Source: an uncultured Chloroflexia bacterium (GTDB taxonomy: Bacteria; Chloroflexota; Limnocylindria; QHBO01). Taken from it: a DNA stretch of 64,000 bases. Below the pieces are notes generated by a model that saw only the letters and a list, made by a program, of their open reading frames with translations, was not told the origin of the DNA and ran no database searches. The translations under genes were made by a program, and so were the position numbers. Below are positions 1 to 64,000 of this stretch, piece after piece (position 1 is the stretch's first letter; every line of letters starts with the position of its first letter). The stretch spans positions 89,202 through 153,201 of the forward strand of contig CAWFKB010000007.1 of the NCBI GenBank assembly GCA_963816215.1, in the 5' to 3' direction.

Positions 1-966
1 GAAGATGGGCACGTAGAACCCGCCCAGGCGCGCCCAGTCGAACCAGACCGTCGGATAGGCCTCGAGATTGAACGCCTCGCTGTACGACCCCGAGGTGGCG
101 GGGGCCCGCAGGCCGAACGTGAATCGTCCGACGCCGTCCGGCGGGACGGAGGCCGGGTCGAGGTAGGTGGGGATCCAGGTTGCCGGCCAGTCCGCAGCGC
201 GGAACACGCTCGCGCGGCCAGCCGGATTCGTGGTTCCCAACAGGACGCGGTCGCCGGACCCGTCCCGCAGCCAGGTACGGCCGCCGGTGTTCCGGAAGTC
301 GACCCAGTGGGTTTTCGTGGTCAGGCGCTTGATGACCTCGGTCGACCCGTTGCTCTCGCCGACGTAGGCGGCCAGATACGCGACCCGTCCGGGCCAGGTG
401 GTCCACAAGTGCCCAGACATGGGATCCACCGACTGCCAGCCACCGCTCACCGGTCGCAGCAGCTCGAAGTGCAGGTGCGGCCCGGTGCAGATCCCGCTGC
501 ATCCGGACTTCGCGATGACCTGCCCCGACGCCACCGACTGGCCCACCGTGACCAGGGCTCCCTGCTGGGCAAGGTGGTAATAGAGGGTGTCGCGCCCGTC
601 CGCGTGGCGCACGCGCACGTAGTTGCCGTAGTCGCCGTGCTGACTGGTTCCGAATCCTTCTTCGAGTGACACGACGGTTCCGCTGCGGGCCGCGGCCACG
701 TTCGTCTGGAGAGGCATGCCGTAGTCCAGCCCCGTGTGCTGGTCGTACACCCGCCCGGCGTGGGCGACCGTGTCGACCCACACCTGGCCGGTCCAGTCGA
801 GCTGGTAGCCCACCCGCGAGTCGCGGTCCATGCCGTAGCCGAGGGTGATGCCCGGACTGAGGAAGGGGAGCGTGAAGTCGTCGGCAGCCGCCACCGGGCC
901 GCCGGTGAGCAGCACGGCGGCCACGCCGATGACCGAGACCAGGAACGACCGATGCCGGCGGGTCAT
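1..966 (-). CDS. M23/LytM-family metallopeptidase, secreted. The C-terminus is cut by the window edge.
   Basis: My translation of the minus strand from the ATG at 966 runs to the window edge without a stop. It has an N-terminal signal peptide and M23 signatures: HTGLDYGMP...GNYVRVRHADG...TGPHLHFEL. The start overlaps the upstream stop as ATGA at 963-966. Confidence 0.7.
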   Translation of the reverse strand, partial: MTRRHRSFLVSVIGVAAVLLTGGPVAAADDFTLPFLSPGITLGYGMDRDSRVGYQLDWTGQVWVDTVAHAGRVYDQHTGLDYGMPLQTNVAAARSGTVVSLEEGFGTSQHGDYGNYVRVRHADGRDTLYYHLAQQGALVTVGQSVASGQVIAKSGCSGICTGPHLHFELLRPVSGGWQSVDPMSGHLWTTWPGRVAYLAAYVGESNGSTEVIKRLTTKTHWVDFRNTGGRTWLRDGSGDRVLLGTTNPAGRASVFRAADWPATWIPTYLDPASVPPDGVGRFTFGLRAPATSGSYSEAFNLEAYPTVWFDWARLGGFYVPIF

Positions 967-1970
967 GGCCGGCACCCCCGTCCGTCGCCGAGCCAGCAAG
1001 CAGCTGCGGACGCCGGTCCGACCACGGCTCCCGATAGGTCGAGCATGGTCCCAACCTGCGGTGACGAAATGAGGAGCAACTGGCCGTCGGGCGAGAACCG
1101 GACGATGTCGCCCGGTCCAACGTCACGTCCGAACGCGGCCCGGCCGGCCGGCGCCAGGTGGATCCGGCCGGCGGCTGACCAGGCGACCCACCCACCGTCG
1201 GTCGAGACATCGACCGTCGCGGCGTGGTCCAGGTCCAGGATGGAAGGGCCGGCCGTGCCGTTCGCGACCGGGACCACCGATATGCCGCCCCCATCGCGGT
1301 GCCGGACGAGGGCCGCTGCGCCCGCCTCCAATGGGAGGGCCTGGTAGGTCAGAACGGAGCTGCCGCCATCGTCGGCGGTGACCGCCGTCTCAACGCCACT
1401 CTCGGCATCCACGAACACCGCCCGAGCCCAGGTCGGTGCCTCCACCGACGACAACCGGATGGCGAGGATCTGCCCATCGGGCAGGACGGCGGGGGACGAA
1501 CCGAATGGCCCGACCGAGAGCCTGGCCGCGAGGTTGGTTTCGGCGTCGATCCGCCAAAGGGCGCCCGCACCATCCACCGCCACCAGCCACGAACCATCAC
1601 CGGCAAACGCCGCTCCACGGGCTCCGGGCAGCGCGACGTCTGCCTGCGAACCGTCGGCCTGGCTGATGGTCAGCGGCGCGACCTGGCCGGCGGGCTGCTC
1701 CGCGAACGCGGCGCGCAGGCCATCCGGCGCGACCGCAACGACCGGGGCCGCGAACGCGCTGGCCCCGCGACGCGGCTCCACCAGGGCGAGGCCGCCCACC
1801 TCGCGGACGGGCAGCAACAGGCTCCGGCCACTGTCCCGAACGGCCGCGGGGTCCAACACGGTGACAAGGGGCGGTGGCCCGGCCTGCGCCTTTCCGGAAC
1901 AGCCGCTCACGGCCAGGGCACTGATGGCAAAGGGGAGAACGAGCAGGGGAAACTTCCGGTTCCGAAGCAC
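963..1970 (-). CDS. Lipoprotein, probably a beta-propeller/TolB-like repeat protein
   Basis: Minus ORF 963..2126. I picked the GTG start at 1970 because GGAGG lies 8 nt upstream and it gives a lipoprotein signal (KFPLLVLPFAISALAVSGC lipobox). The protein is rich in DG/SPDG repeats. Confidence 0.55.
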   Translation of the reverse strand: MLRNRKFPLLVLPFAISALAVSGCSGKAQAGPPPLVTVLDPAAVRDSGRSLLLPVREVGGLALVEPRRGASAFAAPVVAVAPDGLRAAFAEQPAGQVAPLTISQADGSQADVALPGARGAAFAGDGSWLVAVDGAGALWRIDAETNLAARLSVGPFGSSPAVLPDGQILAIRLSSVEAPTWARAVFVDAESGVETAVTADDGGSSVLTYQALPLEAGAAALVRHRDGGGISVVPVANGTAGPSILDLDHAATVDVSTDGGWVAWSAAGRIHLAPAGRAAFGRDVGPGDIVRFSPDGQLLLISSPQVGTMLDLSGAVVGPASAAACWLGDGRGCRP

Positions 1971-2107
1971 GGCAAACCTCCGAGACGACGTGGTGATACG
2001 GGGAGGCAGATCAACGGCGGTCTGGGCGGCGGCACGAGTCCTCGAGCGAAAGAGAGCCCCAGCCTGAGCGGCGTCGCTTACCAGGGACGTACCGCATACT
2101 CCCGGCC

Positions 2108-2863
2108 GTGACCGAGCTGGCCGCACCTCTCGCCGCCCTGGTCGTGGGCGGGCTCGCTGTCGTGTCCGGCACGTGGCTGATCCGTTCGAGCGGAGCCCGC
2201 ACGGGCATGGGTCGACGGCTCGCGGCGGCCCGCACGATTCCTCTGGGCGAGCTCAACCAGCTCGCGGCGGCGAACGCCCTCCCGGCCGAACCGATACGGA
2301 TCGAGGGCCGGGTTCGGTGCGCGAATCCAATCGAAACCCCGGAAGGCGATCGCCTGGCCGTCCTCCACCGCGACGTCGAGGTGGCGCTGCCCGATAGGCA
2401 ATGGCGGACGATCGAGCACCTGCGCGACGCGCGATCGGTGGACCTGTGGGAGCGGGCCAGCTCGGTGCGACTGGACCTGGGCACCGCGGCCGAACCCCTG
2501 ATCACGATCCCGCACGTATGGGACGGACGCCCCGACGAGCTCCCGGCCAGCTACCAGCCCGCGCTGGAACGCCTGGCCAAGGAGAAGGGGCCGCCAACCG
2601 CAGCACGGGCCACAACTCGGGAGATCACCCTCGTCGACCAGCTGACCGTGCTGGCCTTCGCGCGCCGGGGCCTGGCCGGTCAGCTTGAGCTCGCCCCGCC
2701 CGAGGGTGGGTTCGTCGTCTCGGCAGTCGATCTTGACGTCGCCATGCGCCTGCTGGCGGGTCCGCGCCGATCGCGAATGCTCACCGGCTATACGGTATCC
2801 GCGCTGGGCGGGGCGGCCATGGTCCTGGGACTCATCGGTCTGGTCGTCGCGCTGCTGGGATAG
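2108..2863 (+). CDS. Hypothetical membrane protein with N- and C-terminal transmembrane helices
   Basis: ORF with GTG start. Hydrophobic helices at both ends and a protein-like composition in between. Divergent from the lipoprotein gene. Confidence 0.4.
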   Translation: MTELAAPLAALVVGGLAVVSGTWLIRSSGARTGMGRRLAAARTIPLGELNQLAAANALPAEPIRIEGRVRCANPIETPEGDRLAVLHRDVEVALPDRQWRTIEHLRDARSVDLWERASSVRLDLGTAAEPLITIPHVWDGRPDELPASYQPALERLAKEKGPPTAARATTREITLVDQLTVLAFARRGLAGQLELAPPEGGFVVSAVDLDVAMRLLAGPRRSRMLTGYTVSALGGAAMVLGLIGLVVALLG

Positions 2864-2983
2864 GGGCGGTACCGGGGGGAGGTACGAACGGGGTATGGAG
2901 GCGCCGACCTGCCGTTTCTAGCATGGGCCACACGCCGCCTACCAGATCCTCCAGTGGGGTCGGGCGGTCCGAATCGGTGAACG

Positions 2984-5818
2984 ATGGCCTCATCCACGAC
3001 CTCGAGCGGCCGGACCGACGCGCTGATCAGCGTGGCGCAGGCGGCTGCCCTGCTCGGAGTCCATCCCAACACCGTTCGAGCGTGGACCGAGAGTGGCCGC
3101 CTCACCGCCTGGCGGATCAACCCTCGTGGCGACCGGCGTTACCGAAAGGCAGACGTCGAACGTCTCCTGGCCGAGGGAGCCGCCGCGACCGGGAGTGAGC
3201 CCGCAGGCTCGAGCGACGCCGGCCCGGGAAGCCCTCGCATCACCGATTCAGACGTCGAAACGGCGGTCTTGACCAGAATCTCGCAGGGCACCGTGGACGC
3301 CGGCAGCGTGGCCGCGGTGTGCCGCGTGACGGTCGAGTCGCTGCGCACGATCGAGGCCATCGCCCGGGTGGCGGTGTACCTCGTCCGCGACGACCGCCTC
3401 GTGCTCGAAACCCACGCTGGGCACAGCACGCCCCCACCGCCCACCATGGCCTGGCCAGGCGAAACCGACGAATTCGCGCCCGACGGGTCGATTCGCCTGC
3501 CGCTGACCATCGGGCAGGAGCGCATCGGCTTGCTGGTGGCCACCGATGATTCCGATGGCGCATTCCTCAAGTCTCGCCGCCGATTCATGTCCTCCGTGGC
3601 CGGGACCGCGAGCGTGGCCCTGCGCCATGCCCGAGTCATCGCCCGCGCTCGTCGCGAGCTGACCCGCGCTCGTGCTCTGGCCAGCGTCACCCGCGAGCTG
3701 ACCGGCCAGCTGGAGCTGGGCGCGGTCCTGAGCGACATCGCCGACCGGACCCGGGGTCTGTTCGACGCCGACCGGGTGGGCCTCTGGATGCTGACCGAGG
3801 AACGCGAGCATCCCTTCGACCTGGCCGCGGAACGGAGCATCAGCCCGGCGTTCCAGTCCATGGTCGGATCGCTCACCCTCAATTCCCCCTCGCTCGGCAC
3901 CCAGGCCGTCCGCGAACGGCGCACGTTCGTGGCGCGCCATGCCGACACCGACCCATCCGTGGGCGTGCTCCAGGAGGTCTACCGCGCCGAAGGGGTGAAG
4001 ACCGCGTGTCTCGTGCCCCTGGTTTCCCATGACCGGGCGGTGGGCGTCATCGGCCTGTATCACTCCCACGACCGCGAATGGCCCGACGACGAGCTGGCCC
4101 TGGCCCAGGCCTTCGCCAACCAGGCGGCGGTGGCCATCAGCAACGCCCGCCTGTACCGCTCGACCGCGGAGCAGGCCGCCCGCATGCGGTCCATTCACGA
4201 CCTGTCTGCCCGCCTGAACCGCCTGACCGACGTGCAGGCCATCGCCGACGCCATCGTGGCCGAGGCGAGCACGCTCGCCGCCTTCCACGACATCCGGATC
4301 TACACCGTGGACTGGGAGCACGGAACGTGCGAGCCCATCGCCTTCACCGACCGACTCCAGGGGGATGGTGACTTCCGCGACCTGCTGCGGGTCGACATCG
4401 GTGCCGGATCGTTCACTGGCTGGGTCGCCGCCAACGCGCAGCCCATCCTCAGCAACGACGCCCTGAATGACACGCGTGGCCACACGATCGAGGGCACTGA
4501 CGAGATCGAGGAGTCGATGCTGGTCGTGCCCATGGTCTACGAGGGCCGCTCGGTGGGCGTCATCGCCCTGTCCAAGCTGGGTGTCAACCAGTTCTCGACC
4601 GATGACCTGCAGACCATGATGATTTTCGCCGGCTACGCGGCCCAGGCCCTCGTCAATGCGCGCAGCTACCGTCGCCTGGAGGAGCAGTCGAGCCAGCTGG
4701 CTCGGCAGCTGGAATCGCAGCGCAAGCTCCTCGACGTGAGCGCGCACGTCATGGGCACCCTCGAGCAGGAGGACATCCTGGAGACCGTCGCCGACGGCCT
4801 CAAGGCGGTGGTCCACTACGACAACCTGTCGATCTACCGCGCCGACGTCGTCAAGCAGGTCCTCGTCCCGGTCCTGACCCGCGAGCAGCACGCAGAAGAG
4901 GTGATGCGCTACATCATCCCGTTCGGGCGGGGCCTCATGGGATGGGTGGTCCAGAACGCGCAGGCCGTGCTGGCCAACGACGCGCTGGCCGATCCGCGCG
5001 CGCTCCAGATCCCCGGCACCCCGGCGGACCAGGAGGCGCTGATCGTTGTCCCGCTCATCAGCGACGGCCAGGTCACGGGCTCCATGAACGTGAGCCGAAA
5101 TGGTGGCGAGGAGGTCTACTTCAGCGAAACCGATTTCGAGCTGGTCCAGCTGTTCGCCGCGCAGGCAGCCGTGGCCCTCCGCAACGCGGACGAGCACCAC
5201 GCCATGAGCCAGCGGGCGGAGACCGATGCCCTGACCGGGCTGGGCAACCACGGCGCCTTCCAGCGCGACCTGGCCACCTCGATCGACCTGGCCCGCGATG
5301 CCACGCCGGGCAATGGCCAGCTGGGCCTGTTGATGATGGACCTCGACCGCTTCAAGTCCTACAACGACCGATTCGGCCATCCGGCCGGCGACGCGCTGCT
5401 CCACGCCGTGGGCGAGGCGCTGTACGCCGCCACGCGCAGCGACGACCGCGTGTACCGATACGGTGGCGACGAGTTCACGGTCGTGCTGGCGGGCGTGGGG
5501 CTGCCCGAGGCCCAGCGGGTCGCCGAGCGCGCCCGACGCATGGTTGCCGCGGTGTCCATTGAGAGTGGGGCCGCCCCGGTCACGATCACCGTGGGCGTGG
5601 CCCTCTTCCCTGATCACGGGGCCGACAAAGACGCACTGATCGGCGCGGCCGACGCGGCGCTGTATACCGGCAAGCAGGCCGGTGGCGACCGGGTCGTGAT
5701 CCCCGGCGAGAAGCCGAAGACCCGCGCTCCCAAGGCGTCCGCCTCACGCGATCCGCGGCGTGCGGTAGAGCAGCGCCGACGCCGCAGCGACAACCGCACC
5801 AAAACGACCGCGGCCTGA
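2984..5818 (+). CDS. Diguanylate cyclase with N-terminal MerR/excisionase-type HTH and four GAF domains (HTH-GAFx4-GGDEF)
   Basis: 944-aa ORF. N-terminus LLGVHPNTVRAWTESGRL...RRYRKADVERLL (HTH_17-like), four GAF-like blocks, and a C-terminal GGDEF domain with RYGGDEF. Confidence 0.85.
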   Translation: MASSTTSSGRTDALISVAQAAALLGVHPNTVRAWTESGRLTAWRINPRGDRRYRKADVERLLAEGAAATGSEPAGSSDAGPGSPRITDSDVETAVLTRISQGTVDAGSVAAVCRVTVESLRTIEAIARVAVYLVRDDRLVLETHAGHSTPPPPTMAWPGETDEFAPDGSIRLPLTIGQERIGLLVATDDSDGAFLKSRRRFMSSVAGTASVALRHARVIARARRELTRARALASVTRELTGQLELGAVLSDIADRTRGLFDADRVGLWMLTEEREHPFDLAAERSISPAFQSMVGSLTLNSPSLGTQAVRERRTFVARHADTDPSVGVLQEVYRAEGVKTACLVPLVSHDRAVGVIGLYHSHDREWPDDELALAQAFANQAAVAISNARLYRSTAEQAARMRSIHDLSARLNRLTDVQAIADAIVAEASTLAAFHDIRIYTVDWEHGTCEPIAFTDRLQGDGDFRDLLRVDIGAGSFTGWVAANAQPILSNDALNDTRGHTIEGTDEIEESMLVVPMVYEGRSVGVIALSKLGVNQFSTDDLQTMMIFAGYAAQALVNARSYRRLEEQSSQLARQLESQRKLLDVSAHVMGTLEQEDILETVADGLKAVVHYDNLSIYRADVVKQVLVPVLTREQHAEEVMRYIIPFGRGLMGWVVQNAQAVLANDALADPRALQIPGTPADQEALIVVPLISDGQVTGSMNVSRNGGEEVYFSETDFELVQLFAAQAAVALRNADEHHAMSQRAETDALTGLGNHGAFQRDLATSIDLARDATPGNGQLGLLMMDLDRFKSYNDRFGHPAGDALLHAVGEALYAATRSDDRVYRYGGDEFTVVLAGVGLPEAQRVAERARRMVAAVSIESGAAPVTITVGVALFPDHGADKDALIGAADAALYTGKQAGGDRVVIPGEKPKTRAPKASASRDPRRAVEQRRRRSDNRTKTTAA

Positions 5819-5866
5819 CCACCTGATCCGGGTCGGCGGCGACCGGATGCTATCCTCGCCCCCTCC

Positions 5867-6580
5867 ATGCGCCAGCCTCGCCGGTTCCGCCTGCCCGTCG
5901 TGGTGGTCGCCGTCGCCCTGGCCCTGGCCACCGCCGGCTGCGCCTCGTCTCCCTCGCCATCTCCGAGTGCGGGCGCGTCCGAGTCGGCGGGGCCCACGCC
6001 CACCCCGCTTCCCACGCCCGAGCCCACGCCGCGGTTCACGAACGAGCCCGACCCGTCCCTGTCCGGACTGATCCCTGACGCGGTGGGCGCCGCGGCCGTC
6101 GACAAGCCGGACCCGGGCGATTACGGCCTCACCCCCGGCGACATCGGTCAGGCCGCCTACGGGGAGCTGGGCCTCCGATTCCAATCCCTGGTCATCGCCT
6201 TCGTGCGCGAGCCGCGGCTGAGCCTGTACGCCGTGCGGGTCGACGGCCCACCGGTCCAGACCGAGGACCTCGAGCCGTATCTCGCCACCGCCGGCCGCTA
6301 CGTGGGCATCGCGGGCCTGGAGCGCGAACCCTGGGAGCTGAAGGCCGTCGGCGATCGCTGGACCTGGGTCCGCCCATCGGACAGCGCCACCCTGGTCGGG
6401 ACCACGGTGTACACGTGGGCCGACGGGCACTACGTCTTCTTGATGATCGGCGTGGACGACGCCCAGAACCAGGCGATGCTGGCCCTGCTCCCCGGCGAAG
6501 CCCCGCCCAGCCCCAGCCCCGAGCCCAGCTCGACCGGGGAAAGCAGCCCCGTACCCTCGGCCCTTCCCAGCCCCTCCTAG
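5867..6580 (+). CDS. Lipoprotein with Pro/Ser-rich linkers
   Basis: ATG start, signal peptide with LATAGC lipobox, low-complexity PS/PT segments at both ends around a globular core. Confidence 0.6.
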   Translation: MRQPRRFRLPVVVVAVALALATAGCASSPSPSPSAGASESAGPTPTPLPTPEPTPRFTNEPDPSLSGLIPDAVGAAAVDKPDPGDYGLTPGDIGQAAYGELGLRFQSLVIAFVREPRLSLYAVRVDGPPVQTEDLEPYLATAGRYVGIAGLEREPWELKAVGDRWTWVRPSDSATLVGTTVYTWADGHYVFLMIGVDDAQNQAMLALLPGEAPPSPSPEPSSTGESSPVPSALPSPS

Positions 6581-6595
6581 ACTGTCGTCCAGCCC

Positions 6596-7600
6596 ATGGA
6601 CGACCACGAGGACCTGACCGGCTCAGCCCGGAAGCGCGACCGGCTCGCCCGCCTGCTGGCGGTGGCCTCGATCCTCTATGCCAAGGGCAGCACCGAGCAG
6701 GGCGTCCCGGTCACCGAGATTGCGAGCCTGACCGGCATGAACGTGCGGACCGTGTACCGCGACCTGCGCGCCCTCGAGGACGAGCTGTCGGTCCCGATCT
6801 TCCAGGCCGGCCGGGGCCGGTATGGGATTGAGCGCAAGTTCTTCCTGCCCCCGCTCCACCTGAGCGTGCCGGAGGCCATCGTCCTGTTCCTCGCCGCCCG
6901 CCTCATCGCGCGCTGGTCCGACGAGGCGGACCAGGTCGTCATCTCGACCTTCACCAAGATCGCGAGCGAGCTGCCGCAGCCCATCGCCCGCCACGTGACC
7001 GCGACCATGCTCGCGGTGGGGGCCCAGGGCGCGAACGAGCGCTTCACGGCCATCTTCAACAGCGTGGCCCGTGGCTGGGCCGAGGGCCGGGTGGTGGACA
7101 TCGTCTACGAGGGCACCAACGGCGAGACGCGCCAGACCCGGGTCCAGCCCTACGCCCTGGAGCCGTATGCGGAGGGGCGGAGCATCTATCTCATCGCTTT
7201 CGATGAGTCTGTCGGCGCCCTGCGCACGTTCAAGGTGGAGCGCATTCGGCAGGCCATCCTGACCCTGGATCCGTACGAGATCCCCGAGACCTTCGACCCC
7301 GACCAGTTCTTCGCCCACTCGTGGGGCATCTGGTCGGCGGAGGGCACGCCGATCGAGGACGTGCACCTGCGGTTCGAGAAGTCGGTCGCGCGGCGTGTGC
7401 GCGAGACGGTGTGGCATCGGTCCCAGGTCCTGACCGATCTGCCCGATGGGCGGATCGAGATGATGGTGCGGGTGGCGGGCATCGTCGAGATCCGACCCTG
7501 GATCCTGTCCTGGGGAGACCAGGTGGAGGTGCTGGAGCCGGCCAGCCTGCGCGAGGCCGTCTCGGCCGCGGTCCGGGGAGCGGCTGCCCGTTACGGCTGA
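6596..7600 (+). CDS. WYL-domain transcriptional regulator (HTH-WYL-WCX, PafC-like architecture)
   Basis: 334 aa. N-terminal DeoR-like HTH (VTEIASLTGMNVRTVYRDLRALE), central WYL-type block (YALEPYAEGRSIYLIAFDESVGALRTFKVERI), and a C-terminal WCX-like segment (WGDQVEVLEPASLREAV). Confidence 0.8.
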   Translation: MDDHEDLTGSARKRDRLARLLAVASILYAKGSTEQGVPVTEIASLTGMNVRTVYRDLRALEDELSVPIFQAGRGRYGIERKFFLPPLHLSVPEAIVLFLAARLIARWSDEADQVVISTFTKIASELPQPIARHVTATMLAVGAQGANERFTAIFNSVARGWAEGRVVDIVYEGTNGETRQTRVQPYALEPYAEGRSIYLIAFDESVGALRTFKVERIRQAILTLDPYEIPETFDPDQFFAHSWGIWSAEGTPIEDVHLRFEKSVARRVRETVWHRSQVLTDLPDGRIEMMVRVAGIVEIRPWILSWGDQVEVLEPASLREAVSAAVRGAAARYG

Positions 7601-8310
7601 GCGGACGCCCGGTCTGGCGTGTCGAGGGGGAGGCGGAGGATGAGGGCCAGGGTCGGCCGGTCGGGGAGCGGCGCTGGGACGAGGGGAGCACGCAACCAGG
7701 CTTCACCGGCCGGTCCGGAGCGGTAGCGGGACGACAGGCGACGCGCGGACAAGCCATCGATCCCGAGCCGCGCCAACGCCTCGGCCACCAGCGTCCCGTC
7801 GCTGCGATATCCGTGGCCAACGGTGATCCGATCGCCGGGGGCCAGGATCGCCGCAAGCCAGTCTCGGCGAACGGAGAACGACCGCCGCATGACCGATTCC
7901 CCGCCGGCCCATAACAGGTCAGCAGCGACGTATGCCGCCCGCCCGGGCCGCGGCTGACGACCTTCCAGGCGGGCACGCAGGAGGTCTGAATCGGGCCGAC
8001 CAGCGTCGTCCAGCACGAGCAGGGTCCCCTCCACGACCACCCCGTCCTCGCTCAGCTGGGCGGGCAGCTCCGCCAGCTCGGGGAACGCCGCTTCCGCATC
8101 GGCCAGCCCCGCCACCTGGAGGCGGACCCGGCCGCGCTCGGCGAAGGCCAACGCCCGCGCGCCGGGCCACCACGGCTCGAACAGGTAGTCGGGATCATCG
8201 AACGGCGCCGGGGCATCCGACGGTTGCATGAGCGCGATCCGGGCGGGGAGACGGGCCGGCCGCGGATCGAGGTCGGGCTCCGCCGGCAGGGGCAGCTGTT
8301 CGGCCGGCAC
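7591..8310 (-). CDS. ATP-dependent DNA ligase-like (LigD ligase-domain homolog) with motif-I lysine substituted. Probably non-catalytic.
   Basis: 239 aa, GTG start 8 nt after the Ku stop. Ligase motifs are recognisable but degenerate: motif I is EPWWPGAR instead of EPKWDGxR; motif IV is YVAADLLWAGGESVMRRSFSVRR; motif V is DGLSARRLSSRYRSGPAGEAWLRA with K->R. No OB domain. Confidence 0.6.
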   Translation of the reverse strand: MPAEQLPLPAEPDLDPRPARLPARIALMQPSDAPAPFDDPDYLFEPWWPGARALAFAERGRVRLQVAGLADAEAAFPELAELPAQLSEDGVVVEGTLLVLDDAGRPDSDLLRARLEGRQPRPGRAAYVAADLLWAGGESVMRRSFSVRRDWLAAILAPGDRITVGHGYRSDGTLVAEALARLGIDGLSARRLSSRYRSGPAGEAWLRAPLVPAPLPDRPTLALILRLPLDTPDRASAQP

Positions 8311-8318
8311 GCCGCGCG

Positions 8319-9224
8319 TCAGGCGGTCTTGCGCCGCCGGGTCTGACGCGTCTCGTCGGCCTCCGCCGGCTTGGCCGCGCGGCTGCGTTTCGCGGGCGCT
8401 GGCTTGCTCTCGGCCTGGGCGTCCCCGGCGGCCGCATCGCGCCGGGCCTCGCGGGCCGCGGCCACGCTCGCCTCGAGGGCGGCCATGAGGTCGCCGATGC
8501 GGGTGGGCTCGGCCTGGGCGATGGGCGTTGGCTCCTGGCCGGCGACCTTGGCCTCGATGACGCCCATCAGCGCCTCGCGGTATCCGTCGCGGTACTCGGA
8601 CGCGTCGAACGTGCCGGTCATGGACGCGATCAGCTGTTCCGCCATCTTCCGTTCCGAGGCCTTGATCTCGATCCCTTCCCGGTCCACCGCGATCTCCTCG
8701 ATCGGGCGCACCTCGTCGGGCCAGTGGAGGGTGGTCAGGAGCATCGACTCCGAATACGGGTTGATGGCGGCCAGCTGCTCGCGGTCCTTCATGACCACCT
8801 TGCAGATGGCGGTCTTGTTGGCATCGGCCAGGACCTCGCGCAGGAGGAAGAAGGCCTTCTTGCCGACCGGGTCGGGCTCGAGGTAGTAGGCGCTCTTCAC
8901 GAACTGCGCGCCATGGGCTTCCTCATCGGCATCGACGAAGGTCTCGATCTCGATGGCCCGGATCGTCTTGAGCGGCACGGCCTCCAGGTCGTCATCGGTC
9001 ACGACCACGTATCGGCCCTTGCTCCACTCATAACCGCGCACCGTTTCCGAGCGCGGCACGACCTCGTCGTGGAACGGGCAGTAGATCTTCATCTGGATCC
9101 GGTTCAGGCAGCTGGCATGCAGCATGTTGAAGCCGATGCCGCTGGACTCGGTCGCCAGGTACAGCTTGACGGGAATGGTCACCAATCCGAATTGGATGGC
9201 GCCCCGCCACATCGCGCGTGCCAT
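8319..9224 (-). CDS. ku: Ku protein (non-homologous end joining)
   Basis: Classic N-terminus MARAMWRGAIQFGLVTIPVKLY, followed by a Ku core and a basic C-terminal tail. I take the ATG at 9224, since the longer ORF upstream adds a junk-like extension. Confidence 0.85.
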   Translation of the reverse strand: MARAMWRGAIQFGLVTIPVKLYLATESSGIGFNMLHASCLNRIQMKIYCPFHDEVVPRSETVRGYEWSKGRYVVVTDDDLEAVPLKTIRAIEIETFVDADEEAHGAQFVKSAYYLEPDPVGKKAFFLLREVLADANKTAICKVVMKDREQLAAINPYSESMLLTTLHWPDEVRPIEEIAVDREGIEIKASERKMAEQLIASMTGTFDASEYRDGYREALMGVIEAKVAGQEPTPIAQAEPTRIGDLMAALEASVAAAREARRDAAAGDAQAESKPAPAKRSRAAKPAEADETRQTRRRKTA

Positions 9225-9276
9225 AGGGTCGGTGAGGATACACCCGGTCTTCCAGCCCCCCAAACCGGCCGTAGGG

Positions 9277-9717
9277 TCAGGACGGCCCGGTGACGACCAC
9301 GAGCGCCTGCTCCTCCGGCAGGCCAGGCCGATTGAGCCGATAGCGGTGCTCGATCCGGACCGAGTGGCTCAGCATCCGCGACACCGGGCAGTAGCGGGTC
9401 GCCGACAGCTCGACCGCGCGGCTGAGGGCCGCCGGTTCCACGGCGCCGGTTACCTGGTGCTCGACCACGATGGTGGTGAAGACGTGCGGCGGGGCCGGCG
9501 CCATCTCGGCCTGCACGGCGATCTCGTAGCGCTCGGGCACCTGGCGCTTCTTGGCCAGGATGCTGGCCACGTCCATGGCCGTGCAGCCCGCGAGGCCGAC
9601 CAGGACCGCTTCCCGGGGTGAGGCGCCAACCCGTTGGGCAGCGTCGGCCGAGTCGAGGACGATCGTGAAGCCCGAGCCGGTCGTGGCGTCGGTGCGCAGG
9701 GAGGCCGCCGGATCCAC
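9277..9717 (-). CDS. OsmC/Ohr-family peroxiredoxin-like protein
   Basis: 146 aa with the OsmC signature GASPREAVLVGLAGCTAMDVASIL. Confidence 0.8.
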   Translation of the reverse strand: MDPAASLRTDATTGSGFTIVLDSADAAQRVGASPREAVLVGLAGCTAMDVASILAKKRQVPERYEIAVQAEMAPAPPHVFTTIVVEHQVTGAVEPAALSRAVELSATRYCPVSRMLSHSVRIEHRYRLNRPGLPEEQALVVVTGPS

Positions 9718-9743
9718 GACCCGGGCCTGGACGCGGAGCCCGC

Positions 9744-10349
9744 TTACGGGTTGTCCTCCAGGGGCGTGGGAATCCAGCCGCGGACTTCCTCCTCGGGGAG
9801 GATGTCGGCCAGGAGGTTGTCGTGCTCGCGCTCGTCGGCGATCAGGAAGACCTGGGCCAGGGCCCGGTGCACGGCCACGACGTCGGCGGTCCCGTCCACG
9901 GCGGGGTAGGGCGCGCAGCTGACGGCGACATCGGTCAGGGGCACGAAGCGGTCGGACACGTTCATCAGGCCATCCATGGCCTGGCTGGCCTCGGGGACGT
10001 GGAACATGCCGGTCAGCCAGAACGGCGCGATCCCGACCTGGATCTTCACGGGGCGCTTCTGGACCTGGAACTCGTTGTCATCGTCCGGGGCGCCGCTGCT
10101 GATGCCGAACAGGATCTCGCTGATCGCGACCCGCACCTGCTGGCCGCCGCGGGCGGCGCCCTGATCGGCGTACTCCGTCACCGTCGCCTGGTCCACCGCG
10201 AGGTGGTCGGAGCCGGACAGGTTGAGGATGTCGGTGGCCTTGCGGAACCGGGTGGACATCGTGCCCGACACGCGGAAGCCGACCGTGTAGAGCTCGACCT
10301 GGACGGGGAGGGTCGGAGGTCCCAGCGATCCGGCGTCCCAGCTGCTCAC
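9744..10349 (-). CDS. Hypothetical protein (no family recognised)
   Basis: 201-aa ORF with GTG start and protein-like composition, packed tightly between the methyltransferase and OsmC genes on the same strand. Confidence 0.45.
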   Translation of the reverse strand: MSSWDAGSLGPPTLPVQVELYTVGFRVSGTMSTRFRKATDILNLSGSDHLAVDQATVTEYADQGAARGGQQVRVAISEILFGISSGAPDDDNEFQVQKRPVKIQVGIAPFWLTGMFHVPEASQAMDGLMNVSDRFVPLTDVAVSCAPYPAVDGTADVVAVHRALAQVFLIADEREHDNLLADILPEEEVRGWIPTPLEDNP

Positions 10350-10358
10350 ATACCGATG

Positions 10359-11129
10359 CTACCGCTTGCGCGCCTTCCAGACCTCCTCACTCGGCCAGTT
10401 TCGGGCCCACTCGAGGGTCGAGATGTTCGTGTACCGGGTCTCGGCGCCTTCGGGGGCGCGAATCTCGACCAGGTCGGTGACCTCGAATCCGCTGCTCACC
10501 AGCAACCGGATCATGTCGCCGTGGGACAGGTGGAACTCGACGCTGTCCTCATCGGTCCACTCGAATCGGTGCATCCCGAACTGGGGACGGATGAGCCTGT
10601 CGGTGGCAGGCCCGTCCACCTCGAGGTCGGGCACGCTCAGCATCAGCAGGACGCTGTTGCCCAGGAAGATGAGCTCGCCGCCCGGTCGCAGGAGGCGCGC
10701 CGCCTCGGGGATCCACTGGTACGGGTCGGCCCAGATGGCCGCGCCGTACTCGGAGATCGCCAGGTCGAAGCTCGCCTCGGGAAGCGGCACCTGTTCGGCG
10801 AATCCCAGGATGAGCGGGAACTCCAGCCCGTGCTCGGCCTGGAGGCGTCGCGCGGTCTCGAGCTGGCGGGGCGAGTTGTCGAGGCCCACCACCCGGGCGC
10901 CCCGTCGAGCGAGCCAGGCGGAGACGTAGCCCGTCCCGCAGCCCAGCTCGATGGCGTCCTTCCCCGCCAGGTCGTCCGGCAGGAGATGCAGCTCGGACTC
11001 GGGCACGCCCCAGATCCCCCACCCCGGCTCGTCCGACGCCCAGTTCCGCTCACCGGCCGCCACGTACTCCTCGGCGGCGGTATCCCACCAGGCGCGGTTG
11101 CGTCGGACGTGCTCGGGCAACTCTGCCAT
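10359..11129 (-). CDS. Class I SAM-dependent methyltransferase
   Basis: Motif I ELGCGTGYVSAWLARRGARVVGLD. ATG at 11129. The long N-terminal extension in the ORF track is Arg-rich junk. Confidence 0.75.
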   Translation of the reverse strand: MAELPEHVRRNRAWWDTAAEEYVAAGERNWASDEPGWGIWGVPESELHLLPDDLAGKDAIELGCGTGYVSAWLARRGARVVGLDNSPRQLETARRLQAEHGLEFPLILGFAEQVPLPEASFDLAISEYGAAIWADPYQWIPEAARLLRPGGELIFLGNSVLLMLSVPDLEVDGPATDRLIRPQFGMHRFEWTDEDSVEFHLSHGDMIRLLVSSGFEVTDLVEIRAPEGAETRYTNISTLEWARNWPSEEVWKARKR

Positions 11130-11187
11130 CAGGCGCCGGACGGTACCCGATCGGCCCCGGCCCCGCAGCGATGTGTACGATCGGCGC

Positions 11188-13536
11188 ATGGAGCCGTCCA
11201 CCGCCAACGTCCTGGGCGCGGACGCACCGACGTTCAGCGCCGAGCAGGCGCAGGACATCGTGGCGGCGGTGTGGGGTCGGCGCGGAACGGCGACGCCCCT
11301 CGTCTCCGAGCGGGACCAGAACTTCCGCCTGACCGATGAACACGGCACGTCGTGGGTCCTGAAGATCGCGAACGCGGTCGAGGACCCGGGCGTGGTGGAC
11401 ATGGAGGTCGAGGCCGTCCGCCACGTGGCACGGATGGACCCCGATCTCCCGGTCGCGGTCCCCATCCCGACCGATGACGGGCCGTCGGTTGTCTCGCTCC
11501 CCGGCCCACGTGGCGAGGTGCACCTGGTCCGGCTCCTGCCCTTCATGCCGGGGGCGCACGTCGATGCGGCCGACCTGGATCTCGACGCGATCACGGAGAT
11601 CGGACGGACAACGGCGCGCCTGGGGCGTGCCCTGCGCGGCTTCTTCCACCCGGCCGCGGGGCGCGTGATCCTGTGGGACATCAAGCATCTGGACGAGCTG
11701 CGTCCCCACCTGGGCGCCGTGGCCGACCCCGCGCGACGGGCGATGGTTGATCGGGCCCTGGAACGGTTCGACGTGCGGGTGGCGCCGGCCCTGCCCGGGC
11801 TGCGGGCGCAGGTCATCCACAACGACGCGACCCTGGACAACCTGCTGCTCGACGGCGGCCGCGTGTCAGGGATCGTGGACTTCGGGGACATGGCCCACAC
11901 CGCGCTGATCCTGGACCTGACCGCCATGCTGCAGTCCGTCCTGCGCGGTCGGGCCGACGTGTGGGAGGCCGCCGAGGCGGCCATCCAAGGCTACGGTTCG
12001 GTCATTCCCCTCGAAGCCGAGGAGGGCGACCTGCTGGCCGATCTGCTCGCCGCGCGGATGGTGCAGACCGTGCTCATCTCCGTGTGGCGCACCGCCCAGT
12101 ACCCCAACAACGAGTACATCCGAGGCTGGCTGGAACCGGCCTACGAGCTGCTCGATGCAATGGAGGCCTTCGGCTATGACGAGGCCGTTCGACGCCTGGC
12201 CGCCGCTGCGGGAAGCGCGGGCGCAGGAGCGCGCGATGCGCGCCGCACCATCATCCCGACCGAGGAGCTGCGGGAGCGCCGCCAACGGGTGCTCGGTTCC
12301 GCGCTGTCACCCCTGACCTACGACCGGCCACTGCATCTCGTCCGCGGTGACGGGGTGTGGCTGTACGACGCCGAGGACCGCGCCTACGTGGACGCCTACA
12401 ACAATGTGCCGGTCGTGGGCCACGCCCACCCGGTCGTGGTGGAGGCCATCGCCCGCCAGGCGGCAGACCTGAACACGAACACCCGCTACCTCCACGAGTC
12501 GGTCGTGCTCCTCGCCGAGCGCCTGACGGCCAGCATGCCCGAGGAGCTCGACACCGTCATGTTCGTGAACTCCGGGAGCGAGGCCAACGACCTGGCCTGG
12601 CGGCTGGCGACGGTGGCCACCGGCGGCACCGGCGGCATCTGCACCACCTGGTCGTACCACGGCCTGACCGCGGCCATCGCGGACCTGTCCTCCTCGGAGT
12701 GGCCGCGCGGGGAGCGGCCCGCATCGGTCGAAACGATCCCGGCTCCAGATCCGCTGCGCGGACCCCACCACGACCAGCTGGACGTGGACGTCGCCAGCGC
12801 CGCGGAGCTGGGCGCGGCCGCCGCGCGGCTGGTAGAGCAGGGCGTCACTCCGGCGGCCGTGTTCGTGGACGGGACGTTCACTGCCGATGGAATCTTCCCC
12901 ACCACGCCTGCGTACCTGGCCGAGCTCCGCCGCCAGACCACCGCCGCGAACGTGATCTACGTGGCGGACGAGGTCCAGGCCGGGCACGGTCGGACCGGGG
13001 ACCTGTGGAGCTTCGGGGCGTCGGGGGTCACGCCCGACCTGGTGACCCTGGGCAAGCCGATGGGCAACGGCCACCCGGTGGCGGCGGTCGTCGCCCGCTC
13101 GGAGATCGTGGATCGGTTCGCGGCGGAGCACGAGTACTTCAGCACCTTCGGCGGCAACCCCGTCGCGTGCGCCGCGGCGCTGGCGGTGCTGGACGTGATC
13201 GACGACGAGGGGTTGCTTCAGAACGCCGCGACCGTCGGTGGTCTCCTGCGGGACGCCGTGGAGGCCATGGCCGCCGACCACCCGGCCATCGGTGACGTCC
13301 GGGGCCGCGGCCTGATGGTCGGGGTGGACCTCATGGTCGACCGCGGGACGCGCGAGCCGGCCTCGGACCTGGCGCACCGGGTCATGAACGAGATGCGCGA
13401 GCGCGGAGTCCTGATCAGCACCACCGGGCGTTTGGGCAACGTCCTGAAGATCCGTCCCCCGCTGGTCCTGACCGCGTCCCAGGCCGAGCTGATCATCACC
13501 GCCCTGGACGACTCGCTGCGCGCCGCCGGCGCCTAG
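11188..13536 (+). CDS. Bifunctional fusion: APH/choline-kinase-fold phosphotransferase (N-terminus) + class-III PLP aminotransferase-like domain (C-terminus). Candidate aminoalcohol/hydroxylysine kinase + phospho-lyase.
   Basis: N-terminal half has the kinase catalytic loop [29 protein letters not shown]-terminal half has class-III aminotransferase motifs [16 protein letters not shown] and the PLP-lysine block [10 protein letters not shown]. Starts at ATG 11188. Confidence 0.85.
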
Positions 13537-13559
13537 GGAGGACCCGCCCGGGAGGGCCG

Positions 13560-15284
13560 CTACTCCGGGGGCAACGACCCGCGGGTCGCGATCCGCGCGT
13601 CCCGCCCGCCCTGCCCGGTGGCCAGCAGGATCCGACCGCTGGCCTGCGCCTCGAACAACGTTTCGACGGACGCCAGGTCGTCGATGTCGGCCACCGTCTT
13701 GTCCTCGCGGACGCGGACGATCCGCGGGAAGCGCAGCGCAAAGCCGCTCCCGTGGCGCGTGCTGCGCATGATCCGGTCGAACGCGATCTCGACCACGACC
13801 TCGGGCACCACGCTGCGGTAGCGGCCGAAGTCGCGGAGCGTGGTCTTCTGGAAATGCTCGGTGAAGGCGGCGATCTCCGCATCGGTCAGGCCGGTGTAGG
13901 CCTTGCCCACCACGGACAGGCCCGATCCATCGGTCTCGCGCACGGCAAAGGTGTAATCGGACAGCACGCCCCGGCGCTTGCCGTGGCCCCACTCGACGCC
14001 CACCACCACGCAGTCGAGGGTGGCGAGCGCCTTCTTGAGCTTCAGCCAGCCGAGCCCGCGACGACCCGGCTGATAGACCGATGCCGGGTCCTTGACCATG
14101 AGCCCCTCGTTGCGCCGCTCGCGAGCGGCGTCGAACAGAGCGTCCACCTCGTCCGTGCTCGTGGCCCGATCCAGGCGGGCGTACAGGAGCCGGCCATCGG
14201 TCTTGCCCGGCAGATCGAGCGCTTCCAGGGCCGCCCGGCGCTCGCGGAGCGGCGTCTCCAGCAGGTCGCGCCCGTCGACGTGTAGCACGTCGAACGCGAC
14301 CAGGACCACCGGTACGCGCTCCAGGAGTGCGGCGTCGGGATTGACCCGGCCAAGACGCCGCTGGAGGGCGGCGAAGTCCAGGACGGCGCCCGCCTTGAAC
14401 GGGATCAGCTCCCCGTCCAGGACCAGGTCATGGCCGAGGGAGGCAACCGAGCTGACGACCTCCGGGAAGGAGACGGTGATCTCCTTCAGGTCGCGGCTGA
14501 AGAGGCGCGCGGTGCCGCTGGCGAGATGGAGCTGAGCCCGGATGCCGTCGTACTTGTCCTCGATCCAGGCCTCGTCACCCACCCGGCGCACGACCTCCGC
14601 CGCGTCCCCGACCGGGGTCGCGAGCATGGGTCGGATGGGTCGTCCCAGGTGCAGGCCGGCGGTGTCGAGCTGGCCGCGCCGGGCCAGGGTGGCTGCCTCA
14701 CCGGGTTCGCCCAGGAGCATCAGCGCGCGTCGAACCGATGCCTGCGGCGCGTCGAAGGCGGCGGCAATGGCCTCCTCCAACAGGCCCTCACGCAGACCAA
14801 TGCGCGTTTCGCGTGCCGCGATCCGCGCGACGTATCGGGCTTCGTCAGGCGTGGCCCGCCGGAACAGCTCGGTCATGACCGCCACCCGGGCGTCGGTGGT
14901 CGGGGCATCGGCCATGGCCCGGTAGCCGTCGGCCACGTCGCCCACGGTCAGTACCGGGCCCGCGGGACGCTGGGCGGCAAGGAGGTCCGCCGCCGCATCC
15001 CCGAAGTCGGAGTGGCGGAGCCACGCGGCGGACATCGCTTCTTCTGCGGCCCCGCTGGCTGCGGCCAGGGCGGCGGCCTGCTGGACCCATCCCAGGCCGA
15101 GACGGTCCGCGGCGCCGGGGAGCGGCTTGCCCGACAGGAACGTTGCGGCGCGCGGCAGATCCGCGGCCGGCAGGTCATGCAGGTAGGCGGCCAGGATGTC
15201 GCGCTTGGCGAGCTTGGACCGGGTCGCCGCCACCGCGTCCGCGGTGGCGGCAAAGGCACTGAACGGGGAGCTTCGGGATGCCAT
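13560..15284 (-). CDS. lig: ATP-dependent DNA ligase (LigB/Lig1-like, with N-terminal DNA-binding domain)
   Basis: 574 aa. Motif I EDKYDGIRAQ, motif III LDGELI, motif V GLMVKDPASVY, motif VI WLKLK. Confidence 0.85.
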   Translation of the reverse strand: MASRSSPFSAFAATADAVAATRSKLAKRDILAAYLHDLPAADLPRAATFLSGKPLPGAADRLGLGWVQQAAALAAASGAAEEAMSAAWLRHSDFGDAAADLLAAQRPAGPVLTVGDVADGYRAMADAPTTDARVAVMTELFRRATPDEARYVARIAARETRIGLREGLLEEAIAAAFDAPQASVRRALMLLGEPGEAATLARRGQLDTAGLHLGRPIRPMLATPVGDAAEVVRRVGDEAWIEDKYDGIRAQLHLASGTARLFSRDLKEITVSFPEVVSSVASLGHDLVLDGELIPFKAGAVLDFAALQRRLGRVNPDAALLERVPVVLVAFDVLHVDGRDLLETPLRERRAALEALDLPGKTDGRLLYARLDRATSTDEVDALFDAARERRNEGLMVKDPASVYQPGRRGLGWLKLKKALATLDCVVVGVEWGHGKRRGVLSDYTFAVRETDGSGLSVVGKAYTGLTDAEIAAFTEHFQKTTLRDFGRYRSVVPEVVVEIAFDRIMRSTRHGSGFALRFPRIVRVREDKTVADIDDLASVETLFEAQASGRILLATGQGGRDARIATRGSLPPE

Positions 15285-15345
15285 GTCGGTCCGAGTCTAG
15301 GCGCCCGCTTGACGGGCGCCATCGGTCCGGCCACCCTTCGCGCCG

Positions 15346-15945
15346 ATGACGTCATGGAAGAGCCCGGTGACGCCCGAGGTGGCGCACCGGCTCCCCCCGG
15401 GCCAGGTGCTGACCGAGAAATTCCCCGTTCTCCAGTTCGGCCAGGTACCCTCGTACCCGGACCTTTCGACCTGGGACCTGCGGGTGTGGGGCGCGGTCGA
15501 GCAGCCGTTCACCCTGCGCTGGGCCGAGGTCCGCCAGCTCCCGGTGCGCGAGGTCACGCTCGACGTTCACTGCGTCACGCGCTGGTCCAAGCTGGGGACG
15601 ACCTGGGAGGGCGCGCCCATGACCCACATCGCGGAAGCAGCGACGGTCAAGCCCGAGGCACGGCACGTCATCTTCCATTCGGAGTACGGCTATACGACCA
15701 ATGTCCCGATGGAGGTGGCGCTCCAGGCCGATGCGCTCATCGCCTGGAACTTCGACGGCAAGCCCCTCGAGCCGGAGCACGGCTATCCCCTGCGCGGGCT
15801 GATGCCCGGCCGCTACTTCTGGAAGAGCGCCAAGTGGCTGCGCGGGATCGAGTTCAGCGTCGACGACCAGCCCGGCTTCTGGGAGCGCAACGGGTACAGC
15901 AACAACGCCGATCCGTGGCGCGAGGAACGCTACTCCGATGACTGA
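15346..15945 (+). CDS. Molybdopterin-dependent oxidoreductase, sulfite-oxidase family (YedY/MsrP-like catalytic subunit)
   Basis: DVHCVTRWSKLGTTWEG gives the Moco Cys ligand context, and GYPLRGLMPGRYFWKSAKWLRGIEF is family-typical. Confidence 0.75.
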   Translation: MTSWKSPVTPEVAHRLPPGQVLTEKFPVLQFGQVPSYPDLSTWDLRVWGAVEQPFTLRWAEVRQLPVREVTLDVHCVTRWSKLGTTWEGAPMTHIAEAATVKPEARHVIFHSEYGYTTNVPMEVALQADALIAWNFDGKPLEPEHGYPLRGLMPGRYFWKSAKWLRGIEFSVDDQPGFWERNGYSNNADPWREERYSDD

Positions 15946-16288
15946 GCAGCCGATGACCACCGCGGCCCGCGTTCGGCGCCTGTCCCCGATGTGGCAGACC
16001 GCGGTGATCTGCCTGGTCGGGGTGACGGTGTCCGGTGCCCTGGTCGCACTGTCGCTGTTCACCCAGAACGTGGGCCTGTTCGTGGCCCTCACCCTGGCCG
16101 CCACCGTGGTGGCCGCCGGAGTCGGGATCTACGCCGCCGTCCAGGGCTGGCGCGGGTCGCAGCGTGCCGCCGCTCGCGGGTCGCAGGGTCGAGCTGCGGG
16201 GATCGCGCTGGCGGCGGGAGCCATGATCATCGTCGCGGCGGTCGCCATCTCCGGCGCGATCTGGATCGTCCTGCTCTTCTTCCTCTAG
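15938..16288 (+). CDS. Small hypothetical membrane protein
   Basis: 116-aa ORF with three hydrophobic helices. Its ATG overlaps the stop of the upstream gene (ATGA). Confidence 0.3.
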   Translation: MTEQPMTTAARVRRLSPMWQTAVICLVGVTVSGALVALSLFTQNVGLFVALTLAATVVAAGVGIYAAVQGWRGSQRAAARGSQGRAAGIALAAGAMIIVAAVAISGAIWIVLLFFL

Positions 16289-16329
16289 ACCGTCGGCGGG
16301 CGGCCCTTCCGCCTACCATTGGAGCAGTC

Positions 16330-16406
16330 GCCCCCATCGTCTAGAGGCCTAGGACGCCACCCTTTCAAGGTGGAGATCACCGGTTCGAATCCGGTTGGGG
16401 GCGCCA
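16330..16406 (+). tRNA. tRNA-Glu (anticodon TTC)
   Basis: Hand-folded cloverleaf: acceptor GCCCCCA/TGGGGGC, anticodon stem CCACC/GGTGG with loop CTTTCAA, T-loop TTCGAAT, 3' GCCA encoded. Confidence 0.85.
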
Positions 16407-16421
16407 CTCATGCCCCGGCGT

Positions 16422-16601
16422 CTAGATATGGTGGATCTCCACTCGCTCGCCGCAGTCGGGGCAGTGGAGCAGCAGGAGCTTGGGATCGTCCTTGGTCGGG
16501 CGCCAGGTGTAGACGTCCGACTCCTTGACCATCTCCCCGCAGGTCGGGCACTCGGCGCCCAGGGCCAGCCACTGCTCGCGGGGGACAGACTGCCGGCCCA
16601 C
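16422..16601 (-). CDS. Small zinc-ribbon protein (two CxxC pairs), putative
   Basis: 59-codon minus-strand ORF starting at GTG. It contains ...CPTCGEMVKESDVYTWRPTKDDPKLLLLHCPDCGERVEIHHI. The GTG sits 1 nt after the TAG of the upstream ORF. Confidence 0.3.
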   Translation of the reverse strand: MGRQSVPREQWLALGAECPTCGEMVKESDVYTWRPTKDDPKLLLLHCPDCGERVEIHHI

Positions 16602-16602
16602 G

Positions 16603-17079
16603 CTACGGGTGCTCGGACGGAGCGTCGTCCGCCGCCGGCGCGACGGAATCGGCCGGGTCGGCGGGTGGTGCCGGAGGACCGGGGGGCTCCCAGCCGAGCA
16701 TCACGGCCGGGGATTCAGCCAGCGCCGCGCGGGCGGCGGCGGCTTCCTTCGGACCGGAAAGCATCGAGTACCGGCGCGAGTCGTAGCCGGGCCAATGGCC
16801 CACGTCGCCGTCGCGGATCATCACCGCCCGGCGCAGGTGGATCCCGGTCACGTCGCTGACGGATCGGTCCATGACCTCGAAGTCCCGACCGGTCACCTGG
16901 CGCAGGGCTGCGGGCAGGGTCTCGACCAGGTACGCCGGATCGGGGTTCACGGCCATGGCCAGGTCGAGGGCCTGGACGACCAGGTCGTCCGGAAGGTCGC
17001 GGGGCAGCGGGCGACTGATGTACCGCATCCGGGAGTCCCGACTGGGACCCATGAACGTCCGCCACAGGCTCCGCACCAT
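16603..17079 (-). CDS. Hypothetical protein
   Basis: Minus ORF 16603..17250 with protein-like composition in its C-terminal 150 aa. I chose the internal ATG at 17079 because the longer form would overlap the galU start region. The start is uncertain. Confidence 0.3.
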   Translation of the reverse strand: MVRSLWRTFMGPSRDSRMRYISRPLPRDLPDDLVVQALDLAMAVNPDPAYLVETLPAALRQVTGRDFEVMDRSVSDVTGIHLRRAVMIRDGDVGHWPGYDSRRYSMLSGPKEAAAARAALAESPAVMLGWEPPGPPAPPADPADSVAPAADDAPSEHP

Positions 17080-17221
17080 CGGTTCGGGATTGTACCGATG
17101 CCGGCTGGCGGGCGGCACCGGGGCCCATCGGTATACTTGCCGCCGCGTGAGGCCGTTCGTCCACCCGCCCGGCTGGACCGCCCCCCGCCTCTGACAGCCA
17201 CGCACCCGGAGGAACCCTCGC

Positions 17222-18100
17222 ATCAGCGCGCGCGTTCGAAAGGCGGTCATCCCGGCCGCCGGCTACGGAACCCGGTTCCTGCCCGCCACCAAGGCCATCC
17301 CCAAGGAGATCCTGCCGCTCGTTGACCGGCCCGTGATCCAGTACGCGGTCGAGGAGGCCGTCGCATCGGGGATCGAGCAGATCGTGATCGTGGTCGGCTC
17401 GGGGACGAGCGTGATCGAGGAGCACTTCGACTCCCATCCCGCCCTTGAGCGCTGGCTGGAGGACCGCGGCGACATCGAGCTCCTCCGTGCCGTTCGCAAG
17501 CAGTCCGAGTTCGCGGCCATCGCCTACGTCCGCCAGAAGGAGCCGCTGGGCCTGGGCCATGCGGTGCTCATGGCCAAGGAGCTCATCGGGGACGAGCCGT
17601 TTGCCATCCTGCTGCCCGACGACATCATGCTGAACCCCGGCGGGGCGCCGGTCCTCGCCCAGCTGATCGAGGCGCACGGGGCCCATCGAGGCTCGGTCAT
17701 CGCCATCACCAAGGTCCCGCGCTCGGAGGCCAGCCGGTATGGCATCGTCGAGACCCGGCGCGGAGAGGGCCGCGTCTGGGAGCTGGCAGACGTGGTCGAG
17801 AAGCCCCCGGTCGAGGAGGCCCCGTCCGACCTCGCGGTCCTGGGCCGCTACGTGCTGAGCCCGCGCATCTTCGACGAGCTGGAGCACACCCAGCAGGGTG
17901 CCGGGGGCGAAATCCAGCTGACCGATGCCATTCGCGCCCTGATCGCGGACCAGCCGGTGTACGGATACGAGTTCACCGGCCATCGCTACGACGCCGGGAC
18001 CCGGATCGGCTGGCTGGAGGCCAACGTGGCCCTGGCCCTGGAGTCGGACCTGGCGGACGAGTTCCGCGGATACCTCCGCGGGCTCGACCTGCGAGACTAG
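17222..18100 (+). CDS. galU: UTP--glucose-1-phosphate uridylyltransferase
   Basis: KAVIPAAGYGTRFLPATKAIPKEILPLVDRPVIQY plus the rest of the GalU core. There is no in-frame ATG/GTG/TTG between the stop at 17192-17194 and the conserved motif. A GGAGG at 17208-17212 is followed 9 nt later by ATC at 17222, so the start is non-canonical or an indel is hiding it. Confidence 0.7.
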   Translation: MSARVRKAVIPAAGYGTRFLPATKAIPKEILPLVDRPVIQYAVEEAVASGIEQIVIVVGSGTSVIEEHFDSHPALERWLEDRGDIELLRAVRKQSEFAAIAYVRQKEPLGLGHAVLMAKELIGDEPFAILLPDDIMLNPGGAPVLAQLIEAHGAHRGSVIAITKVPRSEASRYGIVETRRGEGRVWELADVVEKPPVEEAPSDLAVLGRYVLSPRIFDELEHTQQGAGGEIQLTDAIRALIADQPVYGYEFTGHRYDAGTRIGWLEANVALALESDLADEFRGYLRGLDLRD

Positions 18101-18104
18101 CCGC

Positions 18105-19643
18105 GTGAACGAGGCTCCCAACGGCCGCTTGATCGCGGGCCGATACCGGTTGATCAGCCCTATCGGCGAAGGCGGGATGGCCACGGTGTGGCGGGCCATG
18201 GACGAGCAGCTCGAGCGCGAGGTGGCGGTCAAGATCCTCCGTCCCCAATTCGGCGCGGACTCCGGATTCTCGGCCCGCTTCCGCAACGAGGCTCGGACAG
18301 CCGGCTCACTGAACAATCCGAACGTGGTCCAGATCTACGACTTCGGGACCGATGCCGAGGGCGGCGACCAGTACATCGTGATGCAGCTGGTGGACGGCCA
18401 GGACCTGGCCTCGGTCCTCCGCGAGCGCGGCGCCCTGCCGGTGGACGAGGCCGTTGCCATTGGGGCCGCGGTGGCCGATGCGCTCGACGCCGCGCATCAC
18501 CTCGGGCTCATCCACCGCGACGTAAAGCCAGCCAACATCCTCATCACCGCGAGTGGCCGAACGCTGGTCACCGACTTCGGCATCTCGCGGGCCATCACCG
18601 ATGCCTCGATGACCATGACCGGGACGACGATCGGCTCCGTCCACTACTTCAGCCCCGAGCAGGCCGCCGGGGAGGAGCTCGGCCCCCCGTCGGACATCTA
18701 TGCCCTGGGCATCGTCATGTACGAGATGCTCAGCGGCCGACGGCCGTTCGAGGGTGACTCGGCTGCCGGGGTGGCGCTCAAGCGTCTGAACGAACCACCG
18801 CCCCCGCTGTCTACCGGCATCCTCCCCATCCCCGGCGCACTCGAGGCCGTGGTCATGAAGGCACTTGCGCGCGATCCCGCCCAGCGGTACGCCACGGCGG
18901 CCGACTTCGGGCACGCCCTGCGGACCTGGGCCAGCGGGGAGGACACCGTGGTCGCAGCCATCGTTCCGCCACCGGTCGTCCCACCACCCGCCGAACCCGT
19001 CGCCCCGGTTCCCGTACCCCTGCCTCCCCCCAAGAAGGGGACGCCGTGGTGGATCTGGATCCTTGCCTTCCTGGCCGTCCTGATGCTGGGAGCGATGGGG
19101 TTCCTCGGCGCGCGCCTGCTGGGCGCCTTTGGTCCCGAGAACGAGCCGAGCCCAAGCGCGGACGTGTTCGCGATGCCCGACTGGGTAGGCCAACCGATTG
19201 CGGCCGTCCGGCTCGAAGCCGAAGACCTGAACGTGATTCTCGACGAGCAGCCCGAGGCGAGCACCGATGTCGAGAAGGACACCGTGATCTCGACGGATCC
19301 CCGGTCGGGTAAGGACGTCTCCGAGGGCGACACGATCATCGTCGTCGTCAGCGCGGGCGAGGAAACGGTCATGGTGCCAACCCTGGCCGGCCAGACGCGG
19401 GAGGAAGCCCGAGACACACTGCTTGCCGCTGACCTTCAGCTGGGGCTCGTATCGGTGGAGACGTCCGATCAGCCCGAGGGAACGGTCATCCGCAGCAATC
19501 CGGCCTCGGGGACCGAGGTGGCCACCGGCTCGCAGGTCGACATCGTCTTGTCCAGCGGTCCGACGCCGACCCCGCAACCGACACCAACGCCAGCCCCCAC
19601 GCCAACCCCGGCCCCAACGCCCACGCCGGCGCCTACCCCCTGA
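18105..19643 (+). CDS. Ser/Thr protein kinase with transmembrane segment and extracellular PASTA repeats (PknB-like)
   Basis: Kinase motifs GEGGMATVW, HRDVKPANIL, DFG; a TM helix; two PASTA-like repeats; C-terminal TPTPAPTP low-complexity tail. GTG start. Confidence 0.85.
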   Translation: MNEAPNGRLIAGRYRLISPIGEGGMATVWRAMDEQLEREVAVKILRPQFGADSGFSARFRNEARTAGSLNNPNVVQIYDFGTDAEGGDQYIVMQLVDGQDLASVLRERGALPVDEAVAIGAAVADALDAAHHLGLIHRDVKPANILITASGRTLVTDFGISRAITDASMTMTGTTIGSVHYFSPEQAAGEELGPPSDIYALGIVMYEMLSGRRPFEGDSAAGVALKRLNEPPPPLSTGILPIPGALEAVVMKALARDPAQRYATAADFGHALRTWASGEDTVVAAIVPPPVVPPPAEPVAPVPVPLPPPKKGTPWWIWILAFLAVLMLGAMGFLGARLLGAFGPENEPSPSADVFAMPDWVGQPIAAVRLEAEDLNVILDEQPEASTDVEKDTVISTDPRSGKDVSEGDTIIVVVSAGEETVMVPTLAGQTREEARDTLLAADLQLGLVSVETSDQPEGTVIRSNPASGTEVATGSQVDIVLSSGPTPTPQPTPTPAPTPTPAPTPTPAPTP

Positions 19644-19717
19644 TCGGCCGACCCGTCTGATCGGCGGTGCTAGGATGGCCGCCGCTTCCGTCCCACGAGC
19701 ATCGAGGAAACCCGCCC

Positions 19718-20038
19718 ATGTCCGCTGTCGCCGTAGACGACACGACGTTCGAAACCCAGGTCCTGAACAGCCCCAAGCCCGTCCTGGTGGACTTCTGGGC
19801 CCCCTGGTGCGGGCCCTGCCGGCTGGTCTCGCCGGTGGTCGAATCGCTCGGAGAGTCGCACGGCGACAAGATCGCGGTGGCCAAGCTCAACACCGATGAG
19901 AACCAGGATCTCGCGATGCGCTACAGCATCTTCAGCATCCCCACCCTGATCCTGTTCAAGGACGGACGCGAGGCTGCCCGCCTGGTCGGCTACATGCCCC
20001 AGCCGGTCATCGAGGAGCGCCTCAGGAACTGGCTGTAG
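19718..20038 (+). CDS. trxA: Thioredoxin
   Basis: WCGPC active site. ATG with GAGGAA 8 nt upstream. 106 aa. Confidence 0.85.
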   Translation: MSAVAVDDTTFETQVLNSPKPVLVDFWAPWCGPCRLVSPVVESLGESHGDKIAVAKLNTDENQDLAMRYSIFSIPTLILFKDGREAARLVGYMPQPVIEERLRNWL

Positions 20039-20169
20039 GCGACGAGCCGATGGAGGGACGGCCGCCCCCCCGCCAGATCGTCATCCGGCCCGAACGCCGG
20101 ACAGGTCCCGAGCGTCGCGAGACCGAAGCCCCGGCGCCGTCCGACCGCCGCCAGGGCGATCGGCGAACG

Positions 20170-20640
20170 ATGTGCTGGGAGGTCGAGAACTGCGACCTCG
20201 CCATCCGGTATCGGTGCCCCGCCTTCATCCTGCGCCGCCCCTGCTGGGAGCTGTGGGCGGTCGAGGGCCTGGGCCCGGCCCGGGCGTGCTGCCACAACGA
20301 CACCGACTGCGAGCCAGGCCGTTGCGCGATCGCCGAGAAGCGGTTCGCCGGGGCGCCGGCAGCGGAACCGCTGGCCGTCCACGTCGGCCGCCGCGGAGCG
20401 CCGCTGGGCTTCAGCCGGCCGCGACGGCACAGCTGCCCCAACTTCTTCGTGACCCACGGTTCGGGCGGTCGGATCCCGGTCGACGCACCGCACCTCCTGC
20501 GCTCCCTGGCCAAGCAGGAGGGCACGGTCTCCCGATGCCGGGTCCGCGGTGGGGTCCATCTCGACAGCGGCTACGTCACCGACCTGTGCCTGACCGGCCA
20601 GTACCGCGACTGCGTCTTCTTCGAGGACGAGCAGGGCTGA
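20170..20640 (+). CDS. Cysteine-rich hypothetical protein (12 Cys in about 156 aa)
   Basis: ATG ORF reading MCWEVENCDLAIRYRCPAF...CWELW...ACCHNDTDCEPGRCAIAE... with protein-like composition. It overlaps the 5' region of folC in another frame. Confidence 0.4.
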   Translation: MCWEVENCDLAIRYRCPAFILRRPCWELWAVEGLGPARACCHNDTDCEPGRCAIAEKRFAGAPAAEPLAVHVGRRGAPLGFSRPRRHSCPNFFVTHGSGGRIPVDAPHLLRSLAKQEGTVSRCRVRGGVHLDSGYVTDLCLTGQYRDCVFFEDEQG

Positions 20641-21995
20641 CCACGGCGCTCACCTACGCTGCGGCGATCGCGGCCATTCGGAGCCGAGGCCGATTTGGGG
20701 TGAGCCTGGGCCTGGAGCGCATCGACCGGATCCTGGCCGAGCTCGATCACCCCGAGCGATCCCTGCGCGGGGCGCTGGTGGCCGGCACCAATGGGAAGGG
20801 CAGCGTGGTGGCCCTCACCGCATCGGTGCTCCGCGCCGCCGGCCACCGGGTGGGAACCATGCCCAAGCCGCACCTCGTCACGTATCGCGAACGGATCACG
20901 GTGGACGGCAACCTGCTCAGTGAGTCGGCGTTTGCGTCTGTTGTTGAGACGGTCCTGAACGCGGTGGACCGAATCCAGACCGATGCCGGGGCGCCCACCG
21001 AGTTCGAGGTCCTGACCGCCGCCGGCTTCGTCGCGCTGGCCGATGCCAAGGTCGACGCCGCGGTGATCGAAGTCGGGCTCGGTGGGCGCCTCGATGCCAC
21101 GAATGCCGCTGACCTGGGCGTCGCGGTCGTGACCACCGTCCAGCACGACCACGAGCGGCACCTGGGGCGGACCCTGACCGCCATCGGTGGGGAGAAGGCG
21201 GCCATCATCAAGCGGGGTGACCTGGCGGTGACCGGGGCGATGGGCCGGGGGCTGGCGCCGGTGGTTGCCCGGGCCAAGGCCGTCCACGCGCCGCTCCATC
21301 GGGCCGGGCCGGGACAAGCCTGGCAGGCGCTGGTCACGGACGCGGGCTGGGACGGGATCATGGTCGACCTCCGGACGCCGGACGGGTGGCTGCGCGACGT
21401 CCGGGTCGGGCTGCTGGGCAGCCACCAGGGGCAGAATGCGGCGGTGGCCGCTGCCGTCCTCGACGCCATCCAGGCCGATGCAACGCGCGGCGGGCGTTCG
21501 CTCGCCGTGGCCGAGTCCCACCTGCGCGATGGCCTGGCCGCCGCTCGTTGGCCGGGGCGCCTGGAGTGGTTTCCCGACGCTGCCGGCGGGCGAGGCGTCC
21601 TGCTCGACGGGGCACACAACCCGGCGGGCGCCCGGGCGTTGGCTGCGGCCCTTGCCGAGCTCGGGGTGCGCAGGTTCCCACTCGTGTTCGGTGCCATGCG
21701 CGGCAAGCGGGTGAGCGCCGTGCTTCGAGCGCTGGCGCCGCTCGACCCCCGACCGGTCTTCACGTCGGTTGCGGATCCCCATGCCCACTCCCCGGAGGAA
21801 TTGCTCCGGACCTGGCGACGTGCCATTCCCCATGCACGAGGGACGGCGGCGGGCCGCGTTGTCGCCGATCCGGCCACCGCCCTTTCCGTGGCTACCAACC
21901 TCGCCCCGGTCCGAGGTCCGGTGGTGGTCGCCGGGTCGCTGTACCTGGTGGGCGCGGTCCGTGCCGCCCTGACCGGGGAGCGGGTCGACCCGTGA
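20538..21995 (+). CDS. folC: Dihydrofolate synthase / folylpolyglutamate synthase
   Basis: Mur-ligase fold with AGTNGKGS P-loop and FolC-like core. Start is uncertain: ATG at 20538, or a non-canonical start near 20637 just before LTTALTYAAAIAA. Confidence 0.75.
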   Translation, partial: PGPRWGPSRQRLRHRPVPDRPVPRLRLLRGRAGLTTALTYAAAIAAIRSRGRFGVSLGLERIDRILAELDHPERSLRGALVAGTNGKGSVVALTASVLRAAGHRVGTMPKPHLVTYRERITVDGNLLSESAFASVVETVLNAVDRIQTDAGAPTEFEVLTAAGFVALADAKVDAAVIEVGLGGRLDATNAADLGVAVVTTVQHDHERHLGRTLTAIGGEKAAIIKRGDLAVTGAMGRGLAPVVARAKAVHAPLHRAGPGQAWQALVTDAGWDGIMVDLRTPDGWLRDVRVGLLGSHQGQNAAVAAAVLDAIQADATRGGRSLAVAESHLRDGLAAARWPGRLEWFPDAAGGRGVLLDGAHNPAGARALAAALAELGVRRFPLVFGAMRGKRVSAVLRALAPLDPRPVFTSVADPHAHSPEELLRTWRRAIPHARGTAAGRVVADPATALSVATNLAPVRGPVVVAGSLYLVGAVRAALTGERVDP

Positions 21996-23261
21996 CCGCC
22001 GCCCGCGGCCGACCGATCCCGGACCTCGCCTGGGGAAGCCGGACCTTGGTGATGGGCGTCCTCAATGTGACGCCCGACTCGTTCTCGGGCGACGGGCTGG
22101 CTCCCGCCGGCCGCTCCAGGGCGGAGGTCGTGGAAGCGGCCGTCGCGCAGGCCCATGCCTTCGTCGCGTGCCGGCGCGGACATCCTCGATATCGGTGGAG
22201 AGTCGTCCCGCCCGGTCGCGGTGTACGGGGCTCACGACGCGGTGGACGCCGAAACCGAGATGGGGCTGGTCCTGCCGGTCATCGAAGCCCTGGCCACGAG
22301 CCTCGACCCACAGATCCTGATCAGCATCGACACGACCAAGGGCGTGGTCGCCCGCGCGGCACTCGCCGCCGGGGCGGGCATGGTCAACGACGTGTGGGCC
22401 GCTCGCCGGGACCCGGACACGGCCGTGGCCGCGGCCGAGGCGGGCGCCTACCTGGTCGTGATGCACAACAAGGACGTCGCCCAGTACGACCACGGCGTCC
22501 TGCCCGAGGTCGTCGAGTGGCTCCAATCTGCGGCAGAGGACGCAGCCGCGGCCGGGATCCGTGCCGACCGGCTGGTGGTCGATCCCGGCATCGGCTTCGG
22601 CAAGACCCCCGACCACAGCCTCGAGGTCCTCCACCGGCTCGCAGACCTGAAGGCGGCGCTCGGGCTGCCGCTCCTGATCGGGACCAGCCGCAAGCGGTTC
22701 ATCGGTGACGTCCTGGACGGCGCTCCACCGGACGACCGGCTGGAGGGCACGATCGCCAGCGTGGTGGCCGCCATCGCCGACGGGGCGGATGTCGTGCGGG
22801 TCCACGACGTGGCGCCGGTCGTCCGCGCCGTGCGCGTGGCGGACGCGATCGTCCGACGCGCGGACGCCTCCGCGGTCGCGACAGATCTACCCGGCGAAAT
22901 TCGCCTGACCGGCATCGCGGCCAGCGGCCGCCACGGTGTCAGCGACGAGGAACGGTCATCGGTCCAGCCCTTCGAGGTCGATGTGACCGCCCGGGCTGAT
23001 GTCGCACATGCGGCCGCCAACGACGACCTGGCCGCCACCGTGGACTACGCCGCGCTGCAGTCCCTCGTCATTGACCGCGTGGCGGGCCAGAGCTTCCGGT
23101 TGCTCGAATCCCTCGCCGCGGACATCGGCCGCGCGGCGCTGGACCGGTGGCCCGTGATCTCCGAGGTAGCGATCGCCGTCCGCAAGCCACAAGCGCCCAT
23201 GCCCGGACCGGTGGGCACCGTGGAGGTCAGGGTTCGACTCCCGCGCGACCTGCGCGGCTGA
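21992..23261 (+). CDS. folP: Dihydropteroate synthase fused to dihydroneopterin aldolase (FolP-FolB), with an apparent +1 frameshift near 22169
   Basis: The GTG at 21992 overlaps the folC stop (GTGA). N-terminus LVMGVLNVTPDSFSGDG...AQAHAFVA is in one frame; GADILDIGGESSRP...DTTK...VNDV...DPGIGFGK...GTSRKRFIG is in the next frame. The C-terminal about 120 aa is a FolB domain (GIAASGRHGV...FEVDV...TVDYAAL). Confidence 0.7.
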
Positions 23262-23264
23262 GGG

Positions 23265-24716
23265 CTAGACCTGGGCCGGAAGCGTCCCCAGGGTAACGTC
23301 GATGGCCAGCTGCTCGCCGTTGCGGAGCACGGTCAGGGTGACGACATCGCCGGGCCGATACGGGAGCAGCAGGGTCGCCAGGTCATGGTCGGCGTCCACC
23401 GTCCGCCCGGCCAGCTCGGTGATGATGTCGCCCACTTGGAGTCCAGCTTCGTCGGCAGGGCTGCCCGGGATGACCGCCGCTTCTCCGCTGCTTCCCTCGG
23501 CAATGAGGGCGCCTTCCTCGACCGACAGGTTGTTGTCGGCGGCCAGCTGCTTGTCGATCATCTGGTAGCGCACACCCACCCACGGCCGCGACAGCTCGTC
23601 GCCGTTCAGGGCCAGGGCCATGATCGGCTTGGCGAAGTCGATGGGGATGGCGAACCCGATCCCCTGCGCGCTCGTGTTGACGGCGGTATTGATCCCGATG
23701 ACCTGGCCCACGCTGTTGACCAGCGGGCCACCGGAGTTGCCCGGGTTGATGGCGGCATCGGTCTGGATCAGGTGGCTGAGGTCCTCGGAGCTCGTGCCGT
23801 TCCCGGCCGTGATCTGGCGACCCAGGCCGGACACGACGCCGGTGGTCACCGTGTCGCTGTACTGCGCCAGTGGGTTGCCAATGGCGATGGCCAGCTGACC
23901 CACCTCCAGCGCGGCAGAGGAGCCGATGGGCGCGGTCGGCAGGTCCGAGGCGTCGATCTTGATGATGGCCAGGTCGGTGAGGGTGTCCGTACCGATGAGT
24001 GTCGCATCGAAGACGCGCGAGTCGGCGAGCCGAACCTGGAGGCTCACCGCATCACCGGCGACGTGCTTGTTGGTCAGGATCCAGCCGTCGGGGTCAAAGA
24101 TGAAGCCCGAGCCTGTGCCCGACCCGCCGGTGGACAGGGTGGCTTCGATGGTCACGACCGCGGGTCCTACGCTGTCCACGGCGTTGATGACCGCCGATGA
24201 TTCGTCCAGGGTCACCTGGGACACGTTTTCGCCGGCCGGCGGCTGGGTCGTGGGGGTGGTGCCGGTCCCGACCAGGTTGACCACGGCCAGCCCGGACAGG
24301 GTCCCGGACACGATGCCCGCGGCCAGGGCAATGGCCACGAATCCGAGGAGTCGCGGCCGGTGCGGCGGCGCGGCTTCGGCGGGTTCGGGGGGAAGGCTGC
24401 GGCGCGTGGACCAGGCCGGCGCGGAAGACCAGGTGTCGGATGGTGGAATGGGGGCGCTGTCGCCGCTGGCACCATAGCGGTCGGTCTCGACCGCGGCCGG
24501 GGGCTCGGCCTCGAAGTCGGCGGACAGCGTCTCGGGAGTCTTGGGCTCGGCGGACGCGCTGGGCTGGTCGGGGGTCGCGGGCGTGGGATCGCCCGGCGCG
24601 TCTGCGGTTGGTTCGGTATCAGTCACAGGGCCAAGTGTCGAGGACCGAGGTTGCGGGCGCTGTCCGTCCCCGGTGAAGAATCGTTGATCAAGCGGGAGGC
24701 GCGCCGACCTCCACAT
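23265..24716 (-). CDS. HtrA/DegP-family serine protease (trypsin-like + PDZ) with disordered N-terminal region and TM anchor
   Basis: Catalytic block TDAAINPGNSGGPL, His context LTNKHV, C-terminal PDZ. ATG at 24716 with GGGGAG 7 nt upstream. Overlaps the 3' end of the upstream kinase gene by 29 nt. Confidence 0.8.
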   Translation of the reverse strand: MWRSARLPLDQRFFTGDGQRPQPRSSTLGPVTDTEPTADAPGDPTPATPDQPSASAEPKTPETLSADFEAEPPAAVETDRYGASGDSAPIPPSDTWSSAPAWSTRRSLPPEPAEAAPPHRPRLLGFVAIALAAGIVSGTLSGLAVVNLVGTGTTPTTQPPAGENVSQVTLDESSAVINAVDSVGPAVVTIEATLSTGGSGTGSGFIFDPDGWILTNKHVAGDAVSLQVRLADSRVFDATLIGTDTLTDLAIIKIDASDLPTAPIGSSAALEVGQLAIAIGNPLAQYSDTVTTGVVSGLGRQITAGNGTSSEDLSHLIQTDAAINPGNSGGPLVNSVGQVIGINTAVNTSAQGIGFAIPIDFAKPIMALALNGDELSRPWVGVRYQMIDKQLAADNNLSVEEGALIAEGSSGEAAVIPGSPADEAGLQVGDIITELAGRTVDADHDLATLLLPYRPGDVVTLTVLRNGEQLAIDVTLGTLPAQV

Positions 24717-26157
24717 TGGCCAGCTCCCCGGCCGCCGCGGCCCCCTGGCGGGGCAGGACGACCCGGAACACGGTGCCTTCCCCGAGCACGCTGGCGACCT
24801 CGATGAACCCGCCGTGCATCTCCACGATGGAGCGGGCGATGGCCAGTCCCAGCCCGCTGCCCGACGCCCGTGCCTCGCCCACGTTGGTGCCGCGATAGAA
24901 CCGATCGAAGATGCGTGGCAGCTCGGCCGGCGGAATGCCGGGACCGGTATCGGCGATCTCGATCACCGCGGCCTCCGGCTCGTCGCGGACCTCGAGGGCC
25001 ACCGTCCCGCCGGGGGCGGTGAACTTCACGGCGTTGCCCACCAGGTTGGTGATGAGCTGGACAATCCGCTCCCGGTCGAATCGGAGGGCCACCGTCGTCG
25101 ACGGCGCGGCGTAGGTCACGCTGATCTGGCGAGCCGCGGCGATCTCCGCGGTGGCCTCCACGGCGACCCGGACCGGCTCGCGCAGGTCGCCGATCTTCAC
25201 GTCCATGGGGAAGATGCCGGCGTCGATCCGCGACAGGTCCAGCAGGTTGGCGCTCATCCATTCGAGCCGGGTCAGCTGCTCGGTGGAGCGGTCCAGGAAC
25301 TCGGCTCGCGTCTCCTCGTCCACCCCGCCGTCGCGCTGCAGTTCGGTATATGTCCGCAGGGCGGCCAACGGAGTCCGCAGCTCGTGGCTGACATCCGCGA
25401 CGAACTCGCGCAGCCGGTCGCGGTCCGCCTCCAGCAGGTGCAGGGACTCCGTCAGACGGTCGGCCATCAGGTTGAACTGCTCCCCCAGCTGGTCGATCTC
25501 CTCCACCCCGGCCGGCGGGACGCGCGCGTCGAGATGGCCGTGGGCCAGCCGCCGCGAGAAGCTGCCCAGGCGGTCCAGCGGAATCGTGAGCCGCCGCGCA
25601 GCCCACACCCCGACGCCCAGGGACACGAGCAGGGCGAGGGCTCCGGCGCCGACCAGCGCCCCGCGGACCTGGGTCAGGGTCGCCTCGCGGGCCGTGTACG
25701 GCACCGACACGACGACCTCGAGCTGAAGCGTGCCACCGGGGGCGAGGGGTTCCGCGAACGGAAGCTCGACCGAGAACGGAAGGCGGGTGGTCGGCGCGAG
25801 GGCGTCGGGGGCCAGCCCCTGCGCTTCGGCGGCCTCGATGTCCGTTGGTTCCGCGAATGCGGCCTGCGACCCGTCCACCGCGTTGACGACCTCGACCGTC
25901 ACCAGGAGTCGGTTGGCCGCTTCCTCCGCGGCCGGCTGCATGATCCGCAGCTGCCGTTGCTCGGGGTCGTTGAGGAACTCGCCCAGCCCGCTGGTGGCTG
26001 CGCGGTTCACGGTGTCGATGATCAGCAGCGCGGTGGCCTGGGCCGACGCCTCGGTCCGGGCCCGGCCCTGCTGCTCGAAGTATCCGGGCAGGATCTGGTT
26101 CAGGGCCACGCCGCTGATGAGCAGCGCGATCAACGCGGTACTGGCAAGGGCAACCAC
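24688..26157 (-). CDS. Sensor histidine kinase (TM-HAMP-HisKA-HATPase)
   Basis: H-box VSHELRTPL, N/G boxes (GNAVKF, DTGPGI, GSGLGL), two TM segments. Confidence 0.8.
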   Translation of the reverse strand: MVALASTALIALLISGVALNQILPGYFEQQGRARTEASAQATALLIIDTVNRAATSGLGEFLNDPEQRQLRIMQPAAEEAANRLLVTVEVVNAVDGSQAAFAEPTDIEAAEAQGLAPDALAPTTRLPFSVELPFAEPLAPGGTLQLEVVVSVPYTAREATLTQVRGALVGAGALALLVSLGVGVWAARRLTIPLDRLGSFSRRLAHGHLDARVPPAGVEEIDQLGEQFNLMADRLTESLHLLEADRDRLREFVADVSHELRTPLAALRTYTELQRDGGVDEETRAEFLDRSTEQLTRLEWMSANLLDLSRIDAGIFPMDVKIGDLREPVRVAVEATAEIAAARQISVTYAAPSTTVALRFDRERIVQLITNLVGNAVKFTAPGGTVALEVRDEPEAAVIEIADTGPGIPPAELPRIFDRFYRGTNVGEARASGSGLGLAIARSIVEMHGGFIEVASVLGEGTVFRVVLPRQGAAAAGELANVEVGAPPA

Positions 26158-26202
26158 CAGGCGAACGTCGAGACGGCGGATGAATCGGCGAAGGTGGATC
26201 GG

Positions 26203-26886
26203 TCAGTCCTCGGCGAATGCGTAGCCCACGCCCCGGATGGTCCGGATGTAGCGCGGCTGGGCGGGATCGGGCTCGACCTTGTCACGGATATGGCTGATGT
26301 GGACGTTGATCGTGCGCTCGTCCTGCTCGATCGCGGCGTCGTAGTCGCGCACCAGCTCGAGCAGCTGCGACCGGGTGAAGACCCGGCCGGGGCGGGCAGC
26401 GAGGTGACGGAGCAGGTCGAACTCGGTGGTCGTGAGGCTGATCCGCTCCCCGTCGCGGGTCACGCGACGGCGCTCGAGGTCGATCACGAGGTCGCCCCGG
26501 CGCAGGGTGTCGGACGCCTGCACGTCGGCCAGCTCCCCGTAGGCGCGGCGCAGGAGCGCCTTCACCCGGCTCGTCAGCTCGCGAACGCTGAAGGGCTTCA
26601 CGAGATAGTCGTCGGCGCCGATCTCGAGCCCCACCACCTTGTCCACCTCGTCCGTGCGGGCGGTGAGGAACAGGATGGGAGCCCGGGTCTCGCGACGGAG
26701 CTGGCGGCAGACCTCGAACCCGTCGATGCCCGGGAGCCGGACGTCCAGTAGGACGAGGTCCGGGGCGAGCTCAGCAAAGCGGGCCACGGCCTCCTCGCCG
26801 GTCATGATCACCTTGACCCCGTAGCCCTCGCGCTCGAGGGCCACCTGGACGCCGCGCGCAACGGCGGGCTCATCCTCGACGATCAT
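26203..26886 (-). CDS. OmpR/PhoB-family response regulator
   Basis: Receiver domain (MIVEDEP...LLDVRLPGIDGF...) plus a winged-helix C-terminus. Internal ATG at 26886 is the most plausible start. Confidence 0.85.
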   Translation of the reverse strand: MIVEDEPAVARGVQVALEREGYGVKVIMTGEEAVARFAELAPDLVLLDVRLPGIDGFEVCRQLRRETRAPILFLTARTDEVDKVVGLEIGADDYLVKPFSVRELTSRVKALLRRAYGELADVQASDTLRRGDLVIDLERRRVTRDGERISLTTTEFDLLRHLAARPGRVFTRSQLLELVRDYDAAIEQDERTINVHISHIRDKVEPDPAQPRYIRTIRGVGYAFAED

Positions 26887-27026
26887 GATGGTGGCGGCCA
26901 CGGGGACCGATTCTAGACCGATGCCCAACCGACGCCCGGACGGGCGGCCAGAGCCTCGGTTCGAGATCGGTTCGGGCCGGCGGGCGTTTGCCGGCCTATC
27001 GGTCCCCCTGTACCATTCGCCACCCC

Positions 27027-27701
27027 ATGACCCTCGAACTCGCCGTCGACCCGCGCGCCGTGCTCGGCAAGCAGACCAAGCGTCTGCGCCGCACCGGTGC
27101 CGTGCCGGGCGTGGTGTTCGGCAAGAACACCGACTCCATCCCGGTCCAGGTCGATGCCAAGCGCTTCGAGGCCCTGTACCACGCCGCCGGGCGGACGACC
27201 ATCTTCCAGCTGACGGTCACCGGCAACGGGCCGTCGAGCGCGATCATCAAGTCGGTCCAGCGCCACCCGCTCAGCGGGCGCGCGGTCCACGTCGACTTCT
27301 TCCTCCCCGACCTCAAGGTCGAGATGCAGGTCGACGTCCCCATCGTCTTCACCGGGGAGGCGCCTGCCATCGAGGAGACCGGCGGATCCCTCTTCCAGTC
27401 CCTGTCCAGCGTCAAGGTCCGCGCCCTGCCGGCCGACCTGCCGCACGAGTTCTCGATCGACCTCTCGCCGCTGGTCGACCTCGAGGCCGCCATCCACGTC
27501 AGTGACATCGCCGTAGACCCCGAGCGGGTGCACATCCTCAACGACCCCGAGGAGCTGATCGCCAAGGTCATGCCGCCGCGCGTCGAGGAGGAGATCCCGG
27601 TCGTGGCCGAGGGCGAGGAGGGTGCCGAGGGCGAGGAGGGTGCCGAGGGCGAGGAGGGCGCCGAGGGCGCCGAGTCCGGTCCGACCGAGGACGAGGGCTA
27701 G
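27027..27701 (+). CDS. rplY: 50S ribosomal protein bL25 (Ctc form) with acidic EGEEGAEG-repeat tail
   Basis: LRRTGAVPGVVFG...HVDFF core of L25/Ctc. The C-terminus carries a repeated EGEEGAEG motif. Confidence 0.85.
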   Translation: MTLELAVDPRAVLGKQTKRLRRTGAVPGVVFGKNTDSIPVQVDAKRFEALYHAAGRTTIFQLTVTGNGPSSAIIKSVQRHPLSGRAVHVDFFLPDLKVEMQVDVPIVFTGEAPAIEETGGSLFQSLSSVKVRALPADLPHEFSIDLSPLVDLEAAIHVSDIAVDPERVHILNDPEELIAKVMPPRVEEEIPVVAEGEEGAEGEEGAEGEEGAEGAESGPTEDEG

Positions 27702-27716
27702 CTCAGCCCGCTCCGC

Positions 27717-28589
27717 TCAGCGTCTCCTGACGCGCGGGTCGAAGGCGTCCCGCATCCCGTCACCCAACAGGGTGAAGCCCACCAGCGCGATCCCCAGCGC
27801 GATCATGGGCGGGAACACGAGCCACGGCGCCTGGCCGAAGCGGTCGATCCCCTGATCGATCAGGCTGCCCCACGAGGCTCGGGGGATCTGCACCCCCAGG
27901 CCGAGGAACGACAATGTCGACTCGGCCAGAATGGCCATCGGGATCCCAAGGCTGATGGCGATGGCGATGGGCCCCATCGCCTGCGGCAGGATGTGGCTCC
28001 GGACGATGCGGCCGCCGGGGACACCGATGGCACGCGCCGCCTCGATGTCCTCGCGCTGCTTGAGGGACAGGGTCTGGGCTCGGACCAGGCGGGCGGTGCC
28101 GACCCACGCGATCAGACCGATGGCCACGAGCGTGGCGAGTAAGCCGTTGAGGATCGTGAAGAACGGGGTGTCGACGATCGCCGCCGAGATCATGATGATG
28201 AACAGCAGGTCGGGGAACGTCGCGATGATGTCGGTGAAGCGCATGAGCGCGGTCTCGGTCCTCCCGCCCCGCCAGCCGGCGGTCAACCCTACCGGGACGC
28301 CGATCGCGATCACCACCAGCTGGGCGACGAATGCCACCGTCAGCGAGACCCGGGCCCCGTCAACGGTGCGAGCCAGGAGGTCGCGGCCCAGGGTATCGGT
28401 GCCGAGTAGATGGTTCGGCGACAGCGGCGGGAGCGGGCCGTGGTTCTCCACGACCGCCGGGAGATCCTGGTCCTCGTAGGTCCATGGCAGGAGCGGCGGC
28501 ACGAAGACCGCGATGAACACGAGGCTCACCACGATCGCACTGCCCGCGATGCCTGCCGGACTGCTGATCAGCCGAGCGAGCGCATCCAT
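27717..28589 (-). CDS. ABC transporter permease (DppC/OppC-like)
   Basis: Multi-TM protein with the binding-protein-dependent transport signature around IEAARAIGVPGGRIVRSHILPQ. Confidence 0.8.
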   Translation of the reverse strand: MDALARLISSPAGIAGSAIVVSLVFIAVFVPPLLPWTYEDQDLPAVVENHGPLPPLSPNHLLGTDTLGRDLLARTVDGARVSLTVAFVAQLVVIAIGVPVGLTAGWRGGRTETALMRFTDIIATFPDLLFIIMISAAIVDTPFFTILNGLLATLVAIGLIAWVGTARLVRAQTLSLKQREDIEAARAIGVPGGRIVRSHILPQAMGPIAIAISLGIPMAILAESTLSFLGLGVQIPRASWGSLIDQGIDRFGQAPWLVFPPMIALGIALVGFTLLGDGMRDAFDPRVRRR

Positions 28590-28650
28590 CCAGAAGCCAC
28601 GGCTCCGCTCTCTCGGTCGGGACACTTCGCCGGCGCGGGCCGCTCGAGCA

Positions 28651-29649
28651 TCAGCCACCAGGAATCGCCTCCGGCGCGCCCATCGACCCGTCGCGGATCC
28701 GAGGGTCGATGACCCCATAGGCGATGTCGACGACCGCGTTGGCAATCGCAACCACGATCGCGTAGATGAGGGTGATGGCCATCAGCAGGGTGTAATCGCG
28801 GCCGCGAATCGCGAAGTAGTACAGGTTGCCAAGCCCCGGGATGTCGAACACACGCTCGACCACGATGGAGCCGGTGATCAGGAGGGCGAGGATCGATCCG
28901 GCAATGGTCACGATCGGGATGGCGGCGTTTCGAAGCAGGTGGACCCGCACGACCTGCTTCTCGGGCACGCCCTTGGAGTGCGCCGTGCGGATGTAGTCCG
29001 CCTGCAGGACCTCGAGCACGGCAGCCTTGGTGTGGCGCGCGATCTGGGCCATGGGCAAGCCGGCCAGGGCGAGGGTCGGCAGGATCCAGTGTCGCGGGGT
29101 TTCCCAGCCACTCCGCGGGAACAGGCCTTCCAGCGGTGGCAGCGGGGTCGAGCCGGGGAACACTGGGCCTCGGGCGGCACCCAGGGTGAGCTGGAGGAAG
29201 GCGGCCAGAGCGAAGGCGGGGAGTGCCATGCCGGCCAGAGCCAGGATGCTTGCCGCGTAGCCCGAGGGTCGTCGTTGGCGCAGGGCGGCTACCAGCCCGA
29301 GGGGGACACCGATCCCCACCGCGACGGCAAAGGCCAGGACGCACAGCAGGAGGGTCGGGCCGATCGCGGCCCCGACGGCATCGGCCACCTCGTACCGCTC
29401 GGTCGAGGTTCCGATACCAAAATCTCCCTGGAGCATGTGACCCAGCCACGCCAGGTACTGGATGGGGAGTGGCTGGTCGAGCCCGAGCTCCTCGGTCAGG
29501 CGCTCGACGACCGCCGGCTCGAGCTGGCGGCCCTCGCGGTTCCACGGGCTGCCGGGGGCGACGTGCATGATCGTGAAGGCGACGATCGAGGCGCCCAGCA
29601 CGATGGGAATGACCCATGCCAGCCGACGAACCGCGTAGCGAAGAAGCAC
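28651..29649 (-). CDS. ABC transporter permease (DppB/OppB-like)
   Basis: Multi-TM protein with the conserved DYIRTAHSKGVPEKQVVRVHLLRNA segment. Confidence 0.8.
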   Translation of the reverse strand: MLLRYAVRRLAWVIPIVLGASIVAFTIMHVAPGSPWNREGRQLEPAVVERLTEELGLDQPLPIQYLAWLGHMLQGDFGIGTSTERYEVADAVGAAIGPTLLLCVLAFAVAVGIGVPLGLVAALRQRRPSGYAASILALAGMALPAFALAAFLQLTLGAARGPVFPGSTPLPPLEGLFPRSGWETPRHWILPTLALAGLPMAQIARHTKAAVLEVLQADYIRTAHSKGVPEKQVVRVHLLRNAAIPIVTIAGSILALLITGSIVVERVFDIPGLGNLYYFAIRGRDYTLLMAITLIYAIVVAIANAVVDIAYGVIDPRIRDGSMGAPEAIPGG

Positions 29650-29706
29650 CTCACCTCCTGCCTAGTAGAACCCCGGGCCACCGGCGCGAGTTCAGATTGG
29701 CGACGT

Positions 29707-30729
29707 TCAGGGCTGGGCGGAAACGGCCCGCAGCTCCCCGGAAGGCCCGGTCACGACGATCGACTCGCCGCTGACGAAGGATCGCTCATCGGGCGGATGA
29801 GCCTCGTGGCGCTCCTCGCCCTGGAAGACGGCGAGGGTGAACACGCCGCGCTGGCGGAGTTCTCCGACGCTGCGTCCTTCGAGCCAGCTGCCCGCGGTCA
29901 CGGGCAGCTCCTCGATCGAGAAGTTGAGCTCGCCGTGGGACAGCGCGGCATCGATGAAGTCGATGACCCGCGGCCGCACCGCCAGCTCCGCGATCCGGCG
30001 GCCGGCGGTCCCATATGGCGAGACGACGCGATTCGCCCCTGCCCGGATGAGCTTGGCCTCCGACTCCACGGCGTTGGCGCGGGCAACGATGAACAGGTTC
30101 GGGTTGAGCTGACGGGCGGACAGGACGATGAACACGTTCTCGGAGTCCGTGTCGACGCAGGCAATCAGGCCGCGCGCGCGGGCCACGCCTGCCTCTTCGA
30201 GAACGTGGTCCGTCGTCGCATCGCCGGGGACGACCATGTGGCCATCGCCCGCCGCCCGCGCGCGCGAAGCCTCATCGGTGTCGATCACCACGACCGGGTG
30301 GCCGGCGTGGTTCAGCTCGCGGGCCACGGCCGCCCCGACCCGTCCGTATCCGCACAGGATCATGTGGCCTCGCGCCGCTTCGACCGACCGTGCCATGTTC
30401 CTCGCCTCCCGACGGCCGCTCGCGACCTCGTCCACCACGTACTCGCTGATGATCCCAATGGACCCAAAGATGATGGCCACCCCGGCGACCGACATGACCA
30501 TGGCCCACACCCGCCCGACGCTGTCGAGCTCGTGGACCTCGCGGAACCCGACCGTGGTCAGGGTCGTGATGGTCTGGTACAGCGCATCCTCGACAGTCCA
30601 GTGCTCGAGGAGCGCGAATCCCGCCGTCCCCACCACCACCGCGCTGATGGCCACCAGCAGGAGGGAGCGGACGTGACGCACGGTCACCCGGGCGGCGCCC
30701 GTCCAGGCGGCAACCGAGGGCTCAGTCAC
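29707..30729 (-). CDS. Potassium channel-like protein with RCK/TrkA domains (pore sequence TVGFRE)
   Basis: Two TM helices plus a pore helix with LTTVGFREV, followed by a TrkA-N Rossmann motif (ILCGYGRVG) and a TrkA-C domain. Confidence 0.75.
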   Translation of the reverse strand: MTEPSVAAWTGAARVTVRHVRSLLLVAISAVVVGTAGFALLEHWTVEDALYQTITTLTTVGFREVHELDSVGRVWAMVMSVAGVAIIFGSIGIISEYVVDEVASGRREARNMARSVEAARGHMILCGYGRVGAAVARELNHAGHPVVVIDTDEASRARAAGDGHMVVPGDATTDHVLEEAGVARARGLIACVDTDSENVFIVLSARQLNPNLFIVARANAVESEAKLIRAGANRVVSPYGTAGRRIAELAVRPRVIDFIDAALSHGELNFSIEELPVTAGSWLEGRSVGELRQRGVFTLAVFQGEERHEAHPPDERSFVSGESIVVTGPSGELRAVSAQP

Positions 30730-30967
30730 CGCCCGATCCTACGCGAGAGGAATCGGTCAGAAGGGCTGGTTTTGGGCATTCGAGGGGGATATAGTCGCCC
30801 GCGTCACGCCGCGCCGGCGCCCGTCCCGCGTCGCTCTCGCAGGTCCCGCCGCGCAGGAGAAAGGAGCCGCCCGCCGGCATCACTGTCCCTCGCAACTGCC
30901 TGTGTCCGCCCCGCCCGAACTCGCGGGGTGTTCGCCCCCTTCAGACCCAGCAACAGTGAGGTTTCGG

Positions 30968-32584
30968 ATGTCGCAGATGTCCAGCAAGGACGATGTGCTG
31001 GCGCAGGATCGCAGCGACCTGCACGGCCTCGGCTACGCCCAGGAGCTCCTTCGGTCCATGGGCGGATTCAGCAACTTCGCGATCAGCTTCTCAATCATTT
31101 CCATCCTGACCGGCGCGGTCATCCTCTACAACTACGGCCTCAATCTGGCCGGTCCGGCCGCGGTCGGCATCGGCTGGCCGCTTGTCACGTTCTTCACGCT
31201 GATGATCGCCGCCACCATGGCCGAGCTCGCATCGGCATACCCCACCGCCGGCGGTCTCTACTACTGGGCCAGCAAGCTCCGCAACAAGGACTGGGGCTGG
31301 TGGACGGCGTGGCTGAACCTGGGTGGCCAGGTCTCGATCGTGGCCGGCATCAACTACTCGGCGGCGTTCTTCCTGACAGCCACGATCATCAACCCCCTGC
31401 TCGGCGGGACGTTTGATCCCGCCGCCGATACACTCGGCGTCCAGAACGCCATCTGGATGACCGGCGTCCTCATCGCGATCGAAGTCGTATTCAACGTAGC
31501 CGGAACCCGGATCGTGGCGTTCATGAACGACCTGTCCGTGTGGTGGCACATCTTCTTCGTGGCCGCCATCGCCATCGCCCTGGTGACCATTGGCACGCAG
31601 CCGACCAATGACATCGACTTCCTGTTCACCGTCGCGCCGGCCGGAACGGCGGCGGATGGTACGCCGTGGGAACAGATCATCCCCTTCGGCATTGCGGGTG
31701 CGTTCGCCCTGAGCCTGCTGCAGGCGCAGTGGACATACACCGGGTACGACGCATCGGCCCACGTCGCCGAGGAGACCGTCTTCGCTCGGCGGGCTTCGGC
31801 CTGGGGCGTGTTCCTCTCGGTGGCCGTCTCCGCCATCGCGGGCTACGTCGTCCTCATGGCCCTGAACCTGAAGATGCCTCCGCCGGCTGACGTCATGGCC
31901 AACAGCGGCGGCTTGGGCATCAAGTACATCCTCGAGCAGAACCTGGGCGCGGGCCTCAACAACCTCGGCGGCCTCCTCGCGGCTGGCGTGGCGATCGCGA
32001 TGACGTTCTGCGGCTTCTCGTCGATCGCCTCGGCCGGGCGCATGCTGTTCGCCTTCAGCCGGGACGACGGTGTTCCCGGGAGTCGTTGGCTGAAGAATGT
32101 CAGCCACCGCTTCCGGACCCCGGCCAATTCGGTGATCGCGATCAGCCTCTTCTCGTGGTTGCTGATCATGCTGGTCTACCTGATCTTCACGCTGGCCGGC
32201 GCCGATCCGCTGTTCCTCATCGCCGGAATCGTCGGCGTGAGCACGGTGCTGCTCTACTGGGCCTACGGGCTCTGCATCCTGCTCGGCCTCATCGGCGATC
32301 AGTCATGGCGCGAGCGCCAGACCTGGAGCCTGGGCCGATGGAGCAAGCCGCTGGCCTGGATCTCGGTGATCTGGATCATCCTCATCACCCCGTTGTTCCT
32401 CTATCCGTTCGAGTTGAATGCAGCCTCCCTGGCGACCGTTGCCGGCTTCCTCGTGCTGCTGCTCGTCTACTACTTCGTATGGGCGCGGAGCCGGTTCAAG
32501 GGCCCGATCCCGCAGGGAACGGCCGAAGAGCTGGAAGCCATCGAACGCGAGTTCGAAGATGCGGCGACCGCTATCTCGACCTGA
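30968..32584 (+). CDS. APC-family amino acid/amine permease
   Basis: About 12-TM permease with APC-type segments. ATG at 30968. Confidence 0.8.
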   Translation: MSQMSSKDDVLAQDRSDLHGLGYAQELLRSMGGFSNFAISFSIISILTGAVILYNYGLNLAGPAAVGIGWPLVTFFTLMIAATMAELASAYPTAGGLYYWASKLRNKDWGWWTAWLNLGGQVSIVAGINYSAAFFLTATIINPLLGGTFDPAADTLGVQNAIWMTGVLIAIEVVFNVAGTRIVAFMNDLSVWWHIFFVAAIAIALVTIGTQPTNDIDFLFTVAPAGTAADGTPWEQIIPFGIAGAFALSLLQAQWTYTGYDASAHVAEETVFARRASAWGVFLSVAVSAIAGYVVLMALNLKMPPPADVMANSGGLGIKYILEQNLGAGLNNLGGLLAAGVAIAMTFCGFSSIASAGRMLFAFSRDDGVPGSRWLKNVSHRFRTPANSVIAISLFSWLLIMLVYLIFTLAGADPLFLIAGIVGVSTVLLYWAYGLCILLGLIGDQSWRERQTWSLGRWSKPLAWISVIWIILITPLFLYPFELNAASLATVAGFLVLLLVYYFVWARSRFKGPIPQGTAEELEAIEREFEDAATAIST

Positions 32585-32682
32585 GATCCATGCGACCCTG
32601 AACCAAGGACGGGCCGGCCGGGACAACCGGCCGGCCCGTCTCACCCGAGCGACCTGACACCGTGCCCGACGAGGACTTCGCG

Positions 32683-34062
32683 ATGACGACCACCAAGGAC
32701 CACCCCAGCAAAGCCGTCCTGACCCAGGCCATCCACGACGGGCAGATCGACACCCTGATCGTGGCCCTGACCGACATGCAGGGCCGCCTCATGGGCAAGC
32801 GGGTCCAGGGCCAGGCGTTCCTGAACGGCGCCATCGACCACGGCGCCCACTTCTGCACGTACCTCCTCGGCACGGACATGGAGATGAACACGCCCGATGG
32901 CTTCCAGCTCATGAACTGGGAGACGGGGTACGGCGACTGGATCGCCGATCCGCTATGGGACACCTACCGGGTGGTGCCGTGGCTGGAGAAGACGGCCATC
33001 GTCCTTTCCGACACGGTGGACCACCACGGGCACGAGATTGCCGTCTCGCCACGGACCATGCTCAAGCGCGTCGTCGAGAAGGCGACCGAGATGGGATTCC
33101 GGGCCATGGCCGGTTCGGAGTACGAGTACTACCTGCTGGCCGATACCTACGAGCAGGCCTGGGAGAAGGGCTACGTCGGGCTCAAGCGGTTCGGCTACTA
33201 CAACGAGGACTACCACCTCCTGCAGGCCACCAAGGGCGAGCCGATCCACGGCAAGCTGCGCAACCTCATGACCGAGGCCGGGATCCCGGTCGAGTTCAGC
33301 AAGGGCGAGGCGGCGCCCGGCCAGCACGAGGTCAACATCCACTACACCGACGTGCTGGAGATGGCCGACTGGTCGGTCCTCTTCAAGCACGGGGCCAAGG
33401 AGATCGCCTGGCTGAACGGGATGGGCCTGACCTTCATGGCCAAGCCCGATCACACCTGGACCGGCTCCAGCGGCCACCTGCACATGTCCCTGTGGGACAA
33501 GACCGGCAAGAAGGCGCTCTTCTACGACCCCAAGGCCGAGCCGTACGGCATGTCGAAGACCATGCGCCACTTCCTGGGCGGGATGATGAAGTACTCGCGC
33601 GAGCTCTCGATCTTCTGGGCCTGGAACGTGAACTCGTACAAGCGCTACGCCGTGGCGTCGTGGGCGCCGGTGAACGTGGTGTGGGGGCGGGACAACCGCA
33701 CCACCGGGTTCCGGATCGTGGGCGACGAGTCGGGGCTCCACGTCGAGAACCGCTTCCCCGGCGGCGACATGAACCCGTACCTGGCGTACGCCGCGGTGAT
33801 CGGGGCCGGGCTGCTGGGGATCGAGCGCGAGATCGAGCCGCCGGACGAATACGTGGGAAACGGGTACGTGGCCACCGGCTGCGACCGCATGCCGCGCGCG
33901 CTGCACGAGGCCATCCGCGAGCTCGAGGCCAGCGAGGCGGCAGCCGACATCTTCGGTCCCAACGTCGTGGCCCACTACCTCAACGCGGCGCGCGTGGAGC
34001 AGGAGACCTACGACGCGATCGTCCATCCGTGGGACCGCGAGCGCTACCTGGAACGGGGCTAA
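32683..34062 (+). CDS. Glutamine synthetase-like gamma-glutamyl-amine ligase (PuuA/GlnA3/GlnA4-type)
   Basis: GS catalytic-domain motifs (HYTDVLEMADW, GSSGHLHMSLW, NRFPGGDMNPYLA). I prefer the ATG at 32683 (AGGA 8 nt upstream) over the GTG at 32662. Confidence 0.8.
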   Translation: MTTTKDHPSKAVLTQAIHDGQIDTLIVALTDMQGRLMGKRVQGQAFLNGAIDHGAHFCTYLLGTDMEMNTPDGFQLMNWETGYGDWIADPLWDTYRVVPWLEKTAIVLSDTVDHHGHEIAVSPRTMLKRVVEKATEMGFRAMAGSEYEYYLLADTYEQAWEKGYVGLKRFGYYNEDYHLLQATKGEPIHGKLRNLMTEAGIPVEFSKGEAAPGQHEVNIHYTDVLEMADWSVLFKHGAKEIAWLNGMGLTFMAKPDHTWTGSSGHLHMSLWDKTGKKALFYDPKAEPYGMSKTMRHFLGGMMKYSRELSIFWAWNVNSYKRYAVASWAPVNVVWGRDNRTTGFRIVGDESGLHVENRFPGGDMNPYLAYAAVIGAGLLGIEREIEPPDEYVGNGYVATGCDRMPRALHEAIRELEASEAAADIFGPNVVAHYLNAARVEQETYDAIVHPWDRERYLERG

Positions 34063-34065
34063 CCG

Positions 34066-34833
34066 ATGCGATTGAGCGACAAGGTCGCCGTCATCACCGG
34101 CGCCGGAAGCGGGATGGGCCGCACGGCGGCCCTGATGTTCGCGGCCGAGGGCGCCAAGGTGGTGGTGGCCGAGTACGACGAGGCGGCCGGCGCCGAAACC
34201 CGCGACCAGGTGATGGCCGCGGGCGGGGACGCCGTGTTCGTGAAGACCGATGTCTCGTCAGAGACCGATGCGGCCGCCATGGTGGCGGCCGCCATGGATC
34301 GGTATGGGCGGCTGGACGTCCTCTACAACAATGCCGGGATCATGCCCGAGGCCGATCACTCGGTGACCGACACCGACGTCGAGACCTGGGACCAGGTGAT
34401 GGCCATCAACGTCCGTGGCGTGTTCCTGGGCTGCAAGTACGCGATCCCGCGCATGCTGGAGCAGGGGTCCGGATCGGTCATCAACATCAGCTCGTTCGTC
34501 GCCCTGCTCGGCTGCTCGGTCCCGCAGGACGCGTACACCGCCTCGAAGGGCGCCGTGCTGTCGCTGACCCGGTCATTGGCCGTCCAGTTCGGTCCCCAGG
34601 GAGTGCGCTCCAACGCCATCTGCCCCGGCCCCATCGAGACGCCGCTCCTCATGGACTGGCTGCTGAAGGACGAGGCGGCCAAGAACCTGCGCCTCGCCCG
34701 CAACCCCACCGGCCGGTTCGGCAAGCCCGAGGAGATCGTGAACGTGGCTGTCTACCTGGCCTCGGACGAGTCACGCTGGACGAACGGCGCCCATTTCGTC
34801 ATCGACGGCGGAATCAGCGTCAACTACTTCTAG
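34066..34833 (+). CDS. Short-chain dehydrogenase/reductase
   Basis: TGAGSGMG cofactor motif, NNAG, catalytic YTASK. Confidence 0.85.
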   Translation: MRLSDKVAVITGAGSGMGRTAALMFAAEGAKVVVAEYDEAAGAETRDQVMAAGGDAVFVKTDVSSETDAAAMVAAAMDRYGRLDVLYNNAGIMPEADHSVTDTDVETWDQVMAINVRGVFLGCKYAIPRMLEQGSGSVINISSFVALLGCSVPQDAYTASKGAVLSLTRSLAVQFGPQGVRSNAICPGPIETPLLMDWLLKDEAAKNLRLARNPTGRFGKPEEIVNVAVYLASDESRWTNGAHFVIDGGISVNYF

Positions 34834-34882
34834 GGCCGGGCAACAGGTCGCTCGCCTGACCGGGGATATACTCGGGCCCCTG

Positions 34883-36373
34883 ATGACGACCGAAACGACC
34901 GCCGCCGCTGACCTTGCCCCGAGCGTGGGCGCGATGCAGATGATCATTGGTGGCGAGCACGTGGACGCCGCTGACGGGCAAACGTTCGAGGTCATCAACC
35001 CGGCCACCGGAGCGGTACTGGCGACGGCCCCCATGGGCGGCCCCGAGGACGTCAACCGGGCGGTCGCCGCGGCCCAGAAGGCCCTGGACGACCCGAAGGG
35101 CTTCTCGTCCTGGTCAGCAGCCAAGCGCGGCCGCGCCCTCCAGAAGCTGAGCAACCTGGTCAAGGATCACCTGGAGGAGCTGGCTCAGCTCGAGAGCCGC
35201 AACGTGGGCAAGCCCATCTCCGGCGCCCGCGGCGAGGCCTTGGGGGTCAGCCTCGTGTTCGAGTACTACGCCGGCGCGGCCAACAAGCATTTTGGCCAGA
35301 CCATCCCAACCAGCAAGCCGGGGCTCGACTTCACGCTGCGCGAGCCCATCGGCGTGGTGGGCCTGATCGTGCCCTGGAACTTCCCGATGAACATGGCGTC
35401 CTGGAAGCTGGGGCCTGCCCTGGCCACCGGCAACGCCTGCATCCTCAAGCCGGCCTCCTACACGCCGCTCACCGCGCTGCGACTCGGGGAGCTGGCGCTG
35501 GAAGCCGGGTTCCCGCCGGGCATCGTGAACGTGGTCACCGGTCCGGGCGGCACCGCGGGTGCGGCCATCGCCGCCCATCCAGGGGTTGGCAAGGTGGCCT
35601 TCACCGGCGAGACGACGACCGGCCAGGAGATCCTGCGCCTGGCGGCGGGGAACGTGAAGAAGGTGAGCCTCGAGCTGGGCGGAAAGAGCCCGAACATCGT
35701 GTTCGCCGACGCCGACCTGGACCGATTCGCCCGCGAGTCGCCCTACGCGGTGTTCGACAACGCCGGCCAGGACTGCTGTGCGCGGAGCCGGATCTTCGTC
35801 GAGGCATCGGTTCACGACCAGGTCGTGGCCGCCTTCATCGAGGCCACGCGCAACGTCAAGGTCGGTGACCCCGCCGACGAGGGGACTGAGATGGGGAGCC
35901 TCGTCAGCCAGCGCCAGCGCGAGCGGGTGGCGGACTACATCCAGGTCGGCCGGGACGAGGGAGCGGAGCTGGCGTATGGCGGGGAGGCCCCGACCGGTGA
36001 TCCGTTCGACGACGGCGCATACCTGATGCCCACCATCTTCGACGGCTGCCGGACCGACATGCGGATCGTGCGCGAGGAGATCTTTGGTCCGGTGGTTGCC
36101 ATCATCCCGTTCGCGGACGAAGCGGAGGCCGTGCGCCTGGCCAACGACACGCCGTATGGGCTGTCGGGATCGGTCTGGAGCCGGGACATCGGCAAGGCGA
36201 TCCGGGTCGCCAAGGGCCTCAAGGCGGGCGTCCTGTCGGTGAACTCCAACAGCAGCGTGCACACCGAGGCGCCCTTCGGCGGCTACAAGATGAGCGGGAT
36301 CGGGCGCGAGCTGGGAATGGGGGCGCTCGACCTGTTCACCGAGGTCAAGAACGTCTTCGTCGACCTGACCTGA
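34883..36373 (+). CDS. NAD(P)-dependent aldehyde dehydrogenase
   Basis: 496 aa. ELGGKSP and the Cys context QDCCARSRIFVEAS. Full-length ALDH. Confidence 0.85.
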   Translation: MTTETTAAADLAPSVGAMQMIIGGEHVDAADGQTFEVINPATGAVLATAPMGGPEDVNRAVAAAQKALDDPKGFSSWSAAKRGRALQKLSNLVKDHLEELAQLESRNVGKPISGARGEALGVSLVFEYYAGAANKHFGQTIPTSKPGLDFTLREPIGVVGLIVPWNFPMNMASWKLGPALATGNACILKPASYTPLTALRLGELALEAGFPPGIVNVVTGPGGTAGAAIAAHPGVGKVAFTGETTTGQEILRLAAGNVKKVSLELGGKSPNIVFADADLDRFARESPYAVFDNAGQDCCARSRIFVEASVHDQVVAAFIEATRNVKVGDPADEGTEMGSLVSQRQRERVADYIQVGRDEGAELAYGGEAPTGDPFDDGAYLMPTIFDGCRTDMRIVREEIFGPVVAIIPFADEAEAVRLANDTPYGLSGSVWSRDIGKAIRVAKGLKAGVLSVNSNSSVHTEAPFGGYKMSGIGRELGMGALDLFTEVKNVFVDLT

Positions 36374-36374
36374 G

Positions 36375-37807
36375 TTGACTCCGCCTCCGTTCCAGCTCCC
36401 CGAGACCCGCCCCGCTCCCCTCACCATTCGCCGGTTCGCCGCGCTCGTGGCGGGCAAGGCGGCGGCCAGCGCCACCCGTCTCACCGGTCGAGGCGGCGGA
36501 ACCTCGCTGCCGGGGATGGTCGCCCGGCGGCTGGACCCCGGCATCCTGTCGGACCTGGTCGGGGACCGGGGGGTGCCGGTCCTGGCCATCACCGGGTCCA
36601 ATGGCAAGACCACGACCGCCCGGTTCACCGCTGCCCTCCTCCGGGCGGCCGGCCTCCCGGTTGCTCATAACCAGGCGGGCGCGAACCTCGTCCAGGGGGT
36701 GACCTCTCTGGCGGTAGCAACGGCCGATCTCCGGGGCCGTATGCCGCCAGTGGTGCTGGTGAGCGAGATCGACGAGGGCGCGCTCCCGCTGGTGGCGCCC
36801 GAGATCCGGCCCCGTGCCATCCTCGTGACGAACCTCTTCCGCGACCAGCTGGATCGGTACGGCGAGATCTATGCCGTGGCCGACCTCTTCGAGTCGGTCG
36901 CGGCTGGGCTGCCGGCGGACAGCGTGCTGGTCGTGAATGCCGATGATCCGATCGTGGCCGGGCTGGCGCCGGGTCGTCTCGGGACGCTGCGTCACGTTCG
37001 GCATGGACCTCGCCGAGTCGACGGACACCATCACCCGGGCCGCGGACACGATCCGCTGCCCGGTGTGTCGGGCGGACCTCGTCTACGACAAGGTCTACCT
37101 CTCGCACATGGGCGCGTGGCACTGCGATGCCTGCGGCCTGACCCGCCGCGAGCTGGACGTGGCGGTGACCGCGGTCGAGGTCCGCGGACTGGCCGAGACG
37201 CGCTTCACCGTCCGCACGCCGGATCGCGTCCTGGAGCTGACGGTCCCCCAGTCGGGCGTGCACGTCGCCTACGACGCGGCGGCGGCCATCGCCCTGGCCT
37301 ACGGCCTGGGCGTCGTCCCTGGATCACGCGGCAGAGGCGCTGGCGGCGGTCGGCCCTGCCTTCGGACGGCTGGAACGGATCACGGCCGGCGACCGCCAGA
37401 TCGTGCTGGGCTTTGCGAAGAACCCCACCTCGTACAACACGACCCTGCGCGCCCTCGCCACCGAGGGCCTGCCCGAGCAGCTGCTGATCGCGGCCAGCAA
37501 CACGCTCGTTGACGGCGAAGACTTCGGGTGGCTGTGGGACGTGGAGTTCGAGGGCGCGGTCCCACGGATCAAGGCCGCCACGGTCTCCGGCCTCCGCGCC
37601 GACGAGCTGGCCAACCGGCTGAAGTACGCGGGGCTGGACCCGGCGCGCATCACCGTGGTCGAGGACCGCGTCCCGGCCCTGGACCACGCCCTGGCCGGAC
37701 TCGAGCCCGGCGGCGTGCTCACCGTGCTGGCGGGCTACACCCCGACCATCGAGCTCCGCGAGGAGATGCGCCGTCGCGGCTGGGTTGGGCGATACTGGGC
37801 CGCATGA
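36375..37807 (+). CDS. murT: Lipid II isoglutaminyl synthase subunit MurT (Mur-ligase-like + DUF1727), with two apparent frameshifts
   Basis: TTG start 1 nt after the ALDH stop. AITGSNGKTTT P-loop, Cys4 zinc ribbon CPVCRADL...HCDACG, and C-terminal LGFAKNPTSYNTTLRAL. The gene is spread over three frames, with shifts near 36981 and 37318. Confidence 0.7.
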
Positions 37808-38606
37808 CCGAGTCCGGGTACCCCACCCTGCGCATCGCCCACCTCTACCCGTCGCTGCTTAACGTGGCCGGTGACGGAGGCAACGTGATGGCCCTCGTCC
37901 AGCGCTGCGCCTGGCGCGGCATCCCGACCGAGGTCGTCGACGTCGAGCAGGGGGACAAGCCCGACTTCACGACCTTTGACCTGATCCTGTTCCATGGCGG
38001 GCAGGACGTGGAGATGGAGGTCGTGGCGGCCGACCTGGGGCTCAAAGTGCCGTCCCTGCGGGAGGCCGCTGACCAGGGCGTCGTGATCTTCGCGGTGTGC
38101 GCAGGCCTTCAGTTGCTCGGCAACCGGTACACCCCGTCCGACGGCGAGGCCCTGGAGGGCGCGGCCATCCTCGACCTGGAAACCCACGGAGGACCGGAGC
38201 GCTTCATGCAGCACGCGGCGGTCGAGGTGACCCTCAACGGCGAGACGGGCACGGTCGTGGGGTTCGAGAACCATTCAGCGGCCAGACCATCCTCGGCCCC
38301 GGCGCCCAGCCCTTCGGGACCATGGTCGCCGGCGCCGGCAACAACGGCAGCGACGGGACCGAGGGCGCCGTGCGCGACCACGTGTACGCCACCTACCTCC
38401 ACGGACCGGTGCTGCCCAAGAACCCGTGGCTGGCCGACCAGCTCATCAAGATCGCCCTCGAGCGACGGATGGGCCACCCGGTGGAGCTCGCTCCCCTCGA
38501 CGACGAGGCGGAGACGCGCGCCCACGAGGTGACCCTGGCCAAGGCCCTTCGCAATCGCGGTCAGCGGACGGCGCTCACCCCGGCCGAACTGGTCCGCAAC
38601 CGGTAG
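37804..38606 (+). CDS. gatD: Lipid II isoglutaminyl synthase glutaminase subunit GatD (CobQ-type GATase), with one apparent frameshift
   Basis: ATG overlaps the murT stop (ATGA). VIFAVCAGLQLLG carries the Cys nucleophile. The C-terminal half (GAGNNGSDGTEGAV...HGPVLPKNPW) is in another frame from about 38280. Confidence 0.7.
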
Positions 38607-38627
38607 TTCCGGGCCAAAAAAAACTCG

Positions 38628-38657
38628 TTGACGGCGCCGAAAGGCGGCGCCCATACT
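38628..38657 (+). promoter_or_regulatory. Candidate sigma70-type promoter (TTGACG-N18-CATACT) preceded by an A8 tract, upstream of the permease/kinase/oxidase operon
   Basis: TTGACG at 38628-38633 and CATACT at 38652-38657. A8 run at 38616-38623, unusual in a 70% GC sequence. About 100 nt upstream of the TTG start at 38757, which has an AAGGAGA RBS. Confidence 0.35.
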
Positions 38658-38756
38658 CGCGCCCGAATTGCACCCGCGGGCTGCTTCCGCGGGTCGGTGA
38701 TCCTTGTGTCCCTTGCGTCTGTGCCATCGCCCAGAAACGGATGAAGGAGACTCGCC

Positions 38757-40385
38757 TTGACCGCGGATCAGACCCACGCCGAGCAGGTCGCCAAGGATGA
38801 CGCGCACCTCGAGTCGCTCGGCATCAAGCCCCAGCTGAGCCGGCGGCTCGGCTACTTCTCCAGCTTCGCAGTGGCGTTCAGCTACATCAGCGTCGCGACT
38901 GGTTCGTTCACCCAGCAAGCAGTCGCCATTGGAGTGGGCGGCCCGCCCTTCATCTGGGGCTGGTTCCTCGTCATCCTCGGTCAGACGTTCGTGGCCCTGA
39001 ACTTTGCCGAACTGTCGAGCCATTTCCCGGTGGCTGGATCGATTTATCAGTGGTCGAAACGACTTTCGAACAAGACCCTGGGCTGGTTCACCGGCTGGTT
39101 CTACTTCTGGGCCGGTGTCCTGACCGTGACCGCCGTCGCCGCCACCGTCCCGTACGTGATGTCGCCGCTGTTCGGAATCGACCTGTCCGCCGCGAGTCCG
39201 ATCCCGTTCCTCAATACGTGGTCGTTCCTGTCGATCATCGCGCTCCTGGTTTCGACGACCATCAACGCGTTCGGCGTGCGGCTCTTGACCTTCCTGAACA
39301 ACCTCGGTGTCGCCGCCGAGATCCTGGGCATGATCGTGTTCGCCCTGGTCCTGCTGATCTTCGCCAATCACCAGCCGATCTCGGTCATCTTTGACACGTC
39401 GTACACGGCCAACCTGGCTGGTGGGAACTACTTCGCCGTGTTCCTGGTGGGCATGTTCCTCGCCCTGTTCGTGGTCTATGGATTCGACACGGCCGGAACC
39501 TTTGGTGAGGAGACCGTCAACGCCAGCAAGCACGCCCCGCGCGGTGTCCTCGCGGCGATCTGGCTGTCTGGCATCGCCGGGTTCCTGTTCCTGCTCGGCG
39601 TGATTCTGTCCTTCAAGGACATCGGGGCCGCCGTCGCCGAAGGGCAGGCGTTTGGCTTTCCCTTCGCAACCACCATCAAAGAGAACCTGAACCAGGAGTT
39701 AGTCGGGGGAGTGACGCTCGGTGACGTCTATCTGGTGGTCATCCTGATCGCAGTCTCCGTCTGCACCCTGGCCATTCAGGGCGCGACGACCCGCCTGATG
39801 TTCTCGATGGGACGCGACGGCCGCCTGCCGTTCGGGAAGACCTGGGCCCACGTCAACAAGTCCTTCAAGACCCCAACCAATGCCGCGCTCGGAGTGGGCG
39901 TCCTCTCCGTGGTGCCCTTGCTCGTCACCGGCGCGCTGGCGGCGTTCTACCTCGCCATTGCGGCCACCGGAACGATCTACATCAGCTACTTCCTGTGCAA
40001 CTGGGGAGTCCTGCGCGCCCGACGACGCGGCTGGCCGCACAAGGCTGCCTGGTTCAAGCTCGGCAGTTGGGGAACGATCCTCAACTTCCTGGCCCTGGTG
40101 TGGGGCGGGCTGATGATCATCAACATCGGTATCTGGGAGAGCCCGATCTTCGGAGACTTCGGCAACGAACTCCGGAGCATCTGGTCCAACCCGCCGATCA
40201 ACACCTTCCTCCAATGGAACGGTGAGACGCTGTCCGACCTTCCCGCAATCCCGGTGTTCGAGTTCTTCGTCGGCTCGGTCCTGACCATCGGCGTGCTGTA
40301 CTACGTTCTGAGCGGTCAGCGCCGCAAGGAGGACGTCGTCCAACTCGAGGCGGATACCGCCACCGGCGAGACGATGATCGCGTAA
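38757..40385 (+). CDS. APC-family amino acid/amine (choline/ethanolamine-type) permease
   Basis: 542 aa, about 12 TM. TTG start with AAGGAGA 6 nt upstream. Confidence 0.8.
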   Translation: MTADQTHAEQVAKDDAHLESLGIKPQLSRRLGYFSSFAVAFSYISVATGSFTQQAVAIGVGGPPFIWGWFLVILGQTFVALNFAELSSHFPVAGSIYQWSKRLSNKTLGWFTGWFYFWAGVLTVTAVAATVPYVMSPLFGIDLSAASPIPFLNTWSFLSIIALLVSTTINAFGVRLLTFLNNLGVAAEILGMIVFALVLLIFANHQPISVIFDTSYTANLAGGNYFAVFLVGMFLALFVVYGFDTAGTFGEETVNASKHAPRGVLAAIWLSGIAGFLFLLGVILSFKDIGAAVAEGQAFGFPFATTIKENLNQELVGGVTLGDVYLVVILIAVSVCTLAIQGATTRLMFSMGRDGRLPFGKTWAHVNKSFKTPTNAALGVGVLSVVPLLVTGALAAFYLAIAATGTIYISYFLCNWGVLRARRRGWPHKAAWFKLGSWGTILNFLALVWGGLMIINIGIWESPIFGDFGNELRSIWSNPPINTFLQWNGETLSDLPAIPVFEFFVGSVLTIGVLYYVLSGQRRKEDVVQLEADTATGETMIA

Positions 40386-40406
40386 GTTCCCGTTGCGCCC
40401 GCCCAG

Positions 40407-40443
40407 GCGAGCGGCTCGGCGCCCCGGCGCTCGAGCCGCTCGC
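40407..40443 (+). repeat. Strong GC-rich inverted repeat/hairpin between the permease and kinase genes
   Basis: GCGAGCGGCTCG GCGCC CC GGCGC TCGAGCCGCTCGC: arms of about 17 bp with a single bulge. Confidence 0.5.
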
Positions 40444-40475
40444 GCATTTCCGCACGAGATTCGAGGGCCGCTGGA

Positions 40476-41444
40476 TTGACCGATCCCCCCTTTCCCCCGC
40501 CCGATGACGAACCGCTCCACGGCGAGCTGGCGGAGCACCTGTCTGACGCCCTCCAGCGCGTCCCGGAGACGGCCGGGCGCGACCTCACTTTCACCCCGCT
40601 CTCGGGCGGGATCACGAACCGGAACTTCCTGATCACCGTCGCCGGCGAGGCGGATCGGTACGTCATCCGCCTGGCAGGCAACGACACCTTCCTGCTGGGC
40701 ATCAGCCGCGAGGTGGAGCACGCCGCCACCGTGGCCGCCGCCGGCGTGGGGGTGGGCCCCGAGGTGGTCGCCTTCATCAAGCCCGAGGGCTACCTCGTCA
40801 CCCGCTTCATCATCGGTCAGCCGGTCAGCGACGACGCCGTGCGCGATCCCGCCACCCTGGCCCGGGTGGCCGACTCCATCCGCCGGGTCCACGGCGGGCC
40901 GGCCATCCCCGGCCTGTTCGTTCCGTTGCGGATCTGCGACGCGTACCACGCCCTCGCATCGGCCCGCGGCGTCCCGGACCCGGCCGGCTGGGACGCGGCG
41001 CTGGCCGCGGGACGGCGGATCGAGCGCGCCCTGCTGGATGCGCCGCTCCCCCTGGCGCCGTGCCACAACGACCTGCTCAACGCGAACTTCATCGACGACG
41101 GCGAGCGGATCCGGATCGTGGACTGGGAGTACGCCGGCATGGGCGACCTGTTCTTCGACCTGGGCAACTTCAGCATCAACCACGAGCTGAGCCCCGAGCA
41201 GGACGTCACCTTCCTGTGTGCCTACGACCAGACCGATGCGCCTGACCCCGCGCGCCTCGCGCGGCTGACGCTCATGCGCGTGGTGTCCGACTTCCGCGAG
41301 GCAATGTGGGGCGTCCTCCAGCAGGCGATCAGCACCCTGGACGTGGACTTCGTGGAATACGCCGACGAGCACTTCGACCGGCTGCTGCGCCATGCCGCGG
41401 AGCCGCGCTTCGAGGACGCCCTGCGCGAGGTCGCCGGTGGCTGA
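40476..41444 (+). CDS. Choline/ethanolamine kinase-family phosphotransferase (LicA-like)
   Basis: TPLSGGITNRNFLI (Brenner-type) and HNDLLNANFIDDGERIRIVDWEYAGMGDLFFDLGNF. TTG start with GAGGG 9 nt upstream. Confidence 0.75.
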   Translation: MTDPPFPPPDDEPLHGELAEHLSDALQRVPETAGRDLTFTPLSGGITNRNFLITVAGEADRYVIRLAGNDTFLLGISREVEHAATVAAAGVGVGPEVVAFIKPEGYLVTRFIIGQPVSDDAVRDPATLARVADSIRRVHGGPAIPGLFVPLRICDAYHALASARGVPDPAGWDAALAAGRRIERALLDAPLPLAPCHNDLLNANFIDDGERIRIVDWEYAGMGDLFFDLGNFSINHELSPEQDVTFLCAYDQTDAPDPARLARLTLMRVVSDFREAMWGVLQQAISTLDVDFVEYADEHFDRLLRHAAEPRFEDALREVAGG

Positions 41445-43864
41445 CGCCGCGCGCGTCGTGATCATCGGCGGGGGCGTGGGCGGAACAGCCATCGCCTATC
41501 ACCTCGCCCGACTGGGCTGGACCGAGGTCGTGCTCCTCGAACGATCGGAACTGACCAGCGGATCCACGTTCCACTCCGCGGGTCTGGTGGGCCAGCTCCG
41601 CGCCAGCCCGACCTTGACCCGGATGATGGTCGACTCAGTGGATACCTACCGCCAGCTCCAGGCCGAGACCGGCGTGGATCCCGGCTGGCGCGAGGTTGGA
41701 TCGCTCCGCCTGGCCTCCAGCGCCGAACGGATGGAGGAGCTGCGCCGCCAGGCCGGCTGGGCCAAGGCCTATGGGCTCGAGATGGCGCTCGTCTCCGCCG
41801 ACGAGGCGCAGGCCCGCTTCCCGCTCATGTCAACCGCGGGCGTGCTCGGCGCGGCCTGGCTCCCCACCGACGGCTACCTCGACCCCTCGGGTCTGACCCA
41901 GGCCCTCGCCGCGGGCGCCCGCCAGCGCGGAGTGGACATTCGGACCCGGACCCGGGTCACCGCCATCACGGTCGTGAACGGGCGCGTGACCGGGGTGGAG
42001 ACCGATGCCGGACCGATCCAGGCCGAATTCGTCGTCAACGCGGCGGGCATGTTCGCGCCGGAGGTCGGCCGCCTGGCCGGAGTCGCCGTCCCGATCATCC
42101 CGTTCGCGCACCAGTACCTCGTGACCGAGCCCATCGACGGCGTGACCCCGGATCTGCCCGCAGCTGCGTGACCCCGATCATCTGGTCTACTTCCGGCCCG
42201 AGGTCGGCGGCCTGGTGATGGGCGGCTACGAGCGCGATCCGGCCGCGTGGGGACTGGACGGCATCGCCCCCGACTTCAACGGCAAGCTCCTGCCGCCCGA
42301 CTGGCCGCGCTTCGAGGAGATCAGCCGCGGCGCGGTCCTCCGGGTGCCTGCCATGGCCACCGCCGGCGTGCGGCAGCTGATCAACGGCCCGGAGGGCTTC
42401 ACTCCCGACAACGAGTTCATCCTGGGCGAGACCGAGGTGCGCGGCTTCTGGGTCGCCGCCGGCTTCTCGGCCCACGGGATCGCCGGCGCGGGCGGGATGG
42501 GCCGCCAGGTCGCGCACTGGATCGTGGACGGCGAGCCGGAGTACGACCTGTGGAAGATGGACATCCGCCGGTTCGGGGCGCAGTACCGGTCACGAACCGT
42601 CGTCCAGGCGCGGGCCACCGAGAACTACGCGACCTACTACGACATCCACTACCCCAACGAGGAACGGCAGTCCGCCCGGGCGCTGCGCCTCTCCCCAACG
42701 TACGGGCGCCTGGCCGAGCTGGGCTGCGCGTTCGGCGAGAAGTCCGGCTGGGAGCGACCGAACTGGTTCGACAGCAATGCCCCGCCGGGCGACCCGGCGC
42801 TCCGCCCGCGCGGATGGGCGGGCCACCACTGGTCACCGGCCATCGAGGCCGAGGCCCTGGCCACCCGCACGACCGCCGCCCTGTTCGACGAGACGAGCTT
42901 CTCGAAGATCGAGATCAGCGGGTCGGGCGCGCTCGCCTTCCTGCAGCGCCTGTGCGCCAACGACATGGACCGACCCATCGGTCGAATCACGTACACCCAG
43001 ATGCTCAACCGCCGGGGCGGGATCGAGTGCGACTTCACCGTCACCCGCCTCGCGGCGGATCGGTTCTTCATCGTCACCGGCACCGCGTTCGGGAATCACG
43101 ACCTGGGCTGGATCCGGTCGCATGCCCCCGACGACGGCAGCGTGACCCTGACCGATGTGACCTCGGCCCGGGCGTGCCTCGGCATCTGGGGTCCGCGCGC
43201 GCGCGACATCGTGGCCTCGACCAGCACCGATGACTGGTCGAACGACGCATTCCCCTACCTGAGCGCCCGCCAGGTGAGCGTCGGCCCGGTTCCCGTCCTG
43301 GCGCTGCGGGTCACGTATGTCGGGGAGCTGGGCTGGGAGCTCTACGCCCCCATGGAATACGGCCTCGTCCTGTGGGACACGCTGTGGGCCGCCGGGAAAC
43401 CGCACGGCATGGTGGCCGGCGGCTACCGGGCGATCGAGGCACTGCGTCTGGAGAAGGGTTACCGGGTGTGGTCGAGCGACATCACGCCCGACGACTCCCC
43501 GGACCAGGCGGGTTTGGGGTTCGCGGTCCGGATGGGCAAGGCCGAGCTGTTCATCGGCCGCGACGCGCTCGAAGCCGCCCGGGCGGGCGGGGTGGATCGG
43601 CGCCTGTGCTGCCTGGTCCTCGACGAGCCGCTGGCCGTGGCGCTGGGCAACGAGCCGATCCGGATCGGGCAGCAGGTCGTGGGACGCGTGACGTCCGGTG
43701 GCTACGGGTACACGGTCGGGGCCAGCATCGCCTACGGCTACCTCCCCGCGGCGCAGGCCGACGTGAATCAGCGGGTCGAGGTCGAGATCTTCGGGGAGTG
43801 GGTAGGCGGAACGGTGAGCGCCGAGCCGTTGTTCGACCCCAGCGGGGAGCGGATCCGGGCCTGA
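41437..43864 (+). CDS. Dimethylglycine/sarcosine dehydrogenase-family FAD oxidoreductase fused to a GcvT-like aminomethyltransferase domain, with one apparent frameshift
   Basis: GTG overlaps the kinase stop. N-terminal FAD motif VVIIGGGVGGTAIAYHL and a DAO domain. HQYLVTEPIDGV, then a stop in this frame, while LRDPDHLVYFRPEVGGLVMGGYE continues in the next frame from about 42158. C-terminal GcvT-like folate-binding domain. Confidence 0.7.
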
Positions 43865-43865
43865 C

Positions 43866-44618
43866 CTACTGCGCGGCGGCGCGGCGGATGGCCGCGTGGG
43901 CCCGGGCCGCCTCGACGAACGAGGCCCACAGCCGCTCGAACTCGGGGGAGGTGAACTCCGTCCGCTCGGGATGGCTCTGGATGCCCATCACCCAGCGGCT
44001 CGGGTTCGCGTCCTCGAGCGCCTCCACCAGGTCGCCTTCCGGATGCGCGCTATAGCCGCTGACGGTGAGCCCGGTCCCCACCTGGTCCGGACGGACGGCC
44101 TGGTGGTGGTACGTGTTCACCGAGGCGATCGACTCGCCCAGCACCTCGGCCAGTCGCGTTCCGGCCTCGATCTCCATGTCATGGGCCTTGGCCTCGGGCG
44201 CAGGGTACGCCGGGCTGGTGTGGCCCTCGATGTCCTGCACGAGCGCGCCGCCACGGAACACGTTGATGGCCTGCATCCCGCGGCACACGCCAAAGATCGG
44301 GACGTCCTGCGCTTCGGCGGCGGCGAAGGCCGCCTGCTCAAGGGCGTCGCGGCCGGGTTCCACCACGGTCGTGGGATGGGGCTCCTCTCCGTACAGGGCA
44401 GGGGCCAGGTCCGCGCCACCGGACAGCAGCAGGCCGTCCATCGTGTCAAAGGCGGCCTCGCGCTCGGCGGCGCTGCTGTCCTCGTTGAGCGCGATCACGT
44501 CGCCACCGTGTCGCGCCACGGCCTCGAAGTAGCGGTCGTTCTTCTGCCAGGCCACTTCCTCGTTCGCCGCGTGCTCGGGCGACTGGACGGTGACCACGAT
44601 CCGCGGCGGACGATCCAT
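43866..44618 (-). CDS. Gamma-glutamyl-GABA hydrolase-family protein (PuuD-like, class I GATase/peptidase C26)
   Basis: GVCRGMQ nucleophile elbow and a His context near the C-terminus. 250 aa. Confidence 0.75.
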   Translation of the reverse strand: MDRPPRIVVTVQSPEHAANEEVAWQKNDRYFEAVARHGGDVIALNEDSSAAEREAAFDTMDGLLLSGGADLAPALYGEEPHPTTVVEPGRDALEQAAFAAAEAQDVPIFGVCRGMQAINVFRGGALVQDIEGHTSPAYPAPEAKAHDMEIEAGTRLAEVLGESIASVNTYHHQAVRPDQVGTGLTVSGYSAHPEGDLVEALEDANPSRWVMGIQSHPERTEFTSPEFERLWASFVEAARAHAAIRRAAAQ

Positions 44619-44698
44619 GTTTCGATGGTACGCCGGCGTCGTCCCGCCAGACCGGCCGACGGGCAGATTCCTGCCACTCCGCTAGGCTGTCCCGACAT

Positions 44699-45688
44699 AT
44701 GACCGATTCGCGTCGTCTTCGACTTCCCGTGGTCCTGCTCGTCGTTGGCCTGCTGGCCATCGCGACCGCCTGTCAGCCGCCGAGCGCCTCCGCGTGCGGG
44801 CTGGTCGACTACGCGACGACCATCCAGACCGATCTCGACACCCTGACGGCACTGGACGCCACCCAGGTCGCGACGGCCGGGACACCCGACAACGTCACCG
44901 CGCTGGCCACCCTGGACACGCTCGACGCCACGGTGGTCGAAGCCCAGGCGGCCCTCGACGCGGCATCGGACGACGAGGTCAACACCGTGACGCGGACCTC
45001 CTTCCAGGCCGTGCTGGACGCAACCTCGGCCGCAACGTCATCGATGCGGACGGCCATCGAATCCGGAGACGCGGGTCAGGTCAGTTCGGCCATAACCGGT
45101 CTCCAGGTTGCTTCGGCGGCCATCGGCGCGTTCACCGGCCTGGTGAACGGGCTCGGGGAGGACTGCCCGACCGCCTCACCGAGCGAGTCGACAGCCGCGA
45201 GCGCCTCCGCGGAGGCAACGCTCGAACCGACCCTGGCCCCGACCGTCGCACCCACCGCCACCCCCGTCCCACCCACGGACACCCCTGCGCCGACGGCAAC
45301 CCCAGCGGAAACCGAGTCCGAGACGGAGGCTGAAGCCACCCCGACCGCCACGCCTGCGCCGACCGCGACACCTACCCCAACGCCCACCCCCACGCCAACG
45401 CCGAGCCCGTCCCCCACTCTGAGCCCGACTATCGAGCCGAGCCCTTCTGCCTCCGAGCCACCTACGCCGGATGACGAGGGCAGCGGGCTACTGCCGTGGA
45501 TCCTGGTCCTGGGTGTCGGTGGCCTGGGTGCCGCCATCGTCGTCCTGTGGTACGCCAACCGCAACGACGAGGGCGAGCCGCCCGACGAGTTCGGGACGCC
45601 GCCCGACGAGTTCGGTGGACCGGACCAGGGGACCTCCGCACCGCCGCCTGTCGGTGGTGCGCCGCCACCGACCGCGCCGCAGTCCTAG
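44699..45688 (+). CDS. Lipoprotein with Pro/Thr-rich spacer and C-terminal TM anchor
   Basis: LAIATAC lipobox, long TPTPAPTATP low-complexity region, C-terminal hydrophobic helix, PPDEFG repeats. Confidence 0.55.
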   Translation: MTDSRRLRLPVVLLVVGLLAIATACQPPSASACGLVDYATTIQTDLDTLTALDATQVATAGTPDNVTALATLDTLDATVVEAQAALDAASDDEVNTVTRTSFQAVLDATSAATSSMRTAIESGDAGQVSSAITGLQVASAAIGAFTGLVNGLGEDCPTASPSESTAASASAEATLEPTLAPTVAPTATPVPPTDTPAPTATPAETESETEAEATPTATPAPTATPTPTPTPTPTPSPSPTLSPTIEPSPSASEPPTPDDEGSGLLPWILVLGVGGLGAAIVVLWYANRNDEGEPPDEFGTPPDEFGGPDQGTSAPPPVGGAPPPTAPQS

Positions 45689-45755
45689 GTCGCGCCCACC
45701 GGATCCGGCGATTTCGCCAGTTTCGGGCGCGCCCTAACCGGCTCGGTGACCCGGT

Positions 45756-46745
45756 CTACCCGCTGACCGTTGCCTGGGCCGTCGAAGCCTTGAACGTCAG
45801 CCCCCGCTCGAGTTTGGCCTGCACGACGTGGTACGCGATGAGCAGCTGGGTGAGGGCCAACGGGTCGGAGTGCCTCTCGACGCTGCCGTCGAGGTAACTG
45901 CCGATCTCGTCCGGTCGCAGATGACGATGGGTCTCCATGTGCGCCCAGATCCGCTCGTCGAGCTCGAGAGCGCGCGAGGGTGAAACGGTCCCGTCGATCT
46001 CCAGGATCGAGGTACCCGGAGCGTCCGCCTCCGGCTCGAGGCGAATCGGAGGCGGGTCGTCCCGCCCAGCGCTCGCCAGCACGTCCTCGAGGTCGAGATG
46101 CGGCAGCCCGGCGCCGAGCCGCAAACGCACATTCAGATGGGCATCGTCATCGACCGCCGTGCCCGCAAGGAAATAGCCGGGTGGCGGGTAGAACTGGACG
46201 AGCAGGTCGGCGCGCTCGCGCTGAGGTGCGAGGTACAGCCGGTGGTCATCGAGCCTGTCGACGATCTGGCGAATCACCTGCGGCACGCTGTACCCACGCT
46301 CCGCGCAGTCCCGCTTCACCTTCCATGCCCACTTCAGCTCCTCCTGCGGCTGGAGCCACACCCGAACGTCGAACGCGCTCCGGAGGCTCGCCGTCAGCAG
46401 GGGGAAGAGGCCGCGGATGACGACGATCTCCCGCGGGTCGACCTCCTCGCGCGGGCCGAAGGTCCCCGTCGAGTGGTCGTACGTTGGCTTCGAGACGATC
46501 TCGCCGCGCGCGATGGCTGCAACCTGCCGCTCCATCAACTCGATGTCATTGGCAGCCGGGTTGAGGGCCGTCACGCCGAGCCGCTTCCGTTCAGCCCGAT
46601 CCAGCTTGTGATAGTCGTCCAGGCACAGGTTCGTGATCCGTTCCGCGCCGAAGATCCGATACAGGCCCCTGACCAGGGTGGTCTTGCCGCTGCCGCTGTC
46701 GCCTCCGACGGCCACCATCACGGGACGGCCGGTCGTCGTCGCCAC
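45756..46745 (-). CDS. prk: Phosphoribulokinase
   Basis: PRK/uridine-kinase fold with VMVAVGGDSGSGKTT P-loop and ITNLCLDDYHKLDRAERK. GTG start 2 nt after the RuBisCO stop. Confidence 0.75.
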   Translation of the reverse strand: MATTTGRPVMVAVGGDSGSGKTTLVRGLYRIFGAERITNLCLDDYHKLDRAERKRLGVTALNPAANDIELMERQVAAIARGEIVSKPTYDHSTGTFGPREEVDPREIVVIRGLFPLLTASLRSAFDVRVWLQPQEELKWAWKVKRDCAERGYSVPQVIRQIVDRLDDHRLYLAPQRERADLLVQFYPPPGYFLAGTAVDDDAHLNVRLRLGAGLPHLDLEDVLASAGRDDPPPIRLEPEADAPGTSILEIDGTVSPSRALELDERIWAHMETHRHLRPDEIGSYLDGSVERHSDPLALTQLLIAYHVVQAKLERGLTFKASTAQATVSG

Positions 46746-46747
46746 GG

Positions 46748-48085
46748 TCAGAACCTCACGTCCGACCACAGGTCGAGGGCCTGGCGCAACTCGGGACAGC
46801 TCTGTGCCGCATGCTGGAGTGTCTGCCCGGCAGCGACCGCCTCGACCGCGGCGCGCGCCGCAACTGCGCCGGCTCGGCTCCCTCCGGGATGCCCATGCAC
46901 GCCGCCGCCGAACAGGAAGAAGGCATCCGTGCCGAAGACCGCGTGGAGCTGGGGGAGGTGGCCCGGGTGCAGGCCGCCCGAGGCCACGGGCACGACAGGT
47001 TTGATCGCACCCCACTCCTGGTCGAACAGCGTCCCGCCGCCGGCGGGTGCAAATGCGGCGGTCATCATGCGGCGCCGTTCGCCCATCTCCTCGATCGTTC
47101 CTTCGAGCTTCCCCACGCCCGTGCCGACATGGAGATGATCAACGCCCATCAACCGCGCCCACTTTGCGATGACCAGGAAGTCCACGCCGTGATCGGGGTG
47201 ACGATCCATGACCGCGTGCATGGCCCGGTGTGCGTGCAGCGCCAGTCCCAGGCGCTCAGCCTCCGCACGGAGAGACGCGGTCGCCGCAAAACCCGCCGTC
47301 AGAAAGTCGACCATCACGAAACGTCCCCCCCGATCGGCGACCACGTTGGCGCGGCGAAGCATCTCCTCGGTGTTGGCGGCGGTGACGTTGGCCCAGTAGC
47401 CCTTGCGCTCTCCGGTCTCGGCCTCGGCGCGCTGCACGAGCTCAAGTGTTCGCTCGATGCGTTCGTCAAAGGGAGACCACGCCTGACTGTTGAGGTTCTC
47501 GTCGTCCTTGATGGTGTCGATCCCGCCGCTCAGGGTCTCGTAGGCGCGTCGTGCATGCTCAGCCGGCGAGAGTCCCAGCTTCGGCTTAATGGTTGAGCCC
47601 GTGAGCGCCCTGCCATGCACGTTCAGCTTCTCCCGAACGCCCGCCATGCCGAAGGCCGGCCCCGGGAAGGAATCGACCAGGGGGAGCGGGATGCGCATGT
47701 CGAGCAGGCGGAGCGCGCTCACCGCCTTGAAGCCGAACACATTGCCGACCACGCTGGACAGGATGTTCGGAATGCTGCCGAACTCGAACAGGTCGATCGG
47801 GTACGCGATCCAGACGAGGCCGTTGGCGATCCGGTACACGCGCGCCCGAAGCTCGTAGGCCAGACCTTCGTCGTCCTCGCCGACCTCGGTCCACGTCCCG
47901 GTCGAGGATTCGGCCGCCACCGCAGCCGCGGCCTCTTCCATCGACGTGTCCGCCCGCGGAGCGACCTTGAACGCGACCAGCAGATCCGTCGCAATCGGCA
48001 CGTAGTCGAGGGCCAGGTACAGCTCCTGGTACGAGTGGACTCCACGGGTCCGCTCAGGTCCTGTCCGCGCGGTGGTCTGGCTCAC
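46748..48085 (-). CDS. rbcL: Ribulose-1,5-bisphosphate carboxylase/oxygenase large subunit (no small subunit nearby; form II/III-like)
   Basis: 445 aa with the active-site residues of a genuine RuBisCO: GSTIKPKLGLS, GGIDTIKDDENLNSQ, HAHRAMHAV, HLHVGTGVGKLEG, PVASGGLHPG, LFGGGVHGHPGG. N-terminal GTWTEV and VGNVFGF. Confidence 0.85.
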   Translation of the reverse strand: MSQTTARTGPERTRGVHSYQELYLALDYVPIATDLLVAFKVAPRADTSMEEAAAAVAAESSTGTWTEVGEDDEGLAYELRARVYRIANGLVWIAYPIDLFEFGSIPNILSSVVGNVFGFKAVSALRLLDMRIPLPLVDSFPGPAFGMAGVREKLNVHGRALTGSTIKPKLGLSPAEHARRAYETLSGGIDTIKDDENLNSQAWSPFDERIERTLELVQRAEAETGERKGYWANVTAANTEEMLRRANVVADRGGRFVMVDFLTAGFAATASLRAEAERLGLALHAHRAMHAVMDRHPDHGVDFLVIAKWARLMGVDHLHVGTGVGKLEGTIEEMGERRRMMTAAFAPAGGGTLFDQEWGAIKPVVPVASGGLHPGHLPQLHAVFGTDAFFLFGGGVHGHPGGSRAGAVAARAAVEAVAAGQTLQHAAQSCPELRQALDLWSDVRF

Positions 48086-48190
48086 GGCACGCTCATGCCT
48101 CGGATGTTTGAGTCAGCCTCGCAAACCACCGGCCCGCTGGCATAGGGCCATTTGTACCGAAAACGCCGAACTACCCGCTGACCGGCACGA

Positions 48191-48265
48191 TGGAGCCGAA
48201 GGTGGGATTCGAACCCACGACCGACGGTTTACGAAACCGTTGCTCTACCCCTGAGCTACTTCGGC
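48191..48265 (-). tRNA. tRNA-Thr (anticodon CGT)
   Basis: Hand-folded: acceptor GCCGAAG/CTTCGGC, anticodon stem ACGGT/ACCGT with loop TTCGTAA, T-loop TTCGAAT, discriminator T + CCA encoded. Confidence 0.85.
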
Positions 48266-48331
48266 CTGGCGCCGCGCGATTCTACCGCCTGATCCTTCGG
48301 ACGCCAGATCGGTCCGCTACCCTCGGATCGC

Positions 48332-48823
48332 ATGACTGACGAAGCGCCTGTCCTTCGCGCGCCCACATCGTCGGACTACGACATCCTGATCGGTCAGATC
48401 AATGACTGGTGGGGCGGCCGCGAGATGCGCCACCTGCTGCCGCGCCTCTTCTTCCAGCATTTCGCCCCGCTTTCGTTCGTCGTGGACGGAGATGGCGACG
48501 CGGGACCCATCGCGTTCCTCATCGGCTTCGTGTCGCAGACGGACCCGGACCTGGGCTACATCCACTTCGTGGGCGTCCACCCAAATCGCCGCCGCGAGGG
48601 ATTGGCCGGACTGATGTACGAGACGTTCTTCGCGAAGGCTCGGGCGCGCGGCGTCCGGCGGGTGATGGCCCTCACCTCCCCGGTGAACCGCACGTCCATC
48701 GCCTTCCATCGGTCGATGGGCTTCACCCCGCACCCGGGCCCGGCCGAAGCGGACGGGATCCCGTACCAGCCGGACTACGACGGACCGGGCGACGACCGGG
48801 TGGTGTTCGAGCGACCGGTCTGA
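48332..48823 (+). CDS. GNAT-family N-acetyltransferase
   Basis: 163 aa, with an acetyl-CoA-binding-like segment HPNRRREGLAGLMYETF. Confidence 0.7.
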   Translation: MTDEAPVLRAPTSSDYDILIGQINDWWGGREMRHLLPRLFFQHFAPLSFVVDGDGDAGPIAFLIGFVSQTDPDLGYIHFVGVHPNRRREGLAGLMYETFFAKARARGVRRVMALTSPVNRTSIAFHRSMGFTPHPGPAEADGIPYQPDYDGPGDDRVVFERPV

Positions 48824-48824
48824 C

Positions 48825-49679
48825 TCAGGCCGTGGGCGCGGCCCAGCCGTGGAGCAGCTCGTCGTGGTACCGCGGCCCCCGATCCAGGGTCTTGGGGATG
48901 GGCGCCATCCTGGCCCGGCCCCGCTGGACGAGGGCGAAGTAGGGACACAGGTCGGTGAGCGGGCACAGGCCGCAGATGGGGCGCGGAGCACGGCACACCT
49001 CCCGTCCATGGCGAATGAGCAGGACGTGGCCCGCGTACATGGACTCCGGCGGGACGACCTCCTCGAGCAGGTCGTGAGCTCGGGTCAGATCGGTCCGCTT
49101 GGGGATGAGGCCCAGCCGCTCGGCGACGCGATAGACGTGGGTGTCCACCGGCAGCGCGGGCCGGCCGAACGCGAACAGGAGCACGATCGAGGCGGTCTTG
49201 CGCCCGATGCCCGGCAGTGCCACCAGCCAGTCCCGCGCCTGGTCGAGCGGCCACTCGGCCAGGAATCCCAGGTCCCAGGTCCCGTTGGTGGCGTCGCTGA
49301 CCTCGGCCAGGACCTGCTGGATGCGCCGCGACTTGGTTGGCGCAAGGCCGCCGGCACGGATCACGTCCTCCAGCTCGTCGGTTGGGGCGGCGAGGACCGC
49401 GTCCCAGCCGGGATAGGCGGCCTGCAGCGCGACGAACGCGCGGTGCGAGTTCGTGTCGGCCGTGTTCTGGGCCAGGATGGTGAGGACCAGCTCGGCCACG
49501 GGGTCCAGGCGCGGGCCCGACCAGGTGGGCCAGCCGTATCGCTCGGCCAGGCGGTCGAGGATGGGACCGATCCGCTCGCGCCGCACCCGGCGCTGCGCGG
49601 TGAGCCGGCGCCGTTTGGCGGCCGCCTTGGCAGCCTTCGCGGCTTTCGCGGTCGCCTTGGCCGAGGCCTTGGTGGCCAC
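48825..49679 (-). CDS. nth: Endonuclease III (HhH-GPD, 4Fe-4S) with Lys/Ala-rich N-terminal tail
   Basis: LPGIGRKTA HhH motif and FeS cluster C-x6-C-x2-C-x5-C. N-terminal ATKASAKATAKAAKAAAKRRR tail. GTG start 2 nt after the glycerate kinase stop. Confidence 0.8.
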   Translation of the reverse strand: MATKASAKATAKAAKAAKAAAKRRRLTAQRRVRRERIGPILDRLAERYGWPTWSGPRLDPVAELVLTILAQNTADTNSHRAFVALQAAYPGWDAVLAAPTDELEDVIRAGGLAPTKSRRIQQVLAEVSDATNGTWDLGFLAEWPLDQARDWLVALPGIGRKTASIVLLFAFGRPALPVDTHVYRVAERLGLIPKRTDLTRAHDLLEEVVPPESMYAGHVLLIRHGREVCRAPRPICGLCPLTDLCPYFALVQRGRARMAPIPKTLDRGPRYHDELLHGWAAPTA

Positions 49680-49681
49680 CC

Positions 49682-50857
49682 TCAGCGACGGGCGCCGAGG
49701 CGTCGGCCGATTCCGATGGTGCGGGCAACCCGGGCTGCGGCGTTGGCCAGGAGGCGCTCGGTGTCGGCCATGGCGGAGTCCAGCTCGACCGGTCGATCGA
49801 TGATCGGCTGGACCACGGCGAAGGCACCAGATGCCTCCAGGATCTCGGCCCCGGGGCCGAGGCCGCCGCACAGGAGGGCCACGGGGATGCCGCGCGCGTA
49901 GTGAGCCACGCCCAGCGCCGCCTTGCCGGCCAGGGTCTGCTCGTCGGCTCGTCCCTCGCCGGTGAGGACGAGATCCGCGTCCTGGAGGGCGGCGGGCAGC
50001 CCCACCAGCTCGGCCACCTCCTCGACTCCCGGAAGGACGACCGCTGACGTGAAGCCCAGCAGGCCGGCGGTCGTGCCGCCCGCGGCGCCGGCCCCCGGAA
50101 CGTCGGTGACGTCGCGACCGGTTGCCCGCCGGATCTCGGCGCCCCAGCGGACGAGCGCGGCATCGAGCTCCGCCACGGTGGCCGCATTGGCGCCCTTCTG
50201 GGGGGCGAAGGTCGCAGCCGCCCCGGCAGGCCCGGTCAGCGGGTTGGTGACATCCGAGGCGATCACGATCTCCGTCCCCGCCAGCCGTGGATCGAGTTCG
50301 TCCACCTCGACGTGATCGAGGTTCGACAACGCGGCGCCGCCATCGGGCAGCGGCTCGCCCCGCGCGTCCAGCAGCCGCAATCCGAGTTCCACCAGCAGGC
50401 CGGCGCCCCCGTCTGTCGTCGCCGAGCCACCGAGGCCCACCACGATCCGGCGTGCGCCCGCATCGAGGGCGGCGCGGATGACCCGGCCCGTCCCGCGTGT
50501 GGACGCCGTGCGCGCGTTGGCCGGCGTGCGCTCGGCAGCCGAGAGCCGTGCCAGGCCGCTGGCCTCGGCCATCTCCACGAACGCGGACGATCCAGAGTCC
50601 ATGGACAGCCAGGCGGCCTCCACCGGACGGCCCAGCGGGTCCACCGTGGTGCACACCTGCCGCGTGACCTGCTCCCCGTTGGCCGCGGCGATGGCCGTCA
50701 GCGTTCCCTCCCCGCCGTCCGCCATCGGGATCTGCAGGATCGTGTCGTCGGGTCGGATCGAAGCCCAGCCACGAGCGATGGCCTCGGCCGCGGCCACCGA
50801 GTCCAGCGCGCCGCCGAACGAGTCGGGAGCGACCACCACCCGCAGGGCGGGGCTCAC
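49682..50857 (-). CDS. Glycerate kinase (GlxK/GarK family)
   Basis: 391 aa, glycerate-kinase family throughout (VVAPDSFGG..., GGGAGLL...). ATG overlaps the upstream stop (ATGA). Confidence 0.8.
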   Translation of the reverse strand: MSPALRVVVAPDSFGGALDSVAAAEAIARGWASIRPDDTILQIPMADGGEGTLTAIAAANGEQVTRQVCTTVDPLGRPVEAAWLSMDSGSSAFVEMAEASGLARLSAAERTPANARTASTRGTGRVIRAALDAGARRIVVGLGGSATTDGGAGLLVELGLRLLDARGEPLPDGGAALSNLDHVEVDELDPRLAGTEIVIASDVTNPLTGPAGAAATFAPQKGANAATVAELDAALVRWGAEIRRATGRDVTDVPGAGAAGGTTAGLLGFTSAVVLPGVEEVAELVGLPAALQDADLVLTGEGRADEQTLAGKAALGVAHYARGIPVALLCGGLGPGAEILEASGAFAVVQPIIDRPVELDSAMADTERLLANAAARVARTIGIGRRLGARR

Positions 50858-52767
50858 GAGCTGAGCTCCTTGCGCCGGGCCAGGTAGGCGGGGATGGTGT
50901 TCATCGGCGGACGAATGGCGTCACCCACCTCGCGCACGTCCAGGGTGAATCGGCCGTTCTCCTGGCGGATCTGCTTCATGCGCTCCCCCATATCGGTCAG
51001 CAGCTCCAGGCGCTGGCGTTCCTCGAGCTTGGTGATGGCCGCCTTGAGGATGACGAACGCCATCCGGGACAGGTCAGGCAGGGACTGGTTGCGGTGGATG
51101 CGGCGCTCGAGGTCCACCTGGCCGATCCCGGACAGGCCCACGCGGTCGGCAATGTCGATGAGAAGACCGATTTCGACAGCGTAGCCGGTGAAGAACGGCA
51201 CCGATTCGAGCAGCTCGCGCCGTCCGGCGTATTCGCCCGACAGGGGCTGGATGACCCCGGACAGCTCGGGGAAGAACAGGTTGATCAGGGGCCGCGCCGT
51301 CAGCTCGGTGACCCGCCCACCCTGGTCCGGCTGGAGCTGCCCGCCAGTGACGATGGGACGCTGGTAGAAGCCCTTCACGTACTGGATCCGCGGCTCGCGG
51401 AGCAGTGGCCCCAGCAGGCCGTACACGAACCGGGGCTGGATGTTGCGGATGTCGGTGTCGACCCACACCACCAGGTCGCCGCGCAGCTCGTACAGGCTCT
51501 TCCAGAGCGCCTCGCCCTTCCCCACGTATGCGCCCAGCTCGGGGAGGATCTCGTCGTGCTGGCGGACGGCGGCGCCGAGCTCGCGGGCAATCTCGACCGT
51601 GCGGTCGGTGGAGGCCGAGTCGACGACCAGGAGCTCATCAACCAGCGGGACTCGGTCCATGAGCGCCTCTCGAATGCGGCGTATGGTCAGGCCAATCGTC
51701 TTCTCCTCGTTGAGGGTCGGGAGGCCCACGCTGACGGTCAGGGCCTGCCGTTCCTTGAGATCGACCAGCCGATGGAGGTCGCGGAACTCGCTGGCGTGGA
51801 ACGTGTTCTCCGCGAACCAGCGGTCAACAACAGTCGGCAGGGTGTTGCTCTCCTCGAACGCGGCATCGGCCGCCGGGAGGCTCCCGGCCTCGGCCCGCAG
51901 GTGCTCGAAGGTCCCCGCGGTCACGGGCTGTCGCGACTTCACCACCATCACCGTGGGGCGGGCGCGGGATGCCACCGTCTCCGCCAGGCGCCCGAACAGG
52001 CGACGCCCGGTGCCGCTCCCCGTGGGCTCCGCCGCGGCCCCGACCACCACCAGGTCGTGGTGGGCCGACTCGCGCAGGATGGCGCCGCGCACGGTCGGTG
52101 CCTCGATCACGAGCGGCTTGACCGTCACGCCCCGGGCATGCCGTTTGACGAGCCCGCTCAACGCCGCCTGGCTGCGGGCCAGCGCGTCGGGACCGCCCCC
52201 CGGCGGGACGACGTGAAGGGCCACCAGCTGGGCACCAAATCCGCGGGCCAGGTCCGCCGCGAGGGTCAGGGCCAGCTCGGCGTTGGGGCCGCCACGGACC
52301 GGGACCAGGATGGAGCTCACGCTCCCGAGGCCGCGCTGCTTGACCACGGCGATGTCACATGGCGCGTCGCGGACCACGTCGTCGATCGTGGTCGAGAACA
52401 CCGCTCTCCCGCGTTGTCCCTGTCGCGGAGGTCCGCCCCAGCCGAAGATGACGAGATCGGCCCCGATCTCGGCCACCGCCTCCACGATCCCGTCCGATGC
52501 CTGGCGGCCGATCCGAACCGCGGTCCGGACCTCGACCGACGCGTCATCGCGGAAGTTCGGCACCCGCTGCAGGAGGCGCCGCGCCTCACGAGCGCGGTTG
52601 GCGCCCTCGGCCAGGGACACGCCCTCGGGCACCTCGACGATGCCCAGGGCCGTGATCTCGGTCGCCCGCCGATGGGCCAGGTGCGAGCCGATCCGGACCA
52701 GGTCGCGCGCCGTCCGCGGGTTGGCCAGGGGCATGAGGATCCGATACGGCCCCCGGCGGCGCGCCAT
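50854..52767 (-). CDS. gpgS: Fusion of tandem universal stress protein (UspA) domains with glucosyl-3-phosphoglycerate synthase (GpgS)
   Basis: N-terminal about 300 aa are two Usp-like domains. C-terminal about 320 aa match GpgS closely: LPTLNEE, LVVDSASTDRT, GKGEALWKSL, GGRVTELTARPL, QPLSGEYA, GYAVEIGLLID, HRN. The ATG at 52767 overlaps the upstream stop (TGATG). Confidence 0.7.
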   Translation of the reverse strand: MARRRGPYRILMPLANPRTARDLVRIGSHLAHRRATEITALGIVEVPEGVSLAEGANRAREARRLLQRVPNFRDDASVEVRTAVRIGRQASDGIVEAVAEIGADLVIFGWGGPPRQGQRGRAVFSTTIDDVVRDAPCDIAVVKQRGLGSVSSILVPVRGGPNAELALTLAADLARGFGAQLVALHVVPPGGGPDALARSQAALSGLVKRHARGVTVKPLVIEAPTVRGAILRESAHHDLVVVGAAAEPTGSGTGRRLFGRLAETVASRARPTVMVVKSRQPVTAGTFEHLRAEAGSLPAADAAFEESNTLPTVVDRWFAENTFHASEFRDLHRLVDLKERQALTVSVGLPTLNEEKTIGLTIRRIREALMDRVPLVDELLVVDSASTDRTVEIARELGAAVRQHDEILPELGAYVGKGEALWKSLYELRGDLVVWVDTDIRNIQPRFVYGLLGPLLREPRIQYVKGFYQRPIVTGGQLQPDQGGRVTELTARPLINLFFPELSGVIQPLSGEYAGRRELLESVPFFTGYAVEIGLLIDIADRVGLSGIGQVDLERRIHRNQSLPDLSRMAFVILKAAITKLEERQRLELLTDMGERMKQIRQENGRFTLDVREVGDAIRPPMNTIPAYLARRKELSS

Positions 52768-54065
52768 CAGGACGGTTCCCTTTGCGCGCCAGCGGCCTGC
52801 GCCTGCCAGGCGCGCACGAGCCACGGCTTGAGGTCCTCGAACTCGCGCGCCTGGGCTTCGACCAGCCGCTCGGCCTGGTCGTCGGTCAGGTCACGGACCT
52901 CGTTGATGAATCCCGCCGTGCGCCCGAAGTACAGCCCCGTCAGCCCGGCCAGCAGGGCCTCGCGGTCCATCCCGGAGCGCTGGAAGGCCAGCAGCGCGTC
53001 GAACAGGCAGCGGATCCAGAGCTCCGAGGGAAAGGCGAAGGTGGACGGATCGTCCACGGACAGGGCCCGGACTCGCTCGAGCTGCTCCCCGGCCAGCACC
53101 CGCTTCCAGACCGTTCCCTCGGCCAGCCGCGCGTTGTCGAAGCCATGAACGAGCGCGGCCTGGTCCACCGTGATCGGCTCCGGGGCGATGACCCGCTCGA
53201 AACCGTACTCGGGCACCGGTTCGGAGCCCTTGATCGGCAGCCACTCGGCGGCCTGCTCTCCGGCCAGCCGGAAGAGGGTCCCGACCACCTGGCGGAACAT
53301 CGGTCCCAGGTCGCCGGCGGGGTCCTTGGGGTCGTGGACCTTGGCCCCCAGCCGGGTCTGGCACACCGCGAACCCGCCGGCCAGGGCGTGGTGGGTCATC
53401 CAGATGTCGATCCCGAACCGCGCCGTGCCCTCGTCCCAGTCGGGCAGCTCGAGCAGCGCCTTGACCAGGTCGCGGCTGATGGCGAACTCCCCGCCGATCG
53501 GCTGCCGCAGGCGACGCCCGTACAGGGTCCGGGTCAGCGGGTAGGCGATGTGGTTGGTGATCGTGCCGTCGTACTTGTGGCGGGCGTAGAGCGGCGCGAC
53601 GTAGTCGTAGCCGCCCTTCAGGATCGGTCCGGCCAGGAGCTCGATCCACTCGGGCACGATGCTGCGCAGGTCGGAGTCGACGAGGACGAGCGCCTCGACC
53701 TTCAGCTCGTGCGCGACCTCCAGCAGGGCGCGCACCGCCGATCCCTTCCCGCTGGGTCCCCGGTAGGTGACCGCGATCCGCCGCAGCCGGTGCGGGGGCC
53801 GGATGAGGATCATCTGCTCCAGGTAGTCGGGGCTCTCGGTCGTGACCGCCACCCGGGGCGTGTCGTCGGCGGAGCCGCCGTCCGCGTTCACGAGCACCGG
53901 TTTGAGGTCGGTGAAGTACTGGACCATGCCCGCCGTCGCGGCCCGCACCACGTACCCGATCGTGTCCGCATTCCCGAAGGACGGGATGCCCACCATGAGA
54001 TCCGCCTGGCCCACCCGGCGCACCGCGTTCCATCCGCGTGCGTCCAGAGCGGAGGCGACCTTCAC
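52767..54065 (-). CDS. GT-A-fold glycosyltransferase (GpgS/MpgS-like), specificity unknown
   Basis: GIPSFGNADTIGYVV and VNADGGSADDTP glycosyltransferase motifs. The GTG overlaps the upstream stop (GTGA). Confidence 0.6.
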   Translation of the reverse strand: MKVASALDARGWNAVRRVGQADLMVGIPSFGNADTIGYVVRAATAGMVQYFTDLKPVLVNADGGSADDTPRVAVTTESPDYLEQMILIRPPHRLRRIAVTYRGPSGKGSAVRALLEVAHELKVEALVLVDSDLRSIVPEWIELLAGPILKGGYDYVAPLYARHKYDGTITNHIAYPLTRTLYGRRLRQPIGGEFAISRDLVKALLELPDWDEGTARFGIDIWMTHHALAGGFAVCQTRLGAKVHDPKDPAGDLGPMFRQVVGTLFRLAGEQAAEWLPIKGSEPVPEYGFERVIAPEPITVDQAALVHGFDNARLAEGTVWKRVLAGEQLERVRALSVDDPSTFAFPSELWIRCLFDALLAFQRSGMDREALLAGLTGLYFGRTAGFINEVRDLTDDQAERLVEAQAREFEDLKPWLVRAWQAQAAGAQREPS

Positions 54066-54757
54066 CGGTTGATCACGCGCTTCTTGCGTCCCTTCCAGAA
54101 CAGGTTGGTGGGCCCGGGCGCCCGGTCGGGCTGGATGGCGATCACGATCCAGTCCTCGGTCGCGGTCCCCGGCTGGTAGCGCGAGTTGGCGTGCTTGGCC
54201 ACCGCCTGGCGGAAGCCGTTCTCGTGCCAGGCGTGGAACCACGACCCGAGCGGCATCTTGACCGATGGCGTGACTCGCACGCGGACACTCTCCGAGACCA
54301 GGCCCGACAGGAGCCGGCGCCGCTCCTGGTACGGCACGTCCCCCAGGAATTCGCCGTCGATCTCGACCACGTCCACCACCACGAACGCGCGCCGCTTCTC
54401 GAGCTCCGCGGGATCAGGCCCCTCTTCAGGCAGGTCGCCGGCCTCGTCGGCCAACGCCTCCGACCATCGCTCGGCCGCCGACCCATGGCCCAGGAAGGGC
54501 TGGGCGCTCCAGATCCCGTCGAGCACCGCCTGATCGGCGTCAACCGACACGGCGAGGACCTCGGCCAGCTCGTGGTAGAAGTCGTCGACCGGCACCCCCG
54601 ACCCATCGGTCAGGCGGACGGTCCCGTCGCTGATGGAAGCCACCAGGCGATCCCCGGTCCAGTACGGCTCGAACGACCAGTGCGGGCTGTTGATGCTCAC
54701 TCTCGACTCGGTCGCGAGCTGGGGAAGGATGGGCCCGACGCCGCGCTCGGTGGTCAT
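54062..54757 (-). CDS. ATP-dependent DNA ligase-like protein (second paralog) with motif-I Lys and motif-III Glu substituted. Probably non-catalytic.
   Basis: ILPQLAT...HWSFEPYWTGDR (motif I, K->Y); VLDGIWS (motif III, E->I); FVVVDVVEIDGEFLGDVPYQERRRLL (motif IV); NGFRQAVAKHANSRYQPGTATEDWIVIA (motif V/VI). ATG overlaps the helicase stop (ATGA). Confidence 0.55.
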   Translation of the reverse strand: MTTERGVGPILPQLATESRVSINSPHWSFEPYWTGDRLVASISDGTVRLTDGSGVPVDDFYHELAEVLAVSVDADQAVLDGIWSAQPFLGHGSAAERWSEALADEAGDLPEEGPDPAELEKRRAFVVVDVVEIDGEFLGDVPYQERRRLLSGLVSESVRVRVTPSVKMPLGSWFHAWHENGFRQAVAKHANSRYQPGTATEDWIVIAIQPDRAPGPTNLFWKGRKKRVINR

Positions 54758-56025
54758 CGGTACAGGTTGAGCTCGCCTTCCTCGACCTCCATCCCGACCT
54801 CGGTCTTGATGGCCTGCCAGGCGTCGAGGTCCCACTCCGCGACGAAGGTGATGGCCGTCCCCGCCTTGCCGGCCCGACCGGTGCGGCCCACGCGGTGGAT
54901 ATACGTGTCGGCGTCCTCGGGGATGTCGTAGCTCAGGACGTAGGGCAGGTCCATGATGTCGAGCCCCCGGCTGGCGACGTTGGTCGCCACCAGGAACTGG
55001 ATCTGGCCCGCCTTGAACGCCGCGAGCGTCTTCTCGCGCTCGCGCTGCGACAGCCCGCCGTGGAGGGCGGCCACGTTGCGCCCACGGCGCTTGAGGGACA
55101 TCGTCAGCCGGTCGACCCCGATCTGGGTGTGGCGGAAGACGAGGAGCCGATCGAACCCGAACGTATCGGCCAGCTCGACCATGGCCGCCACCTTGTCCTG
55201 CTCGGCCACGAAGTACACCAGCTGGCGGGTGGTCGCCACCGTGCGCAGCTCCGGCCGGATGGCCACGTGGTCCGCGTCACGGCGCATGAACCGGTCGCAG
55301 ATGCGCAGGATGGCGTACGGCATGGTGGCGCTGAAGAGGGCGGTCTGGCGCTGGCGCGGACAGCGGGCCAGGATCGTCTCCACGTCGACGATGAAGCCCA
55401 TGTCCAGCATCCGGTCCGCCTCGTCCAGGATCACGATCTGGACCGATTCCAGCCGCAGCTCCCCGCGTCGGATGAGGTCCAGGACACGCCCGGGGGTGCC
55501 GACCACGACCTGCGTCCCGCGGTGGAGGGCGGAGACCTGGCGGTCCATGGCCGCCCCGCCGTAGATGGCGACCGTTTTCACGTTCCGGAAACGACCGATG
55601 GCCGCGATCTCGGCGGTGACCTGCTGGCACAGCTCGCGGGTGGGGGTCAGGACCAGGGCCTGCACCGATTTCGACCCGGGGTCTACCTGCTCCACGATGG
55701 GAATGCCAAAGGCCGCGGTCTTGCCGGTGCCCGTCTGGGCCTGGCCGATGAGGTCATGGCCGGCCCGCAGCGACGGGATGGTGCGGGCCTGGACCTCGGT
55801 GGGGGTGACGTAGCCCATCTGCTCCAGGGCCCGGGCGATGGTGACCGGGACCTCGATCTCGCCGAACCGATAGCCCGCCGCGGCCGCGAGGACCGCGGCG
55901 GTCAGGGCCGAGGGGGGCTCGGCCGGCAGGTCGGTGGCGGGGGACGGACGGCCGTCAACGGCTGTCGGTGTGGTGGAAGCGCGGCGTCGGGTGCGGCGGC
56001 GAGGCGTGGTGGGAGTTTGCGGCAA
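54754..56025 (-). CDS. DEAD-box ATP-dependent RNA helicase
   Basis: Q-motif TPTEVQ, AQTGTGKT, DEAD (ILDEADRM), SAT, HRVGRTGR. I chose the TTG at 56025 (GGAG 7 nt upstream) because longer starts would overlap the divergent znuA. Confidence 0.75.
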   Translation of the reverse strand: MPQTPTTPRRRTRRRASTTPTAVDGRPSPATDLPAEPPSALTAAVLAAAAGYRFGEIEVPVTIARALEQMGYVTPTEVQARTIPSLRAGHDLIGQAQTGTGKTAAFGIPIVEQVDPGSKSVQALVLTPTRELCQQVTAEIAAIGRFRNVKTVAIYGGAAMDRQVSALHRGTQVVVGTPGRVLDLIRRGELRLESVQIVILDEADRMLDMGFIVDVETILARCPRQRQTALFSATMPYAILRICDRFMRRDADHVAIRPELRTVATTRQLVYFVAEQDKVAAMVELADTFGFDRLLVFRHTQIGVDRLTMSLKRRGRNVAALHGGLSQREREKTLAAFKAGQIQFLVATNVASRGLDIMDLPYVLSYDIPEDADTYIHRVGRTGRAGKAGTAITFVAEWDLDAWQAIKTEVGMEVEEGELNLYR

Positions 56026-56134
56026 CGAGGGCTCCGGTTCGAAAAACAGTGGTCGTGGGCCGATCGTAGCACGGGGTTCGGCGACTGGCCTGTCGCAGCC
56101 TGAACGCTTGACGAGACCGGGTATCATCCTCGTC

Positions 56135-57041
56135 ATGAGACACGGTTTCATCTCGGTTGGAGTCGCATCGGCCCTCACGGTCGGGATGCTCGCCGGCTGC
56201 ACGTCGTCTGCCAGCCCGTCGCCCGACGCCGCCTTGCACGTCGTTGCCACCACGACCGTGTTCGCAGACCTCGTGGCCCAGGTCGGCGGCGACCGGGTCG
56301 TCGTCCGATCCCTGGTCCCGGCCGGCGGAGAGCCCCATACCTTCGATCCGCGACCGTCGGACGTGATCGCGTTCGCCGATGCCGACCTCGTAGTCATGAA
56401 CGGGCTGGGACTCGATGACTGGGTGGTGGATCTCATGAGCGAGGCCGGCAGTGAGGCGCCGGTTCTCGTCCTGGGCGAGGACCTGCCCGGGTGCGGACTA
56501 CATCACCGACCCCGCTGAGGGCAGCACCAACCCCCACCTGTGGCTGAACGTCGCGTACGCCATCGGCTACGTCGATCGCATCGAGAGCGCACTCGCCGAC
56601 GCCGATCCGGACGGGACCGACGCCTACGCCCAGCGGGCCGACGCGTACCGGGCGGAGCTCGGCGACCTGGACACCTTCGCCCGATCGGAGCTGGCCGCCA
56701 TCCCAGAATCGCAGCGTCGGGTCGTTTCGTTCCATGACGCGTTCCCCTATTTCGCGGCGGCATACGGACTGGAGGTGGTTGGCACTGTGGTCGAGGCGCC
56801 AGGCCAGGACCCGAGCGCAGGGCAGGTGACGGCGCTGATCGACGCGATCCACGATTCCGGGGTCAGCGCCATCTTGAGCGAGGCTCAGTTCCCCGCCGAC
56901 CTCGTGGAGCAGATCGCCGCCGAAACGGGCGTGGAGGTCGTTTCGGACCTGTACAGCGACAGCCTGGGCGACCCGCCGGGTAACTCGTATGCGGGACTCA
57001 TGCGATGGGACGTGGAACGGATCAGCGAGGCGCTTCGATGA
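56135..57041 (+). CDS. znuA: Metal (zinc) ABC transporter substrate-binding lipoprotein, ZnuA/TroA family, with one apparent frameshift
   Basis: Lipoprotein signal MRHGFISVGVASALTVGMLAGC. TroA-fold N-half ends in-frame at about 56518, and the C-half (ADYITDPAEG...HLWLN...) continues in another frame from about 56490 (extra G in CCCGGG). Confidence 0.7.
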
Positions 57042-57871
57042 GCACGGACAATGACGCCGTGACATCCGACGTCGTGCTCCGGGACATCGACGCCGGCTAC
57101 GGCGAAACGGTCGCGCTCGAGCACATCAGCCTCGACGTCCCCGCCGGATCGCTGGTGGCGGTGGTCGGCCCGAACGGAGCCGGAAAGAGCACCCTCCTCA
57201 AGCTGATCGCGGGCCTGCTCAAGCCGTGGAGCGGTGACATCACGGTGCTCGGTGCCGTCCCCGGCGAACACGCCCATCGGGTGGCCTACGTCCCCCAGGC
57301 CGAGATGGTCGACTGGGCGTTCCCGGTCACGGTTTCGCAGGTCGTGATGATGGGTCGATATCCGCTCCTCGGCCCGTGGCACAGGCCCGGACGAGAGGAC
57401 ACTGCAGCCACGGAGCGCGCGCTTGACCGGATGGGCATGCAGGGCCTCCGCGACCGCCAGATTGGAGCGCTGTCAGGAGGGCAGCGGCGGCGGGTGTTCC
57501 TGGCCCGCGCCATGGCGGCCGATGCCCAGCTGTTCCTCCTTGACGAGCCGGTCACCGCCATCGACCCGGTGACCCAGGACGACATCATGGACGTGCTCGG
57601 GGAGGAGGCGGCCGCGGGGCGAACCGTGATCGCGAGCACCCACGACCTGGCCTGCGCCGCGGAGTGCTTCCAGCGGGTGGTGGCCGTGAATCGGACCATC
57701 GTCGCCGACGGCCCATCGTCCATTGCCCTCGACGCGGAGGTCCTGGCCCGCGCCTACGGCGGCCACCTGCTCCGCCTGGAAGGCGGGCGCGTGCTCGTCG
57801 ACGACGCCCACCATCACGACGAGCCGCCGGCCCACGAGCGCCACTTCCACGAAGGCGGTCGCGAGTCGTGA
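57038..57871 (+). CDS. znuC: Metal ABC transporter ATP-binding protein
   Basis: Walker A GPNGAGKST, signature LSGGQRRR, Walker B LFLLDEP. ATG overlaps the znuA stop (ATGA). Confidence 0.8.
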   Translation: MSTDNDAVTSDVVLRDIDAGYGETVALEHISLDVPAGSLVAVVGPNGAGKSTLLKLIAGLLKPWSGDITVLGAVPGEHAHRVAYVPQAEMVDWAFPVTVSQVVMMGRYPLLGPWHRPGREDTAATERALDRMGMQGLRDRQIGALSGGQRRRVFLARAMAADAQLFLLDEPVTAIDPVTQDDIMDVLGEEAAAGRTVIASTHDLACAAECFQRVVAVNRTIVADGPSSIALDAEVLARAYGGHLLRLEGGRVLVDDAHHHDEPPAHERHFHEGGRES

Positions 57872-58728
57872 TCGATCTCATCCTGAGCCCGCTCGGCTAC
57901 GACATCTTCCTGCGCTCGCTGTTGGCGGTGGTCATGGTCGGCATCGTGTGCGCGGTCGTGGGCACATACGTCGTGCTCAAAGGCCTGGCATTCATCGGTG
58001 ACGCGATCAGCCACGCCGCTTTCCCCGGGGTGGTGGCTGCATACATCCTCGGTGGGTCGTACTTCATCGGGGCGGCCGTCGCCGCGGTCTCCACGGCCCT
58101 CGCGACTCGGTACATCACCCGTCGCGGAGATCTCCGCTCCGACACCTCGATCGGGGTTCTGTTCGCCGGCATGTTCGCACTCGGGATCTTCATGTTCAGC
58201 ACGATCCGAGGCTACGTCGGGGACCTGTTCGCATTCTTGGTGGGCAACGTATTGGCGATCAGTCCCACCGACCTGGTAGCCCTCGTCCTGCTGGCCACCG
58301 CCACCCTGGCCATCGTGGCCATCCTCTGGAAGGAGCTGCTGTACGCCACGTTCGATCCCCTGGGAGCCGCCGCCTCGGGCCTGAAGGTCGAGGCGCTGGA
58401 GTACCTCTTCCTGGCGCTGGTGGCGATGACTATCGTCATCAGCCTCCAGGCCGTCGGCATCATCCTGGTGGTGGCCATGCTCGTCACCCCGCCAGCCGCC
58501 GCGCAATTGCTGACCGTGCGCTTCGGGCGGCTGGTCGGCCTGGCGATCGCGATCAGTGTCCTGTCATCGGTCGTTGGCCTCTACCTCAGCTTCTGGCTCG
58601 ACGTCGCGAGCGGGGCCACCATCGTCCTCACCCAGACCGTGGTCTTCCTGCTGGCTCTATTCCTCGGACCGCGTCGCGGCCTGCTGTCGCGGCGCCAGCC
58701 TGCCGCCCAGGCCCTGGTCGCGGAATGA
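57868..58728 (+). CDS. znuB: Metal ABC transporter permease
   Basis: Multi-TM ZnuB/MntB-like. GTG overlaps the znuC stop (GTGA). Confidence 0.8.
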   Translation: MIDLILSPLGYDIFLRSLLAVVMVGIVCAVVGTYVVLKGLAFIGDAISHAAFPGVVAAYILGGSYFIGAAVAAVSTALATRYITRRGDLRSDTSIGVLFAGMFALGIFMFSTIRGYVGDLFAFLVGNVLAISPTDLVALVLLATATLAIVAILWKELLYATFDPLGAAASGLKVEALEYLFLALVAMTIVISLQAVGIILVVAMLVTPPAAAQLLTVRFGRLVGLAIAISVLSSVVGLYLSFWLDVASGATIVLTQTVVFLLALFLGPRRGLLSRRQPAAQALVAE

Positions 58729-59174
58729 CCGCCACCGCCGCCCGCCGGCTCCGCAAGGCAGGCCACCGCGTCACCAGCCAGCGCCTCGCGGTGGCCGACG
58801 CCCTGGCCGCCGTGCCCCGCCAGGTCACGGCGCAGGAACTCTGGGAAGGCATGCGCCCTCGATACCCGGCCATCGGCCGGGCGACCGTCTTCCGCACGCT
58901 CGAGGCCCTCAGCGAGGCCGGCCTGGCCCGGCGCCTCGAGCGGGACGGGCACGTGTACGCGTACGTCGCCTGCCGCCCGGCGCATCACCATCACCTGTCG
59001 TGCCGGGTGTGCGGCACCGTGACCGAGGTGGGCGAGGAGCTGGTGGCGGACCTCAGCCGTCGGGCACGGCAGGACCTCGGCTTCCAGATCGAAGACGCGA
59101 GGCTGGACTTCTATGGCGTGTGCCGCGCCTGCGCGGCAGCCGGCCTGGCGTCGAGAGCGAGCCCTAGGGGCTGA
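58725..59174 (+). CDS. zur: Fur-family regulator, Zur-like
   Basis: Fur fold with HHHHLSCRVCG...CRAC metal sites. ATG overlaps the znuB stop. Confidence 0.8.
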   Translation: MTATAARRLRKAGHRVTSQRLAVADALAAVPRQVTAQELWEGMRPRYPAIGRATVFRTLEALSEAGLARRLERDGHVYAYVACRPAHHHHLSCRVCGTVTEVGEELVADLSRRARQDLGFQIEDARLDFYGVCRACAAAGLASRASPRG

Positions 59175-60270
59175 CCCGGCCCGTCGCGACCTCGCGCATG
59201 GCGTCGGGGTCGCCGGCACCCGGGCCTACCCCATCGGTCTCGCCGGAGCCGGAGCGGCCGAGGTTGCGCGGCGGTCGCGGCTTGCGCTTGGCGTACCCCG
59301 TGGGATGGGACAGCTTCCAGGCCCATGCGTCGGCCAGCATCTGCTCCAGCGACGATTCGCGCGGGCTCCAGCCCAGGTCTCGACGGGCGCGGCGGGAGGA
59401 GGCCACCAGGCGCGGCGGGTCGCCCACCCGTCGACGGACGACGCGGGCCGGGATCGCTCGACCGGTGACCTTGCGGGCGGCCTCGATCACCTCGCGGACG
59501 GAGAATCCGGCCGCGGAACCGAGGTTGTAGACCTCGAACGAGGGCTCCGCCTCGCCGGTGGCCTCGAGGGCCAGCAGGTGGGCGGTGGCCAGGTCGCGGA
59601 CGTGGATGAAGTCCCGAATGCAGGTCCCGTCGGGGGTGTTGTAGTCCTGGCCGAAGATCCGGACGTCGGGATGCTCACCGGCGGCGACCTTGAGGATGAG
59701 CGGGATGATGTGCGTCTCCGGGTCGTGGTCCTCCCCGTTGCGCTCGGTGGCGCCGGCCACGTTGAAGTAGCGCAGGCTGATCGCCCGGAAGCCGTGGCAC
59801 GCCGCGTACCAGCGCATGGCGCCCTCGAACGCGAGCTTCGTCTCGCCGTACGGGTTGATCGGCTCGGTCCGGTCCGCCTCGGCGATGGGGACCCGCTTGG
59901 GCTCTCCGTACACCGCGGCGGTGGACGAGAACACGATCCGGGGCACCCGACGCTCGCGGAGTGCCTCGAGCAGCTTCACGCCGTTGCTGACGTTCTCGCG
60001 GTAGTACAGCTCCGGGTGCTCCATGGACTCGCTGACCAGGGAGCGAGCGGCGCAGTGGAGGACGGCCTGGATACGGTGCTCGCGAAGGACGCGCTCGACC
60101 CGGTTCTGATCGCTCAGGCTGCCCACCACCAGTCGCGCGCCGCGGACGACCGCGTCGCGGTGGCCGGTCTTCAGGTTGTCGTAGACGGTGACGTCATGGC
60201 CGGCGTCGATGAAGGTCTCGACGCTCGTCGAGCCCACGTATCCGGCGCCACCGACAACCAGGATCCGCAC
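59164..60270 (-). CDS. galE: UDP-glucose 4-epimerase
   Basis: VVGGAGYVGS Rossmann motif, catalytic YGETK, full-length NAD-dependent epimerase. Confidence 0.85.
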   Translation of the reverse strand: MRILVVGGAGYVGSTSVETFIDAGHDVTVYDNLKTGHRDAVVRGARLVVGSLSDQNRVERVLREHRIQAVLHCAARSLVSESMEHPELYYRENVSNGVKLLEALRERRVPRIVFSSTAAVYGEPKRVPIAEADRTEPINPYGETKLAFEGAMRWYAACHGFRAISLRYFNVAGATERNGEDHDPETHIIPLILKVAAGEHPDVRIFGQDYNTPDGTCIRDFIHVRDLATAHLLALEATGEAEPSFEVYNLGSAAGFSVREVIEAARKVTGRAIPARVVRRRVGDPPRLVASSRRARRDLGWSPRESSLEQMLADAWAWKLSHPTGYAKRKPRPPRNLGRSGSGETDGVGPGAGDPDAMREVATGRVSP

Positions 60271-60456
60271 GCAACCAACCTACTCGGCAGACCGAGGTGA
60301 CCGAAGCACGGGCGTGTCAACCCGTGGGGCACTGACACTCATGCGGGGAAGGGCTCCTCCGATGGGTCCGGGTCGCCGATTGTAGCAGCGGGTCGAGCGC
60401 ATTCCGATGGGGGCAGCCGGCCCGGTGGTGCGTCGGCGCACCACCGGCGAGGGTCG

Positions 60457-61813
60457 TCAGTCCTTGTTCGCGGCGAGGCGGTCCCGGGCGAGGGACAGCA
60501 GCGCGTCCCGCTCGTTGACCGATGGATCGTCCAGGGCCGCCTGGAGCAGGTCTTCGAGCAGCTGGCCGACCTGGGGTCCTGGCGCGAGGCCAAGCTCGCG
60601 CATGAGGTCCTCGCCGTTGACCGCCAAGCCACGGACCGACAAGACCGCGCCGGGTCGGAGAGCCGCGATCCGGTTCTCCAGCTCGTCGGCGGGGGCGTCG
60701 CCCGCCTCGGGGCCGGCCGATGCGGCCGTGTCCGCGCGACGGAGGGCCAGCACGTCGGCGAGCGGCTGCCCGGGACCGATGCGCTTGATGAACCGCCGCA
60801 CGGCGGCATCGGTCCATTCGGGGCCGTACTGGATGAGGTGGTGCCGGACGAGGTGCCGGACGCGTTCCACGTCGGCGCGTGAGAACGCGAGGTCTCGCAT
60901 CCGGGCCTCGACCAGGACGGCGCCCTCCGACTCGTGACCGATGAAGTGGCCATCCGCCGCGGTGGGCGCCTTGCCCACGTCGTGCAGGAGCCCGGCCAGG
61001 CGAAGGATCGGGTCCGCCGCCGGCAGGGCATCCACCGTCCGCAGCGAGTGGTCCAGTGCGTCGCCGGCCAGTGCCTTGCCCTGGGCAATGCCGCGCAGCG
61101 CGGCGAGCTCGGGGAGAACCACGGCCAGCAGCCGGAGACGCTCCAGGAGCGCGAAACCGCGCGAGGGGACCGGCACCGCCAGCAGGCGGACGAGCTCGTC
61201 GCGCACCCGTTCACCGGAGAGCCGTTCCGCGGAGGGGGCCAGCCGGCGGATGGCGGCTTCGGTGGGCGGGTCGATGGTCAGATCCAGGGTCGTCGCGAAC
61301 CGCGCGGCGCGCAGGAGGCGCAGCGCGTCCTCGGCGAATCGCTCCTCGGGATCTCCCACCGCGCGGAGAACGCCGGCCGCCAGGTCCGCCTGTCCCCCGT
61401 ACGGGTCGACCAGGTGCCCGCGCCGCGCCTCCAGGTCATCGGGAACCCAGGCCATGGCGTTGATCGTGAAGTCGCGCCGCGCGAGGTCATCGGTCAGGCT
61501 GGAGCCCCAGATGACCTCGTCGGGATGGCGCCGGTCGCGGTAGCCGCCCTCGGATCGGTAGGTCGTGATCTCGACGGCCATGTCGTCGGAGCGGACGGTC
61601 ACCGTCCCGAACGGGTTGGCCCAGGTGGAATCGGGGAAGAGCGCGGCGACGACCTCCGGGTGGGCAGAGGTCGCCACGTCCCAGTCACGGGCGGCTCCCC
61701 CCGCGGACCAGGTCGCGAACGCAGCCACCGACAAGGGCGGCCTCGTGGCCATCCGAGTTGAGGACCCGAAGGATCCGAGCGACGTCTCCCGGGAGTTGGA
61801 GGAACGGTTCCAC
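60457..61813 (-). CDS. cca: CCA-adding enzyme / tRNA nucleotidyltransferase (Pol-beta NTase + HD domain), with one apparent frameshift
   Basis: The N-terminus from GTG 61813 (ILRVLNSDGHEAALVGGCVRDLVRGG) then hits a stop. RDWDVATSAHPEVVAALF... and the HD domain (LHDVGK) continue in the next frame. The shift lies at a C6 run at 61696-61701. Confidence 0.7.
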
Positions 61814-61861
61814 CTCCGGATCGTGCGCCTCGAGGACGAGACTGCGCAACGCGAGCGACGC

Positions 61862-61890
61862 TTGACAGGTATCGGAATCCGTCGTAGTAC
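61862..61890 (+). promoter_or_regulatory. Candidate promoter TTGACA-N17-TAGTAC in the cca/protease divergent intergenic region
   Basis: Perfect -35 hexamer at 61862-61867 and a weak -10 at 61885-61890, about 110 nt upstream of the protease GTG. Confidence 0.25.
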
Positions 61891-62002
61891 GGCTCCCTCG
61901 ATTGGCCGGGGCGCGCGGCCGTTCACACCGTACCTGAAGGGGAGTGGCATCCGACAGATTGCAACGGGGCGTAGTTCCTCGAGCATCTGCCGAAGCCGTG
62001 CA

Positions 62003-64000
62003 GTGTCCGTGCGGCAACGTTCGCTTGTTTTCGTGTCCGCGGTCGCGGTGACCGTGGTCGGGTTCTGGGTCCCGCTGGGCGCTCCCGGCGCAGTCATGGC
62101 CGGAGGACCTCCCCTCGTCCAGGGGCAACCCTCAGGGCTATCGATTCCGCAAACGGTCCCCAACGGGAGGACCTTGCTGCCGAGTCCTGAGGCACCGCCG
62201 CCTGCCGAAAGGACTGGTCGGATTCTCGTCCAGCGTCGAGCGGGCATTGCCTTGAGTGCCTACAGCGCGCTGCTTGGACGAAATGGGGTCACGCCCGCAG
62301 CACCCCCGCGCACCAGCGGCCGCTGGTCGGTGGTGATTCCCGCCAACGGGGACGTAGATACGGCTCTGACCGCGCTTCGCCACGACCAGGAGGTGGCCTG
62401 GGCGGAGCCCGAATATCGACGGCAGCCATCGGTCAACCCGGTAAGCGAGCCCTTTTTCGGGGACGAGTGGGGACTCCACAACACCGGACAGGTGGTCGGG
62501 AACTTCGACGGAGCCCCGAATGTCGATATGAACCTGCCCGAGGCGTGGCAGATCGGACTAGGCAGCTCGTCCATCGTCGTGGCTGTGATCGACACCGGGG
62601 TCGACTTCACGAACCCCGACCTCGTCGGGACTGCCTGGACCAACCCGGGTGAGTCGGGGAACGGCAAGGAGACCAACGATTTCGACGACGACGGAAACGG
62701 ATACAAGGACGACGTCCACGGTTGGGACTTCTGCCACAACGACAACAGCGTATTCGAGGTCGAGGACGGTTGGCACGGAACCGCCATGGCGAGCGTCATT
62801 GCCGCTCAAGCGAACGGATTGGGGATCGCCGGTGTGGCGCCGGGCGTCCGGATCATGGCGCTCAAATTCCTCGACCAATCCGGCACCAGCTGTGGAATGG
62901 TTGGTGACGAGATCGCGGCGATTGAATATGCCGCGGCAATGGGCGCGCAAATTGCGAACGCGTCGTTTAGTGGGTCAGCCTCCAACCAGGCTGAGCACGA
63001 CGCGATTGCCGATGCGCAGGCGGCAGGAATGCTCGTAGTCGCCTCAGCGGGCAATTCGTCAGCCGACCTCGACACCACGCCGGTCTACCCTGCCGCCTAC
63101 GACCTGGACAACATCGTGTCCGTCGCATCGGTAAGCAATGAGGGCTTGATCTCCGAGGACTGCGGCGGCGTGGGGTCCTGCTCCAACTACGGCGCCACGA
63201 CCGTCGACCTCGCCGCACCGGGCGAGGCCGTCATGGTGGCCGCAACCGTGGATACGGCCGGGAACTACATCTGGGGGACCGTTTCGGGGACCTCGCCGGC
63301 CGCCGCGAACTGTCTCCGGCGTAGCCGCGCTTGTCGCGTCAAACCGCTCCGACCTCCAAGGATGGGAGCTTCTGAAGCAGACCCTTATGGCCACAGGGAA
63401 GCCAGTTCCGTGGTTGCGCGGGCTCACCGTCACCGGGCGAATGCCGGATGCGCGCGCCGCGTTGGTCGCATCCCCAGATATCGTCCGGCTCAGCGGCGCG
63501 AACAGGTACTCGACGGCAGCAGCAATCTCCGCTGCGACCTACTTCCGGTACCCGCCGTTCGTCTTCATCGCGACCGGGGCGACCTATCCCGACGCGCTCA
63601 GTGGTGGGGCGCCGGCAGCGCAGTTCGGCCTCCCTCTGCTGCTTGCTCAGAAGACGGGCATTCCCGCCCCAACGGCGGCCGAGCTCGTCCGCCTGCGGCC
63701 GCTCAACATCGCGGTCCTTGGCGGAGCAGGAGTCATTCCCGATGCCGTCGGCGTGCAGTTCTACAACTACGTCCCAGACGATGGAGTGGTGGTCCGGGTA
63801 TCCGGTCCCGACCGATACAGCACCTCGGCAGCTGTCTCGCTCTTCTCCTACGACCCGGGCGTGGACACGGTGTTCATCGCCACCGGGACGAATTTCCCTG
63901 ACGCCCTCGGCGCGGCGCCGCCTTCGGCGTTCGGCTTCGGTCCCCTGCTGCTGGTCACCCCAACCTCGATCCCATCGGTCATCGCCTACGAGCTCGCTCG
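62003..64000 (+). CDS. Secreted subtilisin-like (S8) serine protease with C-terminal cell-wall-binding (CW_binding_2-type) repeats. It runs off the window end and has one apparent frameshift.
   Basis: Signal peptide after the GTG start. Catalytic D (VAVIDTGVD), H (HGTAMAS), S (GTSPAAA). A frameshift lies near 63311. Downstream are three repeats of RLSGANRYSTAAAIS...FPDALSG type. No stop before 64000. Confidence 0.7.

What the first reader, a model, noticed from the sequence alone, without database searches (positions are those of the whole stretch)
30968..36373. Gamma-glutamylation-type amine/aminoalcohol catabolic cluster: permease, GS-like ligase, SDR, ALDH, with a PuuD-like hydrolase at 43866-44618
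The gene set resembles the Puu-like gamma-glutamylation route used for putrescine, ethanolamine (GlnA4-type) and isopropylamine catabolism. The amine would be glutamylated, the alcohol oxidised by the SDR and ALDH, and glutamate released by a class I GATase-like hydrolase. The SDR-plus-ALDH combination favours an aminoalcohol substrate. The hydrolase is encoded 7.5 kb away, next to another amine operon.
Basis: partly seen in the sequence, partly recalled or inferred. Interest (0 to 1): 0.5.

Follow-up and report, generated by a model that had tools for sequence, protein, structure and literature searches.

The report
Ethanolamine gamma-glutamylation operon in Chloroflexota
This is an ordinary but previously undescribed Chloroflexota copy of a known bacterial pathway that most likely breaks down ethanolamine by first attaching it to glutamate, and the distant hydrolase gene does belong to it.

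Summary
The genes are an APC permease (30968-32584), a GS-like ligase (32662/32683-34062), an SDR (34066-34833), an ALDH (34883-36373) and a Peptidase_C26 hydrolase (43866-44618, minus strand).

The window comes from a soil Chloroflexota ('Ca. Limnocylindria') MAG. The GS-like protein keeps all metal, ATP and glutamate ligands. It lacks the Glu327 flap, Asn264 and Tyr179, and it fails every curated GS and PuuA model.

Its nearest relative in a cultured organism (Thermomicrobium roseum, 64% identity) sits in a GS-SDR-eat (ethanolamine permease) operon. Homologues at 42-48% identity lie in the proteobacterial ethanolamine operon type or in the Streptomyces/Arthrobacter GS-C26-ALDH-SDR type.

The permease-GS-SDR-ALDH core is conserved in nearly all of 80 related loci. 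The C26 gene directly abuts the ALDH, GatD or DMGDH-like gene in relatives, and a closed genome has the window's exact order.

Best reading: ethanolamine is converted to gamma-glutamylethanolamide, then the aldehyde, then gamma-glutamylglycine, then glycine plus glutamate. The substrate is inferred, not shown. This is a new member of a known kind, of low to moderate interest. A co-travelling permease, choline-kinase-like and DMGDH-like module remains unexplained.

The parts
30968..32584 (+). APC-superfamily permease (perm1), the presumed amino-alcohol (ethanolamine) importer
   Evidence: AA_permease_2 6.6e-43. The best NCBIfam model is TIGR00907 (amino acid/choline transporter subfamily), 222 bits and below cut-off. 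The permease of the S. viridifaciens GS-C26-ALDH-SDR cluster has the same best model. Perm1 is 35% identical to that permease and 38% to the Allomeiothermus cluster permease. It lies directly upstream of GS in 31/31 and 32/38 related loci.
32662..34062 (+). GS-like gamma-glutamyl-amine (probably gamma-glutamylethanolamide) synthetase; the alternative start is ATG 32683
   Evidence: Gln-synt_C 3.9e-96. Metal, ATP and glutamate ligands are conserved, while Glu327 is Trp, Asn264 is Thr and Tyr179 is deleted. Identity is 64% to the T. roseum GS in a GS-SDR-eat operon, 42-44% to 5dm3, 11zs and the P. denitrificans and Arthrobacter cluster enzymes, 29% to PuuA and 26% to GlnA.
34066..34833 (+). Short-chain dehydrogenase, the presumed gamma-glutamyl-amino-alcohol dehydrogenase
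   Evidence: adh_short_C2 1.3e-68. It has the TGAGSGMG, NNAG and YTASK motifs. Its best NCBIfam model is NF004713 (285 bits, cut-off 404). The SDRs of the Arthrobacter and Streptomyces GS-C26-ALDH-SDR clusters pass that same model at 496 and 507 bits. Identity is 54% to the T. roseum cluster SDR. There is a 3-nt gap after GS.
34883..36373 (+). NAD(P)-dependent aldehyde dehydrogenase, the presumed gamma-glutamyl-aminoaldehyde dehydrogenase
   Evidence: Aldedh 1.4e-170. The catalytic Cys and Glu are present. Identity is 49% to the Arthrobacter cluster ALDH and 42% to PuuC. It passes no curated equivalog.
43866..44618 (-). Peptidase C26 / class-I GATase-like gamma-glutamyl-amide hydrolase, the presumed gamma-glutamylglycine hydrolase
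   Evidence: Peptidase_C26 1.4e-45. The Cys-His-Glu triad aligns with that of PuuD. Identity is 38% to the Arthrobacter cluster C26, 32% to PuuD, 55% to the C26 abutting ALDH in L001 and 82% to the C26 in the same position in closed genome L097. No formylglutamate amidohydrolase was found among the window ORFs scanned.
36516..38606 (+). MurT-like and GatD-like pair inserted between ALDH and the second module; probably not part of the pathway. It is frameshifted in the window.
   Evidence: Mur_ligase_M, MurT_C and GATase_3 matches. Against the intact L097 orthologues (429 and 263 aa) the window shows two frameshifts in MurT (about 36995 and 37316) and one in GatD (about 38270). The pair is present in only 7 of 17 clade-A loci.
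38757..43864 (+). Co-travelling module of unknown role: APC permease (38757-40385), choline/ethanolamine-kinase-family kinase (40476-41444) and a DAO-FAO_M-GCV_T dimethylglycine-dehydrogenase-like flavoprotein (41437-43864, one frameshift near 42157)
   Evidence: Pfam matches. PDB best hits are 3dxq for the kinase and DMG oxidase/dehydrogenase for the flavoprotein (1.9e-168, queried with the L002 orthologue). The flavoprotein is intact at 807-808 aa in L002 and L097. The module follows the core cluster in 9-12 of 17 clade-A loci. The kinase/DMGDH-like pair is also adjacent in Nonomuraea.

Best explanation
This is a catabolic operon for a small primary amino alcohol, most likely ethanolamine. 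It works by the known gamma-glutamylation route.

Proposed steps:
1. The APC permease imports the amine.
2. The GS-like ligase uses ATP to join it to the gamma-carboxyl of glutamate, giving gamma-glutamylethanolamide.
3. The SDR oxidises the free hydroxyl to the aldehyde.
4. The ALDH oxidises the aldehyde to gamma-glutamylglycine.
5. The C26 hydrolase, encoded 7.5 kb downstream on the other strand, releases glycine and regenerates glutamate.

What is shown here: gene presence, intact catalytic residues, loss of the ammonium-site residues, conservation of the gene set, and physical association of the C26 gene with the cluster across rearrangements.

What is inferred: the substrate (ethanolamine), the order of the steps, and the C26 substrate (gamma-glutamylglycine).
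For: - The GS-like protein has a conserved catalytic core but lacks ammonium-site residues. It is below the cut-off for the GSI, type III and PuuA models.
- The closest homologue in a cultured organism, on the T. roseum megaplasmid (64%), lies in a GS-SDR-eat operon. Its permease passes the TIGR00908 ethanolamine-permease equivalog, 436 vs 382.
- All six 42-48%-identical homologues whose contexts I examined in cultured bacteria sit with an alcohol dehydrogenase, mostly also an ALDH, and in five of six a gamma-glutamyl hydrolase. P. denitrificans, P. pantotrophus and Microbulbifer have RpiR-FGase-(TRAP)-GS-ALDH-FeADH, although no ALDH is listed in the Microbulbifer gene table, which has an unlisted gap at that position. 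This is the operon type induced by phosphatidylethanolamine in Phaeobacter and reported as demonstrated in C. salexigens and A. tumefaciens. Arthrobacter and S. viridifaciens have GS-C26-ALDH-SDR. Allomeiothermus has permease-GS-SDR-ALDH with no hydrolase.
- The published Streptomyces cluster lists SDR, ALDH, glnA4, permease and glutamine amidotransferase, and GlnA4 was specific for ethanolamine in vitro (PMC6529630).
- In the tree, the Chloroflexota clade has 100% support and joins the proteobacterial ethanolamine clade at 70%. PuuA, GlnA and the Ipu type fall outside.
- The C26 gene abuts ALDH, GatD or the DMGDH-like gene in relatives. It is present in arrangements that lack the second module (L001, L008, L028) and absent in one that has it (L002).
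- SDR plus ALDH, with no amine oxidase or transaminase in the operon, fits a substrate whose distal group is a primary alcohol.
Against: - No biochemical data exist for any Chloroflexota member.
- The ligase is only 42-44% identical to the ethanolamine-type enzymes. Enzymes with other contexts (an Ipu-type P450 cluster and a transaminase-type cluster) are at 37-38%, so identity alone does not fix the substrate.
- The deep tree nodes have only 57-70% support.
- Perm1 is not an Eat-type (TIGR00908) ethanolamine permease.
- In the 69-78% clade no C26 gene lies within 10 kb (0/29), so the hydrolase is not universally linked.
- S. coelicolor GlnA4, M. tuberculosis GlnA4 and GlnA2/3 themselves could not be included in the tree.
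- That 5dm3 is C. salexigens Csal_0679 rests on my memory and was not verified.
Confidence: 0.72

Rival explanations
1. The chemistry is the same (gamma-glutamylation, then alcohol to aldehyde to acid, then hydrolysis), but the substrate is a different primary amino alcohol. Candidates include 3-aminopropanol (giving beta-alanine), 4-aminobutanol (giving GABA) and alaninol (giving alanine).
For: The ligase is only 42-44% identical to ethanolamine-type enzymes. Perm1 belongs to the amino acid/choline transporter subfamily rather than the Eat family. No enzyme passes a curated equivalog. The family clearly contains other specificities at similar distances.
Against: The nearest relative in a cultured organism is operon-linked to a bona fide Eat ethanolamine permease. 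All six homologue contexts examined at 42% identity or more are of ethanolamine-pathway type. Ethanolamine is by far the most abundant such compound in soil, as a phospholipid headgroup (established knowledge).
Confidence: 0.15
2. The gene set from perm1 to C26 is one integrated route for N-methylated ethanolamines or choline. The second permease, the choline-kinase-like kinase and the THF-dependent DMGDH-like demethylase would convert methylated headgroups to ethanolamine (or a phospho-derivative), which the gamma-glutamylation enzymes then finish.
For: The permease2-kinase-DMGDH-like module follows the core cluster in 9-12 of 17 clade-A loci through several rearrangements. The kinase and DMGDH-like genes overlap by 8 nt in both the window and L097. 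The pair is also adjacent in Nonomuraea, a different phylum. A choline-kinase-family gene also lies near the Arthrobacter GS-C26-ALDH-SDR cluster. Both permeases have their best or second-best match to the amino acid/choline transporter subfamily.
Against: The module is absent from clade B and from L001, L008 and L028. In Nonomuraea no GS-like gene lies within about 9 kb of the pair. No phosphatase is present in the window cluster. The DMGDH-like protein's best matches are ordinary dimethylglycine oxidase/dehydrogenase, so it may simply degrade dimethylglycine or sarcosine. The co-occurrence could be inherited synteny within one lineage.
Confidence: 0.08
3. This is a Puu-type polyamine (putrescine or cadaverine) gamma-glutamylation pathway.
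For: It has a GS-like ligase, an ALDH and a C26 hydrolase, as in PuuA, PuuC and PuuD. A DAO-domain flavoprotein, the family to which PuuB belongs, lies nearby.
Against: Scores against the curated Puu models are far below cut-off: PuuA 185 vs 650, PuuC 424 vs 850, PuuD 68.6 vs 266. The operon has an SDR where a polyamine route needs an oxidase or transaminase. The nearby flavoprotein carries FAO_M and GCV_T domains typical of N-demethylases and is absent from many relatives. PuuA falls outside the clade.
Confidence: 0.04
4. This is a genuine glutamine synthetase for ammonium assimilation that happens to sit beside unrelated dehydrogenases.
For: It has the Gln-synt_C domain with a complete metal, ATP and glutamate site.
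Against: The Glu327 flap, Asn264 and Tyr179 are lost. It is below the GSI cut-off, at 228 vs 429. It is 26% identical to E. coli GlnA. The co-linearity with permease, SDR and ALDH is conserved across about 80 loci.
Confidence: 0.01

Closest known systems
Streptomyces ethanolamine utilisation cluster with GlnA4 (SCO1610-SCO1615; Krysenko et al. 2019, PMC6529630), and the equivalent GS-C26-ALDH-SDR clusters of Arthrobacter sp. U41 and S. viridifaciens pKVP1
   Same: The parts list is the same: APC permease, GS-like ligase lacking the ammonium site, SDR, ALDH and a class-I GATase/C26 hydrolase. The window's ALDH (49%), C26 (38%) and SDR (46%) match the Arthrobacter cluster proteins better than they match E. 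coli PuuC (42%) and PuuD (32%); E. coli has no SDR counterpart. The best SDR model is the same, NF004713.
   Different: The phylum differs (Chloroflexota). The gene order differs (permease-GS-SDR-ALDH, with the hydrolase detached and convergent). No GntR/FCD-type regulator is adjacent. The ligase is about 43-44% identical and in the tree sits nearer the proteobacterial clade than the actinobacterial one (70% support). The SDR is below the NF004713 cut-off.
Proteobacterial ethanolamine pathway (C. salexigens Csal_0678-type operon of Vetting et al. 2015; Phaeobacter MED193_10026-10056, PMC10132767; P. denitrificans, P. pantotrophus and Microbulbifer plasmid operons)
   Same: The chemistry is the same: ethanolamine gamma-glutamylase, gamma-glutamylethanolamide dehydrogenase, aldehyde dehydrogenase and gamma-glutamylglycine amidohydrolase, yielding glycine plus glutamate. 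The ligases are 42-48% identical. They form the clade with which the Chloroflexota enzymes group.
   Different: The transporter is a TRAP system rather than an APC permease. The alcohol dehydrogenase is iron-containing rather than an SDR. The hydrolase is an N-formylglutamate amidohydrolase rather than a C26 protein. An RpiR regulator is present.
Thermomicrobium roseum megaplasmid operon TRD_RS11145-11135 (GS family protein, SDR, eat)
   Same: It is the closest homologue from a cultured organism: ligase 64% and SDR 54% identical, with the same GS-SDR order and from the same phylum-level lineage. It has 100% support as sister to the Limnocylindria clade.
   Different: It uses an Eat-family ethanolamine permease downstream, rather than an amino acid/choline transporter-type permease upstream. 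No ALDH or hydrolase lies within 9 kb. It is uncharacterised experimentally.
E. coli Puu putrescine pathway (PuuP, PuuA, PuuB, PuuC, PuuD)
   Same: The overall logic is the same: gamma-glutamylate the amine, oxidise the distal end to a carboxylate, then hydrolyse with a C26 enzyme.
   Different: Identities are 29%, 42% and 32% to PuuA, PuuC and PuuD, and all are far below the curated cut-offs. An SDR stands in place of the PuuB oxidase. The substrate carries a hydroxyl rather than a second amine.

Membership tests
GlnA4/Eto-type ethanolamine gamma-glutamylation pathway | A GS-fold ligase that keeps the metal, ATP and glutamate ligands but lacks the ammonium-site residues (Glu327 flap, Tyr179, Asp50/Ser53 environment) | tested here: met
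   E129, E131, E212, E220, G265, H269, H271, R321, R339, R344, E357 and R359 are conserved. E327 is W (F in 5dm3 and 11zs; F331 in the GlnA4 model, PMC6529630). N264 is T, Y179 is deleted and S53 is Q. The D50 column is unreliable.
GlnA4/Eto-type ethanolamine gamma-glutamylation pathway | The ligase groups phylogenetically with ethanolamine-context enzymes rather than with PuuA, GS or other gamma-glutamyl-amine synthetases | tested here: inconclusive
   support is 100% with the T. roseum (eat-linked) enzyme. The Chloroflexota clade joins the proteobacterial ethanolamine clade at 70%. The split {GlnA, PuuA, Ipu type, lone Streptomyces GS} versus the rest has 69%. This is an NJ tree of 18 sequences, and SCO1613, Rv2860c and GlnA2/3 were not available.
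GlnA4/Eto-type ethanolamine gamma-glutamylation pathway | A co-encoded alcohol dehydrogenase and aldehyde dehydrogenase to convert the gamma-glutamyl amino alcohol to the gamma-glutamyl amino acid | tested here: met
   The SDR and ALDH lie immediately downstream (gaps of 3 and 49 nt) with intact catalytic motifs. They are conserved in 27/27 and 17/17 loci of clade A and 27/29 and 25/29 loci of clade B.
GlnA4/Eto-type ethanolamine gamma-glutamylation pathway | A gamma-glutamyl-amide hydrolase (C26/GATase type in actinomycetes, FGase type in proteobacteria) genetically linked to the ligase | tested here: met
   A C26 gene with an intact triad lies at 43866-44618. It is adjacent to the cluster in L001, L008, L009, L010, L013, L015, L017, L023, L027, L028, L032, L034, L035 and L097. 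It is not linked in clade B (0/29).
GlnA4/Eto-type ethanolamine gamma-glutamylation pathway | A dedicated ethanolamine transporter | tested here: inconclusive
   Perm1 is an APC permease whose best model, TIGR00907, is also the best model for the Streptomyces cluster permease. It is only 35% identical to that permease and does not match the Eat family, TIGR00908.
GlnA4/Eto-type ethanolamine gamma-glutamylation pathway | ATP-dependent formation of gamma-glutamylethanolamide, and ethanolamine-dependent growth or induction | not testable with these tools
   This needs enzyme assays or culture. The organism is an uncultured MAG lineage.
E. coli-type Puu putrescine pathway | Orthologues of PuuA, PuuC and PuuD that pass the curated equivalog models | tested here: not met
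   GGputSyn 185 vs 650, PuuC 424 vs 850, PuuD 68.6 vs 266.
E. coli-type Puu putrescine pathway | A gamma-glutamylputrescine oxidase (PuuB) or transaminase acting on a distal amino group | tested here: not met
   The operon has no such gene. The only nearby DAO-domain protein is an 808-aa DAO-FAO_M-GCV_T protein of DMGDH type, and it is absent from many relatives.
True glutamine synthetase (GSI) | Passes the GSI model and keeps Glu327, Asn264, Tyr179 and Asp50/Ser53 | tested here: not met
   TIGR00653 scores 228 vs 429. Three of these residues are lost.
Ipu isopropylamine pathway | A GS-like IpuC with a P450 monooxygenase and ferredoxin/reductase genes | tested here: not met
   No P450 or ferredoxin was found in the window cluster. 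The Ipu-type example (Agrobacterium leguminum p2) is 37% identical and falls outside the clade.

The most novel reading that the evidence does not exclude
The conserved set from perm1 to C26 (excluding the MurT-GatD insertion) would be a single headgroup-recycling system. An uncharacterised choline-kinase-like kinase and a THF-dependent DMGDH-like demethylase form a pair that is also adjacent in the actinomycete Nonomuraea. Together they would strip methyl groups from choline or N-methylethanolamines (possibly as phospho-esters) and feed ethanolamine into the gamma-glutamylation enzymes. That would be a new oxidative route from choline to glycine that bypasses glycine betaine.
Probability: 0.08. 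Interest if true: 0.6.

Novelty: new member of a known kind. Interest (0 to 1): 0.25.

Why it matters
If the assignment is right, it extends the gamma-glutamylation route of ethanolamine catabolism to Chloroflexota. Until now this route has been studied in Streptomyces, C. salexigens, A. tumefaciens and Phaeobacter. The lineage here is 'Ca. Limnocylindria', known here only from metagenome-assembled genomes, many of them from soil, and nearly all of the 80 related loci examined carry the core cluster.

This suggests that these organisms harvest nitrogen and carbon from phospholipid headgroups without a eut microcompartment. It also gives a practical cultivation hint: try ethanolamine as the nitrogen source.

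The cluster shows that the pathway's parts are interchangeable. The ligase is nearest the proteobacterial type, while the SDR, ALDH and C26 hydrolase are of the actinobacterial type.

The unexplained kinase/DMGDH-like module is a small, testable lead.

Tried and rejected
- A homology search with the kinase returned only close Limnocylindria relatives (at least 74% identity), so it gave no wider context. The plasmid collection gave a single distant hit, in Nonomuraea, whose neighbourhood added nothing beyond the DMGDH-like partner.
- The promoter and terminator scan of 29.5-46 kb found no more sites than shuffled controls, so operon boundaries rest on gene spacing only.
- Rfam found only two tRNAs and no riboswitch.
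- I looked for a formylglutamate amidohydrolase among the window ORFs called by third-codon-position GC and found none.
- The 1-nt ALDH-to-MurT gap that I first took as a sign of coupling was an artefact of the longest ORF. The orthologue-based MurT start is about 36516, which gives a gap of about 142 nt.
- Biopython's clade-based bootstrap supports were misleading for deep nodes. I replaced them with bipartition supports.
- I could not identify the organism or function of PDB 11zs. I could not verify from the held literature that 5dm3 is Csal_0679, and Vetting et al. 2015 is not held.
- The conserved 470-aa membrane ORF in relatives had no Pfam, NCBIfam or PDB match. Its resemblance to the alkaline-phosphatase superfamily is only a motif-level impression.

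Full report
**Observation.** The window is about 70% G+C, so I called genes by third-position GC and confirmed them with Pfam.

| Gene | Coordinates | Pfam match |
|---|---|---|
| APC permease | 30968-32584 | AA_permease_2, 6.6e-43 |
| GS-like protein | 32662-34062 | Gln-synt_C, 3.9e-96 |
| SDR | 34066-34833 | 1.3e-68 |
| ALDH | 34883-36373 | 1.4e-170 |
| Hydrolase | 43866-44618, minus strand | Peptidase_C26, 1.4e-45 |

- The closed-genome orthologue suggests that the GS starts at ATG 32683.
- Gene spacing is operon-like: 77, 3 and 49 nt.

**Source.** The closest homologues of the GS-like protein (85-91% identity) come from 'Candidatus Limnocylindria' and other Chloroflexota MAGs. A genome scan returned 80 loci, almost all from this lineage. 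They include a 10.5-kb contig 99.3% identical to the window and a closed 2.09-Mb chromosome.

**The ligase is not a glutamine synthetase.**
- I aligned it with E. coli GlnA and PuuA and the two best PDB matches.
- It keeps every metal, ATP and glutamate ligand: E129, E131, E212, E220, G265, H269, H271, R321, R339, R344, E357 and R359.
- It has Trp in place of the Glu327 flap residue, Thr in place of Asn264 and Gln in place of Ser53, and the Tyr179 segment is deleted.
- This is the pattern described for GlnA4 and PauA7 (PMC6529630).
- It scores below the curated cut-offs of GSI (228 vs 429), 'type III' (247 vs 470) and PuuA (185 vs 650).
- The C26 protein keeps the Cys-His-Glu triad. The SDR and ALDH keep their catalytic motifs.

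**Comparative genomics.** I mapped the window's proteins onto the 80 loci.

| Feature | Clade A (GS at least 82% identical) | Clade B (GS 69-78% identical) |
|---|---|---|
| Permease directly upstream | 31/31 | 32/38 |
| SDR downstream | 27/27 | 27/29 |
| ALDH downstream | 17/17 | 25/29 |
| C26 within 10 kb | 10/17 | 0/29 |

- Within the window's own clade, the C26 gene lies convergently against the end of the cluster in three positions.
  - After ALDH: L001 and about ten others.
  - After GatD: L008 and L028.
  - After the DMGDH-like gene: the window and L097.
- It is present where the second module is absent (L001, L008, L028). It is absent in one arrangement that has the second module (L002).
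- The closed chromosome L097 has exactly the window's order, with all genes intact.
- The hydrolase therefore tracks the gamma-glutamylation cluster and not the neighbouring operon.
- In clade B no C26 gene lies within 10 kb.
- No formylglutamate amidohydrolase was found among the window ORFs scanned.

**Anchors in cultured organisms and the literature.** A protein search of annotated plasmids and chromids gave 68 records.

| Organism | Ligase identity | Context |
|---|---|---|
| Thermomicrobium roseum | 64% | GS-SDR-eat; the permease passes the ethanolamine-permease equivalog |
| P. denitrificans, P. pantotrophus, Microbulbifer | 44-48% | RpiR-FGase-(TRAP)-GS-ALDH-FeADH (no ALDH listed in the Microbulbifer gene table) |
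| Arthrobacter sp. U41, S. viridifaciens | 43-44% | (permease)-GS-C26-ALDH-SDR |
| Agrobacterium leguminum | 37% | Ipu-type P450 cluster |
| Paenarthrobacter sp. YJN-5 | 38% | ALDH-transaminase cluster |

- The proteobacterial operon type is induced by phosphatidylethanolamine in Phaeobacter. It is cited as demonstrated in C. salexigens and A. tumefaciens (PMC10132767).
- In P. pantotrophus the operon is followed by the glycine/glyoxylate-assimilating bhcBCD genes.
- The Arthrobacter and Streptomyces gene set is the one published for the Streptomyces ethanolamine cluster, whose GlnA4 is ethanolamine-specific in vitro (PMC6529630).
- The window's ALDH and C26 are more similar to the Arthrobacter cluster proteins than to E. 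coli PuuC and PuuD.
- The window's SDR shares its best NCBIfam model (NF004713) with the actinobacterial cluster SDRs.

**Phylogeny.** I built an NJ tree of 18 context-anchored sequences (454 columns, 500 bootstraps scored as bipartitions).
- The Chloroflexota clade, including T. roseum, has 100% support.
- The proteobacterial ethanolamine clade, including PDB 5dm3 and 11zs, has 99%.
- These two groups, together with the Allomeiothermus sequence, join against the actinobacterial, Ipu, PuuA and GlnA sequences at 70%.
- The split {GlnA, PuuA, Ipu type, one lone Streptomyces GS} against the rest has 69%.
- The deep support is moderate, and the reference GlnA2/3/4 sequences were not obtainable.

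**Mechanism.** The best-supported reading has five steps:
1. The permease imports ethanolamine.
2. The ligase makes gamma-glutamylethanolamide.
3. The SDR makes the aldehyde.
4. The ALDH makes gamma-glutamylglycine.
5. The C26 hydrolase yields glycine plus glutamate.

Gene content, active-site state and linkage are shown here. The substrate and the order of steps are inferred from homologous systems. An SDR plus an ALDH, with no oxidase or transaminase, argues for a distal primary alcohol and against polyamines. Other short amino alcohols cannot be excluded.

**Surroundings.**
- A MurT/GatD-like pair lies between ALDH and C26 in the window. It is present in only 7 of 17 clade-A loci. In the window it carries three frameshifts relative to L097.
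- Next comes a second APC permease, a choline/ethanolamine-kinase-family kinase and an 808-aa DAO-FAO_M-GCV_T protein with one frameshift. The L002 orthologue of this protein is closest to dimethylglycine oxidase/dehydrogenase.
- The kinase and DMGDH-like genes overlap by 8 nt. They are also neighbours in Nonomuraea at 33% and 61% identity, so they form a module of unknown function conserved across phyla.
- Whether this module feeds the gamma-glutamylation enzymes, for example by demethylating choline-type headgroups, is speculation. I give it about 8%.
- The frameshifts may be long-read assembly errors.

**Verdict.** The system is a new (Chloroflexota) member of a known kind. It combines a ligase nearest the proteobacterial type with actinobacterial-type SDR, ALDH and C26 partners. 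Interest is low to moderate (0.25).

Noticed in passing
window 10930-13536 (+): An 868-aa fusion of an APH-type phosphotransferase domain (residues 122-356) and a class-III aminotransferase-fold domain (468-861). From my own knowledge, this is the architecture of amino-alcohol kinase plus phospho-lyase enzymes (ethanolamine-phosphate or 5-phosphohydroxylysine phospho-lyase type). It may be a second amino-alcohol route in the same organism. The best NCBIfam model is only 'hypothetical protein' PRK06148, at 712 bits against a cut-off of 1128.
   Followed up: partly
window 45756-48085 (-): A phosphoribulokinase gene lies next to a RuBisCO large-subunit gene, and I saw no small-subunit gene. The large subunit passes the general model (565 vs 438). 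It is just under the type III equivalog (494.4 vs 497.45).
   Followed up: partly
window about 36995, 37316, 38270 and 42157: There are four frameshifts relative to the intact orthologues in closed genome L097: two in MurT-like, one in GatD-like and one in the DMGDH-like gene. The five pathway genes, permease2 and the kinase are intact. Many related assemblies are long-read MAGs, and contig L006 differs from the window by 8 gaps in 10.5 kb, so these may be indel errors rather than pseudogenes.
   Followed up: partly
L091 (Nonomuraea gerenzanensis NZ_LT559118.1) 6587-9924; window 40476-43864: The choline-kinase-like gene and the DMGDH-like gene are adjacent (divergent) in an actinomycete, at 33% and 61% identity to the Limnocylindria proteins. 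The pair is thus conserved across phyla and has no assigned function.
   Followed up: partly
L013:12996-14396, L015:12140-13573, L009:13490-14944, L018:6694-8094: A conserved ORF of about 470 aa (63-78% identity among copies) sits between SDR and ALDH in relatives but is absent from the window. It has about four N-terminal transmembrane helices and 'LLDGYPR ... FSDHG' motifs reminiscent of the alkaline-phosphatase/sulfatase superfamily. It has no Pfam, NCBIfam or PDB match.
   Followed up: partly
L097 18065-18730 (-): A PEMT-family (phospholipid N-methyltransferase) gene lies about 4 kb beyond the C26 gene in the closed Limnocylindria chromosome. This hints that these bacteria may make N-methylated ethanolamine lipids. 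It was not found among the window ORFs scanned.
   Followed up: no
L088 (Arthrobacter sp. U41 plasmid) 463-7797: Next to the GS-C26-ALDH-SDR cluster lie a choline kinase family gene (27% identical to the window kinase), an inositol-monophosphatase-family gene, an amidase, a GntR regulator and a sodium:solute symporter. This is a second case of a choline-kinase-like gene near this kind of cluster.
   Followed up: partly
L092 (P. pantotrophus plasmid) 7109-15089: The FGase-GS-ALDH-FeADH ethanolamine-type operon is immediately followed by bhcBCD (beta-hydroxyaspartate cycle). This fits glycine as the pathway product being assimilated with glyoxylate.
   Followed up: no
window 8319-9368 (-) and 13560-15296 (-): A Ku protein and an ATP-dependent DNA ligase (a non-homologous end-joining pair) flank the kinase/aminotransferase fusion.
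   Followed up: no
window 44699-45688 (+): A 329-aa Pro/Thr/Ala-rich protein with a lipoprotein-like signal (…LLAIATAC) and a C-terminal hydrophobic anchor lies divergent from the C26 gene. It matches no protein family and is unlikely to be an enzyme.
   Followed up: partly
L006 and L007 (both from MAG MFD02242.bin.2.244): The same MAG holds two versions of this region. One is a 10.5-kb contig 99.3% identical to the window. The other, on a 383-kb contig, is about 89-91% identical at the nucleotide level. This suggests two related strains binned together.
   Followed up: no

Follow-up and report, generated by a model that had tools for sequence, protein, structure and literature searches.

A module of three genes, encoding a permease, an ethanolamine/choline-type kinase and a dimethylglycine-oxidase-like enzyme, was found in a soil Chloroflexota genome, in a stretch of 64,000 nucleotides that was analysed as a whole and is here called the window. 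Judging from its sequence and from related loci, it is proposed to be a conserved module for the catabolism of an N-methylated amino-alcohol, the likeliest being N-methylethanolamine and/or N,N-dimethylethanolamine, with the kinase acting before the oxidase (probability about 0.45). The families of the genes, their catalytic residues, their order and its conservation were directly observed.

The three genes, all on the forward strand, were located at the positions and in the families given in a preliminary description of this DNA, on the basis of ORF coordinates and Pfam matches, the oxidase gene ending at 43864. The features of the locus are as follows:

38628-38657, + strand: sigma-70-like promoter match (TTGACG-18-CATACT, consensus scan), about 100 nt 5' of the permease start
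38757-40385, + strand: APC-superfamily permease, 542 aa (Pfam AA_permease_2, 127 bits, residues 31-456)
40407-40443, + strand: GC-rich hairpin or palindrome within the 90-nt permease-kinase spacer
40476-41444, + strand: kinase of the choline/ethanolamine kinase family, 322 aa, TTG start, R-E-x-x-W subfamily (Pfam Choline_kinase and APH)
41437-42171, + strand: DMGDH/DMGO-family oxidase, 5' part, frame 1, from a GTG start to a premature TGA due to a frameshift
42143-42171, + strand: interval holding the +1 frame change (extra base at about 42156-42160)
42161-43864, + strand: DMGDH/DMGO-family oxidase, 3' part, frame 2, with the rest of DAO, FAO_M, GCV_T and GCV_T_C

The promoter scan returned 1 site against 0.4 expected, which is weak evidence. 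The permease carries the AA_permease_2 profile of the APC superfamily (about 12 helices), and its best NCBIfam matches, TIGR03428 and TIGR00907, were both below cut-off and are informative at the subfamily level only. It is a putative importer of the (amine) substrate, and an ortholog is found 5' of the kinase in 46 of 83 related loci. The operon had been described as coupled by overlapping start and stop codons, which holds for the kinase and the oxidase (8 nt shared) but not for the permease and the kinase, separated by a gap of 90 nt. Moreover, the oxidase start GTG (41437-41439) does not lie on the kinase stop codon, as had been stated, but begins 5 nt ahead of this TGA (41442-41444; 8-nt overlap, GTGGCTGA). 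An identical 8-nt overlap was observed in loci L001, L088, L089 and L091. The hairpin reported earlier in the permease-kinase spacer does exist and folds as a 16-pair GC stem; its 5' arm (21 nt) is identical in 10 loci despite diverged flanks, with compensatory changes in the window and in L012. No T tract follows it on its 3' side, the terminator scan gives no call there, and no second copy was found elsewhere within the window.

Genomic co-occurrence, proposed earlier as a check on the kinase/oxidase association, was analysed in 60 adequately long loci (at least 4 kb 3' of the kinase) from Limnocylindria, Gaiellaceae/Actinomycetes and Dormibacterota. An orthologous oxidase (at least 60% identity) was found beside the kinase in 58 of these 60 loci, and a DMGDH-family gene was present in 79 of the 83 related loci. 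The pair occurs in four phyla (Chloroflexota, Actinomycetota, Dormibacterota and Alphaproteobacteria), with a 4-nt overlap or a spacing of 8-9 nt in Shinella, Ruegeria and Labrenzia, and in reversed gene order in Rhodobacteraceae M382. On alphaproteobacterial plasmids it is preceded by genes for a DeoR regulator and an ABC importer of the betaine/choline type, and in Shinella an FrmR-like formaldehyde repressor adjoins. The binding protein of Ruegeria matches 4xz6 (2.5e-80), whose PDB entry names it as the substrate-binding protein of a glycine betaine/proline ABC transporter. This comparative genomic evidence supports a functional coupling of kinase and oxidase and, judging from its retention across four phyla, the pairing is not a chance neighbourhood.

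The kinase matches Choline_kinase (PF01633) with 73.4 bits (cut-off 29) and APH with 71.3 bits (cut-off 23.2), and in the alignment its TTG start codon falls at the ATG of L002. Its best PDB matches were 3dxq (1e-38) and 4r77 (9e-18), respectively a protein deposited as of the choline/ethanolamine kinase family and the LicA choline kinase of Streptococcus pneumoniae. It does not group with antibiotic or homoserine kinases, a grouping named beforehand as one that would refute the assignment; the APH(6)-Ic, APH(3') and homoserine kinase models gave weak matches (E 3e-4 to 7e-4, about 19-20 bits). The Brenner phosphotransferase motif (H-x-D-x-x-x-x-N, here H197-N-D199-L-L-N-A-N204) and, downstream of it, the D-x-E-Y metal/ATP motif (D216-W-E218-Y219) are invariant in the kinase family alignments, and the catalytic residues align to Asp176, Asn181, Asp194 and Glu196 of LicA. 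The choline pocket of LicA is an aromatic cage of Tyr197, Trp251, Trp254 and Tyr268 with Glu213 at its rim (PMC4364537). Three of these four aromatics are kept (Y219, W278 and Y295); Trp251 is replaced by Glu275 and the rim Glu213 by Asn235, so that the cage is not fully of the LicA type. The choline/ethanolamine kinase grouping of the preliminary description stands, but its label "LicA-type", which would imply specificity for the quaternary amine, is over-specific. The Trp-to-Glu change is not universal among oxidase-linked kinases, since W-x-x-W is retained in M382 and in a paralogous kinase2. Some members of the kinase family occur as fusions with the ethanolamine permease EutH, others with an APC permease or a HAD hydrolase, and the EutH-fused kinase also has the R-E-x-x-W motif. 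Fold, catalytic motifs and EutH fusions point to an ethanolamine-type base as the probable kinase substrate.

The nearest curated family of the kinase is GntI, with 266 bits, below the cut-off of 357. GntI phosphorylates an N-hydroxyl beside a dimethylamino group, illustrating the substrate range of the family; DeoR regulators, like IMPase-family phosphatases, are typically met in sugar-phosphate pathways as well. Both observations would suit the same module acting on another hydroxylated N-methyl amine, such as N-methyl-1-amino-2-propanol, N-methylserinol, or a methylated amino-sugar or inosamine. This is considered improbable, as the EutH fusions, the betaine/choline-type importers and the gamma-glutamyl module described below point to a two-carbon amino-alcohol.

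The oxidase, previously taken as a single open reading frame, is split in the window because of one additional base near 42156-42160. Residues 1-241 of the L001 protein match 41437-42159 in frame 1 (tblastn), the frame changing after codon 241, where the window has 10 nt (CTGCCCGCAG) and L001, L002 and L088 have 9 nt. Removal of one base yields an oxidase of 808 aa reading ...LPQLRDPDHLVYF..., matching all relatives; the gene is intact, with 808 aa, in all those checked (L001, L002, L088, L089 and L091), which argues against a pseudogene. An indel from assembly or sequencing, and not biology, is the likeliest cause of the break. Were it real, as it stands in the sequence given, the oxidase would be a recent pseudogene and the module non-functional in this organism; the upstream MurT and GatD genes are also frame-broken, without obvious homopolymers at the breaks. 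We regard this as unlikely, since third-position GC is gene-like in both halves (0.88 and 0.93), further stops are absent, and it is the sole indel against the closest relative, L088, over 3.4 kb of kinase and oxidase genes; besides, 4 indels in 7.5 kb, 2 of them in MurT, resemble assembly error, and long-contig MAGs make up many of the related public genomes. A programmed +1 shift at CCC-GCA is a remote alternative, in which tRNA-Pro, by slipping from CCC to CCG ahead of the rare GCA codon, would give back exactly LPQLRD, as read from the sequence.

The repaired oxidase has the DAO, FAO_M, GCV_T and GCV_T_C domains, all four above the Pfam cut-offs, and matches DMGO (1pj5, 2e-164) and human DMGDH (5l46, 1e-162) end to end. 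In the alignment, His46, His225/Tyr251 and Asp532 are conserved and correspond to DMGO His48, His225/Tyr259 and Asp552, of which His48 serves for covalent flavinylation and Asp552 for methylene-THF formation. The roles of the catalytic His/Tyr dyad have been described (PMC5082570). All kinase-linked oxidases have in common the signature G-L-V-G-Q-L-R55, whose arginine lies nine residues past the flavinylated histidine, at a position occupied by Asn in DMGO and by His in human DMGDH; that Arg55 might be a phosphate ligand is a guess. Sequence identity is about 39% to DMGO, 47-48% to the alphaproteobacterial kinase-linked oxidases, 65-81% within ox1 and 65-68% across phyla. The full-length DMGO/DMGDH architecture with all catalytic residues, together with a nearby aldehyde dehydrogenase similar to betaine-aldehyde dehydrogenase (TIGR01804, below cut-off), would also be expected of an ordinary dimethylglycine/sarcosine oxidase of the choline-betaine-dimethylglycine route, the kinase being a neighbour with a separate role, e.g. 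in choline/ethanolamine salvage. This is highly doubtful, given that identity to DMGO is only 39% and the closer group is that of kinase-linked oxidases; genes for choline dehydrogenase, betaine demethylase or BHMT were not seen in the loci, and the cross-phylum pairing and start/stop overlap are hard to explain without a shared pathway. Genomic context and clade signature suggest instead that the oxidase substrate differs from dimethylglycine and sarcosine.

In the relatives, the pair is usually accompanied by a HisN-like phosphatase and/or a metallophosphoesterase; the window has neither gene. The HisN-like IMPase-family gene lies directly 3' of the oxidase in 34 loci and in Ruegeria, and the metallophosphoesterase gene between kinase and oxidase in 25 loci; the paralogous kinase2/oxidase2 module also has a weakly Metallophos-like gene. 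The HisN-like protein could be a genuine histidinol-phosphatase, since its score against TIGR02067 (241-247 bits) is just under the cut-off of 275. HisN acts on histidinol phosphate, itself the phosphate of an amino-alcohol.

The two further loci that the preliminary description calls choline/ethanolamine-related do exist in the window, with a peptidase next to the oxidase:

10951-13536, + strand: fusion of an APH kinase and a class-III aminotransferase-fold phospho-lyase (Pfam APH and Aminotran_3)
30902-36373, + strand: gamma-glutamylation module, comprising an APC permease, a glutamine-synthetase-like ligase, an SDR and an aldehyde dehydrogenase (profile matches)
43866-44618, - strand: peptidase C26, gamma-glutamyl hydrolase-like (Pfam Peptidase_C26, 156 bits), convergent, 1 nt from the oxidase stop

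The C26 peptidase has the same position in L001, L004, L039 and L089 and probably belongs to the gamma-glutamylation module. This module adjoins the pair in Limnocylindria (L001-L012) and, in rearranged form, in the Actinomycetota loci L074, L078 and L083, and would be linked to the kinase and oxidase. All its profile matches are below equivalog cut-offs, including that of the aldehyde dehydrogenase to betaine-aldehyde dehydrogenase (TIGR01804, 530 bits, cut-off 669). The C-terminal domain of the fusion, 27 kb away, matches a phospholyase (PDB 5g4i, 1e-94) and human ethanolamine-phosphate phospho-lyase (6tor, 2e-88), and the fusion may be a phosphoethanolamine sink.

From these data we infer the substrate, the order of kinase before oxidase and the fate of the product. 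The N-methylated base would be taken up by the APC permease and phosphorylated on its hydroxyl by the kinase. The phospho-ester would then be oxidised at its N-methyl group by the DMGDH-family flavoenzyme, whose GcvT-type domain would move the one-carbon unit to tetrahydrofolate and leave phosphoethanolamine; the phosphate would serve as an anionic handle, as the carboxylate does in dimethylglycine and sarcosine. In most relatives, the HisN-like phosphatase and/or metallophosphoesterase beside the oxidase would free ethanolamine. In the present genome, the product would pass either to the gamma-glutamylation module, which would lead to glycine by way of the glutamine-synthetase-like ligase, SDR, aldehyde dehydrogenase and C26 hydrolase, or to the fusion at 10951-13536. 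The lack of phosphatase genes in the window and the broken frame of the oxidase count against the phospho-ester model.

Taken as a sign that ethanolamine itself is what the kinase phosphorylates, the EutH fusions could place the kinase step after demethylation. The oxidase would then turn the free N-methylated amino-alcohol to ethanolamine, and the product of the kinase, phosphoethanolamine, would either be cleaved by the phospho-lyase to acetaldehyde, ammonia and phosphate or enter lipid synthesis. Retention of the R-E-x-x-W pocket motif in the EutH-fused subfamily, the phosphoethanolamine phospho-lyase-like domain encoded in the window and the absence there of an adjacent phosphatase agree with such an order. 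It is nevertheless rather unlikely, as the kinase-oxidase-phosphatase order recurs and a phosphatase following the kinase would undo the route. To our knowledge, all characterised DMGDH-family substrates bear an anionic group, which the free amino-alcohol does not have; the clade-specific Arg55 also argues for an anionic substrate, and the precedent of Eubacterium limosum is kinase-first.

With the kinase placed first, an aerobic "phospho-base demethylation" pathway is tentatively put forward, a possibility held a little less firmly than the module itself. A distinct DMGDH-family clade would act on phospho-dimethylethanolamine and phospho-monomethylethanolamine, with a dedicated kinase feeding the oxidase and a HisN-like phosphatase after it. 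No description of flavin/folate N-demethylation of a phosphorylated amino-alcohol was found in the literature searched, whose coverage was incomplete. This supports the earlier suggestion of an undescribed route as far as the flavin/folate version is concerned, but demethylation after a kinase step has a precedent in E. limosum (PMC12155760). If confirmed, the pathway would occur widely, in Chloroflexota, Actinomycetota and Dormibacterota of soils and in Alphaproteobacteria of marine and rhizosphere habitats.

Compared with known systems, the gamma-glutamylation module has the parts list of the Escherichia coli Puu and Streptomyces GlnA4 ethanolamine routes (glutamine-synthetase-like ligase, alcohol/aldehyde oxidation pair and C26 gamma-glutamyl hydrolase), although none of its matches reaches an equivalog cut-off. 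An ethanolamine-to-glycine logic has reportedly been proposed for GlnA4, and the module fits it; we know of no description of such a module coupled to a kinase/N-demethylase pair. With LicA (4r77) and 3dxq, the kinase shares the protein-kinase-like fold family, the Brenner motif, the catalytic Asp/Asn/Asp/Glu and three of four cage aromatics. It differs in R-E-x-x-W instead of W-x-x-W, in Glu275 and Asn235, and in its catabolic genomic role, LicA serving cell-wall phosphorylcholine decoration.

The oxidase has in common with Arthrobacter globiformis DMGO (1pj5) and mammalian DMGDH (5l46, 4pab) the four-domain architecture, the flavinylation histidine, the His/Tyr dyad and the aspartate. On the other hand, it is about 39% identical and falls in the kinase-linked group with G-L-V-G-Q-L-R; its gene has a kinase gene and, in most cases, a phosphatase gene for company instead of betaine or sarcosine genes, and its substrate would be a phosphate ester instead of a carboxylate. 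Flavin oxidases/dehydrogenases of this family attack secondary and tertiary amines only and yield methylene-THF, not methyl-THF. Phospho-base methylation by PEAMT/PMT in plants, nematodes and Plasmodium is methyl-group chemistry at the phospho-base level, and its intermediates (phosphoethanolamine, phospho-mono- and phospho-dimethylethanolamine) are also those proposed here; the direction is opposite, the enzyme family unrelated, and SAM is used instead of FAD and THF. The pathway, if real, would be the catabolic mirror of PEAMT phospho-base methylation.

The anaerobic phosphocholine:THF methyltransferase system of E. limosum consists of MthK, MthB, MthC and MthA; MthK/MthB demethylates phosphocholine, not choline, and its authors argue that the phosphate mimics a carboxylate (PMC12155760). 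In that system a choline-kinase-family enzyme acts first, the demethylase takes the phospho-ester only and the methyl carbon is passed to tetrahydrofolate, the kinase and demethylase genes being co-localised. The gene pair in the window is likewise co-localised and is proposed to act alike, as suggested by the context of phosphatase genes flanking the oxidase in relatives. LicA is no more than a distant relative of MthK, and the E. limosum system employs a corrinoid and an MttB-family methyltransferase on a quaternary amine, whereas the window demethylase is a flavin oxidase/dehydrogenase; the proposed pathway would stand as a flavin/folate equivalent of the corrinoid-based MthK/MthB system.

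The stretch, with a G+C content of about 70%, carries three consecutive genes on the same strand, presented in the preliminary description as an operon coupled by overlapping start and stop codons:

38757-40385, + strand: permease of the APC superfamily, 542 aa
40476-41444, + strand: choline/ethanolamine-kinase-family protein, 322 aa, TTG start
41437-43864, + strand: gene of the dimethylglycine dehydrogenase/oxidase family, GTG start at 41437

The gene content was largely confirmed. Overlap coupling holds for the kinase and the oxidase, which share 8 nt (GTGGCTGA; oxidase GTG at 41437, kinase stop at 41442-41444), as they also do in the related loci L001, L088, L089 and L091 from other genomes, but not for the permease and the kinase, which are separated by a spacer of 90 nt. 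A C26 gamma-glutamyl hydrolase gene is convergent with the oxidase and their ends lie 1 nt apart (43862-43868), likewise in L001, L088 and L089, so that there is no space for a terminator between them.

The oxidase gene is not a single intact open reading frame in the window. Frame 1 terminates at 42169-42171, the rest of the gene lies in frame 2, and both frames are open together only within 42143-42171. Compared with L001, L002 and L088, the window has one surplus base in CTGCCCGCAG, which is the sole indel over 3.4 kb of kinase and oxidase with respect to L088, the closest relative, whose kinase is 93% identical. In L088 the kinase gene lies at 2577-3545 and the unbroken oxidase ortholog at 3538-5964. 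The MurT and GatD genes (lipid II isoglutaminyl synthase, 36375-38606), upstream of the oxidase, are likewise broken in the window: MurT changes frame near 36984 and 37314-37319 and so occupies three frames, GatD changes near 38277 and occupies two, and in L001 neither gene is interrupted. Because four indels fall within 7.5 kb, cell-wall genes among them, the break in the oxidase is probably an assembly error (roughly 70%). It is rather unlikely that the oxidase, with a strong third-position GC in both halves (0.88 and 0.93), is a very recent pseudogene, and a programmed +1 frameshift, which the CCC-GCA context would permit, is highly improbable because the relatives are unshifted and nearby genes are broken as well. 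Deletion of one base restores an 808-aa oxidase with matches to the Pfam families DAO (253 bits), FAO_M (70 bits), GCV_T (262 bits) and GCV_T_C (76 bits). The repaired protein aligns over its full length to dimethylglycine oxidase (DMGO) of Arthrobacter globiformis (PDB 1pj5, 2e-164) and to human dimethylglycine dehydrogenase (DMGDH; PDB 5l46, 1e-162).

The kinase matches both the Choline_kinase and the APH profiles of Pfam above cut-off, and its closest solved structures are 3dxq (1e-38), deposited as a choline/ethanolamine kinase family protein, and LicA, the choline kinase of Streptococcus pneumoniae (4r77, 9e-18). Models of antibiotic and homoserine kinases score at noise level, in agreement with the initial assignment of this gene. 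An exact-sequence look-up of the kinase gave no match; homologs with 75-93% identity are present in metagenomes, several of them labelled Candidatus Limnocylindria (Chloroflexota). Among curated families, GntI comes closest (266 bits, cut-off 357); it adds a phosphate to the N-hydroxyl of an N-methylated intermediate (PMC12371840). The protein was mapped by HMMER alignment onto the active site of LicA (residues according to PMC4364537). The catalytic residues D199, N204, D216, E218 and T47 and three aromatic residues of the LicA cage, Y219, W278 and Y295, are retained; Trp251 of LicA is replaced by Glu275, after an invariant Arg274, and the rim residue Glu213 by Asn235. Of the 150 best cluster representatives, 65 carry the motif R-E-x-x-W, as do the kinases linked to an oxidase in Shinella, Ruegeria and Labrenzia. 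It is not universal, since the kinase of Rhodobacteraceae M382 and a paralogous kinase of related loci (kinase2) retain W-x-x-W. A carboxylate in the amine pocket would favour a protonated amine, primary to tertiary, over a quaternary one. Natural fusions of the kinase family occur with EutH (ethanolamine permease family), with an APC permease and with a HAD hydrolase, and the EutH-fused kinase carries R-E-x-x-W.

In the oxidase, His46, His225/Tyr251 and Asp532 are conserved and align with His48, His225/Tyr259 and Asp552 of DMGO, of which His48 binds FAD covalently and Asp552 is the position altered in the mutant structure PDB 3gsi. The role of the DMGO His225/Tyr259 dyad has been described (PMC5082570). 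Since these residues are conserved, the enzyme is equipped for amine oxidation and for C1 transfer to tetrahydrofolate. Flavin-dependent amine oxidation needs a nitrogen lone pair; secondary and tertiary N-methyl amines are thus possible substrates, and choline and phosphocholine are not. Identity of the oxidase is 39% to DMGO, 44% to a paralogous oxidase of related loci (oxidase2) and 47-48% to the alphaproteobacterial enzymes linked to a kinase; the orthologs of three phyla share 65-81%. The sequence H-x-A-G-L-V-G-Q-L-R55 is common to all kinase-linked oxidases; the position of Arg55 is occupied by Asn57 in DMGO, His in human DMGDH and Asn in oxidase2, which is also devoid of the flavinylation His. 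Arg55, selected by clade-specific conservation, which gives no three-dimensional placement, is a candidate ligand of an extra anionic group.

To determine the conservation of the locus, relatives were collected with a profile from a 12-sequence kinase alignment, one genome per species. This yielded 80 loci, approximately 63 from Limnocylindria-type Chloroflexota and the rest from Gaiellaceae, other Actinomycetota and Dormibacterota (kinase identity 49-59%). The window proteins were mapped onto 83 loci by tblastn. Co-occurrence had been proposed at the outset as a check on the pair: the orthologous oxidase is kept downstream of the kinase in 58 of the 60 loci having at least 4 kb beyond it, and a DMGDH-family gene is present in 79 of the 83. 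An ortholog of the permease lies upstream of the kinase in 46/83. A HisN-like phosphatase of the IMPase family (TIGR02067, 241-247 bits, cut-off 275) is located directly 3' of the oxidase in 34 loci, Dormibacterota included, and in 25 the genes for kinase and oxidase flank a metallophosphoesterase gene. One example of a phosphatase gene is L019:12232-13098. A compact form without phosphatase genes is seen in the window and the loci nearest to it (L001, L088 and L089), and no phosphatase homologs were found throughout the 64 kb of the window.

A gamma-glutamylation module, formed by a GS-like ligase, SDR, ALDH, C26 hydrolase and a second APC permease, adjoins the pair in Limnocylindria and also, with different order and orientation, in the Actinomycetota loci L074, L078 and L083. 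A 470-aa protein without family match is encoded between the SDR and ALDH genes in L002 (3939-5351), L003 and L007. A class-III aminotransferase downstream in many relatives was considered as a phospho-lyase partner and rejected: it accompanies polyamine-type ABC transporter genes (ABC_tran with TOBE_2, BPD_transp_1) and is thus treated as a separate unit.

A second DMGDH-family gene, of the oxidase2 type, is present in 22 loci, and the companion genes of its module were found in 11 of them; this second module lies beside the first in many Limnocylindria (L004, L014, L016, L023, L028, L039, L047, L048, L051, L059 and L066), for example:

L014:12901-19185: second module

Its gene order is oxidase2, a 331-aa weakly Metallophos-like protein, APC permease and kinase2, the latter at 34% identity and with the canonical choline-type cage. 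Also going with this module, which is absent from the window, is a 290-aa protein whose nucleotidyltransferase match is faint. In some close relatives, L089 (394-1179) and L090 (2274-3059), a 261-aa protein weakly similar to the nucleotidyltransferase fold (NTP_transf_5, E 1e-4) replaces the permease, with a gap of 1 nt before the kinase, an arrangement that recalls the LicA/LicC pairing of kinase and cytidylyltransferase.

The spacer between permease and kinase contains a hairpin, regarded initially as a possible terminator splitting the operon, in the following ten loci:

Window 40386-40475; L001, L002, L005, L008, L010, L012, L015, L018, L088: spacer with hairpin

In the window the stem-loop (40407-40443) folds with 16 pairs in a GC-rich context. 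Its 5' arm (GAGCGGCTCGGCGCCCCGGCG, 21 nt) is identical across all ten, with coding flanks diverged to 68-87% protein identity, and compensatory changes are found in the window (U-A for U-G) and in L012 (G-C, A-U). Six relatives have a TATCGT/TATCTT hexamer 3' of the hairpin, and then AGGAG ahead of the kinase start. A classical intrinsic terminator was rejected (no T tract, negative terminator scan, fold z-score of only -1.5), as was a repeated mobile or REP element (single copy in the window and in each related locus). The hairpin could terminate or attenuate transcription without a U tract, stabilise an mRNA end or serve as a palindrome to which a protein binds, and its spacer may be an operator/promoter region or an RNA element. 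Whatever its role, the conserved core is the kinase-oxidase unit.

Other genes of the window are:

2984-5818, + strand: MerR-HTH/3xGAF/GGDEF protein, 944 aa
18105-19643, + strand: PASTA-domain Ser/Thr kinase
22155-23261, + strand: fused dihydropteroate synthase/dihydroneopterin aldolase (folate synthesis)
44699-45688, + strand: 329-aa ORF with gene-like codon bias
46748-48085, - strand: RuBisCO large-subunit homolog, 445 aa, with both Pfam domains, about 3 kb downstream

Pfam gives no match to the 329-aa ORF, not even with the threshold at E = 1; one tblastn search gave 48% identity to the corresponding L001 protein and the reciprocal search gave no match. In L089 (6622-8954) a gene of the phosphoribulokinase family comes after the RuBisCO homolog, which hints that the lineage uses it in a CBB-type pathway or in nucleotide salvage.

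Outside these phyla, a protein search matched the kinase in 131 plasmid records, and the kinase-oxidase pair was seen in four, all alphaproteobacterial. The locus of Shinella sp. HZN7, shn_RS23625-23650, encodes DeoR and an ABC importer of the betaine/choline type, together with the kinase and, overlapping it by 4 nt, an 813-aa 'FAD-dependent oxidoreductase'; it is adjoined by a FrmR-type formaldehyde repressor. Ruegeria sp. AD91A, on plasmid genes D1823_RS19415-19445, has the same arrangement, with D1823_RS19445 as an additional gene whose product, named 'inositol monophosphatase family protein', scores HisN-like, and the pair is also found in Labrenzia and Rhodobacteraceae M382. The kinase homologs of A. 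vitis and Acidisoma are in unrelated gene contexts and have W-x-x-W. RefSeq names in the cultured Alphaproteobacteria examined are the generic 'phosphotransferase' and 'FAD-dependent oxidoreductase', and NCBIfam has no specific model. For the binding protein of Ruegeria the match is PDB 4xz6 (2.5e-80), which is deposited as a glycine betaine/proline binding protein and corresponds to the TMAO-binding protein TmoX. An N-oxide or N-hydroxy substrate, suggested by TmoX and by the GntI match, was rejected because quaternary N-oxides are beyond the reach of a flavin amine oxidase and the loci offer no other support.

Importer, kinase, N-demethylase and phosphatase form a recurring set across loci, whose simplest reading is phosphorylation, demethylation and dephosphorylation. 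The kinase would phosphorylate the imported base, the oxidase would demethylate the phospho-ester and the phosphatase would then remove the phosphate. The substrate is most likely mono- or dimethylethanolamine, in view of the family to which the kinase belongs, with its fusions to EutH, of importers of the choline/betaine type and of the neighbouring gamma-glutamyl module. This module could convert ethanolamine to glycine through gamma-glutamyl intermediates. In the window, a kinase/phospho-lyase fusion (10951-13536), whose C-terminal domain matches the phosphoethanolamine phospho-lyases 5g4i (1e-94) and 6tor (2e-88), could instead consume phosphoethanolamine.

Methylated ethanolamines are bacterial and plant lipid head groups and also products of anaerobic choline demethylation, and no aerobic route by which bacteria use them is, to our knowledge, established. 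If correct, the proposal would extend a well-studied flavoenzyme family to a new class of substrates, account for a gene pair generically named by RefSeq in the cultured Alphaproteobacteria examined, and connect the turnover of methylated amines with the folate C1 pool in soil lineages that are abundant but uncultured, Limnocylindria for one. It would also be a second, independent instance of phosphorylation creating an anionic handle before demethylation, suggesting a general evolutionary shortcut by which carboxylate-binding enzymes are recruited to alcohol substrates. The cultured Ruegeria and Shinella strains with the same pair make it directly testable.

No description of a pathway combining this kinase with a DMGDH-like enzyme was found in the literature searched. 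The undescribed route suggested in the preliminary description gains from the comparative evidence and loses part of its novelty, as kinase-first demethylation is already known, like the enzyme families themselves; it is still a hypothesis, in which the flavin/folate version and the likely substrate class are undescribed. In Eubacterium limosum, choline demethylation by the corrinoid methyltransferase MthB requires prior phosphorylation by MthK, and the authors suggest that the phosphate takes the place of a carboxylate that related enzymes recognise (PMC12155760). The same kinase-first logic is proposed here, but with flavin and folate, and for the next methyl groups down.

Follow-up and report, generated by a model that had tools for sequence, protein, structure and literature searches.

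A form Iα RuBisCO gene and its phosphoribulokinase partner in a Limnocylindria-type Chloroflexota genome

Introduction

Which pathway does a RuBisCO large-subunit gene serve when phosphoribulokinase (PRK) is its only cbb companion and a tRNA gene lies directly upstream? Such a locus occurs in the window, the whole 64-kb stretch of Chloroflexota DNA that we analysed. A preliminary description took the enzyme for a form II/III-type RuBisCO, found the pair reminiscent of nucleotide/pentose salvage or a reductive hexulose-phosphate (RHP) shunt, and saw in the adjacent tRNA and flanking lipoprotein a possible sign of horizontal acquisition. We find instead that the pair is very probably a two-gene operon of form Iα RuBisCO and PRK, which would supply the CBB-specific core or at least a CO2-assimilating shunt. 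Rather than an oddity of nucleotide salvage, the locus is an ordinary example of a CO2-fixation module already on record.

Within the CBB cycle, only PRK and RuBisCO are specific to the pathway; the other enzymes usually come from housekeeping genes located elsewhere. Pentose-bisphosphate salvage has no need of PRK but requires AMP phosphorylase and R15P isomerase.

Form Iα is a deep-branching, small-subunit-independent relative of form I, known first from Limnocylindria ('Eulabeiota', RIF-CHLX) Chloroflexota. Its definition rests on two Rifle 'Eulabeiota' genomes that have no rbcS and only a 'partial CBB pathway'; in them prkB and cbbR adjoin the RuBisCO gene, and the enzymes share about 50% identity with form III and 48% with form I (West-Roberts et al. 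2021, bioRxiv 10.1101/2021.08.23.457424). Liu et al. 2023 and Bamba et al. 2026 (bioRxiv 10.64898/2026.09.21.753380) have since analysed the group again. The clade literature infers a dimer (L2) and describes genes adjoining PRK.

Results

The two genes form a compact pair on the minus strand. rbcL (46748–48085, minus strand) encodes 445 residues from a GTG start and was identified by Pfam, NCBIfam, PDB and tree placement; prk (45756–46745, minus strand) encodes 329 residues, also from GTG, and was identified by Pfam and NCBIfam. Direct reading of the junction (46746–46757, minus strand) puts the rbcL TGA stop at 46750–46748, followed by 'CC' and the prk GTG at 46745, a spacer of 2 nt. A GAGG Shine-Dalgarno-like motif lies at 46757–46754, within the rbcL 3′ end. 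This junction suggests translational coupling within a single operon. Both genes evolve under purifying selection relative to three relatives (dN/dS 0.09–0.28; rbcL 0.09–0.14, prk 0.13–0.28).

Upstream, a 105-nt leader (48086–48190, minus strand) separates rbcL from tRNA-Thr(CGT) (48191–48265, minus strand, as rbcL), which was called by ARAGORN and by Rfam at 73.5 bits. Two tRNAs are the sole Rfam matches in the whole window. A consensus scan of 45500–48500 found no sigma-70 consensus and no intrinsic terminator. On the far side of prk, an ORF on the plus strand (44699–45688, 329 aa) has a lipobox-like N terminus and drew no matches in Pfam and NCBIfam scans.

No small-subunit gene accompanies the pair. 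Three RbcS queries run by tblastn against the 64-kb window returned nothing better than E = 2.5, while the positive control, locus L009, gave 1e-23 to 1e-73; PF00101 (rbcS) matched none of the ORFs scanned in the window. Across about 55 ORFs spanning the 64 kb, Pfam detected no LysR/cbbR, cbbX/Q/O or carboxysome gene, and likewise no AMP phosphorylase, R15P isomerase, Hps/Phi or integrase. Hydrogenase, CO dehydrogenase and CBB genes beyond rbcL–prk were also absent from the 64 kb. The missing rbcS, the missing integrase, the lack of cbb genes other than prk, the 2-nt spacing and the upstream tRNA all stand as the preliminary description had them. The neighbourhood is heterotroph-like, with amino-acid permeases, a dimethylglycine-dehydrogenase-like gene and an aldehyde dehydrogenase.

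RbcL has the residues of a working carboxylase. Pfam resolves RuBisCO_large_N and RuBisCO_large domains, in agreement with NCBIfam. At each of the 21 canonical active-site positions, the aligned RbcL has the same residue as spinach RbcL (E60, T65, W66, N123, T173, K175, K177, K201, D203, E204, H294, R295, H298, H327, K334, L335, S379, G380, G381, G403 and G404). RbcL therefore keeps the carbamylated Lys201, the metal ligands D203 and E204, and K175, K334 and H294, and no key residue is lost. Its scores fall far under the cut-offs of the RuBisCO-like-protein (form IV) models. Judged by these residues, RbcL is a bona fide carboxylase-type RuBisCO and not a RuBisCO-like protein, as had been proposed from the start.

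Profile and structure scores place RbcL between forms I and III, nearest to form I ancestors and form I'. It passes NF003252, the curated large-subunit model for form I (565 bits, cut-off 438), just fails the form III model TIGR03326 (494.4 bits, cut-off 497.45) and lies far under the form II model NF010002 (263 bits, cut-off 489). True form III representatives behave in the opposite way, scoring higher with the form III model than with the form I model. Among PDB entries, reconstructed form I ancestors (550 bits) and form I' 6URA (497 bits) match best; form III entries reach about 350–400 bits. Matches to solved structures fix the folds of RbcL and PRK (E = 1e-164 and 1e-66). The RbcL C terminus, ...DLWSDVRF, ends 8–13 residues short of form I termini in the alignment, and RbcL has neither the form I C-terminal extension nor the 12-residue helix insertion. 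RbcL and its clade share the form Iα character states GTGVGKLEG, GGLHPGH and TWTEV(G/D/E).

Phylogeny assigns RbcL to form Iα as published: it lies within the form-I-related group but apart from forms I and I'. We built a neighbour-joining tree with 200 bootstraps, in which forms I' and I'' are sparsely sampled and form I'' has no labelled sequence. The window RbcL forms one clade with those of RBG_16_70_13 and GWC2_73_18 at 100% bootstrap. Forms I and I' and the ancestors make up another 100% group, with the window clade outside it, and the 6URA-like P0120 (731 bits to 6URA) joins form I and the ancestors at 100% to the exclusion of the window clade. All form-I-related sequences, window clade included, unite at 95.5%, and form III representatives stand apart. 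Basal branching is weak, the window grouping with a Bathyarchaeia-type group at only 37.5%. A search of 50%-identity representatives, in which form-I-related sequences collapse to 1–2 clusters, was used solely for form III and III-like outgroups. Tree and profile scores together overturn the form II/III-type assignment.

RbcL is 90% identical to MEK6191180.1, a GenBank Chloroflexota MAG protein, and 77–84% identical to RbcLs of Limnocylindria-type MAGs; among these, the two Rifle Chloroflexi genomes, RBG_16_70_13 and GWC2_73_18, account for 77–79%. We measured 45% to form III and 47–51% to form I. An exact-sequence look-up of the window RbcL returned no record. P0046 (468 aa, '70% identity') and L008 were considered as an intermediate lineage and rejected as frameshifted copies from the same clade. 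We infer that loci L005 and L007 represent the two founding form Iα genomes; the papers and supplements searched did not name RBG_16_70_13 or GWC2_73_18 as such.

The partner gene encodes a predicted class II-type phosphoribulokinase of the cyanobacterial/plant-like family. The protein matches Pfam PRK (1e-41), passes NCBIfam NF005655 (315 bits, cut-off 236), shares about 50% identity with cyanobacterial PRKs across residues 3–188 and matches 9QKO/9QKN over its full length. Comparison with 6GVE and 6HZK shows conservation of the P-loop, GDSGSGKTT, and of LCLDDYHKLDR; within the P-loop, Ser occupies the position of the plant and cyanobacterial redox Cys. Literature searches found neither a 'cyanobacteria-specific PRK' structure paper for 9QKO nor RbcS–PRK fusions.

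An rbcL–prk pair, with or without cbbR, is the recurring layout of this clade. prk directly follows rbcL in all ten related loci, after gaps of roughly 3–24 nt. Nor did tblastn with these three RbcS queries detect rbcS in any of nine clade loci searched, against the same L009 positive control. A divergent LysR/cbbR gene accompanies the pair at seven of the ten (L005–L008, L016, L017 and L019), in keeping with the published account, and is absent at L001, L004 and L018 and in the window, which together form a 445-aa subclade of nearest relatives. Among called genes within ±8–10 kb, L001, L016, L017 and L018 have no cbb genes beyond rbcL–prk with or without cbbR. The genes called at the relatives' loci likewise include no AMP phosphorylase, R15P isomerase, Hps or Phi.

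The leader contains a sequence that resembles a motif of relatives with cbbR. It carries GGCGTTTTCGGTACAAATGGCCCT (48167–48144), common to L001, which aligns with the operator-like motif ATGTATTGGACRGCAT of cbbR-bearing relatives. The operator-like motif is degenerate in the window, and its well-conserved version is missing in both the window and L001. GGCGTTTTCGGTACAAATGGCCCT may have a regulatory role, and we regard it as a candidate.

The most probable function for the pair is CO2 assimilation. PRK would convert Ru5P from the pentose-phosphate pool, with ATP, into ribulose-1,5-bisphosphate, which an RbcL homo-oligomer would carboxylate to two molecules of 3-phosphoglycerate; PGK, GAPDH, aldolase, FBPase, transketolase, RPE and RPI would come from housekeeping genes elsewhere in the genome. 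Because PRK makes RuBP, the pair reads as a CBB-type carboxylation module. Both enzyme activities and the oligomeric state of RbcL are presumed. A complete CBB cycle, in an autotrophic or a mixotrophic role, can only be presumed, since the 64 kb contain neither further CBB genes nor cbbR, nor genes for hydrogenase or CO dehydrogenase.

The same chemistry could serve a different physiology. It is possible, though on the unlikely side, that a heterotroph uses the pair as a PRK–RuBisCO shunt, drawing Ru5P from the pentose-phosphate pathway to re-assimilate CO2 or as an electron or redox sink during organotrophic growth, with autotrophy unsupported; the physiological role alone would then differ from our preferred reading. 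Clustering limited to rbcL and prk, a window lacking lithotrophy genes and cbbR, the heterotroph-like gene content (permeases, dimethylglycine-dehydrogenase-like gene, aldehyde dehydrogenase) and the 'partial CBB pathway' of the founding genomes (West-Roberts et al. 2021) point this way. Yet the content of the window fits a shunt and a full cycle alike, the CBB enzymes that are not cycle-specific usually belong to the housekeeping set located elsewhere, and the literature infers CBB fixation for the form Iα clade.

We consider it improbable that rbcL–prk is a self-contained, relocatable 'minimal carbon-fixation cassette' of Limnocylindria, lodged in tRNA-linked variable regions, that has lost CbbR control in the 445-aa subclade and serves not autotrophy but a shunt for CO2 reassimilation or redox balance. 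If true, the loss of CbbR control would alter expression, possibly through read-through from the tRNA-Thr promoter.

tRNA-Thr is an integration hotspot in the closest relative, L001, where a full tRNA-Thr and an exact 46-nt duplicate of the tRNA 3′ part flank an insert of about 8 kb. The L001 rbcL–prk pair lies outside this tRNA-flanked island and is syntenic with that of the window. The two share the order EndoIII–tRNA ... rbcL–prk ... Peptidase_C26–DMGDH–ChoK–permease–MurT, in which the endonuclease III gene was identified by 89% tblastn identity to the L001 HhH-GPD gene. At 67.6% GC and a GC3 of 0.83–0.86, the pair falls inside the range of the window, and neither GC nor codon usage gives an outlier signal of foreign origin. 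rbcL–prk is bracketed by exact copies of a 14-nt direct repeat, CGGTCAGCGGGTAG (48171–48184 and 45756–45769); we considered the repeat as an att pair and judged it probably due to chance, given the chance length estimated for 4.5 kb of 70% GC DNA.

That rbcL–prk is a recently acquired islet integrated beside tRNA-Thr is accordingly very unlikely, because the L001 pair sits outside the island and in syntenic position. The idea draws on the tRNA directly upstream of rbcL, the L001 integration site at the same tRNA, the repeat on both sides of the pair, flanks unrelated in nine of ten clade loci and immediate flanks that both differ between window and L001. Against it stand the typical base composition and the lack of an integrase in the window. 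The repeat itself is missing from L001, has one copy constrained by prk C-terminal codons and approximates the length expected by chance. For this genome, the suggestion of horizontal acquisition through the tRNA thus loses its support.

Least credible, to the point of near exclusion, is a form II/III- or III-type RuBisCO in AMP/nucleotide salvage or an RHP shunt: the small subunit and further cbb genes are absent nearby, one archaeal form Iα gene adjoins R15P isomerase genes in the literature, making salvage use conceivable, and the form III score is merely about 3 bits under its cut-off, but the form I score is higher, the form II score is far too low, the tree sets RbcL in a form-I-related group apart from form III, PRK shares the operon in 10/10 relatives although salvage does not need it, and AMP phosphorylase, R15P isomerase, Hps and Phi are missing from the window and from the relatives' called genes. 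The absence of further cbb genes, which had suggested salvage, recurs among the genes called within ±8–10 kb at the four relatives' loci examined and leaves that proposal unsupported.

Discussion

With this form Iα–PRK operon, a high-GC Limnocylindria-type genome contributes a further intact example, and existing concepts stay unchanged. Form Iα is of interest as a small-subunit-free bridge from form III-like ancestors to modern form I RuBisCO. The practical value here lies in correct annotation, as form Iα RbcL and PRK rather than form III salvage, and in the data point that one subclade has rbcL–prk with no neighbouring cbbR.

Among known systems, form III enzymes of archaeal PRK/RHP or pentose-bisphosphate pathways resemble RbcL in being homo-oligomers of a large subunit of about 440 aa, partnered by PRK in methanogens. 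Unlike them, RbcL scores under the form III HMM cut-off, is phylogenetically separate and lacks AMP phosphorylase, R15P isomerase and Hps–Phi in its window. Canonical form I (L8S8) cbbLS operons share the passed NCBIfam form I model, the identical active site and the PRK/CBB context, but the window has no small subunit, C-terminal extension, cbbX/Q/O or carboxysome genes, and identity is only 47–51%.

Form I' (Banda et al. 2020; 6URA, Candidatus Promineofilum breve) comes closer, as a Chloroflexota, small-subunit-free, prk-associated form I relative that likewise has neither C-terminal extension nor 12-residue insertion, with 497 bits between RbcL and 6URA. The window RbcL is nevertheless only about 57% identical to the 6URA-like P0120 and lacks the derived I/I' motifs TWTEVW, SQPFNRWRDRF and GG(I/L)HV. 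Form I' assembles into L8 octamers, while dimers are reported for form Iα.

The form Iα of Limnocylindria/'Eulabeiota' is the nearest match. The window differs in its upstream tRNA-Thr and degenerate operator-like motif and, with L001, L004 and L018, in lacking the divergent cbbR seen at seven loci. It agrees in its Chloroflexota host of about 70% GC, its identity of about 45–51% to forms III and I, its RbcL without a C-terminal extension, a prk directly downstream with no rbcS, and a clade with RBG_16_70_13 and GWC2_73_18 at full bootstrap support (100%).

Results

The rbcL-prk pair is genuine and intact, and its limits were given correctly. Both genes lie on the minus strand and begin with GTG, rbcL (46748-48085) encoding 445 aa and prk (45756-46745) 329 aa; tRNA-Thr(CGT) (48191-48265) shares their strand and precedes rbcL by 105 nt. 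Our gene calls agree with the coordinates and anatomy in the preliminary description. Read directly, the rbcL TGA stop (46750-46748) is followed by 2 bases and then the prk GTG, with a GAGG motif within the rbcL 3' end, 8 nt upstream of the prk start. Pfam and NCBIfam identify the products as RuBisCO large subunit and phosphoribulokinase (PRK). The catalytic residues of a genuine carboxylase, claimed previously, were kept on alignment: all 21 active-site residues examined are identical to spinach RbcL, the sequence used having K175, K201, H294, K334, E60, N123, S379 and G403 at canonical numbers.

Family models place the window RbcL nearer to form I than to forms II and III. It passes the form I large-subunit subfamily model NF003252 (565 bits; cut-off 438), falls just below the cut-off of the form III model TIGR03326 (494.4 bits; cut-off 497.45), and reaches 263 bits against 489 on the form II model. 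The suggested form II/III-type enzyme is not supported. Genuine form III representatives score in the reverse order on NF003252 and TIGR03326; genuine form I reaches about 770-790 bits on NF003252. Against the PDB it scored 550 bits with the form I ancestors that Schulz et al. reconstructed (7QSV and its relatives), 517 bits with 8U66, 497 bits with the form I' enzyme 6URA, about 345-400 bits with modern form I and about 346-404 bits with form III.

The window RbcL belongs to a clade that, in a 5.8-billion-protein collection, comprises about 45 clusters of 440-446 aa at 76-91% identity, below which a gap extends down to 62-65%. Among its named members, MEK6191180.1, encoded by a Chloroflexota MAG, ranks first (90%). 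Scanning GTDB species representatives returned five relatives, all Limnocylindria-type Chloroflexota MAGs, including 'Candidatus Limnocylindrales bacterium' (79%), RBG_16_70_13 (79%) and GWC2_73_18 (77%). The next-nearest groups are 437-aa proteins annotated as Bathyarchaeia in GenBank (63-65%) and a Dissulfurimicrobium group (58%), within whose cluster falls UKL14116.1, a form Iα clan-2 sequence of Bamba et al.

Phylogeny puts the clade in the form-I-related group, outside forms I and I'. In a neighbour-joining tree (40 sequences, 431 trimmed columns, 200 bootstraps, form III root), the window clade groups with RBG_16_70_13 and GWC2_73_18 at 100%. Form I, the 6URA-like form I' sequence P0120 (731 bits to 6URA) and the ancestral reconstructions group at 100% with the window clade outside, and all form-I-related sequences unite at 95.5%, placing the window RbcL there and not with form III. 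The node joining the window clade to the Bathyarchaeia-type group reaches 37.5%, echoing the weak clan-1 support in Bamba et al.

Searches for a small subunit and further pathway genes upheld the preliminary description. In tblastn searches of the 64-kb window with three RbcS queries, one of them from an Ectothiorhodospira locus, no match improved on E = 2.5, and the same queries found no rbcS in nine related loci from Chloroflexota. As a control, each query recovered cbbS of the Ectothiorhodospira locus (1e-23 to 1e-73). Window genes were called by codon-position GC, and the roughly 55 ORFs scanned against Pfam, about nine of them without any match, included no rbcS, LysR/cbbR, cbbX/Q/O, carboxysome, transketolase, aldolase, FBPase, AMP phosphorylase, R15P isomerase, Hps/Phi or integrase gene. 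The claims that no rbcS follows, that prk is the only cbb gene and that there is no integrase stand for the window as scanned.

The pairing is conserved in the clade loci examined, and both genes are under purifying selection. prk follows rbcL within roughly 3-24 nt in 10 of 10 clade loci, and L001, L016, L017 and L018 have no other Calvin-Benson-Bassham (CBB) gene within their called genes (±8-10 kb). Comparison with three relatives gives rbcL a dN/dS of 0.09-0.14 and prk one of 0.13-0.28. Seven loci (L005-L008, L016, L017, L019) have a divergent LysR/cbbR gene alongside, which the window, L001, L004 and L018 lack. Seven relatives (L004-L007, L016-L018) carry ATGTATTGGACRGCAT, a T-N11-A-like motif with CATG repeats nearby, about 75 nt upstream of rbcL; the window (48144-48167) and L001 have in common only a degenerate counterpart, GGCGTTTTCGGTACRAAYGGCCCT. 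Two clade rbcL copies in public assemblies have broken frames: L019:1036-2442 (P0046), seemingly a '468-aa, 70% identity' protein, and L008:10001-11303, disrupted near 10725. We rejected these as an intermediate lineage; both are assembly errors or pseudogenes.

The tRNA gene is an integration hotspot, yet rbcL-prk predates the split between the window and its closest relative, L001 (GCA_038040195.1), because the pair lies outside the L001 island and its outer flanks are syntenic. In L001 a full tRNA-Thr(CGT) (1684-1758) is accompanied, about 8 kb away, by a 46-nt exact copy of its 3' part (9684-9730), which lies 270 nt upstream of rbcL. Such a duplication is the hallmark of an island that has inserted into tRNA-Thr. 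Between the two lie GT4, GH130, FAD_binding_2, NifU and ATP-grasp genes but no integrase; in the window the site is free of this insert. On one outer flank, synteny extends over glycerate kinase, EndoIII and tRNA-Thr; on the opposite flank it takes in Peptidase_C26, a dimethylglycine-dehydrogenase-like gene, choline kinase, a permease and MurT. Composition is unremarkable within the window (GC 67.6%; GC3 0.83 and 0.86), and the proposed horizontal acquisition via the tRNA was not borne out. An exact 14-nt direct repeat, CGGTCAGCGGGTAG, brackets the pair (48171-48184, 7 nt past the 3' end of tRNA-Thr, and 45756-45769, overlapping the prk stop codon; 17/19 when extended). It was not found in L001 and is probably chance, about the yield we estimate for this much GC-rich DNA.

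Two further window loci were seen in passing. A dimethylglycine/sarcosine-dehydrogenase-like gene (DAO, FAO_M, GCV_T, GCV_T_C) occupies two plus-strand frames (41392-42171 and 42215-43864), the break falling in the DAO domain. In L001 the orthologue is one intact ORF of 808 aa; the break in the window copy marks a frameshift pseudogene or else a sequencing error. A Ku-domain protein (8319-9368, minus) and a LigD-like ATP-dependent DNA ligase (13560-15296, minus) suggest non-homologous end joining.

The PRK represents a subtype not confined to cyanobacteria, since entries with cyanobacterial titles match it best. It passes NF005655 (315 bits; cut-off 236), does not pass the proteobacterial class I PRK model, and shares about 50% identity with cyanobacterial PRKs across residues 3-188; alignment to canonical PRKs is limited to the N-terminal 188 residues. 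Full-length matches are 9QKO and 9QKN; the best full-length structural relatives (9QKO, 9QKP, 9QKN) comprise entries titled 'cyanobacteria specific phosphoribulokinase' (Hyella/Chroococcidiopsis PCC 6712) and one titled 'Uridine kinase'. The P-loop reads GDSGSGKTT, with Ser at the redox-regulatory Cys position of plant and cyanobacterial PRK; judged from the alignment, thioredoxin-type regulation via that disulfide should be impossible. Same-clade homologues occur across Chloroflexota and related Terrabacteria.

Some Chloroflexota encode an RbcS-PRK fusion, of which we found no description in the literature. At L020:4556-7311 (GCA_038211425.1), the gene for a 482-aa RbcL overlaps by 4 nt the single continuous ORF downstream, whose product joins a RuBisCO small-subunit domain (PF00101), at the N-terminus, to PRK. 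Two distinct fusion sequences (P0389, P0390) come from different assemblies, and their PRK part belongs to the same clade as the window PRK (57-58% identity).

Discussion

PRK and RuBisCO are the only unique enzymes of the CBB cycle, so an rbcL-prk operon would suffice to install it where housekeeping genes already provide gluconeogenesis and the pentose-phosphate pathway. Carbon would then run from Ru5P through RuBP to 3-phosphoglycerate, a route favoured because prk-rbcL coupling is invariant. The pair may serve autotrophic growth or a mixotrophic or redox shunt; the founding form Iα genomes are described as having only a "partial CBB pathway" (West-Roberts et al.). A glycerate kinase gene 1.6 kb upstream of rbcL sits in a minus-strand cluster (49682-54413) with one USP plus GT2 (glucosyl-3-phosphoglycerate-synthase-like) gene and one mannosylglycerate-synthase-like GT gene. 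The cluster resembles genes for the metabolism of compatible solutes (glucosyl- or mannosyl-glycerate). We do not connect the kinase with RuBisCO, and any tie of the cluster to 3-phosphoglycerate or glycerate from RuBisCO is speculative. The nucleotide/pentose salvage suggested earlier is not supported, as pentose-bisphosphate salvage converts AMP to RuBP via AMP phosphorylase and R15P isomerase with no need of PRK, and prk invariably accompanies rbcL.

Form Iα was defined from one groundwater and one sediment Rifle genome of 'Eulabeiota' (Limnocylindria and Edaphomicrobia) as a RuBisCO without rbcS, with prkB and cbbR adjacent and with identities of about 50% (form III) and 48% (form I) (West-Roberts et al.); the window RbcL is 45% identical to form III and 47-51% to form I representatives. 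Two Rifle loci, RBG_16_70_13 and GWC2_73_18, have exactly this layout and very probably come from the founding genomes, which accessible literature on form Iα does not give by name. The window RbcL has in common with form Iα GTGVGKLEG in loop 6, GGLHPGH and TWTEV(G/D/E). Unlike forms I and I', it lacks their derived TWTEVW, SQPFNRWRDRF and GG(I/L)HV; unlike form I, it has no C-terminal extension, and a 12-residue insertion near the C-terminus is missing. Because of the tree and these character states, which agree, we file it by sequence as form Iα. The pair is a textbook case of a class already published, in which form Iα RuBisCO and PRK occur together in Limnocylindria-type Chloroflexota.
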